Assembly (NCBI GenBank): GCA_041746255.1
Contig: JBGTHM010000127.1
Coordinates: forward strand, 1 to 36,612
DNA: 36,612 nt
Source: Fibrobacteria bacterium
GTDB lineage: Bacteria > Fibrobacterota > Fibrobacteria > UBA11236
Direction: 5' to 3'
The notes below the pieces were generated by a model. The model was not told the origin of the DNA and made no database searches. It saw only the letters and a list, made by a program, of their open reading frames with translations. Positions 1 to 36,612 of the stretch are shown piece after piece. A program made the translations under genes and the position numbers. The stretch's first letter is position 1, and each line of letters begins with the position of its first letter.

Positions 1-84
1 GGGTTGAATTCCAGGTGGCTTGATGCCGCCATTCGATGGGGGATGGGTAACCTGAAACCATTGATTCCGAAGAGCCGTATGTGA
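1..84 (+). CDS. Possible C-terminal tail of the intron-encoded RT/maturase (partial)
   Basis: Frame 1 is open from the window edge (GLNSRWLDAAIRWGMGNLKPLIPKSRM*) and stops inside DV; the other two frames stop earlier. The position fits an IEP lacking an endonuclease domain, but no diagnostic motif is visible. Confidence 0.4.
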   Translation, partial: GLNSRWLDAAIRWGMGNLKPLIPKSRM

Positions 85-141
85 ACAGCACTTGTACGGT
101 TCTGTGAGAGGTGGCCTCGGTGACGGGGCCGCCTACTCGAC
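1..141 (+). mobile_element. Group II intron, 3' end (domain IV tail, DV, DVI); 5' part lies outside the window
   Basis: DV at 72-102 GAGCCGTAT-GTG-AACAG-CAC-TT-GTACGGTTC has an AGC triad, a 2-nt bulge and a shortened upper stem (IIC-like length). DVI at 106-138 GAGAGGTGGCCTCG-GTGA-CGGGGCCGCCT-A-CTC has bulged A135 seven nt from the AC terminus at 140-141. Confidence 0.92.
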
Positions 142-185
142 GGGTGCTACAACCCCCGAAGCACGCACCAGCAGCATGCCGTGAG

Positions 186-262
186 TCACAACCTGAGGGC
201 CAGCAAACAAATTGCGACCGTTAGGGAGCGATTTGCTTTTGCGCCATCCTGAAGGTTAGTGA
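186..262 (-). other. attC-like imperfect palindrome (integron cassette recombination site, possibly degenerate)
   Basis: Minus strand CACTAAC-CTTCA...CAAATCGC-TCCCTAACGGTC-GCAATTTG...GCTGGCC-CTCAG-GTTGTGA: AAC/GTT core triplets at both ends of a 77-bp hairpin, downstream of and co-oriented with the ATPase gene. R boxes deviate from RYYYAAC/GTTRRRY and the left L box is poor. Confidence 0.5.
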
Positions 263-341
263 GAACGGCCGCGCACCCTTTCCAAGCCATTTGCGAGCCC
301 GCAATGCGGAGCATGCCCACGGGCTCCAGGCTGGGAGCTGT

Positions 342-360
342 TGTGTTTAGTGGGGGTGCG
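342..360 (+). repeat. Left copy of a 19-bp inverted repeat flanking the ATPase gene
   Basis: TGTGTTTAGTGGGGGTGCG; 17/19 identical to the reverse complement of 2416-2434. Confidence 0.7.
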
Positions 361-441
361 GTCTTGTTGCCGAGCACACGACGTGCGAGGTAAGCAGAGA
401 TTCCAAAAATTTTCATTATCTTGTTTCTGTGCGCGCAATAT

Positions 442-2244
442 TCAGGTCTGTATTTTCTCCATAATTTCGGCCAGTTCAATAGGTATAAGACGGATTCTAC
501 GCAAGCTCCGGTAAAGTCTTGGAGGGGAAACAATTCCTGATCCCCCAAGGTTTGCCTGGTATAGCGGAAGTAAATCGTGTCCACGACGGTCAATCATCCA
601 TTTCGGATAATCAGCCTCCGATCCATTTGTAAATCGAACAGTTACTAACTCAGTTTCCGCTGTAGAAAGATTGGGGACTTTTGGCTCCAAAATTGTTCGA
701 ATCGAATCTACTATCAATTGCAGATTAGATCGGGTAAGTGCACGAATCCTGTGTTCGTCACCCGATGTTATTGATAGCCCATCAATGGTTGGCGCTGTAC
801 CTTGATCAAGTAGAACGCCAAAGACCACAATAGGATCTAGGAAGTAATTCTCAATACTGTAACGACCCAAAACAAAAACCCGGTTGGTAGGGTTATTTCC
901 TATATCCTTATCAACTATTCCACGAAATAGTTGATCCAAGGGAGGCTGGTCGAATTTGTCAACCCACGTTTCAACGACCGTTTTGCCTCCTGAAGTTTTC
1001 TGGGAGCCCTTTCCAATTGAAGCGGGAAGAAAAACTATGCTTGGTGCTGACTTGATCGCGCGATTGTCGCGGCTTGGTCCATAGTCAGTTAGTATATCTC
1101 TTACTGAAGAATAGAAGACTGTATCGTCCTCATCTTCAACAAATACAAATCGCGTGGAAGGAGTCACGATTACCAATCCAGAGGTAAGTAGGCCGATTGT
1201 CTCCGCTTTCGATCGAGATGGCCTAATTCTTGGACTAGTTTTGGACATCTCGAATATGGATCCATTTGGAGCAAGCGCAACTGTTGAAGGGGAATGGGTT
1301 GAGAGGATCACTCTAACCTTGTACTTGTCTACCAAAACCTCCTTTATGACACTCAAAAAATGTCGGGCCATTGAGGGATGCAAATGAGCGTCGGGCTCAT
1401 CCATCAGGAAAAGCCGAGGAAATCGCCCATGGTGCTTTGAGCTATACAGCCAGAGAACTAGCCCTAATAGACGCAACTCTCCGGAAGATAAATCCATGGC
1501 CCTTAATTCGTTTCCTGATGTTGGGTCAAGTAGTCGCAAATCATAATTATCAAGCATTCCAGATAACATTGGGGACTTAACCCGATACGGAAATTCAGCG
1601 GCCTGAAATATTTCGTTAAGGACCTCCCATGGAGGCGGTCCTAATTTTACCACGGTATCATCCTTTGAAACACCGCGCTCTAATTCTTCAGCTACTCGAA
1701 TTCTATACGCAATAAACACATGAGTGAGTCCTTCTGTGACATTGGCCTCCTCAAGCATAAATGCAAAATCATCAGGAATGCGCTGAGCAAATGTTTCTTG
1801 ATTAAGTGAGTTTAGCTTCACCCCAAGGATGCTTTCCAGTCGTGCTCTTCTGCTTAGAAGTGAAAAATTACCCCGAATTTGGTGGTCCTGCAGTTGCTCA
1901 AAGAGGTTTCGTTTTACTTCTCGCATGTCTGCTATACCAAGTGCTTGAGATCCGGAAATTGTCCACTGATAAGGAAGGTATGCTAGTGAATCCGGTCCAA
2001 ACGTATCACCAGATACTTTTACATTCACTGCACTTAAATCCCCATTTTGGGGATGCACTGCATTCGTCAGGCGATAGGCCAGCAACTCAAGCAACTGTGT
2101 TTTCCCAGATCCGTTTAGTCCTGTCAGCACTACAAATGGGGGGATATCGTCCCAAACTAAGTTGTCTATAGACTTGTACTTAGCTGACCCAGGACCGCCG
2201 ATTTCTATTTTTAAGTAGCCTAAAGGCTTTTCTAGTTCCGTCAT
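442..2244 (-). CDS. ABC-type (AAA_21-like) ATPase fused to a TOPRIM-like (OLD/DUF4435-type) domain; candidate defence nuclease
   Basis: Walker A GLNGSGKT, signature LSSGE, Walker B LFLMDEPDAHLHP, H-loop STHSP; TOPRIM-like FVFVEDEDD and GIVDKD, plus YSIENYF. Start set at ATG 2244 after a GGGGAG RBS (ORF is open from 2262). Visibly AT-richer than the core genes. Confidence 0.85.
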   Translation of the reverse strand: MTELEKPLGYLKIEIGGPGSAKYKSIDNLVWDDIPPFVVLTGLNGSGKTQLLELLAYRLTNAVHPQNGDLSAVNVKVSGDTFGPDSLAYLPYQWTISGSQALGIADMREVKRNLFEQLQDHQIRGNFSLLSRRARLESILGVKLNSLNQETFAQRIPDDFAFMLEEANVTEGLTHVFIAYRIRVAEELERGVSKDDTVVKLGPPPWEVLNEIFQAAEFPYRVKSPMLSGMLDNYDLRLLDPTSGNELRAMDLSSGELRLLGLVLWLYSSKHHGRFPRLFLMDEPDAHLHPSMARHFLSVIKEVLVDKYKVRVILSTHSPSTVALAPNGSIFEMSKTSPRIRPSRSKAETIGLLTSGLVIVTPSTRFVFVEDEDDTVFYSSVRDILTDYGPSRDNRAIKSAPSIVFLPASIGKGSQKTSGGKTVVETWVDKFDQPPLDQLFRGIVDKDIGNNPTNRVFVLGRYSIENYFLDPIVVFGVLLDQGTAPTIDGLSITSGDEHRIRALTRSNLQLIVDSIRTILEPKVPNLSTAETELVTVRFTNGSEADYPKWMIDRRGHDLLPLYQANLGGSGIVSPPRLYRSLRRIRLIPIELAEIMEKIQT

Positions 2245-2353
2245 AAAACTCCCCATTGGCACTTATAGGTTCGCCGAATGGTTCAAAACCTACGAAAATT
2301 GATTTGGCTTTCAATGCTCTTTTCTATTGCGCGCTGTTTTTTATCGAAAGGTT

Positions 2354-2380
2354 CCGCAGCACAGGACGTGCTGCGGTTTT
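2354..2380 (+). other. Perfect 9-bp hairpin with short T tract (terminator-like or protein-binding palindrome)
   Basis: CCGCAGCAC-AGGAC-GTGCTGCGG-TTTT; its core AGCACAGGACGTGC recurs 13/14 at 373-386. Confidence 0.5.
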
Positions 2381-2415
2381 AGTCTTGGGTAGGTGAGCGA
2401 GAGCGAGCCGGTTTT

Positions 2416-2434
2416 CGCACCCCCATTGAACACA
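2416..2434 (-). repeat. Right copy of the 19-bp inverted repeat
   Basis: Minus strand TGTGTTCAATGGGGGTGCG. Confidence 0.7.
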
Positions 2435-2557
2435 CCTCATTCGATCGCGAACAAAAGTGTATAAAATCACATCAAAGGCCCATTCATTTTCACTACAAGT
2501 CTTTCTAGAAACCCTTTTAATAACCGGAAAGGGCTGCTTTTCCCTCTAGTGTAACCC

Positions 2558-3379
2558 CTAAACCACCCCTGCCCCAACCGCCGCCATACCGGCCAACATT
2601 ACCCACTTCATCCACCGCTGCGCCCCTCCCCATACCGGGTCCCTGCGGGCCACCATCGACCCGACCATTCCCAGGGTAGGCAATACGGCTATCACAACCA
2701 CCACTCCATAGGCCATGCCGTTCGGAAACACCCAAAATCCCCACGGCAGCAACACCAACGTCGCCAACAGAAATCCCCACAACCACCGCTTCGCTATCCC
2801 AACCCCGTACCGGATAGGCAACGTCTCCATCCCCGCCGCTTCATCCCCGGGAATATCCTCGATATCTTTGATTATTTCCCTCGCCATGGTCGTCACGAAA
2901 GCAAACAAAGACGGAAGCAACGTATAGTAGGGCCATCCCGGATATTCCGCAAAATATAACGAGAAAGCACAAAGCAATGCCACGGCAAGATTTCCGGCCA
3001 GCGGCATCCCCTTCAAAGTCTTATTATAAGCCCCCAACAGAAAAGCCATCCCCACCACCAAAATCCCATGCGCCAAACTGATGCCGAGCCCCAAACTCAC
3101 GCTCGCCACATACAGTAGAATCGACAAGCCCCGCGCCGCTTCCGGAGAAATCACTCCCGCGGCAATAGCCCGATCCGGACGGTTCACCGCGTCCGTATCG
3201 CGGTCGTAAAAATCGTTCTGCACATTGCCCGCCATGGCAAGCACCGCCAGCGACAGCACTCCCAGGATCAGATTGCCCACGTCTATCGGTTCAAGCAGGC
3301 ACAAATGCCCCAAGGCCACACCGGCTCCGGCAATGACGGCATTGGGAAAACGCAACAGGGAAAATAACGGGTTTTGCAT
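2558..3379 (-). CDS. UbiA-family prenyltransferase, DGGGP-synthase-like
   Basis: Multiple TM helices; Asp-rich motifs NDFYDRDTDAVNRPDR and REIIKDIEDIPGD. Confidence 0.88.
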   Translation of the reverse strand: MQNPLFSLLRFPNAVIAGAGVALGHLCLLEPIDVGNLILGVLSLAVLAMAGNVQNDFYDRDTDAVNRPDRAIAAGVISPEAARGLSILLYVASVSLGLGISLAHGILVVGMAFLLGAYNKTLKGMPLAGNLAVALLCAFSLYFAEYPGWPYYTLLPSLFAFVTTMAREIIKDIEDIPGDEAAGMETLPIRYGVGIAKRWLWGFLLATLVLLPWGFWVFPNGMAYGVVVVIAVLPTLGMVGSMVARRDPVWGGAQRWMKWVMLAGMAAVGAGVV

Positions 3380-3489
3380 GGCCAAAAAATTAGCAACTAC
3401 TCTCCGTGGAATTGTCGGGTATATATTATGTTATCCTGGGGAAAATCCGCGTCGTCGGGATTCGCAAAAAAGGACTCATTAAAAGGCAC

Positions 3490-4413
3490 ATGGAAGAACA
3501 GGAAAAATTCGAGGGCACCCTCGTCGAAGTACAGCGCCGATCCGCCCAGGTTCGCGATTTACAAGGCGACGAACACCATTGCCAATACAGCCCCATGATC
3601 AACCTCAAAGAGTTTTCCAACTTCGCCGTGGGCGACCGAGTCCTCTTCCAGCTCGCCACGCCCCAATCGGAACCCATGATAACCGCCATCCTCCCACGGG
3701 CCAGCAAGATTTCCCGGCCCGGGCCCATGGACCGGCATGCCGAAGAATTGATACTCGCCGCCAACGTCGATTTGCTGGTCATCGTCCTTTCCACCCGCTC
3801 GCCCGATTTCAATCCCCGTTTACTCGACCGTTATCTGGTCATCGCCGAAAATGCGGGTATCCTACCCTTGATCTGCCTCAACAAAAGCGACCTTGCCAGT
3901 GAGATCCCCGAAGAGGCCGCCTATGCGACCAAACTCGGATACGGGTTGGTCCTATGTTCCGCGGCCACCCATGACGGGCTTGACGCCCTAAAAGACGCCA
4001 TGGCCGGTAAGAATGCCGTGCTCAGCGGACCTTCAGGCGTGGGTAAGTCTTCTCTTATTAGGGCATTATTACCGGGAACCGATCCGCGTGTCGGGGAGGT
4101 GCGTAAGGGTGAAGGGAAGGGCAAGCATACCACCACCTCTTCGCGCATGTACGATATACCCGGTTCGGGACGGCTTATCGATACCCCGGGCATTCGCGAG
4201 TTGGGGTTGTGGGGCGTAGACAAAGACGAGTTGCTGGGTTGTTTCCGCGATCTGGCGCCCTATTTCGGAAAATGCAAATTCCGCAATTGCCTGCACCGTT
4301 ACGAGCCCGATTGCGCCGTAAGGGCGGCCGTGGCGGATGAGTTGGTATCGGAAACGCGCTATGAATCTTACCTCAAGCTGTATGACGAATTGGTGGAAGT
4401 CGAAAAACGCTGA
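3490..4413 (+). CDS. rsgA: Ribosome small subunit-dependent GTPase A
   Basis: Circularly permuted G motifs NKSD, GPSGVGKSS, HTTT, DTPG; Zn finger CKFRNCLHRYEPDC. ATG 3490 follows AAAAGG. Confidence 0.96.
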   Translation: MEEQEKFEGTLVEVQRRSAQVRDLQGDEHHCQYSPMINLKEFSNFAVGDRVLFQLATPQSEPMITAILPRASKISRPGPMDRHAEELILAANVDLLVIVLSTRSPDFNPRLLDRYLVIAENAGILPLICLNKSDLASEIPEEAAYATKLGYGLVLCSAATHDGLDALKDAMAGKNAVLSGPSGVGKSSLIRALLPGTDPRVGEVRKGEGKGKHTTTSSRMYDIPGSGRLIDTPGIRELGLWGVDKDELLGCFRDLAPYFGKCKFRNCLHRYEPDCAVRAAVADELVSETRYESYLKLYDELVEVEKR

Positions 4414-4493
4414 AAAGCCCATTCTTTTGTTGCCGAACCCCCGCGCCCCTTAATATCTTCCCTTCGGAATCGTTTCCTTTTCGACTGGATTGA

Positions 4494-4910
4494 ATGGACC
4501 CGCTCGCACTATCCCGCATCGCCATCATCGTCACCGTGATTTTCGCGGGACTCAACCTGCATCAGCTCACCTTGTCGTATGCGTATTTCTCTGAACGCAT
4601 CGCCGAAATCAAAAAAGTGATGGATGGCGGCGAAGAATTGTCCCGCATCCGTTGGGCAAGTATCGTGCTTTACTTCGTGCTGCCGGGTATTTATCTCCTG
4701 CTGCTTTATTTCGCCCAGATAGCGCCTGTGTTACTGTTGGCGGGCGTGGCCAAATTCGCCGCCACCGCGGGCGTGGGTATTTATACCGAGCAGACCGTCT
4801 TTTACGGCAAGGGATATAACGAGAAATTGCATGCGCTGGGAAAGTTCGATAACGCGCTCAACGCGCTCTATTCCGTCGCGGTGCTTTATAGCCTGATTAG
4901 ACCGATATAG
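4494..4910 (+). CDS. Hypothetical membrane protein
   Basis: 138-aa ORF with about four hydrophobic segments filling the gap between rsgA and the HD gene. Confidence 0.7.
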   Translation: MDPLALSRIAIIVTVIFAGLNLHQLTLSYAYFSERIAEIKKVMDGGEELSRIRWASIVLYFVLPGIYLLLLYFAQIAPVLLLAGVAKFAATAGVGIYTEQTVFYGKGYNEKLHALGKFDNALNALYSVAVLYSLIRPI

Positions 4911-4970
4911 AGAGGCTTGAGGCCCACCTGGGGACGGATTTGCGCGATGCCGAACCGATAAGCTATGGGT

Positions 4971-5603
4971 TCAGGCTACGAATTCGTCGGAGAAGGTGGG
5001 TTGGGACAGGAAGTTGTCGCCCTTGGCGCGGTAATCCTTCGCGCTTTGCATGAACAGGCGGGGGAATTTGAATTCCAGATGCCTTTCCAGCATGGCGATA
5101 CCCACATCGAAAATATTTTCGAAATACTTGTTACCGAGCTTCAACTCGCGAATGGCCGTTACCACGATGTCCATCGCATCGGCCGCTTCCACGATACGCC
5201 CTTCCAAATCCTGTTTGGCCTCGAGCGCGTGTTTCACGTACAGGGTTTTCAGCCTATCCGGCAATTCCTTGAAAATTTCCTTTTCGATGAGTTCGGGGAC
5301 GATTTCGCTGAGGAGCTTGCCGAGCTTCCCTCCCTTGAAGCGATGCTTGATGGGGTGGGGGATATCGGAAAGGATGGTTTCCTCGAAATCGTGGAAAAGG
5401 GCTTTGCGTAGCACCAGTTCACTGTTGATGGCGGGGTTTTCTTCGTAATCCGCAATCATGAGAGCCATGATGGCCACGTTGTAAGAGTGCGCCGCCACGC
5501 TCTCGAATTCGTTCATGGGCAAGGTGCCGAAACGTTTGATGGACCCCATGGTTTTGAGGCGTTCGAAAAAAGCGAATAGGCGGTCGGGAGAAGCTGAGTC
5601 CAT
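4971..5603 (-). CDS. HD-domain hydrolase, YfbR-like 5'-deoxynucleotidase
   Basis: ESVAAHSY, ALFHDFEE, SDIPHPIK, EAAD motifs. Confidence 0.88.
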   Translation of the reverse strand: MDSASPDRLFAFFERLKTMGSIKRFGTLPMNEFESVAAHSYNVAIMALMIADYEENPAINSELVLRKALFHDFEETILSDIPHPIKHRFKGGKLGKLLSEIVPELIEKEIFKELPDRLKTLYVKHALEAKQDLEGRIVEAADAMDIVVTAIRELKLGNKYFENIFDVGIAMLERHLEFKFPRLFMQSAKDYRAKGDNFLSQPTFSDEFVA

Positions 5604-5622
5604 TTTATGGTGCGATGATCCC

Positions 5623-6009
5623 CTACCGTAAAACGGAGAGGATCTCGTCCTTCTTACGGTCTACCACGTAAAGGATTTCCTTGATGCGGAATTGCCGCCA
5701 CATGGCCGCATATTTCATGGCCCACTCTTCCTTTATTTTCGAGCGGTCGAGATCGCCTTTTTCACCGCGGTACCAGATCTCGTTATTGATTTCCTTGATC
5801 TGATCGGCCATTTCCGAAGGGAGATGGATGGATCCCCGCTGCTGCACCATGTTCTTTACGGCGTCGAGCAAATGTTGGTCCGAGCCGTTGGCCTTAACCA
5901 TTTCGTGGATTTCGTCACGATGGCGGGTTACGAATTCGACCAAGTGGGCGGTGATGCTGTGCAACTCGCCTTTGTGGTATCTCTCTTCAATGAGTTCGAT
6001 ATCTTCCAT
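5623..6009 (-). CDS. Hypothetical protein (weak DUF4032-like motif)
   Basis: Co-oriented between gmhB and the HD gene; EINNEIWYRGEKG...EWAMKYAAMWR; GGAAGG before ATG 6009. Confidence 0.7.
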   Translation of the reverse strand: MEDIELIEERYHKGELHSITAHLVEFVTRHRDEIHEMVKANGSDQHLLDAVKNMVQQRGSIHLPSEMADQIKEINNEIWYRGEKGDLDRSKIKEEWAMKYAAMWRQFRIKEILYVVDRKKDEILSVLR

Positions 6010-6049
6010 GCCTTCCCACCCCATGCCTGTATAATACTAGGGGCGCTCG

Positions 6050-6649
6050 CTAGTCTTGCCGCACTCGGCCCGTATCCCGGGCGAAGTCCAGCAGGGATTG
6101 AAATTCCAAATATTCCGTTACGGTGTCAACCGTTGGAACCGATGCTTGCCTGAGCCATACCCCGCGAGCTCCTGCGCGTAATCCCGCAAGGGCATCCGAT
6201 TCTTTGTCTCCAACCGCATAGCTTCGGTTCAGGTCTAAATTATACTTTTTCTGCAAATAAAGGATCATGCCCGGCTCCGGCTTTCGGCATTGGCACGACG
6301 CCCGGAAACTCTCCACCTTACCCTCCGGATGGTGTGGGCAGATGACGAACTCCTCGATATCCACGCCTTCCTCGGCAAAATACCTTCGTATCCTGTCGTT
6401 CAAGGCCAGTACCTGGTCCAAGGTGAAATAGCCACGGGCAATGCCGCTTTGATTGGAGGTGACGAAAAGCCGGTAACCCTTTTCCTGCAAAATTCTCAAT
6501 GCTTCCAATACCCCGGGAAGGGGTTCAAAATGAGCGAAATCAATCAAATACCCGACATCCCGGTGCAAAGTCCCGTCCCGATCGAGGAAAATTGCGGGAT
6601 AAATGGGGGCTTTCAACGGGGGATGCATAGGATAGGCGGTGTTCTGCAT
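6050..6649 (-). CDS. gmhB: D-glycero-D-manno-heptose-1,7-bisphosphate phosphatase (HAD IIIA)
   Basis: FLDRDGT, TSNQSGIARG, CPHHP...CQCRKPEPGM, VGDKESD. Confidence 0.9.
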   Translation of the reverse strand: MQNTAYPMHPPLKAPIYPAIFLDRDGTLHRDVGYLIDFAHFEPLPGVLEALRILQEKGYRLFVTSNQSGIARGYFTLDQVLALNDRIRRYFAEEGVDIEEFVICPHHPEGKVESFRASCQCRKPEPGMILYLQKKYNLDLNRSYAVGDKESDALAGLRAGARGVWLRQASVPTVDTVTEYLEFQSLLDFARDTGRVRQD

Positions 6650-6701
6650 GGCATGGGAAATGCCGTTGTTAAAAGGGGTCTAGGCCCTCCACACTGAAAT
6701 G

Positions 6702-6785
6702 TGCCCAAGACGAGACTTGAACTCGTACGACCTTGCGGCCAAAGGATTTTAAGTCCTCAGCGTCTACCAATTCCGCCACTCGGGC
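6702..6785 (-). tRNA. tRNA-Leu(TAA)
   Basis: GCCCGAG acceptor, TGGCGGAATTGGTAGACGC D arm, anticodon loop CT-TAA-AA, long variable arm, GTTCAAGT T loop; CCA not encoded. Confidence 0.97.
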
Positions 6786-6891
6786 CGCTCTAAGAGCGGA
6801 AAGTCCGCATAAAATTAGTTCAGGGATAAAATTCATGCAATTATTGGCCGACATACCCTTTATTTAGACGCATCGCCATTGGGTAGGCCCC

Positions 6892-8016
6892 CTAATTCCG
6901 GTAGGTTTCGTATAAATCGCAAATCGCTGCCGCTGCTTGTGACCAGGAGTGATTCTGTGAGCGCAGCAATCCCCGGCCTACGATCTCCCGGCGGAGGATG
7001 TCGTCATACAGTAGGGCTTGCAGCTTTTCCAGCCAACCTTCCACCCCATCCAGTCTTTGTAAAGCGGCGGGGTGGTCAAGAATGGTGCGCAGTGGTTCCG
7101 TATCGGTGGCTAAAACCGGACAGCCCAGACGCATGGCCTCCAGCGGAGGGATGCCGAAACCTTCGCGGGTGGAGGGAAACACCAGGCAAAGCGCTTTCTC
7201 ATAGAGGGAACGCAACAAGCCGTCGGAGGGGTCTTCCACTATGTCCATCCACTCGGGAACTCCCGATCGTTCCAATCCTAATTGAGCCGTAACCCGGCTA
7301 CGCGATCCCACGACGACCCAGTTCAAATGCACAAAGCGCGAACGGAGGTGGCAAACCACCTTGAAGGCGAAAGGGAGGTTCTTATTGGGCGTATCCCCGA
7401 TGGAGAGGAGAAAATTTTCCTTCAAAAAGGCAAGGGGTTGTACTCGATCGAGATGTTCCGATCCGAGTGTCACCACATGGATATCCTTTTCGCGCAGCTG
7501 AGGGAAGCGCGCGAGCGCATCCTGGCGAACTTGTTCGGAATCGACCACCAACTGTTGGAAACGGTCCAAACCCCAGGTCTGGACGCGGATGCGGCGGGTC
7601 CTTCGATAGAAACGATCGATGGCGGGGGCGTCGGAGTGAAACATGTGCAAGTCATGCAAGGTGGCCAAGGTGCGAGGACCGGAGGCAACCGGCGCGGAAA
7701 TTTCCGCCAAGGGTCCCAGGGCCACGAAATTATGGAAGACGTCAACCCACTTGGCGCTCAAAAGAACCGGCAATACCGTCTGATCCCAAAGCCACGTCCT
7801 TTTCCAGGACGGGGTATTGATCCCGGTGGGGATTTCGGGCATGGGGTGGGGCTTGTCACCAAAGACCAAGCACTCCAATTTATGGTCGGGACTCTCTAAA
7901 AGTCGCTCAGCCAGCGAACGGGCCATTTCCCGGGTATAACGGCCTACACCTTTCCGGGCGTACCCGCATTGCAGGGGGCGGAGATCCAGAATTACCCGCA
8001 ATTTTTTCCGAGACAT
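6892..8016 (-). CDS. Glycosyltransferase family 4 (GT-B)
   Basis: GVGRY N-terminal motif, TLHDL, FPSTREGFGIPPLEAMRLGCPV. Confidence 0.92.
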   Translation of the reverse strand: MSRKKLRVILDLRPLQCGYARKGVGRYTREMARSLAERLLESPDHKLECLVFGDKPHPMPEIPTGINTPSWKRTWLWDQTVLPVLLSAKWVDVFHNFVALGPLAEISAPVASGPRTLATLHDLHMFHSDAPAIDRFYRRTRRIRVQTWGLDRFQQLVVDSEQVRQDALARFPQLREKDIHVVTLGSEHLDRVQPLAFLKENFLLSIGDTPNKNLPFAFKVVCHLRSRFVHLNWVVVGSRSRVTAQLGLERSGVPEWMDIVEDPSDGLLRSLYEKALCLVFPSTREGFGIPPLEAMRLGCPVLATDTEPLRTILDHPAALQRLDGVEGWLEKLQALLYDDILRREIVGRGLLRSQNHSWSQAAAAICDLYETYRN

Positions 8017-8145
8017 GGTTTGACGGGGCCCTCATTGCGGCGGCATCGCCGCGGCTTGGTTCACAAACATCCCAAAGATACTTCTTCGGGCAAGATATCG
8101 TTTTTTATATAAATTAAGGGGCCCGAGCCCAGGGTTTACCTTTCC

Positions 8146-9420
8146 ATGATTAAAGTCGCCGCCATCGAATCCGGTTCCCAAGCCCAGAAAGTCGGTATTT
8201 TACCCGGCGATAAATTATTGCGCATTAACGAGGAAGAGATTCGCGATCGCCTCGATTTCGAATTCTACCGTAGCGAACAATTTCTCGACATCGAGGTGCT
8301 GCGCGGTGAGAATCCCATGCGCTTCGAACTCAAGCGTAAGCCCGGACAAGTTCTGGGTATCGAACCCGAGGTGATGAAAATCCACCTCTGCAAGAATAAT
8401 TGCGTTTTCTGCTTCGTGCACCAGACTCCTCGCGGCATGCGTAAGTCCTTGTATGTCAAGGACGAGGATTATCGCTATTCTTTTCTGGACGGACATTTCA
8501 CGACCCTCTCCAATATGAAGCCGGAAGACTGGCAGCGGGTGCTCGACCAGAGGCTTTCGCCCCTGTACATTTCCGTACACGCCACCGAACCGGAATTGCG
8601 GGGGCGCTTACTTAAAAACACCAAGCTCGAACCCATTCTCGATCGATTGCAATGGTTGATGGACAACGGACTCGAATTCCATACCCAGTTGGTAGTGATT
8701 CCCGAATGGAACGACCGGGAACATTTGGAGCGATCTCTCCGTGAACTTCGCGCCTTCCGCCCCGCGTTACAGTCCATATCGGTGGTGCCTATCGGGCTTA
8801 CCGAACATCGGAAAAACCTTCCCGACTTGCGGACTTTCACCCTGGACGATGCCTTGGATTGCCTCGAAAGAGTGGAGCGCCATGGGCGCGAATCCAAAGC
8901 CGAGTCCGATACCGGCGAAATGTATATTTACGCCTCGGACGAAATCTATGTGCTGGCAGAGAAACCCATGCCTCCCGCCGAACATTACGGCGACTTTTCG
9001 CAATACGAAAATGGCGTGGGTACATTGCGAACCTTGATGGACGATTTCGAGCGCGAAAAACCTTTTCTGCCAAAGGCCGCTCCTGGAACCCAGGTGACGG
9101 TATTGACCGCAGCGTTGGCGTATAAAACCAAACTGGCTATCATGGAAACCTTGCGGATCGAAAAAGACCTCGAATACGAGTTAATCGTTTGTGAGAATAA
9201 AACTTTCGGAAAATCCGTGACGGCCACCGGTTTGCTCTGCGGTCGCGATTTCGCAGCGGCGCTCGAAAGCAGTCGCGGTAAAGGAGCCATTCTGATACCT
9301 CCCAACTCGCTTAATCGCGACAACCTTTTCCTGGACGATGTCAGTCCCGGCGATTTGGAAAAGCGCTTTGGCCGACCCGTTCGCGCGCCCAACAGCTATA
9401 AGGATTATTTCGGGATTTGA
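8146..9420 (+). CDS. PDZ + radical-SAM-like DUF512 Fe-S oxidoreductase
   Basis: N-terminal PDZ-like segment, CKNNCVFC, KDEDYRYSF, QYENGVG, TATGLLCGRD. Confidence 0.9.
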   Translation: MIKVAAIESGSQAQKVGILPGDKLLRINEEEIRDRLDFEFYRSEQFLDIEVLRGENPMRFELKRKPGQVLGIEPEVMKIHLCKNNCVFCFVHQTPRGMRKSLYVKDEDYRYSFLDGHFTTLSNMKPEDWQRVLDQRLSPLYISVHATEPELRGRLLKNTKLEPILDRLQWLMDNGLEFHTQLVVIPEWNDREHLERSLRELRAFRPALQSISVVPIGLTEHRKNLPDLRTFTLDDALDCLERVERHGRESKAESDTGEMYIYASDEIYVLAEKPMPPAEHYGDFSQYENGVGTLRTLMDDFEREKPFLPKAAPGTQVTVLTAALAYKTKLAIMETLRIEKDLEYELIVCENKTFGKSVTATGLLCGRDFAAALESSRGKGAILIPPNSLNRDNLFLDDVSPGDLEKRFGRPVRAPNSYKDYFGI

Positions 9421-9427
9421 CCCGGTG

Positions 9428-10237
9428 ATGTATTCCGTGAAGGCGGCCTTCGGCCCCACTATCGTACTCCTCTTTCTGGTGGCGTCTCTGTTACCCACCC
9501 CTGGATTAGCTTCTTCCGCTGAACCGGAAGCCGATACCGACGTTTCCGAACCTCCCCGACGTATTCCCGAACCGACCGGCCCCGTATACCGAAAGGTGAA
9601 ATCCATTCCCTATCCCAACCGCAGCTTTTATATCTCCAGGGGGATATTGGGGGGAATCGCCTTCGGTCTGTACCGTAAAGACGGCAATGATTTCAGCCTT
9701 TTCCAATGGCAGGGCGAGACCACATATTTTTATCGCCCCTATTTTTCCGCCGGTATCGGTGGCCGGATTACCGCAGGCGAGCCTTCCGACCTTAGGCAGG
9801 AGATCCATACGCGGTATCTGGGCATTACCCGTTTCCACCGGGCTTGGAGCCATGCCGCCCTGTATGGGGGAGTACAAGTTGGAGTGGCAAACCTCAATTT
9901 TTTCACTAAGCCGCCCGATGACACGACCACGGTTTTGGAAACCTCCCGCAATAATACCGAGCCCAGTCTTGCCCTCGACCTGGGATTCGGGTGGAAGATT
10001 TTCCCCTTCGTGGGGCTCACTTTGGGGGCGAATCTCGAGTACACGACTGAACAATCGGTCAATTTGCGGGTTTTACCGGGAATTGCAGTGGATTTATTGG
10101 CTTTTGCCGATGAAATGCGCGGTATTGTCCCGGCCCTCTATCTTTTCATGGAGTACCAGGCGGGTTTTTTACCCTTGGAGAAGCGAGGCGAACGTCAGGA
10201 TCGTTCCGTGGTCGTAGGTATCGGTTTGGCTTTTTAG
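9428..10237 (+). CDS. Hypothetical exported protein, probable outer-membrane beta-barrel
   Basis: Signal-peptide-like N-terminus, amphipathic beta strands, C-terminal VGIGLAF. Confidence 0.7.
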   Translation: MYSVKAAFGPTIVLLFLVASLLPTPGLASSAEPEADTDVSEPPRRIPEPTGPVYRKVKSIPYPNRSFYISRGILGGIAFGLYRKDGNDFSLFQWQGETTYFYRPYFSAGIGGRITAGEPSDLRQEIHTRYLGITRFHRAWSHAALYGGVQVGVANLNFFTKPPDDTTTVLETSRNNTEPSLALDLGFGWKIFPFVGLTLGANLEYTTEQSVNLRVLPGIAVDLLAFADEMRGIVPALYLFMEYQAGFLPLEKRGERQDRSVVVGIGLAF

Positions 10238-10261
10238 GCTGGGCTCGCGGCCTTCCCTGGC

Positions 10262-10290
10262 TTGCAAAACAAGCTTCTTTTGACTACTTT
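10262..10290 (+). promoter_or_regulatory. Putative sigma70 promoter of rpsF operon
   Basis: TTGCAA-17 nt-TACTTT. Confidence 0.55.
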
Positions 10291-10291
10291 G

Positions 10292-10401
10292 GACCCCTCC
10301 TCGGCGCATTGCCGGGGTGAAAAATCACCGATAACCTGTTCTAGCTGAGCCGGACTAGAACCGAGCCGCCTGCGCGCGGAAGACCAAAGGAAGGTTTAAT
10401 C
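10292..10401 (+). promoter_or_regulatory. Putative S6:S18 autoregulatory leader
   Basis: 5' CCCTCC can pair with the SD GGAAGG; a CCA precedes the SD strand; internal hairpins; lies directly upstream of rpsF. Confidence 0.5.
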
Positions 10402-10767
10402 TTGAATAAATATGAAACCGTCGTAATCGTAGACGCCATGATCCCCGAGGAGGCCGTGGTATCGGAATTCGACGCCATTGCCAAGCAAATCGAGGCCGTC
10501 GGCACCATGCTCAAGGTCGATCGCTGGGGCAAGAAGCGTCTCGCTTATCCCATCAGCAAGAAAAGCCACGGCGAATACACCGTGTTTTATTACGAAGCTC
10601 CCACCAGCTTTCCCGCTGAGATGGAAAAACGCTTCCGCATCAACGAAAACATCCTGAGATGGCTGACCATCGAAGGCATTCCGGGGGGAATCCCCTCCGA
10701 TGAACCCAGAGATAACCGTGAACCGGTTTACGTGGGAGAAAGAGAGGACAATGATGGCCGAGCGTAA
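10402..10767 (+). CDS. rpsF: 30S ribosomal protein S6
   Basis: [29 protein letters not shown] start. Confidence 0.97.
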
Positions 10768-11002
10768 CAACCCCAAAGAAAATAAGAAGCGCAGAAAAGT
10801 CTGCTTTTTCACCGAAAACAAAATTCCCTATATCGACTATAAAGACGAGCGATTATTGCGGAAGTTTGTCAATGAACGTGGAAAAATCGTATCCCGTAAA
10901 ATTTCCGGCACTTCCGCAAAATACCAGCGGCAGCTGGCGACGGCCATCAAGCGTGCAAGGCACCTGGCGCTGTTGCCTTTCGTCGCCGAGAACATGCGCT
11001 AA
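10754..11002 (+). CDS. rpsR: 30S ribosomal protein S18
   Basis: [34 protein letters not shown]; start 10751 or 10754 after GAGGA. Confidence 0.97.
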
Positions 11003-11026
11003 CCGGTCCGAGCGAGGAATAAAGAC

Positions 11027-11482
11027 ATGGAAATCATACTCAAACAAGACATACAAGGCCTGGGCAGAGCCCTCGACCTCGTCAAAGTGAAAAATGGCTT
11101 CGCCTTGAATTATCTCTTTCCCGAAAAACTGGCCGTCATGGCCACCGATCGGGCCAAAAAGAATATTGAAGCGGAACGGGTCAAGGCGGAAGCCCGATCC
11201 GAAGTGGATAAGCAGGCGGCGGTGGCCCGAGCTGAAAAGCTCAAGGATTTCTCCGTTACCTTATCGGCGCGTGTTTCCGAAGGCGATAAACTCTACGGTT
11301 CGATTCAAGCCGCCGACGTTTCCGCCAAGCTTAAAGAAGCCGGCTACGATATCGACAAGCGCAGCGTAATTCTGCCGGATAACATCAAGCAGTTGGGAAT
11401 GTTCACCATCAAGGTGCAATTGCACCGCGATGTTGAGGCCAAGATCAAGCTGTGGGTTATCAACGACGAATCCGCTTCCTGA
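11027..11482 (+). CDS. rplI: 50S ribosomal protein L9
   Basis: MEIILKQDI.GLG, VKNGFALNYLFP, KLYGSI, IKQLG. Confidence 0.97.
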   Translation: MEIILKQDIQGLGRALDLVKVKNGFALNYLFPEKLAVMATDRAKKNIEAERVKAEARSEVDKQAAVARAEKLKDFSVTLSARVSEGDKLYGSIQAADVSAKLKEAGYDIDKRSVILPDNIKQLGMFTIKVQLHRDVEAKIKLWVINDESAS

Positions 11483-11515
11483 TCAAAGTCTCCGACGCTT
11501 CCGAATAAATCTGAA

Positions 11516-11542
11516 AAGCGGCTCCTCAAGGAGCCGCTTCTT
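11516..11542 (+). terminator. Probable intrinsic terminator after rplI
   Basis: AAGCGGCTCC-TCAA-GGAGCCGCTT followed by CTT. Confidence 0.7.
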
Positions 11543-11559
11543 CCAACGGCGGAAATCCC

Positions 11560-12372
11560 ATGGCTAAGAAGCAGCGTATCACCGTAATGGGGGCAGGAGG
11601 CCGCATGGGTCAGATGATCCTGCAGGCTTGCGCCACCCGTATCCAGCGGTCCGAATTTCCCATGACCCTATTCGGAGCCATCGAAGCGCCTGGTTCGCAA
11701 CGCGTCGGCCAATCCGTAGGCATTCCCGGACTGGCCTTGAAAATCTCCGACGATGTGAACTCCCATGTCGACGGAGAAACCGTACTTATTGACTTCACCC
11801 AGCCCACCGCCACTTTGGCGACCCTGGCGGTGGCCGTTAATCGGGGCGCAGGAATGGTTATCGGAACCACGGGTTTTTCCGACGAAGGCAAAGCGGCCAT
11901 CGAAGCCGCTTCAAAAACCATCCCCATCGTTATGGCCCCCAATATGAGTGTCGGGGTAAATTTGCTTTTCCAGGTTACCGAAAGCGTGGCGCGCGCCTTG
12001 GGACCCGATTACGACGTGGAAATTATCGAAGCCCATCACAACCAAAAAAAAGACGCGCCCAGTGGAACTGCCTTGGGATTCGCCGAAGCGGTGGCGCGCG
12101 GCCATGCCATCAATTTGCGCGACAAGGCGGTTTATGGCCGAGAGGGATTGACGGGTGAGAGACCGCGTGGTGAAATCGGTATCCATGCCGTGAGGGCCGG
12201 CGATATCGCGGGTGATCATACCGTGCTTTTCGCGGCCGGGGGGGAGCGCATCGAAATCCGCCATGTGGCCCATAGTCGCCAGCCCTTCGCCGAAGGCGCC
12301 GTCAAAGCCGCGTTATTCCTGCGTGACCAAAGCCCAGGGCTTTATTCCATGCACGACGTGCTGGAACTTTAA
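11560..12372 (+). CDS. dapB: 4-hydroxy-tetrahydrodipicolinate reductase
   Basis: GAGGRMG, IDFT, VIGTTG, APNMSVGVN, EAHHNQKKDAPSGTA. Confidence 0.97.
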   Translation: MAKKQRITVMGAGGRMGQMILQACATRIQRSEFPMTLFGAIEAPGSQRVGQSVGIPGLALKISDDVNSHVDGETVLIDFTQPTATLATLAVAVNRGAGMVIGTTGFSDEGKAAIEAASKTIPIVMAPNMSVGVNLLFQVTESVARALGPDYDVEIIEAHHNQKKDAPSGTALGFAEAVARGHAINLRDKAVYGREGLTGERPRGEIGIHAVRAGDIAGDHTVLFAAGGERIEIRHVAHSRQPFAEGAVKAALFLRDQSPGLYSMHDVLEL

Positions 12373-12508
12373 TTTCCGGGAAGCCATCCTGGTTTTTTAC
12401 GGAAAATCCGCGTTATCCCGGTGGTTGCCTCCAGCGAAGGGTTGTATATTCCAGTGAGTTTTCGCGGTCGTTTCCGCTCTTTTTGGGTCAGCCAACCGAG
12501 GTGGGGAA

Positions 12509-13717
12509 TTGCATAGGATACGGGTTCTTTTGGGGTTTCTGGCAGCGGTTTCCTTCCTACCTAACCGGCCGTATGCCGAAGAGAACCCTTATCTTCCTTC
12601 CGGCGGGGCGACTGTGTCTCCCTCGGCGGAAGTTCCGGAAGATACCACGACTGCGCCCGATACCTCGGTAACCGCCGAGGCCCCGAAACCGCTACCGGAC
12701 ACGACGGCGATTTTACCGGATACGTCGGTTACGAGTGTGGCCAACGAATTGTTGCCCGTGACGGATACCGCTCTCACAGCGGATACGAGTCGCGCCGCCG
12801 CACCCAGTCCACCACCGGCCAAATCGGAGGACGCGGGGGAAAGTGAACGTCGCCAGCGTATCGTGCGGGAGACCACCGTCAACACCATCGATGAATTGAA
12901 GGGCCGCTATCGCTCGCCCAAAAAAGCGCTTTTCATGTCGCTCGTCGTCCCCGGGCTGGGCCAGGCCTATGTCGGCCATTATTACCGGGCGGCCGCCTAT
13001 GTTCTCGCGGACGTGGCCATGATAGCCGGCTGGCGCCATTACGTGGTGGTCAAGCATGACAGGCAGGTGAGACGTTACCGGCAATTCGCGGATGAGAATT
13101 GGAGCCAGAGTAAATATGAGGATTCCGTTTCGCAAGTACTTTCCATCCGCGATAAGGAAGCCCGGATTCTCCTGACGCCCCATCGGGAATTCTATTGCAA
13201 TTATGTCGTCAACCGCACCCCGGGGCAAGGCGAGAGGCTTTTCGAGGCCTGCCGTGATTTGCCGTCTACCAATGATTATTCGCTGTACCGCGAGGTTTAT
13301 GGCGATGCGAATAGAGATGCGGAGGCGCGGGGTGAATTCCGGAGTAACTTTCCGGACGTGCATCAATTCTATGAGTCGATAGGTAAACATCAAGAGTTCA
13401 TTTCCGGATGGGCCGATGCGAACGACGTGATATTCGGAGACAGCAGCATAATCGGCACGAGCGATCATCGTAGCCGCTATATCGGTATGCGCGCCCAAGC
13501 CACGGAGTATTCGCGCATGCAAGTTTATTTCATGGGAGGCATTGTCCTCAATCACATCATTTCGGCCCTCGATGCCGCGCTGGCGGCTCGGTTCCATAAT
13601 CGCGCACTTTACCAGACCGAAGTAAGCTGGTACGATCGTATCCGCCTGGAAAGCGTTTTGGGTCGCGATTCACAGGGACTTCCGGTCCCTACCGTATTGG
13701 CGCATATCCCCTTCTGA
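12509..13717 (+). CDS. Hypothetical exported protein, DUF5683-like
   Basis: Signal peptide, T/P/D-rich linker, SPKKALFMSLVVPGLGQAY motif, C-terminal Phe; TTG start uncertain. Confidence 0.75.
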   Translation: MHRIRVLLGFLAAVSFLPNRPYAEENPYLPSGGATVSPSAEVPEDTTTAPDTSVTAEAPKPLPDTTAILPDTSVTSVANELLPVTDTALTADTSRAAAPSPPPAKSEDAGESERRQRIVRETTVNTIDELKGRYRSPKKALFMSLVVPGLGQAYVGHYYRAAAYVLADVAMIAGWRHYVVVKHDRQVRRYRQFADENWSQSKYEDSVSQVLSIRDKEARILLTPHREFYCNYVVNRTPGQGERLFEACRDLPSTNDYSLYREVYGDANRDAEARGEFRSNFPDVHQFYESIGKHQEFISGWADANDVIFGDSSIIGTSDHRSRYIGMRAQATEYSRMQVYFMGGIVLNHIISALDAALAARFHNRALYQTEVSWYDRIRLESVLGRDSQGLPVPTVLAHIPF

Positions 13718-13727
13718 GATCCTAGAG

Positions 13728-14525
13728 ATGTTCACTTCGGATGTAACCCCGGCTTCTGCAATTCCCGTACCCTCCTCGGGACGAGTGGCCTTGGTCGCAT
13801 TGATGGCCGTGCTGCTGCTGGTGCGCATGACCCCGGCCCAGACCGTCGTAGAGGAGGAAGAAGTTGGCGGTGAGTTCACCATTGAAGTCGATCAAAGCCG
13901 CTCCCAGAACGAAGGGAAGTCGCTGGGAATGGCGCTGTTGCTTTCCGCCGCGGTTCCGGGTATCGGCGAGGCCTATTTAAAGGATCGCAACAAAGCCCGC
14001 ACCTTCCTTCTCGTTGAGGTTGGGTTTTGGGCCGCGCTCTATGCTTCGGTGGTTATGCAGGGGTCTTATATGCAATCAGCCCGCAACTTCGCCTCGGAGC
14101 ATGCGGGCATTGATGCCAGCGGCAGGGACGAACAGTTTCTGGAACGCATGGCCCGCTACCGCTCCTATGAAGAAAAGCACCATCGGCAAGACGGATACGA
14201 ATTGGCCCAGGTGTTAAACGAGCAAATTCTCGACGGTAATTACGAACTCGCTCCGGACCCCGAAAATAGGTGGGATTTCGGAAGTTCCATCAATCCGCAG
14301 AATACTCTCAACTGGCAGAGCTACGAATCCACCTTACGCCACTACCGGGGCGCCAAAGTGGCGGTATCCTTCGCTATCGGCGCCTTGGCCGTAAACCGGT
14401 TGGCTTCGCTGGTCAATACTTTGCACTTGCATAAGAAAACCAGCGCCCCCTCGACAGCGCAATTGCGCTTCACCCCGGAAATCGGTCCGGGTCTCGGAGG
14501 CGGGCGGGTTAGTCTCAATTTCTGA
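13728..14525 (+). CDS. Hypothetical exported protein, DUF5683-like paralogue
   Basis: SLGMALLLSAAVPGIGEAY motif; C-terminal VSLNF. Confidence 0.75.
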   Translation: MFTSDVTPASAIPVPSSGRVALVALMAVLLLVRMTPAQTVVEEEEVGGEFTIEVDQSRSQNEGKSLGMALLLSAAVPGIGEAYLKDRNKARTFLLVEVGFWAALYASVVMQGSYMQSARNFASEHAGIDASGRDEQFLERMARYRSYEEKHHRQDGYELAQVLNEQILDGNYELAPDPENRWDFGSSINPQNTLNWQSYESTLRHYRGAKVAVSFAIGALAVNRLASLVNTLHLHKKTSAPSTAQLRFTPEIGPGLGGGRVSLNF

Positions 14526-14535
14526 TTCTCCGTTT

Positions 14536-15174
14536 TCAAGCCTTCCCGGCAAACGCCTTTTCCAGCACTTGTAAAAATACCTCGCTGGACTGCGCTCCTG
14601 AAACAGCATATTCCCGGTTGAAGGCGAAAAAGGGCACCCCACGCACACCCAAGCGCCTGGACTCTTCGATATCCCGTTTCACCTCAATTGCGTAAGCATC
14701 GCTGTTAAGTACATTACGGATAGCACCCTCGTCCAGTCCGGCCTCTATGCCCAGCGTCACCAGGGTTTCCGCATCGGCGGTATTCTTTCCATCCGTAAAA
14801 TAAGCCTTGAATAGGCTCTCTTCCAGCTCATTGTCACGTCCCAGGGATTTAGCCAATTGTAAAACCCGATGTGCGTCGAAGGAGTTGGCTACCACCACTT
14901 TGTCGAGGTTGAATTTCAACCCCACGTCTTCGGCCATGCGCTCCACATGTTGTTGCATTTGTCGGGTGTATTCCAAGGACCAGCCTTTTTTTTCGGCGAG
15001 ATGTTCGTCCAGGCTGCGTTTAGGGTCGGTTGTCAAGTAAGCATCCAATTGGAAACTTTTCCAGGACACCAAAACCTCATTCCTGCTAGGAAATTGCTTT
15101 AAGGCCTCTTCAAATTTGCGCTTTCCGATATAGCAGAAAGGACACATCACATCCGACCAGATTTCAACTTGCAT
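14536..15174 (-). CDS. DsbA-family oxidoreductase, FrnE-like
   Basis: MQVEIWSDVMCPFCYIGK, GVRGVPFF, VSGAQ; GAGGT RBS. Confidence 0.93.
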   Translation of the reverse strand: MQVEIWSDVMCPFCYIGKRKFEEALKQFPSRNEVLVSWKSFQLDAYLTTDPKRSLDEHLAEKKGWSLEYTRQMQQHVERMAEDVGLKFNLDKVVVANSFDAHRVLQLAKSLGRDNELEESLFKAYFTDGKNTADAETLVTLGIEAGLDEGAIRNVLNSDAYAIEVKRDIEESRRLGVRGVPFFAFNREYAVSGAQSSEVFLQVLEKAFAGKA

Positions 15175-15196
15175 CAAATCAACCTCGAAACTCAAT

Positions 15197-17221
15197 TCAT
15201 TTACGCAACCTGCCGTTGCGAAGAAAGAAACGATCCAAACAATAGACGTGGAAGGCAACTGTAACCGATATCAGCGCCCCGAGCAACGGAGGAAGCAAAT
15301 AGGAGGCGATAATCCCCCAACCGTTTTTAAGGCGCTTAAGAAAGCGATAATTTTTCACCCATTTACGGAAACGGGGCCACAGTCCCAATGCGGCCAAACC
15401 CAGGGCGGGGAGTGTGAGTTGCAGCGTCCGGCCCAGCCGCAAATCCATAAGCGCGGCCCAATAGGTTGAAAGCGACTCCAAGGGATAAAATGGAATCGGC
15501 AGGGGATACTTCCACCACAGTATCGGAGGAACGGCCAGCAACCCCACAAAAACTATGGCTAAAAGGTAAGGAAGCAAAATGGCATAACTCCCCAGTTGGC
15601 TCGCCTGGAAAGGGTCGCGGAGACGGAAGGGTTTGAATAACTTATGTTGGCCACCCTGCAAATGCCGGAACAATTTTTCGGGCCGGTTACGGATCTCTTC
15701 GCGAATCGCCAAGAAATTCCATTGGCCCCGAGGTTCCTCGCGGGTTAATTCGGCGGCGGCCATGAAGTCGCCCCCCTTCTCAAGGAAATCACCGTTCAGG
15801 CAATAGCCGTCATACATCAATGAGTAGGCTTCCAGGTCGGAAAAGGAGTCGAGATCGGTGCGAATTCGCGCCAGCCAATAAACCCGGTCGGTGGGGTTGC
15901 GAGCGTCTTGCCCCATAGCTGGAAAATCATCGCGGTTTTCAAAGCAGCTCTTCAGATGGAAAAAGGCGAATTCATTCGGGTGCCACTTGCGCTCGGGATC
16001 GGTATGGGTTTTTTCGGAAAGCAGGGAAGGCGGTCGGTATTTCTGTAATAAGGCGTTGATTTCCCGCGCATCCCCCAGTTGATGGAAACCGGTTTTACGC
16101 ACCCTTTCCATGAGGATGTCGTTGGCGCGCATGGCCACGTTGAGCGCTGTGCCGGAAGGGTCGGCCTCATCGGACATCTGTCCCGATGCATCGCTGCAAA
16201 TCACGTAAAGACATTGGTTTTCCAGCAACGAGGCCAGACCCTGGTTGTCGAAGACGCCGCCATCGGAGAGTTGCACCACGAGGGGGTTCCCGTCCTGGTC
16301 TTCATAGAGGTCGTGGATGGAAAGCGGAGGAAAAATTCCCGGTACGGCGGCGGAGGCGGCCACGGCGTCGGCCAAGGTGAGGGAGTGCAACTTATCCCGG
16401 CGTTCCGGTGAATAGGAGGTGTCGTCGAAGGAAAGCCGCGGTAGCCGGATATTGAAATCGATATCGTTATACCGCGGATCGTCCCCATCGGCCTCTCCAA
16501 CCGACGAGGCGGTGAAGCGCCACAGGTGACCCGAATTCAGGCAGGTGGCATTGATGTTGAGCATGGGAATTTTGAATTCTGCGGTGGCGTTATAATCCCT
16601 GGCTTTGATAACCGCATGTTCCGTCATAGCTTCGGGCAGCAAATGATCGGGAGGTTTGATCTTGATGTCTTTGAGCAGGATGAGTTCTTCGGGCGATCCT
16701 ATCGGCAAGCCTTCGGCCGCGCGAATCTTCTCCCATACCGGCCAGTAAAAATGGCGGTTATACAGTTCCGCGATATGGTCGCTGCGGGAATAATCGGCTT
16801 TCATCATCTTGGCGTTGGCGATGGGGTTCAGGAAAGTGCGCATGCGTATATTTCTTTGCACCGCCTCCAGAAAATCACTTTCGATTTCGCGCACCAGTTC
16901 GATGTAATCAGCGCGCGAGGGCTTTTTCCCATCCCTGCATTTGACTTCGAAAAGTTCTTTCACCTTGAGGTAATAATAAGCGCCGATAATGGATCCGCCC
17001 GAAACGGTGGACAAACATTCGAGGCTGCGCAGCAAATCCATTTCGGCCAGCCGGGCGAGGGTGCCGATATGAAAAAGCGAGGCGCGAAACCCTCCTCCCG
17101 AAAGAGCCAGTCCGAGACGGCCCCGGTGAATCCTCTCCCGTTGTGCCATCGGTGATTCGGTTTGGGTCCTTCCCGCAGGTAGCACGGAGGCGCCAAGTGA
17201 TTTCAGGGTCTGTGATTCCAT
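15197..17221 (-). CDS. Patatin-like phospholipase with C-terminal TM helices
   Basis: LALSGGGFRA, STVSGGS, ASAAVPG.F.P, DGG. Confidence 0.9.
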   Translation of the reverse strand: MESQTLKSLGASVLPAGRTQTESPMAQRERIHRGRLGLALSGGGFRASLFHIGTLARLAEMDLLRSLECLSTVSGGSIIGAYYYLKVKELFEVKCRDGKKPSRADYIELVREIESDFLEAVQRNIRMRTFLNPIANAKMMKADYSRSDHIAELYNRHFYWPVWEKIRAAEGLPIGSPEELILLKDIKIKPPDHLLPEAMTEHAVIKARDYNATAEFKIPMLNINATCLNSGHLWRFTASSVGEADGDDPRYNDIDFNIRLPRLSFDDTSYSPERRDKLHSLTLADAVAASAAVPGIFPPLSIHDLYEDQDGNPLVVQLSDGGVFDNQGLASLLENQCLYVICSDASGQMSDEADPSGTALNVAMRANDILMERVRKTGFHQLGDAREINALLQKYRPPSLLSEKTHTDPERKWHPNEFAFFHLKSCFENRDDFPAMGQDARNPTDRVYWLARIRTDLDSFSDLEAYSLMYDGYCLNGDFLEKGGDFMAAAELTREEPRGQWNFLAIREEIRNRPEKLFRHLQGGQHKLFKPFRLRDPFQASQLGSYAILLPYLLAIVFVGLLAVPPILWWKYPLPIPFYPLESLSTYWAALMDLRLGRTLQLTLPALGLAALGLWPRFRKWVKNYRFLKRLKNGWGIIASYLLPPLLGALISVTVAFHVYCLDRFFLRNGRLRK

Positions 17222-17382
17222 GTTTTCCTCCTTGAATCGAATCGAGCGAGGGCTTCGTCGCCCCGTTGAAAATCTACATACGCGTTCCGGCTTTCTTGGA
17301 TTTACATGGTGTTTCCGTCACAGGATTGATATTTTCCCTTACGTTGATAAACCGGAAAGCGGTTTGCGAAGGAGACGGGATT

Positions 17383-18417
17383 ATGGCTGATGCGATAATA
17401 CGGGAATTTACGTTGGGATTTCCCTGGGAAACCCAGGATCCTTTTCTTTTCTGCGTTTACCATCGGGACGATTATCCCGCCGGCAACCCGGACATGGGCC
17501 CGGCGGCATCGTTGGAAGGCCGAACGCTGGGAAACGATTTCGTCGTGAAAGACGGTTGGCGCATGTACCATGGTCGCAAGGTACCCGGTTTCCCCGCGCA
17601 TCCCCATCGTGGATTCGAAACCGTGACCATCGTCCGGAGCGGTTTCATTGATCACTGTGATTCGCTCGGCGCTGCGGCCCGCTTTGGACAAGGGGATACG
17701 CAATGGTTGACGGCCGGTCGCGGCGTAGTCCATTCCGAAATCTTTCCCTTGCGGAACCGCGATACCGGAAATCCTCTGGAACTCTTTCAGATTTGGCTCA
17801 ACCTGCCCAAAGCCGATAAAATGGCCGAACCCTATTTCACCATGCTATGGGCAGGCGATATTCCCACCTCCGTTTTCCAAGACGAGACGGGAAACAAAAC
17901 CGAGGTCACTTTCATTGCGGGCGCGATAGACCGGGAGAATAACGGCAAGCCGCCGTTGCCTCCACCGCCACCTCCCAACTCCTGGGCGGCTCGTCCCGAG
18001 TCCGACCTGGCGATTTGGACCCTGCGCATGGATCCCCATGCCGGGTGGCGACTGCCTCCGGCCCGGAGCGGAACGAACCGTACGCTTTATTTTTTCTCGG
18101 GAAAAAGTCTGCATGTCGAGGGTACCGAGGTCACCCCCGGACGAGGCCTCGAATTACGGGCCGATGGAGAAATTAACCTCACCAACGGACCCGAAACCGC
18201 GGAGTTGTTGCTTTTACAAGGCCGCCCCATCGGAGAGCCGGTGGAGCAATACGGACCTTTCGTCATGAATACGCGTGAAGAAATCCAGCAAGCCTATCAA
18301 GATTACCAGCGTACCCAATTCGGGGGCTGGCCCTGGCCGAGCGATGCGCCCGTTCACCCAAGGGAAGCGGGTCGATTCGCCCGCCATGCGGACGGCCATG
18401 AGGAACGACCGGAGTGA
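17383..18417 (+). CDS. Pirin family protein
   Basis: GFPAHPHRGFETVT, TAGRGVVHSE, FQIWLNLP, GPFVMNT; GGAG RBS before ATG 17383. Confidence 0.93.
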   Translation: MADAIIREFTLGFPWETQDPFLFCVYHRDDYPAGNPDMGPAASLEGRTLGNDFVVKDGWRMYHGRKVPGFPAHPHRGFETVTIVRSGFIDHCDSLGAAARFGQGDTQWLTAGRGVVHSEIFPLRNRDTGNPLELFQIWLNLPKADKMAEPYFTMLWAGDIPTSVFQDETGNKTEVTFIAGAIDRENNGKPPLPPPPPPNSWAARPESDLAIWTLRMDPHAGWRLPPARSGTNRTLYFFSGKSLHVEGTEVTPGRGLELRADGEINLTNGPETAELLLLQGRPIGEPVEQYGPFVMNTREEIQQAYQDYQRTQFGGWPWPSDAPVHPREAGRFARHADGHEERPE

Positions 18418-18433
18418 TTCCGGTCTGCTTAAG

Positions 18434-19372
18434 CTAGAGGTTATCGTATCCGATCGAAGCTTCGACCACGCCCATCAAGACATTGTGATAAAGATAAAAT
18501 TTGCGCCATTGATGGCGGTCAAGGGTTTTTAGCCGGGCGAAGCGATCGGAACGGACTTTTCCCTCCTTGTCCACGAAATGTTTCTTTTCGCTTTCGATCA
18601 TCATGGAAAGCACTTTTTCCACATCGTCCGCTTCGACGGCATCGAAAAATACCTGCGACCGCTGCCACAAGTCGGAGAGAGGCGGTTCCAGCAACACAAC
18701 GATTCCGATAAGGTGATCATCTTGAAGGTTGAGCGCGTCCAAGTCGCATTCCTCGATGGTGCGAAAGCGGTTTTTGTCCAGCTCGGTCAATCCCTTCTTG
18801 TCCATGGGAAGGAAAACCTCCCTCTCTTTGGGGTGAATGGCTGAGGTAACCTCCTGCCATTTCTCGTTCTGAATGTTTTTGAAAAAAGCGGCCGCCATCG
18901 CCTTACGCCGCTTTTCGTCGGGGTCTTGAAGGTCCGGCTTTTCCTCCGGGACCGTCTCTTCCACGATTATGGGCTCTCCCTGGTCCAGGCAAGGCAGGCA
19001 ATTGAATACGCCGGTCAATTTCCCTTTTACCATATCGATTTGAGGATTGTTCGCCAAGCCTTGAAAGTTGAGCGCATCCAGTTGCCTTTTCGTCATATCG
19101 GAAATGGTGCCGTCGGCTGCAATCATCTTGGCCTGGTCTTCCTTGTCTAAAAGAGAAAGGGCCTTATAGTAATTGCGGGCCCCGACATGAGTCGAGAATT
19201 CGGTAAGCACCTCGACCAAGGCATCCGGATCCTTGCAGGCCCGACCCGGAATATCCTTGACTCCCGAAACGGGTGGGTTGCTATGGGAGCAGGCAATCAG
19301 GAATGCCGAAAGCAAAAGGCCGACTCCGTAAAGAGGCAATCTTAGGGGTAATTTAACGCGGAAATATTTCAT
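18434..19372 (-). CDS. Hypothetical lipoprotein with three internal repeats
   Basis: Lipobox LIAC after a basic/hydrophobic signal; AAAGGA RBS; three similar helical units. Confidence 0.8.
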   Translation of the reverse strand: MKYFRVKLPLRLPLYGVGLLLSAFLIACSHSNPPVSGVKDIPGRACKDPDALVEVLTEFSTHVGARNYYKALSLLDKEDQAKMIAADGTISDMTKRQLDALNFQGLANNPQIDMVKGKLTGVFNCLPCLDQGEPIIVEETVPEEKPDLQDPDEKRRKAMAAAFFKNIQNEKWQEVTSAIHPKEREVFLPMDKKGLTELDKNRFRTIEECDLDALNLQDDHLIGIVVLLEPPLSDLWQRSQVFFDAVEADDVEKVLSMMIESEKKHFVDKEGKVRSDRFARLKTLDRHQWRKFYLYHNVLMGVVEASIGYDNL

Positions 19373-19579
19373 ATCATTCCTTTAGTGAAGTTCCATTGGA
19401 TACGTAAGCGAATTCCGAGCCGGTTTTATTCTATGATTGTGGGATAAAATGCGAGGTTTACCTGGAAACGAAAGCCGAGCCTTGTCAAAATGACAGGCTC
19501 GCTGAAATAATGGCAGGTCACATGTACATTATACCCATGCCTTTTTCCATCAATCCGACCCGGGCGGCATAACTCTTCG

Positions 19580-20905
19580 ATGAACATTCCATTGGCGATT
19601 GCCTTCGTAGGCGTACTGGTGTTCATGGCGCACCTCTTCACCGGTGTCTTTAGCCGTACGCGCATTCCGGACATCCTCTTATTGGTTTTCATCGGTGTAC
19701 TGCTGGGCCCCGTACTGGAGGTCGTCAAGCCGGATCACCTGGGAAGCGTCGGACCTGTTTTCGCCCAAATCGCCCTGGCTCTCATTCTTTTCGAGGGCGG
19801 CCAGGATTCCCGTCTCAATATCATCAAACAAAATTGGAGCCGTTCCTTGGCGCTGATTGTTGTCGCCTTCTTCTTGACCATGTTCGTTACCGGATATCTG
19901 GTGAATTCCTTCACGGATCTGGGTTGGAATCGTTCCCTGATGTTGGGGGCCATCTTGGGCAATACCTCGTCGGCCATCGTGATCCCGTTGGTGCGTCAAT
20001 TGCGAATGGAAAGCGGACCAGGGTTCATCCTGATGCTGGAGTCGGCTTTAACCGACGTACTTTGCATCATCTGCTTCCTGGGTTTATTGGAAGCGCACAA
20101 GCTGGGAATAGTCGAGGTCGGGCCCATGGTGAGTACCATGTTCCTCACCTTCGGCGCCGCCGCCCTGCTGGGCGTTTTCGCGGGTATCATGTGGTCCATG
20201 TTCCTGCAGCGATTGCGCTCGTTGCAAAACAATATTTTCATGACGCTTGCCCTGGTGTTCATCCTTTACGGCTTGACCGAGGCGGTGGGAATTCCCGGGG
20301 CGGTGGTGGTGCTCTTTTTCGGCATGGGTATGGCGAACGTCGGAGAACTGCCCATTCCCTTGATTCCCCGCGGCATTTTCGGAGCCCCGGTGGCTTTTAC
20401 GGGCAGGGAGATGGCTTTTTTTTCCGAGGTCATTTTTCTTATCAAAACCTTCTTCTTTGTCTACATGGGGCTTTCACTGCAATTCGGCGACTTCTGGATT
20501 ATGGCTTGCGCCATCGCTTTGGTGGTTCTCACCCTGGTATTACGCATTCCCACGGTGTGGCTGACCATGCCGCGCAGTTTCAACAAGAGGGACGCATCTC
20601 TCATGTCCATAATGGCCCCGAAGGGTCTTGCGGCGGCCGTACTGGCCTCCATTCCTTTTCAGATAGGCATCGAAGGGGGCGAGTTGATTCGGGACCTGGT
20701 TTTTTCCGCCATTTTATTCAGTATCATTTTGAATTCGCTCTTCATCTTTCTTCTGGATAAAACTCCCTTCGGAAGAAGCTTTGCATCACTGTTCATGGGG
20801 TTCATGCCTTGGCCGCTAAAAGGCGCTTTTGAAAACCTGGGGGAAATTCCGGTACAGGCACTTACCATTCCCAGAAACCTGGATGAAGTTTCCAAGCTGG
20901 ATTGA
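19580..20905 (+). CDS. Cation:proton antiporter (CPA1, NhaP-like)
   Basis: Many TM helices; ILFEGG, LESALTD, PKGLAAAVLA. Confidence 0.92.
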   Translation: MNIPLAIAFVGVLVFMAHLFTGVFSRTRIPDILLLVFIGVLLGPVLEVVKPDHLGSVGPVFAQIALALILFEGGQDSRLNIIKQNWSRSLALIVVAFFLTMFVTGYLVNSFTDLGWNRSLMLGAILGNTSSAIVIPLVRQLRMESGPGFILMLESALTDVLCIICFLGLLEAHKLGIVEVGPMVSTMFLTFGAAALLGVFAGIMWSMFLQRLRSLQNNIFMTLALVFILYGLTEAVGIPGAVVVLFFGMGMANVGELPIPLIPRGIFGAPVAFTGREMAFFSEVIFLIKTFFFVYMGLSLQFGDFWIMACAIALVVLTLVLRIPTVWLTMPRSFNKRDASLMSIMAPKGLAAAVLASIPFQIGIEGGELIRDLVFSAILFSIILNSLFIFLLDKTPFGRSFASLFMGFMPWPLKGAFENLGEIPVQALTIPRNLDEVSKLD

Positions 20906-20920
20906 CTTGCGTATCTGTAC

Positions 20921-23383
20921 CTAACCAGCGTCAAGTACGGATCGTATCTTTCCGGTCAGGCCCTTGAGGTTGAAGGGCTTTTCCAGAAAAGCCGTACCTT
21001 CGTCCAGCACCCCGTGGTGAACGATGGTATTGTCGGTGTAACCCGAGGTATACAGTACTTTGATATCCGGCCTGGCGACGGAGAGTTCTTGCGCCAATTG
21101 TTTGCCGCTCATGCCCGGCATGACCACGTCGGTTATCAGTAGGTGAATAGCACCCTCATGGCTTTGGGCCGCGCGCAAGGCCTCGGCCCCATTCTTCGCC
21201 GGTATGACCAGGTAACCGGAAATCTTCAACATCTCGCAGATTATTTCCCGGTTGGCTTCTTCGTCTTCCGCCACCAGAATAGTTTCCCCACCCCCGCGTA
21301 GAAGCGCCGTTGTTTTGGTGGCCGGGTTTTCCAAGGGTTTTTCGTCAACGCGGGGCAGGTAAATTTTGAAAGTACTCCCTTTTCCAAGCTCGCTATACAT
21401 CCAGATGGAACCTCCGCTTTGCTTTACGATTCCATAAACGGTGGCCAATCCTAAACCGGTACCCATACCTTCTTTTTTGGTGGTGAAAAAAGGTTCGAAA
21501 ATCCGGGAGCGGGTGGCCTCATCCATGCCCTCTCCGGTGTCGGTGACCGCCAGCATCACATAAGGTCCGGGAAGCGTTCCGACATGCCTTTCGGCATAAG
21601 ACTCATCCAGGAAAACTTCGGCGGTTTCCAGGGTCAGCCGCCCACCCTTGGGCATGGCGTCGCGGGAATTCAGGACGAGATTGACGATGATTTGCTCCAC
21701 TTGCCCGGGGTCCGCCTTGATGGATCCCAAATCGGAAGCGGGGTGAAGCTGCAGTTCGATATGCTCACCGATGAGGCGGTTCAGCATCGATTCCACCTCG
21801 CGCATAACTGTGTTCAGGTTGAGTACCTGCGGCTCCAGAATCTGCTTGCGGCTGAAGGCCAGTAGTTGCCGGGTCAGCGCCGCGGCTCTATCGCTACACT
21901 TGAGGATTTGTTCGACGCTCTTATACAGCGGGTCGTCGTGTTTCAAATGCATTTTCATGATATCGCCATAACCCATGATGGCGCTGAGGAGATTGTTGAA
22001 ATCGTGGGCCACGCCTCCGGCCAGTTGCCCTACGGCTTCCAATTTTTGCGATTGGTAAAGTTGTTTTTGCAATATCCGCCGCTGCGTGACGTCCGTAAAA
22101 AAACCGACGTTGCAAGCGCGCCCTTGAATCATTACGGGGGAGGTGCTGATATCCGCGTAAAACGTCGCCCCGCCTTGGGTCAGGCAGGGTTGCGCTTCGG
22201 CTTGCGTCTTGGCTCCGGTCAAGACGGCTTCGAATTGTGTCCCAACCTCCAGCAAATGTTCGGGGGGGTGAATGTCGGTTACCTTGAGGGTTTTAAACTC
22301 CTGTTCCGTATAACCGAACATGCGGCAAGCGGCTGGGTTGGCGTAACTGAAGCACCAGGTTTCCATATCGGCCACCAGTATGCCCTCGCTGCTGCTCTGG
22401 AATAAAACCCGGTATTTCTCCTCGCTCTCCAGCAATTCCGCTTCCGCACGTTTGCGCTGGGCTTCGCTTTCGGCGATTTCCATGGCCAGCCCAAGGTCAA
22501 GAGCGATCTCTTTAAGCAAGTCCAATTCCTCTGCGTCGAAAACATTTTCCTGAGTGGAGAAAACCCCCATGATACCACGAGGGCCTTTCAGAGGGCCGAT
22601 GGGCAAGAAGGCCGCGGACCGGCACCCCAATGCGTGAGCGCTATTTCCCAGCAATCCCGAGCGGTCGTGAATGGGAAGTACGGCGCAGACACTATGTCTA
22701 CCTTCCCGGAAAAGGTTTTCGACGGGTCCAATGGAGGAAAGATCTCCCGCCAGCGAAATATCGAGCTGGTCTAAATAGGCATCCGTTCCGTCCACCCCGG
22801 CATACGCGATGGGATGCAATTTAGTATGGGACGCATCCGGCACGCCAATCCAGGCCAGGGAGAAGCCACCTTCCTTTACGGCTACCCGGCAGGCCGCCGC
22901 AAGCACGGTGGTGATGTCACGCTCGCGAACGATGGTTTGATTGATATTGCTGAGAACCCGGTATAGGCGGTTGAGCTTGGCGACACGGTCTTCATTTTCT
23001 TCCTGGGCGGTGATGTCGGTAGAAAGAATCAATACCCCTTCGGAGACAGGTTCCATGGACAGGATGAACCGGCCCATCGAGCCGTCCAAATGCGCAAAGT
23101 CGTTCAGCATGCTGATGTGAATGCGTTGGTCCATACATTTTTGCAATTTGGCGAACATGGGTGATTGTTCCAGACCGGGAAAAACTTCTCCCATCCGTTT
23201 ACCCAGCAAGGCTTCCTTGGGCCGACGGGCTTGTTGGCAAACCACCTTGTTGACGTAGAGGTATTTCCAGTCCGGACTGATTACTTGGCAGCCTTCCAGG
23301 AGATTTTCAAACAGGGTTTCATAAAAGCCGGATTTTTTCTCGAGGTTCATGGCCACAACTTCCTTTTCCAAGGCATAAGCCAT
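20921..23383 (-). CDS. Hybrid sensor histidine kinase (PAS-GAF-PAS-HisKA-HATPase-REC)
   Basis: GGVAHDFNN, NSRDAMP, DTGEGM, FEPFFTTK, GTGLGL, receiver LLITDVVMP; start 23383 or 23350. Confidence 0.95.
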   Translation of the reverse strand: MAYALEKEVVAMNLEKKSGFYETLFENLLEGCQVISPDWKYLYVNKVVCQQARRPKEALLGKRMGEVFPGLEQSPMFAKLQKCMDQRIHISMLNDFAHLDGSMGRFILSMEPVSEGVLILSTDITAQEENEDRVAKLNRLYRVLSNINQTIVRERDITTVLAAACRVAVKEGGFSLAWIGVPDASHTKLHPIAYAGVDGTDAYLDQLDISLAGDLSSIGPVENLFREGRHSVCAVLPIHDRSGLLGNSAHALGCRSAAFLPIGPLKGPRGIMGVFSTQENVFDAEELDLLKEIALDLGLAMEIAESEAQRKRAEAELLESEEKYRVLFQSSSEGILVADMETWCFSYANPAACRMFGYTEQEFKTLKVTDIHPPEHLLEVGTQFEAVLTGAKTQAEAQPCLTQGGATFYADISTSPVMIQGRACNVGFFTDVTQRRILQKQLYQSQKLEAVGQLAGGVAHDFNNLLSAIMGYGDIMKMHLKHDDPLYKSVEQILKCSDRAAALTRQLLAFSRKQILEPQVLNLNTVMREVESMLNRLIGEHIELQLHPASDLGSIKADPGQVEQIIVNLVLNSRDAMPKGGRLTLETAEVFLDESYAERHVGTLPGPYVMLAVTDTGEGMDEATRSRIFEPFFTTKKEGMGTGLGLATVYGIVKQSGGSIWMYSELGKGSTFKIYLPRVDEKPLENPATKTTALLRGGGETILVAEDEEANREIICEMLKISGYLVIPAKNGAEALRAAQSHEGAIHLLITDVVMPGMSGKQLAQELSVARPDIKVLYTSGYTDNTIVHHGVLDEGTAFLEKPFNLKGLTGKIRSVLDAG

Positions 23384-23513
23384 CCCCTCCAACTTGGAGA
23401 GAAGAGGGAATGCATATTCGATAATATTCTATTAGACTGTTATTTTGCCAGAATGGCAACCAAGCGTTGTAATAAAGTCTAGATCTTGGGAGAAAATCCC
23501 GTTTTCGGTTTTT

Positions 23514-24437
23514 TTATCGTTTTTGTAGTTGGAAGAGTTCGAACCCGAAGGCCCATTGCCGGCGCTTTTCTCGGCTATCCGCGAATCCATAGGGGTTTCC
23601 CAACAACCATTTACCATAAAGGGAGGCTGAACGCCTAGCCGGAATCCAGTCATAAACCAAACCCGTTTTCACGACTAATGTATGGGAAGCGTTCATCACC
23701 GAATATTCGACACTGGATTTGGTCATTTCGGCCCCATTCCCTCGGTAAACAAAATTTGCGTCGCTTACCCCGCTACGCAAAATGATGCGGTCGTGCAGGG
23801 AAATAAACCCGCTTATTCCATCCCGAAAAGTTTTTTCGAATTCGGTTCCCAGCGTAAAGCCATTGCCTGTTACCAGGGTAGCGCCTTCCAATTCCGGCGT
23901 ATTTTTGGAAAGGAAGAAAAGGTGATAAGCGAATTCTCCCGAGACGATCATACCGGCGATTCGGGATTGGGTGTGCGCTTTAGCATTGAAAGAGTTCAAT
24001 ATCATGCGTCTATAGGTGTCGTCAAACACCATTTCATGCGCATTTTCCGAGTGTTCGCGAATCCCCATGGTCGGGTGTGCGCTTTCATGCTTCATTCCCC
24101 CATGCAGCGAAATGGCATAGAACGGTACAGATATCGCAAAAAGCCTCCAGTCCAACAGGGCGATTCCTCTCCAATGGTGATTGGGGAAAAATCCCTGATT
24201 GTAGCGGGCTTCATTGGCTGCTTCCAATAGACCGCCTAAGGATAGCCGTTCCCAAGTAATCACATCGCCGACACGGGCGGTAGGAGCGCCTTCTGAGGTC
24301 CAGGAAAACCCGGTGGAGATGAAGTCCGGGTTGGCCACGATATCCGGTGGGCGTCCGCATAAATTCGGGGCCCAAACCATGGCGCAGACTGCCCAGAAAT
24401 AGAGATACGAATAGTTTCGTTGGGGTGCCATACTCAA
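23514..24437 (-). CDS. Hypothetical exported protein, possible beta-barrel
   Basis: 307-aa ORF, signal-like N-terminus, aromatic-rich alternating strands (QWAFGFELF); start uncertain. Confidence 0.65.
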   Translation of the reverse strand: MSMAPQRNYSYLYFWAVCAMVWAPNLCGRPPDIVANPDFISTGFSWTSEGAPTARVGDVITWERLSLGGLLEAANEARYNQGFFPNHHWRGIALLDWRLFAISVPFYAISLHGGMKHESAHPTMGIREHSENAHEMVFDDTYRRMILNSFNAKAHTQSRIAGMIVSGEFAYHLFFLSKNTPELEGATLVTGNGFTLGTEFEKTFRDGISGFISLHDRIILRSGVSDANFVYRGNGAEMTKSSVEYSVMNASHTLVVKTGLVYDWIPARRSASLYGKWLLGNPYGFADSREKRRQWAFGFELFQLQKR

Positions 24438-24610
24438 TAGTCCGCTAAAATTCGATAGTGTCTGGATTGCTTCTGGATTCCCTCATTATAGTGAGAAAAG
24501 TACGAAGCGGGACCGATTTTGGCGCTTTCTTGGCTCCCTGACCCTGCTCCACGAATCCGGCAAAAATTCAGCTTGAAGAAAAAGCGGAGAGTATTTATCA
24601 TATATCCATC

Positions 24611-24664
24611 ATGGCAACCATGTACCAAAACGTTATCGCACTACTTCTAGGAGATATCCCCTAG
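24611..24664 (+). CDS. Leucine attenuator leader peptide (MATMYQNVIALLLGDIP)
   Basis: Short ORF upstream of leuA with CTA-CTT-CTA Leu run; alternative start 24620. Confidence 0.8.
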   Translation: MATMYQNVIALLLGDIP

Positions 24665-24689
24665 GGAGTGCGCGCGATTTGGATCAAAC

Positions 24690-24723
24690 AAAAAGCCCAC
24701 TCCTCCGAGTGGGTTTTTTGTTT
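24690..24723 (+). terminator. Attenuator terminator upstream of leuA
   Basis: AAAAAGCCCACTC-CTCC-GAGTGGGTTTTTTGTTT. Confidence 0.9.
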
Positions 24724-24782
24724 GGGGGGGTCCCGGATAAAGCCTTGCGCGGAGCGGTGCGGCAAAAAAGGAGAAACAGGCG

Positions 24783-26360
24783 ATGGATAAGCCGGTCAGT
24801 AATCAACAGAAACAGCCCTTTTTCTATGACGTCACTTTGCGCGACGGCAATCAGGCCTTGCGCCATCCCTGGAACCTGCATGAGAAGGAGAAGGTCTTCA
24901 ACCAACTCGTCCGGTTGGGGGTGCAGGGCATCGAAGTCGGCTATTCCGGCGCCAGCGACATGGACTTCGCGGCCTGCGAGCATTTGGCGAAGTTGGCGCC
25001 TGACAACGTGGTCATCTCCGGATTGGCCCGCGCGGTCGAGCGGGATATCGTCAAGGTATGGGAAGCCGTAAAGCATGCCAAGCAGCCGCGCATCCACACC
25101 TTCATCGCCACCAGCCCTTTCAATATGGAGCATGTCTTGCGCATGCCTCCCGAAACGGTCAAACAAAAAGCCGTCGAGGCCGTGGCCTTGTGCCGTAAAG
25201 TGATGGGAGGCAAGGGAACGGTGCAATTTTCCGCCGAACATTTCGGCGATTGCATGGATAATCTGGATTTCGTCATCGACGTGTTCAAAGAAGTGGTCGA
25301 AGCCGGAGCCACGGTCATCAATCTGCCCAATACGGTGGAGCGCTACCGTCCCCGCGTCTTCGTGGACATGGTGGAAAAAGTGGTGAACGCCTTGCCCGCG
25401 CATGTGACGGTAGCGGTGCATACGCATAACGATTTGGGCATGGCCACCGCCACCACGGTGGAAAGTTATTTCGTGGGAGCCGTGCAATTGGAAACCGCCT
25501 TGAACGGTTTGGGCGAGCGCGCCGGCAATACCAATATGTACGAGGTCGCCTGCGCCCTTTATAATTGTGGCATCGACGTGCCCATCAACATGGGGGAGAT
25601 TTACGAAACGGCTTTGCAAATGGCGGAGTGGTCGAAGGTGCCCATATACGAGAAGGCGCCGCTGGTCGGCGCGGACGTGGTGGCGCATCGCAGCGGCATC
25701 CACCAGGACGGGGCTTTCAAAACCAAGGGTATGAAGAAAGGCGCCTATCGCGCCATCGACGCCGAATTGATAGGGCGCAGCGAAGGCGATCGTCTGGGCT
25801 TTACCAGTCAATCGGGGAAAACCGCGGTTTTTGAATTGATCAAGAATGCGGGATTACCTATTTCCCTGGAAGAGGCGGCCTTTATCCAGCCCATTTTGAA
25901 AACCATTTCGGAACAAGCCGGCAAAGGCGAATTATCCATCGAAGACCTAATCGCCGTATATGACAGGGAAATCCTCAACGTTTCCGGAGCGTTGGAGTTC
26001 CACGGAGTCCAATCCACTCCGGGAGGAGATGGCCGGCAGGAGTTTATTTTCGACGTGAGCCATGACGGCAAGCGCCACAAGCTCACCGGTAAGGGCACGG
26101 GCCCCATCGACGCCTGTGTGCATGCGGTCGAAACCATCGGGCTGTATTTTCATTTGGTGGACTACAGTCAGGGCGCGTTGGATACCGAGCATCTGGATTT
26201 CGCGGCCTATGCCATTTCGGAGATTAAATTGCAGCGCAAGGCTTCGGCGAAGGCGCAGCCCGAAGCCAAGGCCGCCATTGGCCGCGCGAAAGATCTCGAT
26301 ACCGTGGCGGCCAATATGAAGGCTCTGTTCAACGGCATGAATATTTTGTTGCGCGCATGA
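24783..26360 (+). CDS. leuA: 2-isopropylmalate synthase
   Basis: DVTLRDGNQ, HTHNDLG, NGLGERAGN, HRSGIHQDG, C-terminal regulatory domain G.GPIDA; upstream Leu-rich leader supports the assignment. Confidence 0.92.
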   Translation: MDKPVSNQQKQPFFYDVTLRDGNQALRHPWNLHEKEKVFNQLVRLGVQGIEVGYSGASDMDFAACEHLAKLAPDNVVISGLARAVERDIVKVWEAVKHAKQPRIHTFIATSPFNMEHVLRMPPETVKQKAVEAVALCRKVMGGKGTVQFSAEHFGDCMDNLDFVIDVFKEVVEAGATVINLPNTVERYRPRVFVDMVEKVVNALPAHVTVAVHTHNDLGMATATTVESYFVGAVQLETALNGLGERAGNTNMYEVACALYNCGIDVPINMGEIYETALQMAEWSKVPIYEKAPLVGADVVAHRSGIHQDGAFKTKGMKKGAYRAIDAELIGRSEGDRLGFTSQSGKTAVFELIKNAGLPISLEEAAFIQPILKTISEQAGKGELSIEDLIAVYDREILNVSGALEFHGVQSTPGGDGRQEFIFDVSHDGKRHKLTGKGTGPIDACVHAVETIGLYFHLVDYSQGALDTEHLDFAAYAISEIKLQRKASAKAQPEAKAAIGRAKDLDTVAANMKALFNGMNILLRA

Positions 26361-26379
26361 GCGCCGAAGGGATGCGTTA

Positions 26380-29349
26380 GTGGAGGTTTTCAAGCCGGGA
26401 CAACGTTGGGTCAGTGATTCCGAACCCGAATTGGGGTTGGGGGAAATCTCCGAAGTGGGTTTCCGCGACGTCAAAATCGCCTTCCGGGCGGCCGACACCG
26501 TGCGTACCTATATGCAAAGGGGCGCCCCGCTCAGGCGGGTACGCCTCAAAGCAGGGGAGAGGGCCCGCACCCGCGAAGGGAAAATCTTCGTGGTACGCGG
26601 CGTGCAGGAATCCGACGGGGTGTTAACCTATAGCGGCGAGGGCATGCACTTGCCCGAGCAGGAATTGCTCGACAGTTTAAGTTTTTCCGATCCGGACAAA
26701 CGCCTGTTGGCCGGTCAAGTGGGCAAGCCGCGCGATTACCTCCTGCGTATGCATACGCAAGCTTTTCGCCGGGAAGTCGTCTCTTCGCCGGAGCACGGCC
26801 TGGTAGGCGCGCGCGTGCAATTGCTGCCCCATCAAATCTCCATCGCGGAAAGGGTTTCGCAAAGGCACCATCCGCGCGTCTTGCTTGCCGACGAAGTGGG
26901 GCTGGGCAAGACCATCGAAGCCGGTCTCATCTTCCACCGGCTTTTCGTAACCGGCCAGGTCGACCGCGTTCTCATCGTGACGCCTCCGCATCTCGTGCAT
27001 CAATGGCTGGTGGAAATGTACCGCCGTTTCAACCATATGTTCACCGTGATGGACGAGGACTTAGCCCGCTCCGAAGAAAAAGGCAATAAGCAGGTCAATC
27101 CGTTTCTGGGCCGCCAAACCGTCATTTGTGGTTTGGATTTTCTCTCGACTTCCAAAAAACGCGTGGAGCAAGCGGCTGCGGCCGGCTTCGATTTGCTTAT
27201 CGTGGACGAAGCCCACCATTTGACTTGGTCACCCGAAATGGCTTCTCCGGAATACGCCGCCGTGGAAAAACTGGCCACCGTGAGCTCCGGGGTATTGTTA
27301 ATCACCGCCACGCCCGTGCAATTAGGCGAGGCGGGCCATTTCGGTCGGTTGCGCCTGCTGGACGCCAATCGTTTTCCCTCCCTGGAAAAGTATCGCGAGG
27401 AGGTGGGCGAATACCGTGAGGTGGCCGACGCCGCCCGGGTTTTGACCGAAAAAAAAGAGCCGGATACCGCTGTGGCGGAAGCCTTGCGCAAGCGCTTTAG
27501 CGGCGACGGGGAGTTGTTGCATAAAATCGACGCCTACCTTCAGGGCGCCTCCGGATCCCGCGACGGGTTGCTCTTCGATTTGGTCGACCGGCACGGCACC
27601 GGTAGGCTTATGTTCCGCAACCGCCGTCAGGCCATGAGCGGCTTCCCTCGCCGCATCGTCCGCTCCGCCCCCCTGGAAAACTCTCCCGCACACAAAGAAT
27701 TCACTTCCCTGGTGCTGACGGGACCGGGCGTGCATCCCGACAAACCGGAAGACTTGGCCAATTATCTCAACGGTCCCGCCGCTTATAATGTGGGTCAATT
27801 CAAGATTCCCGCCTCCGAAGCGGAAAAAGCTTTGCTTAAAGCCTGGCGGCGCGATCCGCGCCTCAACTGGCTGGTGGGCTTGCTCAAAGAAGTACCGGAC
27901 GAGAAAATCCTGCTTATCTGTTCGCATAAAAGCGTGGTGTTCGCCTTGCAGGAAATTTTACCGACTTTCACCACGGTGGATTTTACGGCCTTCCACGAAA
28001 ACATGATTTTGACTACGCGTGACCGCAATGCGGCTTACTTCGCGCGTCCCGACGGGGCCCGCTTGTTGCTCTCCTCCGAAATCGGCAGCGAGGGGCGTAA
28101 TTTTCAATTCGCCCACCATTTGGTGCTTTTCGATTTGCCGCTCAATCCCAGCGTATTGGAACAACGTATCGGTCGTCTCGATCGTATCGGGCAACTCAGC
28201 GACATCTACATCCACGTGCCCTATGTGAAGGACACCGCGCATGAGGTGCTGTATCGCTGGTATTCCGAAGGGTTGGACGCATTTGAACATCCATTATTGG
28301 GTTCGGACTATTTCTACGACGCTCAGGCCGAAGATATTCGCCGGGTTTGCATCGAGGCCATGCATGCCGAGGCCGGTATGGGCGAGGGCGCCGAAATTCC
28401 TGGTGGCGCAGAGGAAAACCCCGGCTTCCAAAAAAGTCTGGACGCTCTGGTCGCACGCACGCGGGCGCTGGCGGTGGAGGTCAAAGAGTCTTTGGAAAAA
28501 GGGCGAGACCGTCTGTTGGAAATCAACTCCAGCCGTCCTGAATTGGCACGTGGGCTTATCGAAGCCATCGAGTCGCGCGATGCCAACTCCGGCTTGGAAC
28601 AATTTCTGGAAACCGTTTTCAACCATTACGGTGTCGACATCGATAAAACCAAGGAAAGGCGCGGGCATTTCGTATTCCCCGGTCCGCAAATGTATATCGA
28701 TACTTTCCCCGGTCTTCCCGAAGCGGGCATAGCCTTCACCTATGATCGCGACGAAGCCTTGATACACGAAGATTTGGCCTTTATGAGCGTGGACCATCCG
28801 CTGGTACTGGGCGCAGTCGAGATGATTCTCGGCAATGCCGATGGCACCGTGGCTTTCGTGGAATGGAAAGGAGCACCCAAACAGGGGTTCGCATTGGAAA
28901 CCCAGTTCATTTTGGAATCCACCGCACCGGGTAGGCTGCACATGGCCCGCTTTCTGCCGCCCACACTTATCCGCTTGCTGGTGAATCAAACCGGGGATGA
29001 CGTCTCGGATTGGCTAACCCAACTCGACGAAATTTATCCCGACCAGGGACCCACCGCTCTATTGGAAGAACACCATGACCAATTCGGCAAGCTGATACCC
29101 AAGCTTCTGAATTCCGCCACCGGCCTAGCCGGTATTAAGGAAACCGTTTTAAAGCAGCATGCGTGTAAACTCGCGCAAACCGTTTTAGGCGGGGAGCTGG
29201 ATCGCCTCACGGCCTTGAGAAATATCAACCCCAGCGTGTCCGATGCCGAAATCAAGGCGGCGAAAAGCGAACTGGAAGAAGTTTTGGGTTTTTTAGCCTC
29301 GGCGGAATTGCGCTTGGATGCAGTGCGGCTGGTGATGATGGCTATTTGA
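26380..29349 (+). CDS. rapA: RNA polymerase-associated SNF2 helicase RapA/HepA
   Basis: FKPGQRWVSDSEPELGLG, LLADEVGLGKT, DEAHH, SEIGSEGRNFQFAHH, EQRIGRLDRIGQ; GTG start. Confidence 0.96.
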   Translation: MEVFKPGQRWVSDSEPELGLGEISEVGFRDVKIAFRAADTVRTYMQRGAPLRRVRLKAGERARTREGKIFVVRGVQESDGVLTYSGEGMHLPEQELLDSLSFSDPDKRLLAGQVGKPRDYLLRMHTQAFRREVVSSPEHGLVGARVQLLPHQISIAERVSQRHHPRVLLADEVGLGKTIEAGLIFHRLFVTGQVDRVLIVTPPHLVHQWLVEMYRRFNHMFTVMDEDLARSEEKGNKQVNPFLGRQTVICGLDFLSTSKKRVEQAAAAGFDLLIVDEAHHLTWSPEMASPEYAAVEKLATVSSGVLLITATPVQLGEAGHFGRLRLLDANRFPSLEKYREEVGEYREVADAARVLTEKKEPDTAVAEALRKRFSGDGELLHKIDAYLQGASGSRDGLLFDLVDRHGTGRLMFRNRRQAMSGFPRRIVRSAPLENSPAHKEFTSLVLTGPGVHPDKPEDLANYLNGPAAYNVGQFKIPASEAEKALLKAWRRDPRLNWLVGLLKEVPDEKILLICSHKSVVFALQEILPTFTTVDFTAFHENMILTTRDRNAAYFARPDGARLLLSSEIGSEGRNFQFAHHLVLFDLPLNPSVLEQRIGRLDRIGQLSDIYIHVPYVKDTAHEVLYRWYSEGLDAFEHPLLGSDYFYDAQAEDIRRVCIEAMHAEAGMGEGAEIPGGAEENPGFQKSLDALVARTRALAVEVKESLEKGRDRLLEINSSRPELARGLIEAIESRDANSGLEQFLETVFNHYGVDIDKTKERRGHFVFPGPQMYIDTFPGLPEAGIAFTYDRDEALIHEDLAFMSVDHPLVLGAVEMILGNADGTVAFVEWKGAPKQGFALETQFILESTAPGRLHMARFLPPTLIRLLVNQTGDDVSDWLTQLDEIYPDQGPTALLEEHHDQFGKLIPKLLNSATGLAGIKETVLKQHACKLAQTVLGGELDRLTALRNINPSVSDAEIKAAKSELEEVLGFLASAELRLDAVRLVMMAI

Positions 29350-29574
29350 GCCAAGCCTTTTGGAAAATTCTGTTTTTTTAAAAATACGGTATTTAAGCCG
29401 GTTTTACTGCGCCCATACTCTCCCTAGCCTAGATTATACTCAAACATGTAGTTGCCGGAACACCTTTTCTTCCTCCTGGGGGCAGACTAGGCAGGGAATT
29501 TCAGCATGGCCTTTACCTCTATTTGTACTGGGGGGGTATGCGGGGAGGTTCCCACAATAATTTGGAGAATATTC

Positions 29575-30918
29575 ATGCCCACAAGATGCTTGCCGCGAAC
29601 CTACTTATTCGCTTTACTGGGGACATGCTTCGGAACCGGCGTCTATGCTCAAGGCGGATTTTCCCGCGCCGATTCGGGTTGGGTACCTATTTTCAACGGG
29701 ACAAATTTTGATGGGTTGTATTCCCGGATGTACGAAAAAGAAATTACCGAAACGGTAGACCCGGCTTTCAGCATTAACAACAAAGAGATCCATGTGGCAT
29801 TTAATGCGGGAGGCCATCTCGCTACAAAAAAGGTGTATTCGCATTACCAGGTCCGAGTAGACTATAAATACGGCCAGAAAATCGTAGGCGTCGGGAATGC
29901 CGGATTGCTGTATCATGTGGACGATTCCCATCCCCGGATGGGCGACAAACACCCCCGTTCCGTAGAAGATCAAATGAAAAAACCGGAGGCCGGCTGGTTT
30001 TACTCTATCCAACAAGTGACCGTGGATATTCCCGTTGCGAACAATTGTAAAAACTGTTACGAACCAGGTAGTTCTAAAATGGGTGTTTCACCGAGAGATG
30101 GCCGGTTCTTCACCTCCGGTAACACACCGGACCCCTACAAGGATAATGATTGGAATGTCAAGATAACCACCATAAGGGGAGCCGACAGCGGAAAGCACGT
30201 AGTCAATGGCATCACGAGAATGGAGGTTTATAATTATCGGGTGCCTGCCGGAACCGGCAAATTCACACCCTATGGCGAAGGCCGTTTGGGTGTTCAAGCG
30301 GAGGGATCCGAAGTAATGTACCGCAATTGGGAGATCATGGAAATCCATCCCAAAAGCCCGGTCAGTTATTTCACCCGGTTCTTCCTGGACCAGCCCCGGA
30401 CCGCACAAAGCGTGATACCGGGCGCCACGGTGGACATCAAGTGGCGTTCTATCGGGCCAATGAAGAATGCGAAGATCGAATACCATGCCCAGGGCAATTG
30501 GAATAATATCGCTGCTTCCGCTCCGAATAACGGAAGCTACGCATGGCAGGTTCCGGCGGGTTTGACCGGTGCGGTAAAATTGCGGATTTCCGGAGTCGCT
30601 GGGGAAGAATGGGTTGCCTCGGATGAAAGCGAAGCCTTGCCAACGAGTATCGGGAATTTGAAAATGCCAGCCTCCCATCGGCTTATGGTTAAGGGGAAGG
30701 ACCAGTGGGTTAGCTGGGGAAAACCCTGGAGTTCGGTCAACATCCGCGACGCGAAGGGAACTCTCATCAAAACCTTCGGGCCCGAAAATAATGGTTCCAA
30801 TATCACTTGGGATCTTAGCGACAATACTGGCCAGCAGGTTCGAGGTGGAATCTATTTCATCACATTCTCCCAGGATCGGCAGAAACAGACTTTCAAGGTG
30901 TGGGTAACGCCCTTGTAG
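29575..30918 (+). CDS. Secreted DUF1080 (3-keto-disaccharide hydrolase-like) protein with Ig-like domain and FlgD/T9SS-like C-terminal domain
   Basis: Signal peptide, GWVPIFNGTNFDG, GNAGLLYH, GRLGVQAEGSEVMYRN; NNGSYAWQVP; ITWD.SDNTGQQVRGGIYFI; GGAG RBS. Confidence 0.85.
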   Translation: MPTRCLPRTYLFALLGTCFGTGVYAQGGFSRADSGWVPIFNGTNFDGLYSRMYEKEITETVDPAFSINNKEIHVAFNAGGHLATKKVYSHYQVRVDYKYGQKIVGVGNAGLLYHVDDSHPRMGDKHPRSVEDQMKKPEAGWFYSIQQVTVDIPVANNCKNCYEPGSSKMGVSPRDGRFFTSGNTPDPYKDNDWNVKITTIRGADSGKHVVNGITRMEVYNYRVPAGTGKFTPYGEGRLGVQAEGSEVMYRNWEIMEIHPKSPVSYFTRFFLDQPRTAQSVIPGATVDIKWRSIGPMKNAKIEYHAQGNWNNIAASAPNNGSYAWQVPAGLTGAVKLRISGVAGEEWVASDESEALPTSIGNLKMPASHRLMVKGKDQWVSWGKPWSSVNIRDAKGTLIKTFGPENNGSNITWDLSDNTGQQVRGGIYFITFSQDRQKQTFKVWVTPL

Positions 30919-31254
30919 GTTGGAGCGGTAACAGTCGAAATCAGTAGTTGTATTTTAAATAAAACACTTCCTCTCCTCGTCGCATTCCATTTGTCGGAAA
31001 AGGCAATAGATTTAAAATCAAACTTATTTGGTTTTAATGAGCCCCATATGGAGAGTAATCCGATCAGATAATCGCCCGCGTTCTTTACTATTTCCTGATG
31101 CAAAATTCGGCGCCGGATTTACACAATTTGGTGCTAGGTAAGCAGAAGTCAGTGAAATTGAAAAAGCTCTCGGATAATGGGCAGACTAGAATACGATTAA
31201 AATATTCGATGGAATTACCGACCCTAAATTCGGTCAGTTGAAATAGGAGTTACG

Positions 31255-32370
31255 ATGCAATGCACTAAATTTCTGGCCCTGATACTTATTCTGGGCACCC
31301 TGGTATTCAGCCAACGTACCGAACACCTTCAAAAAACGCGAGGTATCGATCCTGGGCCTGAACCGGAACGGGTTGATGCGGAAGGTTGGATATGGCTGTT
31401 CGATGGAACCCTTGAATCCCTGAAAAAATACTGGTTCAAATCGCCCAGCGCACATGGGGGTGGCAGTATTTGGTGGGTGGATGAGGATCCTGAAACCGTG
31501 GACCGGGGTAAATTGGCAAAAGGGACAAAAGTACTGTGGTCCACCCAACAACCCGTGGGCACAGGTGGAGTGATGATGACTAATAGAAGGTATAAAGACC
31601 TTGAAGTCATGGTTGGGTTTAAGCCTACTTGGAATAATGATGGCGGAATTTTTTTCCGTTCAACAATTAGCGGGCAAGCATGGCAGGTTATGTTGGACTA
31701 TAAAAATGCGAATACTTTAGGCGGCGTTTACGGAGAGAAAATAACGGATGTCTTTAGAGTAGACCGCATGTACACGTTGAGGTCGGAAACAGCAATAAAC
31801 AAAGTCAGAGTTCCTTGGTCTGAAGACTGGAGTGAGGTTTGGGACCCAAACGGTTACAACGAGATTTTTGCTCGAATACTCGGGGAGCCGCCTACTATCC
31901 ATGCATGGTTGAATAAACCTAAATTCGTTGTAAGTGATCTGAAGCTCCCTCAAAAGGCGCCACAATTGGGCGATGACGGACATTTGGGTATTCAGGTGCA
32001 TAATGGCTCAGTTGCATGGAGTAATTCCCCCAATCGGTATACCTACATCAAAGTTCGGGAATTAAACCCGGATGGAACGCTTAAATATCCCCCTAAACCG
32101 ACGTCCGGAATGAAGCCTCATTCCGATAAAAGCGTAACCGGAGCAGGGTTGAAATGGAATATAAAGGGGGGCAACGTTTTGGAAATTATGGGGTCTCTGT
32201 CGGGGCGGTATACCCTTAACCTGAAGGATCTCAAGGGTCGCTCGGTTATCCAGAAATCCGGAGATGGGGGACATGTTCAATTTGAAGTTCCCGGTATCCG
32301 ATCCGGAATTTACATCCTTGAGATAAATGCCGGTGGTAATTTCACAACTTCAAAAATCATTTCCATGTAG
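31255..32370 (+). CDS. Secreted DUF1080 protein with T9SS-like C-terminal domain
   Basis: Signal peptide, GWIWLFDG, NDGGIFFR, GHLGIQVH; tail DLKGR...SGIYILEI...TSKII; AGGAG RBS. Confidence 0.85.
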   Translation: MQCTKFLALILILGTLVFSQRTEHLQKTRGIDPGPEPERVDAEGWIWLFDGTLESLKKYWFKSPSAHGGGSIWWVDEDPETVDRGKLAKGTKVLWSTQQPVGTGGVMMTNRRYKDLEVMVGFKPTWNNDGGIFFRSTISGQAWQVMLDYKNANTLGGVYGEKITDVFRVDRMYTLRSETAINKVRVPWSEDWSEVWDPNGYNEIFARILGEPPTIHAWLNKPKFVVSDLKLPQKAPQLGDDGHLGIQVHNGSVAWSNSPNRYTYIKVRELNPDGTLKYPPKPTSGMKPHSDKSVTGAGLKWNIKGGNVLEIMGSLSGRYTLNLKDLKGRSVIQKSGDGGHVQFEVPGIRSGIYILEINAGGNFTTSKIISM

Positions 32371-32384
32371 TTGAATAATTAAAA

Positions 32385-33947
32385 ATGAATAATTTCCAAA
32401 ATGCACGAAAAACACTGAAAAAATTCCTTTCAATCCCTAAGCTGCCCCTGCTGGTGGCGCCGCTCATGATTTTGTCCGCTCATGCGGAGCAAGGTCTAAC
32501 ACTTAGCAGTAAAAGTTGGTTTCAACTGGGGCAAGTGGTGCAAAGCGGCGACACTCTAATCAGCACCTATAATTACAATCACAACTGGCAACAAAGTGTT
32601 GGGGCCCAGTTCACTGTGCTGGCAAAAATCGGAGAGAATTGGGATGGGGCCATGGGTTTTGGGGGCCTGCAAAACCAGCAACGCACTCAAGGCTCTCCAC
32701 TGGGTTCCCGCAGCATGGAATTGGGATGGCATCAATATGTGACGCAGGCGCGATTGTCTTACCGCAATTCCTCGGAGATTTTGGAATATGGCGCGACCTT
32801 TGGGTTGTTTCCCTATCAATACAATACCGATGTTACAAACTTAGGGGCATATCTTTTACGGGGACCGGTTTATCCGGGCTTTCTATACTCCGAATTTGAG
32901 TCTCCCCAATTAGATCCCACGGTGGCGAATATTTTAGGAATACATTTTCACGGCAAGCTGTGGAATTCTTTTAGCCACGACCTGATTTTGCGAAGCGAAG
33001 TGGAATTAAAACCGATTTTTGATTTTTCCTTGATTTACCTCACCAGTTTCAAATTTGGACCGGCTTTGGAAATCGGTGGTGGTGTGAACCTTTACCGGGT
33101 TTTCGCAATCAAACCCGAACTCACCGACTTGAAGGATGAAGAGACTTACCGCAAAAATATTTTGCCGCAACGTAATGTGGTGACTCCATACGATCGGAAA
33201 TACATTTATGTGCCTACGGATACCATCTGGTACAATACGGATGGAGTGCCCCTGAATCAGGTGGCAGCGGGCGTAGACACTTTTTCCGTGTCCGGGAGCG
33301 AGTTGTTTCGGACGGACATAGAACGTATTGACGTTGTTTCCAAAGCCGATACCACATTCCTTTCCCATCGGGGAATCAAATTGATGGGAAGGTTTACTTT
33401 CGATCCCAAGGCTTTTATGACAATCGGCAATCTCGGTCCGGAAGATTTGAAGCTTTATGGTGAAATCGCCGTTATTGGAACTCAAAACTACAAGGGCATC
33501 TACGATGATATCCGGGAACGGATTCCGGTTATGATGGGTTTTAATATTCCCACGTTTGGGTTGCTGGACAGGTTTTCCTTCGAAGTGGAATATTACGGTG
33601 CGCGATATAAAAACGATGATTTTAAATTGAAACAACTGTTATCTCCCATCCCCATCGGAAATGGAAGCTCTGAATACCAACAGGTAGACAGTCTAGGTTA
33701 CCTAAAGGGCAATCCGGGTGTGCTTTTTGCGGACGTGGACATAGAAAACATGACCAAAGACAATTTGAAATGGTCGCTCTACCTCTCACGAACTTTCATG
33801 AGGCACATGAAACTCAGTGCTCAGATAGCCAATGATCATTTCCGACCGGGTCAATATATTGATACGCATTTTACGCAAAGGTTCGCCACAGCCTTTACCC
33901 GGCCTGAAGATTTTTATGTGATGTTCAGAATCGGATATTTTTTCTGA
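32385..33947 (+). CDS. Hypothetical outer-membrane protein, paralogue 1
   Basis: Signal peptide (AHA), amphipathic beta strands, C-terminal FRIGYFF; shares motif blocks with the next two ORFs. Confidence 0.85.
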   Translation: MNNFQNARKTLKKFLSIPKLPLLVAPLMILSAHAEQGLTLSSKSWFQLGQVVQSGDTLISTYNYNHNWQQSVGAQFTVLAKIGENWDGAMGFGGLQNQQRTQGSPLGSRSMELGWHQYVTQARLSYRNSSEILEYGATFGLFPYQYNTDVTNLGAYLLRGPVYPGFLYSEFESPQLDPTVANILGIHFHGKLWNSFSHDLILRSEVELKPIFDFSLIYLTSFKFGPALEIGGGVNLYRVFAIKPELTDLKDEETYRKNILPQRNVVTPYDRKYIYVPTDTIWYNTDGVPLNQVAAGVDTFSVSGSELFRTDIERIDVVSKADTTFLSHRGIKLMGRFTFDPKAFMTIGNLGPEDLKLYGEIAVIGTQNYKGIYDDIRERIPVMMGFNIPTFGLLDRFSFEVEYYGARYKNDDFKLKQLLSPIPIGNGSSEYQQVDSLGYLKGNPGVLFADVDIENMTKDNLKWSLYLSRTFMRHMKLSAQIANDHFRPGQYIDTHFTQRFATAFTRPEDFYVMFRIGYFF

Positions 33948-34136
33948 ATTACCGTGAGTGGATTAAGCTCGGTCCAATTAAGGATTCTCGGCGCTTTACC
34001 GGCGAATTTAAAGTCAATTCTCTGCTCCGGCCAGCATAAAAGCGGTCAACTTGCCCTAAGAAAGGCATGTCAAGGTCTTATTTAGCCTCCACAGGTAAAG
34101 CTTATGCATCGTTACAGATTAATAAAGGACGCACGA

Positions 34137-35576
34137 ATGAATTTTAAAGCATGGGCGGTACCTCTTGTCGCACACCTAATGCTGAATACCGCCGTTGCCC
34201 AGTTTGACAACAGTTTTGATATCCAATTTCATGGAGCGGGGTGGTACCAATTCGGCAGCATCATGCATGTTTCGGATACCATTACCGGATCGAATAATTA
34301 CCAGGGCAATTGGACCCAGAATTATGGAGCGGTCTTTAATGGTTTGATTGATTTCAACGAAGAATTCACGGGTTCATTTGGTATCGGAGCCATTAAGGGA
34401 CACACGGCCCAAGGCGCGATCAGTAACTGGAGCGCTCTTCAATACTTTCAGACCACTTTCGTAAACATGGCTGAGCTCACCTTTACTCCGGGTGGGGATA
34501 GAGCCACTTCGCCGTTCAGCCTGACAACTGGCCTTTTCTCATATAATTACGACAGCAATATCCGCAATCTGGGTCTGTATCTCATTCGAGGCAGCGTTTA
34601 TCCTCAAATAATTCTTTCGGAGTTTGAATCCAAAGAAATGCTCCCAATCGGGAATTTACTGGGAGCCAGGATTCACAGTAATTTCGGAAAAAACTATAGT
34701 CAAGATGTCCTCCTGGTCAGTGAATCCGATATGATGCCCAAGTTTGACTATTCCCTGATTTATGTGGGCAATCTTAAATTTGGAAATACCGTAGAGTTAG
34801 GCGCGGGTTTCAATCTTTACCACCTGATACCTGTTCGACCTTCGCTTTCCTCGCCGAAAGAAGGAGGAGAAATCGGAGGGGATTGGGTGGAGCCCGGAGG
34901 TTCCCAACCCGTCAGAGAAATGGATCGCACCTTTGCGCTCGACCTGGACACGACTATTATACCCTTGGCCCAGAGAACCAGCCCTGAAGACAGTTTGCTT
35001 ATCAACCGGGAGTGGTATTCTACTCGGGGTGTAAAACTGATGGGCAGGTTCGCCTTTGATCCTAAGGGGTTTTTCGGGACCGGTTCCTTCGGACCCAACG
35101 ACTTGAAGCTTTACGGCGAAATCGCAGTCCTGGGTGTAAAGAATTACAAGAAAATATACAACAACATCTGGGAACGCATTCCCTTAATGCTTGGATTCAA
35201 CTTTCCCACCTTTAAACTACTGGATGATTTTGCGATCGAGGTGGAGTATTTCCCCAATACACATATGCCGGATTATGGGAAGCTTCAGAGCCAATCCAGT
35301 CCGATTCCTAGAAGTCCTTATTGGAACAGGTCGGTGGTGAACGATGAAAATGGTAATGAGATCCAACCGACTCCTTATGATGCGAAGGCGGACGATTGGA
35401 AATGGTCGATTTATCTCTCCCGAGTCCTAGCCGGACATGTGAAAATAAGCGGGCAGATCGCAAGCGACCACTTGAGGATCGGATCCAGTTCACCTTATCC
35501 TTTCTATACCTTCGAGGAAACTTTCACTTCTCCCAAAGACTGGTATTGGATGTTGAAATCGACGTTCTTTTTCTAG
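34137..35576 (+). CDS. Hypothetical outer-membrane protein, paralogue 2
   Basis: Signal peptide (AVA), C-terminal LKSTFFF; AAGGA RBS before ATG 34137. Confidence 0.85.
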   Translation: MNFKAWAVPLVAHLMLNTAVAQFDNSFDIQFHGAGWYQFGSIMHVSDTITGSNNYQGNWTQNYGAVFNGLIDFNEEFTGSFGIGAIKGHTAQGAISNWSALQYFQTTFVNMAELTFTPGGDRATSPFSLTTGLFSYNYDSNIRNLGLYLIRGSVYPQIILSEFESKEMLPIGNLLGARIHSNFGKNYSQDVLLVSESDMMPKFDYSLIYVGNLKFGNTVELGAGFNLYHLIPVRPSLSSPKEGGEIGGDWVEPGGSQPVREMDRTFALDLDTTIIPLAQRTSPEDSLLINREWYSTRGVKLMGRFAFDPKGFFGTGSFGPNDLKLYGEIAVLGVKNYKKIYNNIWERIPLMLGFNFPTFKLLDDFAIEVEYFPNTHMPDYGKLQSQSSPIPRSPYWNRSVVNDENGNEIQPTPYDAKADDWKWSIYLSRVLAGHVKISGQIASDHLRIGSSSPYPFYTFEETFTSPKDWYWMLKSTFFF

Positions 35577-35617
35577 ACCGGATGAAATTAATGCAGTTTA
35601 AAAGGAATTTTTCCAAA

Positions 35618-36612
35618 ATGAGAATCAAATTAAATTCCCGGACAACCCCGCATCATACCGTTATCACGGTTATGCTATTTTGCATGCTGGTAGGCCAATT
35701 GTCCGTCTATGCATCCGACCTTAAAATCAAAATCAATGGATCCGGATGGGTGCAAGCCGGGCGAGTACAGCAAACCACCGATACCATGAATGTTAACTTC
35801 AATGGAAATTGGATTCAGACAGCCACCGGCCAGATTACGGCCCATGCAGAGTTTAGCGAAAACTGGGACGGTGCCTTGGGTATAGGGCTTGGTCAGCAAC
35901 ATAATATGCAGGGCCGAAGTTTGGATGCGTCGAAATTGTCAATGAGTATTGCAGCCTATCTCACTGAAGCTCGGTATACTTATTCTTTGGGTGAAAGGGA
36001 AAATCCCTTGTTGGGAGTGACAGTGGGGTTATTTCCCTATAATTACAATCCCAATATTAAAAACCTGGGGTTATATCTGCTGAGAGGCCCGGTTTATCCT
36101 GGTGTGTTGATTTCCGGTTTTGAAACCAAGGAGACTTTATCCATTGGTAATATTCTGGGGTTTAAACTCAGCAACACCTTTGGAAACTTTAGCCACGATT
36201 TGCTTCTGAATTCGGAAACCGAATTGCCTCCGTATCACGATTTTTCCCTTGCCTACATTGCCAAGTACAATTTCGGAGAGGTATTGCGAATCGGCGGTGG
36301 CGTGAATTTTTACCATTTGCTGCCTGTGGCCGATGAGTTGACGAATCCTCGGAGTGCTTCGCTTTTCACTTTCAAAAATCAACGTGAAATTAATTCTAAC
36401 TATGATCGCGACTACATCTATGTCAAAACCGACACCTTATGGCTGGATGAAAATGACAATATCATTCCCGGCCAACCACCTAAATTGGTGGGAACCGATA
36501 CCATGAAGGTCGGTAATAAGCTGGTGATAATCACTCCAGATACCACCTTTTACACCCATCAGGGAACCAAATTGACGGGGTTCTTTTCCATTGATCCTAA
36601 GCCCCTGTTCGG
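35618..36612 (+). CDS. Hypothetical outer-membrane protein, paralogue 3 (3'-truncated by window; absent from ORF track)
   Basis: Manual translation MRIKLNS...VYA-SDLKIKINGSGWVQAG...GLFPYNYNPNIKNLGLYLLRGPVYPG...GTKLTGFFSIDPK, in frame to the window edge; AAAGGA RBS; alternative start 35591. Confidence 0.88.
   Translation, partial: MRIKLNSRTTPHHTVITVMLFCMLVGQLSVYASDLKIKINGSGWVQAGRVQQTTDTMNVNFNGNWIQTATGQITAHAEFSENWDGALGIGLGQQHNMQGRSLDASKLSMSIAAYLTEARYTYSLGERENPLLGVTVGLFPYNYNPNIKNLGLYLLRGPVYPGVLISGFETKETLSIGNILGFKLSNTFGNFSHDLLLNSETELPPYHDFSLAYIAKYNFGEVLRIGGGVNFYHLLPVADELTNPRSASLFTFKNQREINSNYDRDYIYVKTDTLWLDENDNIIPGQPPKLVGTDTMKVGNKLVIITPDTTFYTHQGTKLTGFFSIDPKPLF

Follow-up and report, generated by a model that had tools for sequence, protein, structure and literature searches.

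Several described systems resemble parts of the locus analysed here. SusC/SusD pairs of Bacteroidota polysaccharide utilisation loci combine an outer-membrane barrel gene with the adjacent gene of a surface lipoprotein, occur in many paralogous copies, some of them by catabolic genes, and act as energised transporters with a TonB-dependent barrel and a plug. The 16-stranded trimeric porins, both sugar-selective ones such as OprB and chitoporin and general ones of the OmpF/OmpC class, are ~300–420 aa in length, possess a C-terminal Phe and carry their constriction loop after strand 5 and before strand 6. Some T9SS cargo has a cognate outer-membrane barrel, as in SprB/SprF and the PorV shuttle, and SprF-type partners serve type B tails. 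Almost nothing has been described of how Fibrobacterota other than the genus Fibrobacter take up nutrients across the outer membrane. Among DUF1080 proteins, BT2 and AL2 of the BT2156-2160 type operon are described as 3-keto-alpha-glucoside 1,2-lyase / 3-keto-2-hydroxy-glucal hydratase (10.1101/2024.03.25.586180), and CCNA_01705 is a putative 3'-ketolactose hydrolase (PMC9007349); these proteins are located in the periplasm, and their genes lie with that of a Gfo/Idh/MocA or LacABC dehydrogenase (10.1101/2024.03.25.586180; PMC9007349).

The window, the whole 36,612-nucleotide stretch of Fibrobacteria DNA that was analysed, ends in one copy of a four-gene cassette in which a T9SS-tailed DUF1080 gene is followed by three barrel genes in fixed order. 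A sequence-only reading had described five co-oriented, exported-type genes in an AT-richer region after rapA (26380–29349; NF003426, 961.7 bits), and this description holds: two DUF1080 (PF06439) genes and three paralogous barrel genes all lie on the plus strand, and GC content is 0.465 over 29506–36612 versus 0.536 over 1–29349 and 0.531 for the genome. The cassette, ~5.5 kb in size, begins with the second DUF1080 gene (31255–32370, plus strand; 371 aa), and the 14-nt gap that had been reported ahead of the first barrel gene is present at 32371–32384. Barrel 1 (32385–33947, plus strand; 520 aa, C-terminus ...GYFF) and barrel 2 (34104–35576, plus strand; 490 aa, C-terminus ...TFFF) belong to the position-1 and position-2 orthologue groups. 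Barrel 3, of the position-3 group (35582..36612, plus strand), has start candidates at 35582, 35591 and 35618, so that successive cassette gaps are 14, 156 and 5–41 nt; only its 5' part is present, as the contig ends at 36612. The missing 3' end probably lies at the start of contig C55, whose 5' fragment (167 aa) has position-3 barrels as its top matches (L018_p3 at 49%). Three barrels together comprise ~1450 residues. The five products are called exported because their N-termini, read by eye, contain a hydrophobic stretch closing with AQ, SQ, HA, AQ or YA, and because barrels 1 and 2 end in Phe. Elsewhere in the window, a GT4 glycosyltransferase gene occupies 6892–8016.

Comparison with other Fibrobacterota (60 barrel arrays in 51 loci) shows that this arrangement recurs. 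A cassette-type DUF1080 gene precedes 40 of the 44 arrays whose upstream flank is visible, meaning at least 1300 nt, and a DUF1080 gene with exactly three barrels is found in 25 of the 29 arrays visible at both ends; none of these 29 has more than three barrels, apart from a fragmented four-piece row (L058). These counts place the DUF1080-barrel adjacency far beyond chance. The genes are tightly packed, with many junctions between positions 1 and 2 and between positions 2 and 3 at -4, -1 or <25 nt. In the barrel tree, the position-1 clade holds 25/25 rows (SH-aLRT 97), the position-2 clade likewise holds 25/25 (support 73), and the position-3 sequences form two groups, with window barrel 3 sister to position 3 of L018; the position label clustered in none of 500 shuffles. 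The DUF1080 tree is congruent with the barrel trees, repeating both the type I/type II split and the inner groupings, and the second window DUF1080 protein is placed within the type I clade. The three barrel positions correspond to three separate orthologous groups of ancient origin, and the four cassette genes diversify together. The view that the DUF1080 gene and the barrel genes make up one conserved unit is supported by the 40/44 arrays and the congruent trees. What had been called an array is not open-ended but always comprises the same three anciently separated groups.

Barrels 2 and 3 are paralogues of barrel 1 (37% and 42% identity, respectively), and at E ≤ 0.001 the family runs to 943 cluster representatives. 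No Pfam or NCBIfam family matches the three window barrels or 12 further family barrels at E ≤ 0.1, DUF6944/DUF7323 being the sole, sub-threshold matches; the PDB yields no sequence match at E ≤ 1, the Pfam search finds neither PF00593 nor a plug domain, and the T9SS barrel models PorV, PorP/SprF and PorQ do not match the three window barrels (NCBIfam, E ≤ 0.1). Structure prediction points to a 16-stranded trimeric-porin-like fold. The AF2 model of barrel 1 is all-beta (pLDDT 78.7, pTM 0.78), and twelve 16-stranded porins lead its VIA-align ranking with Z of 18–19.7 over residues ~30–520; values are 19.7 for Pseudomonas putida OprB (4gf4; rmsd 3.1, 264 aligned), 19.6 for OmpM1 and 19.1 for the Vibrio chitoporin VhChiP (5mdo; rmsd 4.0, 285 aligned). 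Porin matches in Foldseek range from E 6e-11 to 1e-8 (TMq 0.36–0.43). FadL-type barrels score far lower (Z 10.5 versus 19.7), and Wzi (Z 15.7), AlgE (14.9) and PelB (14.1) are also among the matches. Scores are tied for general porins (OmpF/OmpC-like, Omp32, OmpU) and specific ones, and the fold gives no information on substrate. The nearest named sets in the ESM Atlas are porins (score 0.92) and, also at 0.92, an "alginate export" set. The most conserved stretch, residues ~140–172, includes positions invariant across 50 barrel sequences (G140, F142, G154, Y156, L157, R159, G160, V162, Y163, P164) and is confidently modelled in barrel 1 as a non-strand loop linking strand 5 to strand 6, the position of constriction loop L3 in classical porins. 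Although this loop and the C-terminal Phe are shared with the 16-stranded trimeric porins, the cassette barrels are 450–540 aa long, have no sequence relation to them and, unlike OprB, OmpF or chitoporin, come as a fixed set of three paralogues of ancient divergence, encoded downstream of a gene for T9SS cargo.

The leading protein of the cassette contains a signal-peptide-like N-terminus, a jelly-roll DUF1080 domain (residues 44–257), a linker and a T9SS type A sorting domain (308–369). It matches PF06439 at 42.1 bits (gathering score 26.8), and its AF2 model (pLDDT 86.6) has the beta jelly-roll fold of solved DUF1080 proteins, with Foldseek matches to 4jqt (E 2.3e-9), AL2 (8v31, 2.4e-7), BT2157 (3osd, 1.7e-6) and BT2 (8tda, 6.2e-6); the two-domain make-up of the model keeps target-normalised TM scores at ~0.5. 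The active-site and metal residues of BT2 are Glu103, Asn134, Glu164, Gln166, Tyr190, Lys245, Gln273 and His275 (10.1101/2024.03.25.586180). In a profile alignment to 8tda (chain numbering offset 9 by our own count), Gln273 and His275 correspond to Q247, which is invariant, and H249, present in at least 90% of sequences, whereas Asn134 corresponds to a conserved Asp, D129; the other five of the eight residues could not be aligned, Glu103 falling in a finger loop that is shortened in the profile and the remaining four in its unaligned middle. The cassette proteins share PF06439 and the jelly-roll with BT2/AL2, and the Gln-x-His of the BT2 site is kept in the alignment. They are also the four weakest of the ten PF06439 matches in the source genome, a ranking which suggests that they may bind rather than catalyse. 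Many type II members score weaker still with PF06439, and the L091 protein matches no Pfam family at E ≤ 0.01 yet reaches 93 bits with its own subfamily profile.

The sorting domain of the second DUF1080 protein scores 28 and 31.1 bits with TIGR04183, above the cut-off of 23. At E ≤ 0.001, only 7/32 cassette DUF1080 proteins match this model. The source genome encodes the T9SS translocon SprA (TIGR04189, 491.8 bits, rising to 603.5 when adjacent pieces are included; cut-off 200), and the best score of the PorV model there is only 96.3 bits against a cut-off of 250. With ~70 TIGR04183 matches in the genome, T9SS is the general export route here, and the tail is not specific evidence for cassette function. 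The tails do bear on the suggested 3-keto glycoside route: since the DUF1080 proteins are T9SS-tailed, unlike the periplasmic BT2, AL2 and CCNA_01705, the periplasmic Bacteroides-like pathway is not an obvious model.

Nor does the gene neighbourhood supply that route. The direct cassette flanks consist for the most part of housekeeping genes, and no glycoside hydrolase, Gfo/Idh/MocA or GMC enzyme occurs among the 85 proteins encoded there; the pairing with a Gfo/Idh/MocA or LacABC dehydrogenase that is expected of DUF1080 enzymes is likewise found in 0/85. None of the eight Gfo/Idh/MocA (PF01408) genes of the source genome lies near a cassette, each being at a distance of 30 kb or on a different contig, which leaves no evident source of 3-keto-glycosides for a surface DUF1080 protein; a PQQ-type GSDH is nearby in five loci. 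Of the neighbours that the sequence-only reading had proposed to look for beside the barrel family, DUF1080 genes are seen (40/44), whereas hydrolase, Gfo/Idh/MocA and GMC genes are absent from the direct flanks.

The association with carbohydrate genes is nevertheless supported by the partners of the barrels. In the source genome, ~15 barrel-family genes are present, with three DUF1080 cassettes (C127, C95 and C46 with C125) as well as three pairs of barrel and ThuA, two of whose three ThuA proteins exceed the TIGR04183 cut-off of 23 (27.8 and 32.8 bits). More distant barrel paralogues pair with T9SS-tailed ThuA proteins, a ThuA neighbour being present in 20/29 external loci, and these cassettes hold one or two barrels each. 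The complete genome G274 has a DUF1080 or ThuA partner at seven of its eight barrel loci; the eighth reads GH27 alpha-galactosidase, barrel, GalT, GalK, and no neighbour there matches our DUF1080/ThuA profiles, in which T9SS tails are included. This operon is a single case, with no close orthologue in 151 sampled genomes (E ≤ 1e-60). The locus had been called SusC/D-independent, which agrees with the zero SusD matches in the source genome (completeness 100%); its five TonB-dependent barrels are encoded elsewhere than the cassette. The cassette is conserved in environmental, non-Fibrobacter members of the phylum: the barrel family was found in all 31 additional genomes from the bacterial family to which the window belongs and in 0/151 genomes of the largest Fibrobacterota family, so the cassette is not a Fibrobacter-type trait. 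The sequence-only interpretation of a carbohydrate-utilisation locus is thus partly supported, by a conserved DUF1080-barrel unit, the absence of SusD, and the ThuA and GH27-barrel-galT-galK contexts; hydrolase or dehydrogenase flanks and Fibrobacter-type spread do not form part of it.

On balance, we lean towards reading the cassette as a unit for sugar uptake that is built on porins, is probably heteromeric and works with a surface partner. The three barrels would together form one heteromeric diffusion channel, probably a heterotrimer, an arrangement that gene order alone suggests; T9SS would place the DUF1080 protein on the cell surface, where it would bind or convert a glycoside or oligosaccharide whose product enters through the barrel channel. 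Sister cassettes would couple barrels of this family to a ThuA-like protein with a T9SS tail or, once, hold one within an alpha-galactosidase/Leloir operon. As the partner differs between sister cassettes, the family would consist of sugar channels that are each specific for a substrate and matched to a surface or catabolic partner, a porin-based counterpart to SusC/SusD pairs. The likeness would lie in barrel genes adjoining surface-partner genes in many copies; the cassette differs in its passive porin fold, in lacking a TonB-dependent barrel, plug and SusD, in having a T9SS-tailed DUF1080 or ThuA protein instead of a lipoprotein, and in flanks mostly without glycoside hydrolases. A fuller version is doubtful: environmental Fibrobacterota would use, as a SusC/SusD counterpart, an obligate heterotrimeric porin made of three ancient paralogues that a T9SS-delivered DUF1080 or ThuA protein caps or serves; this protein would process oxidised (3-keto) or other glycosides on the cell surface, and several substrate-specific cassettes of the kind would exist per genome. 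The one or two barrels of the ThuA cassettes indicate that three different subunits are not obligatory. A barrel family nearly always paired with DUF1080 or ThuA proteins still has no Pfam or NCBIfam model. If a fixed heterotrimer does form, it would be an unusual porin architecture, and surface DUF1080/ThuA proteins, should they act on sugars, would shift a poorly understood chemistry to the outside of the cell and link both families to transport. Being compact and self-contained, the cassette lends itself to heterologous tests.

The tie between general and specific porins in the fold comparison, the housekeeping surroundings and the many copies per genome (~15 genes in the source genome, eight loci in G274) would also be compatible with general diffusion porins, that is, major outer-membrane proteins with which DUF1080 and ThuA proteins are merely co-expressed and make no substrate-specific hand-over. 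We consider this unlikely: a DUF1080 partner kept in 40/44 arrays and co-diversifying with the barrels is difficult to account for if the two are not functionally coupled, and the partner changes with barrel subfamily, being DUF1080, ThuA or GH27/galTK. A further alternative is that the barrels are not nutrient channels but outer-membrane platforms on which their cognate T9SS cargo docks or is anchored. Type A tails on both kinds of partner, adjacent and co-oriented genes, and the presence of SprA recall the SprB/SprF and PorV systems in this respect. However, the cassette barrels are porin-like and not FadL-like, match no NCBIfam T9SS barrel model at E ≤ 0.1 and accompany type A tails; among ~70 tailed proteins, they occur only with the DUF1080 and ThuA subfamilies, and the GH27-galT-galK barrel has no neighbour matching either profile. 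Such a platform is accordingly also improbable.

It is least plausible that the cassette exports or anchors a surface polysaccharide through AlgE- or Wzi-like barrels, with DUF1080 trimming or binding the polymer outside. Wzi, AlgE and PelB do appear among the fold matches, the "alginate export" set is an ESM Atlas neighbour, and the window encodes a GT4 glycosyltransferase. Those fold matches nonetheless rank under twelve 16-stranded porins, genes for a polysaccharide synthase, for Wza/Wzc or for a periplasmic scaffold are missing among the 85 flank proteins, and the GH27-galT-galK context suggests uptake, making export very improbable beside the favoured sugar-uptake unit.

The first DUF1080 gene of the window (open reading frame 29506–30918, plus strand) is an extra gene ahead of the cassette and is unrelated to the cassette DUF1080 subfamily. 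Its protein measures 447 aa when counted from 29575, an in-frame ATG at residue 24 of the reading frame that precedes the signal-peptide-like segment. This N-terminus is followed by the PF06439 domain (about 57.3–57.4 bits, cut-off 26.8), an Ig-like middle and a C-terminal tail for which TIGR04183 gives 20.2 and 22.5 bits, slightly below the cut-off of 23. In the DUF1080 tree, the protein stands apart from the cassette clades on a very long branch (2.87), and its sole paralogue in the source genome, on contig C61, shares 30% identity over 238 aa.

After rapA (26380–29349, forward strand; NF003426, 961.7 bits), the 3' end of the window carries five same-strand genes, two coding for DUF1080 proteins and three for barrels. 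DUF1080 #1, which precedes the cassette, occupies an ORF at 29506–30918 (PF06439, 57.3 bits against a cut-off of 26.8), in which the ATG at 29575, the start chosen in the sequence-only reading, stands before a signal-peptide-like segment; signal peptides of the window genes were judged by eye. The cassette itself is led by DUF1080 #2 (31255–32370; PF06439, 42.1 bits against 26.8) and continues with barrel 1 (32385–33947, 520 aa), barrel 2 (34104–35576, 490 aa) and barrel 3, an ORF that starts at 35582, 35591 or 35618 and is truncated by the contig end, all on the forward strand. Spacers measure 156 nt between barrels 1 and 2 and 5–41 nt between barrels 2 and 3. The initial observation of five such genes in an AT-richer stretch behind rapA is confirmed by the ORFs, the PF06439 matches, the 14-nt gap between DUF1080 #2 and barrel 1, and a GC content that changes from 0.536 before to 0.465 in the DUF1080/barrel region. 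A scan of 29300–36612 yields 13 promoter-like and 10 terminator-like signals, little above the shuffle expectations of 11.7 and 9.2. With the model for T9SS type A tails, DUF1080 #2 scores 28 bits, above the cut-off of 23, and DUF1080 #1 scores 20.2 and 22.5 bits, slightly below it.

Barrels 2 and 3 are paralogues of barrel 1, with 37% and 42% identity to it. For the three window barrels and 12 further members of the family, no match to Pfam or NCBIfam reaches E ≤ 0.1, and a 50-sequence barrel profile has no PDB match at E ≤ 1; in the remote-homology search with the barrel profile, the best 150 matches listed are all strong. For barrel 1, AF2 gives an all-beta barrel (pLDDT 78.7, pTM 0.78). 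Its fold ranking is taken from VIA-align, Foldseek TM scores being low throughout (0.36–0.43). Among 48,161 chains, twelve 16-stranded porins lead, tied within a spread of ~1.5 Z; scores are 19.7 for OprB (rmsd 3.1, 264 residues aligned), 19.6 for OmpM1, 19.1 for the chitoporin VhChiP and 18.9 for Omp32, and lower matches include Wzi (15.7), AlgE (14.9), maltoporin (14.3) and a FadL homologue (10.5). In the ESM Atlas, Fibrobacterota 'hypothetical protein' clusters rank highest (22 of 30 matches), followed by porin sets (0.92). Conservation in the family peaks at residues ~140–172, a stretch that contains ten residues invariant in 50 sequences and is modelled as a confident non-strand segment between strands five and six; in classical porins the constriction loop occupies this position.

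The cassette recurs well beyond this contig. Scanning one genome per species with the barrel-family profile yields 51 loci, whose record titles read Fibrobacterota, Fibrobacteres or Fibrobacteria, except for two 'uncultured Bifidobacterium sp.' and two 'bacterium'. When every ORF of 100 aa or more is taken non-greedily and scored with our own profiles for barrel, cassette DUF1080 and ThuA, these loci contain 60 barrel arrays. A co-oriented cassette-type DUF1080 gene lies directly upstream of 40 of the 44 arrays with at least 1300 nt visible upstream, and a DUF1080 gene with exactly three barrels makes up 25 of the 29 arrays visible at both ends, counts that express recurrence and not statistics because kin genomes are non-independent. 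The four exceptions to the upstream rule are a split array (L031), a ThuA-type array (L044), a distant single barrel (L060) and L051, counted as such although its DUF1080 ORF is present, having been removed by the overlap filter; the four exceptions to the three-barrel rule are the two L031 pieces, L060 and the two-barrel L057. None of the 60 arrays is a DUF1080-led row of more than three barrels, the sole longer row (L058) consisting of four short pieces of 226–462 aa. Many barrel–barrel junctions are 1- or 4-nt overlaps or gaps below 25 nt, values of -37 being an artefact of the earliest-start rule for ORF starts. The window, a whole contig (C127), shares its genome with two more cassettes, on C95 and C46, which makes three in all; for C46, the third barrel is probably the one at the end of contig C125.

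Two tandem cassette-type DUF1080 genes stand ahead of three barrels at four loci (L022, L034, L050 and L057); the extra upstream gene in the window differs from these, DUF1080 #1 being an unrelated PF06439 member. Two of the four, L022 and L057, come from the records titled 'uncultured Bifidobacterium sp.' and hold typical Fibrobacterota DUF1080–barrel cassettes; these bins are probably mislabelled or mixed.

The three barrels are not interchangeable copies. In a tree of 81 barrels (IQ-TREE, LG+G4; here and below the search is quick and SH-aLRT is the only support measure), the 25 position-1 barrels all group in a single clade (support 97), as do all 25 position-2 barrels (support 73), while the 24 position-3 barrels form two groups of 19 and 5; clustering by position label is as strong in 0 of 500 shuffles. 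The cassettes are of two types, type I comprising those of the window, C95, C46, L013, L018 and L053, and type II 19 cassettes. A tree of 32 DUF1080 proteins repeats this split (support 90 for type I, 98 for type II), and its inner groups also match those of the barrel tree, such as one uniting the window with L018/L012 and another made up of C95, C46 and L013. It follows that the four genes of a cassette evolve together as a unit. DUF1080 #1 falls outside the cassette subfamily, on a branch of length 2.87, and has only one paralogue in its genome (30% identity).

The genome (4.59 Mb in 130 contigs, rated 100% complete) has a GC content of 0.531, and its cassettes vary around this value: 0.44–0.47 in the window, 0.46–0.49 for C46/C125, 0.45 for the C8 pair, 0.52–0.55 for C95 and 0.50–0.53 for C129/C24. 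Since the other cassettes of this genome span 0.45–0.55, the low GC after rapA is not inherent to the gene family; horizontal transfer or differing ages may be its cause. Contig C55 begins with a 167-aa fragment (3–506) closest to position-3 barrels (49% to that of L018), and because of this resemblance the window's third barrel probably runs on into C55; beyond the fragment lie an AAA ATPase gene on the opposite strand and then unrelated genes. Contigs break inside cassette barrels both at the window end (36612) and C55 start and at the C46 start and C125 end, breaks that seem to be caused by the paralogous barrels.

In a search of 1.84 billion proteins, 943 representatives match the barrel profile at E ≤ 0.001, 806 of them at E ≤ 1e-10. 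The family is present in 87 of the 296 genomes of the phylum, a tally that includes one unpublished genome. Barrels occur in 31/31 genomes of the window's own family and 5/6 of its sister family, and in families of other classes in 31/46, 8/8, 4/4 and 4/7 genomes. In the profile search, 0 of the 151 genomes of the phylum's largest family, which we infer to be Fibrobacteraceae and which includes one genus of 101, carry the barrel family. A literature search on DUF1080 found nothing on Fibrobacterota, one on the Fibrobacterota outer membrane, porins and type IX secretion returned nothing relevant among the matches listed, and one on ThuA yielded nothing of use.

The same barrel family is coupled to a second partner, ThuA, a protein with a role in 3-ketotrehalose formation. 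In the window's own genome, distant family barrels directly adjoin ThuA (PF06283) genes on C129 (two barrels; 10544–13505 and 9280–10557, reverse strand), C24 (3270–5994, forward strand) and C8 (9254–11805, forward strand), and for two of the three barrel-linked ThuA genes the T9SS tail scores above cut-off. In other genomes of the order, 29 loci with relatives of the C24 barrel were surveyed, over 1.5-kb flanks only; 20 have a Pfam-verified ThuA neighbour (14 lie downstream in the same orientation, 4 upstream and 2 divergently) and one has a DUF1080 neighbour. Pfam verification was used because the ThuA profile, built with the T9SS tail, cross-matched DUF1080 ORFs; the 22 neighbours found with it resolve into 20 ThuA, 1 DUF1080 and 1 without a family. 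A one-contig genome, G274, unites these settings, its eight barrel loci comprising four after DUF1080 (one of these partners seen only with our own subfamily profile), three before ThuA and one in a galactoside context. In this last row (G274:C1:1147500–1153000), genes for a GH27 alpha-galactosidase (locus positions 514–2025), a barrel (2207–3658), the galactose-1-phosphate uridylyltransferase GalT (3678–4697) and the galactokinase GalK (4526–5500) follow one another co-oriented on the forward strand in an operon-like arrangement. Matches to the GH27-linked barrel at E ≤ 1e-60 occur in 3 of 151 sampled genomes, the two outside G274 at only 36–38% identity. With no close orthologue in these genomes, the operon stands as a lone instance.

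The model of DUF1080 #2 (pLDDT 86.6) has a jelly-roll domain and a C-terminal beta-sandwich, and the PDB entries that match it best are DUF1080 proteins, among them AL2 (8v31), BT2 (8tda) and an 'eliminase/hydratase' (8rr2). According to one study, BT2/AL2-type enzymes are partnered by a Gfo/Idh/MocA 3-dehydrogenase, and the proposed BT2 site consists of Glu103, Asn134, Glu164, Gln166, Tyr190, Lys245, Gln273 and His275 (10.1101/2024.03.25.586180). In a profile alignment to 8tda, Gln273-x-His275 corresponds to Q247-x-H249, of which Q247 is invariant and H249 nearly so in the cassette subfamily; Asn134 lies opposite a conserved Asp, the Glu103 loop is shortened and the remaining site residues are unaligned. 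With the site partly alignable, the cassette DUF1080 may therefore be catalytic. Another report presents genetic evidence that links DUF1080 to lactose utilization and cites a DUF1080 endo-xanthanase/lichenase (PMC9007349), so that direct action on polysaccharide is conceivable as well. The window's genome has 10 PF06439 matches, and the four that adjoin barrels have the four lowest scores.

The sequence-only reading had proposed a candidate SusC/D-independent carbohydrate-utilization module and pointed to the oxidative 3-keto chemistry of DUF1080 proteins; it is partly supported. The enzyme–barrel unit is real and linked to carbohydrate-related families, and no SusD was found in the genome, which has five TonB-dependent barrels; the oxidative 3-keto route lacks its dehydrogenase partner. 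The neighborhood enrichment with CAZymes, Gfo/Idh/MocA or GMC oxidoreductases suggested as a check is not seen, as 0 of 85 proteins directly flanking DUF1080 cassettes are glycoside hydrolases, Gfo/Idh/MocA or GMC enzymes.

The cassette is thus a conserved, co-evolving unit in which a single DUF1080 protein with a T9SS tail is combined with three porin-fold barrels that are not redundant. Its barrels may assemble into a heteromeric channel, probably trimeric, whose surface partner would bind or convert a glycoside that then passes through the channel, and the family at large may represent a set of substrate-specific sugar channels; we favor this joint reading with modest confidence. General porins with unrelated neighbors would suit the tied porin matches and the cassette flanks, which are mostly housekeeping genes, and would have to accommodate the matching trees and the recurrent DUF1080 and ThuA partners; we regard this explanation as unlikely. 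The barrels might instead be docking platforms for T9SS cargo, which we consider improbable; the genome does encode the translocon component SprA, and the T9SS tail, matched 70 times in this genome, is the usual means of export in the organism. A complex prediction for DUF1080 #2 (21–371) with barrel 1 (35–520), scored 0.00 against a mark of 0.32, is neutral on binding. Polysaccharide export by the cassette, to be set beside a fold ranking in which AlgE and Wzi come below the porins and a galactoside operon containing a family barrel, is very improbable. Under the favored reading of glycoside-handling partners and sugar channels, each channel would come with a partner of its own.

Several other genes recur near the cassettes. 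A ~800-aa PD40/TolB-like propeller and TPR protein neighbors the type I cassettes of C95, C46, L013 and L053, and a PQQ-type glucose/sorbosone dehydrogenase-like (GSDH) gene lies near those of C46, L010, L011, L012 and L058. One or both often stand just upstream of type I cassettes (C95: 5670–8144, reverse strand; C46: 4922–7444 and 7795–9453, forward strand), and neither is found at the window's cassette; L053 has an additional xylose-isomerase-like TIM barrel gene. An 823-aa PAS/GAF hybrid histidine kinase–response regulator is encoded ~6 kb upstream of the window's cassette (20921–23392, reverse strand). It is possibly a cassette regulator, because in two type II loci, L024 and L036, a close relative of it (348 and 322 bits) directly precedes the DUF1080 gene. 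Finally, the distant single barrel of L060 (28% identity) is flanked by genes for FG-GAP propeller proteins and for an esterase of the alpha/beta-hydrolase fold (forward-strand genes at 556–1923, 2281–3858, 3900–4682 and 5373–8217); one propeller has a borderline match to the aldos-2-ulose dehydratase propeller (27.9 bits against 27), and this setting may represent a further partner type.
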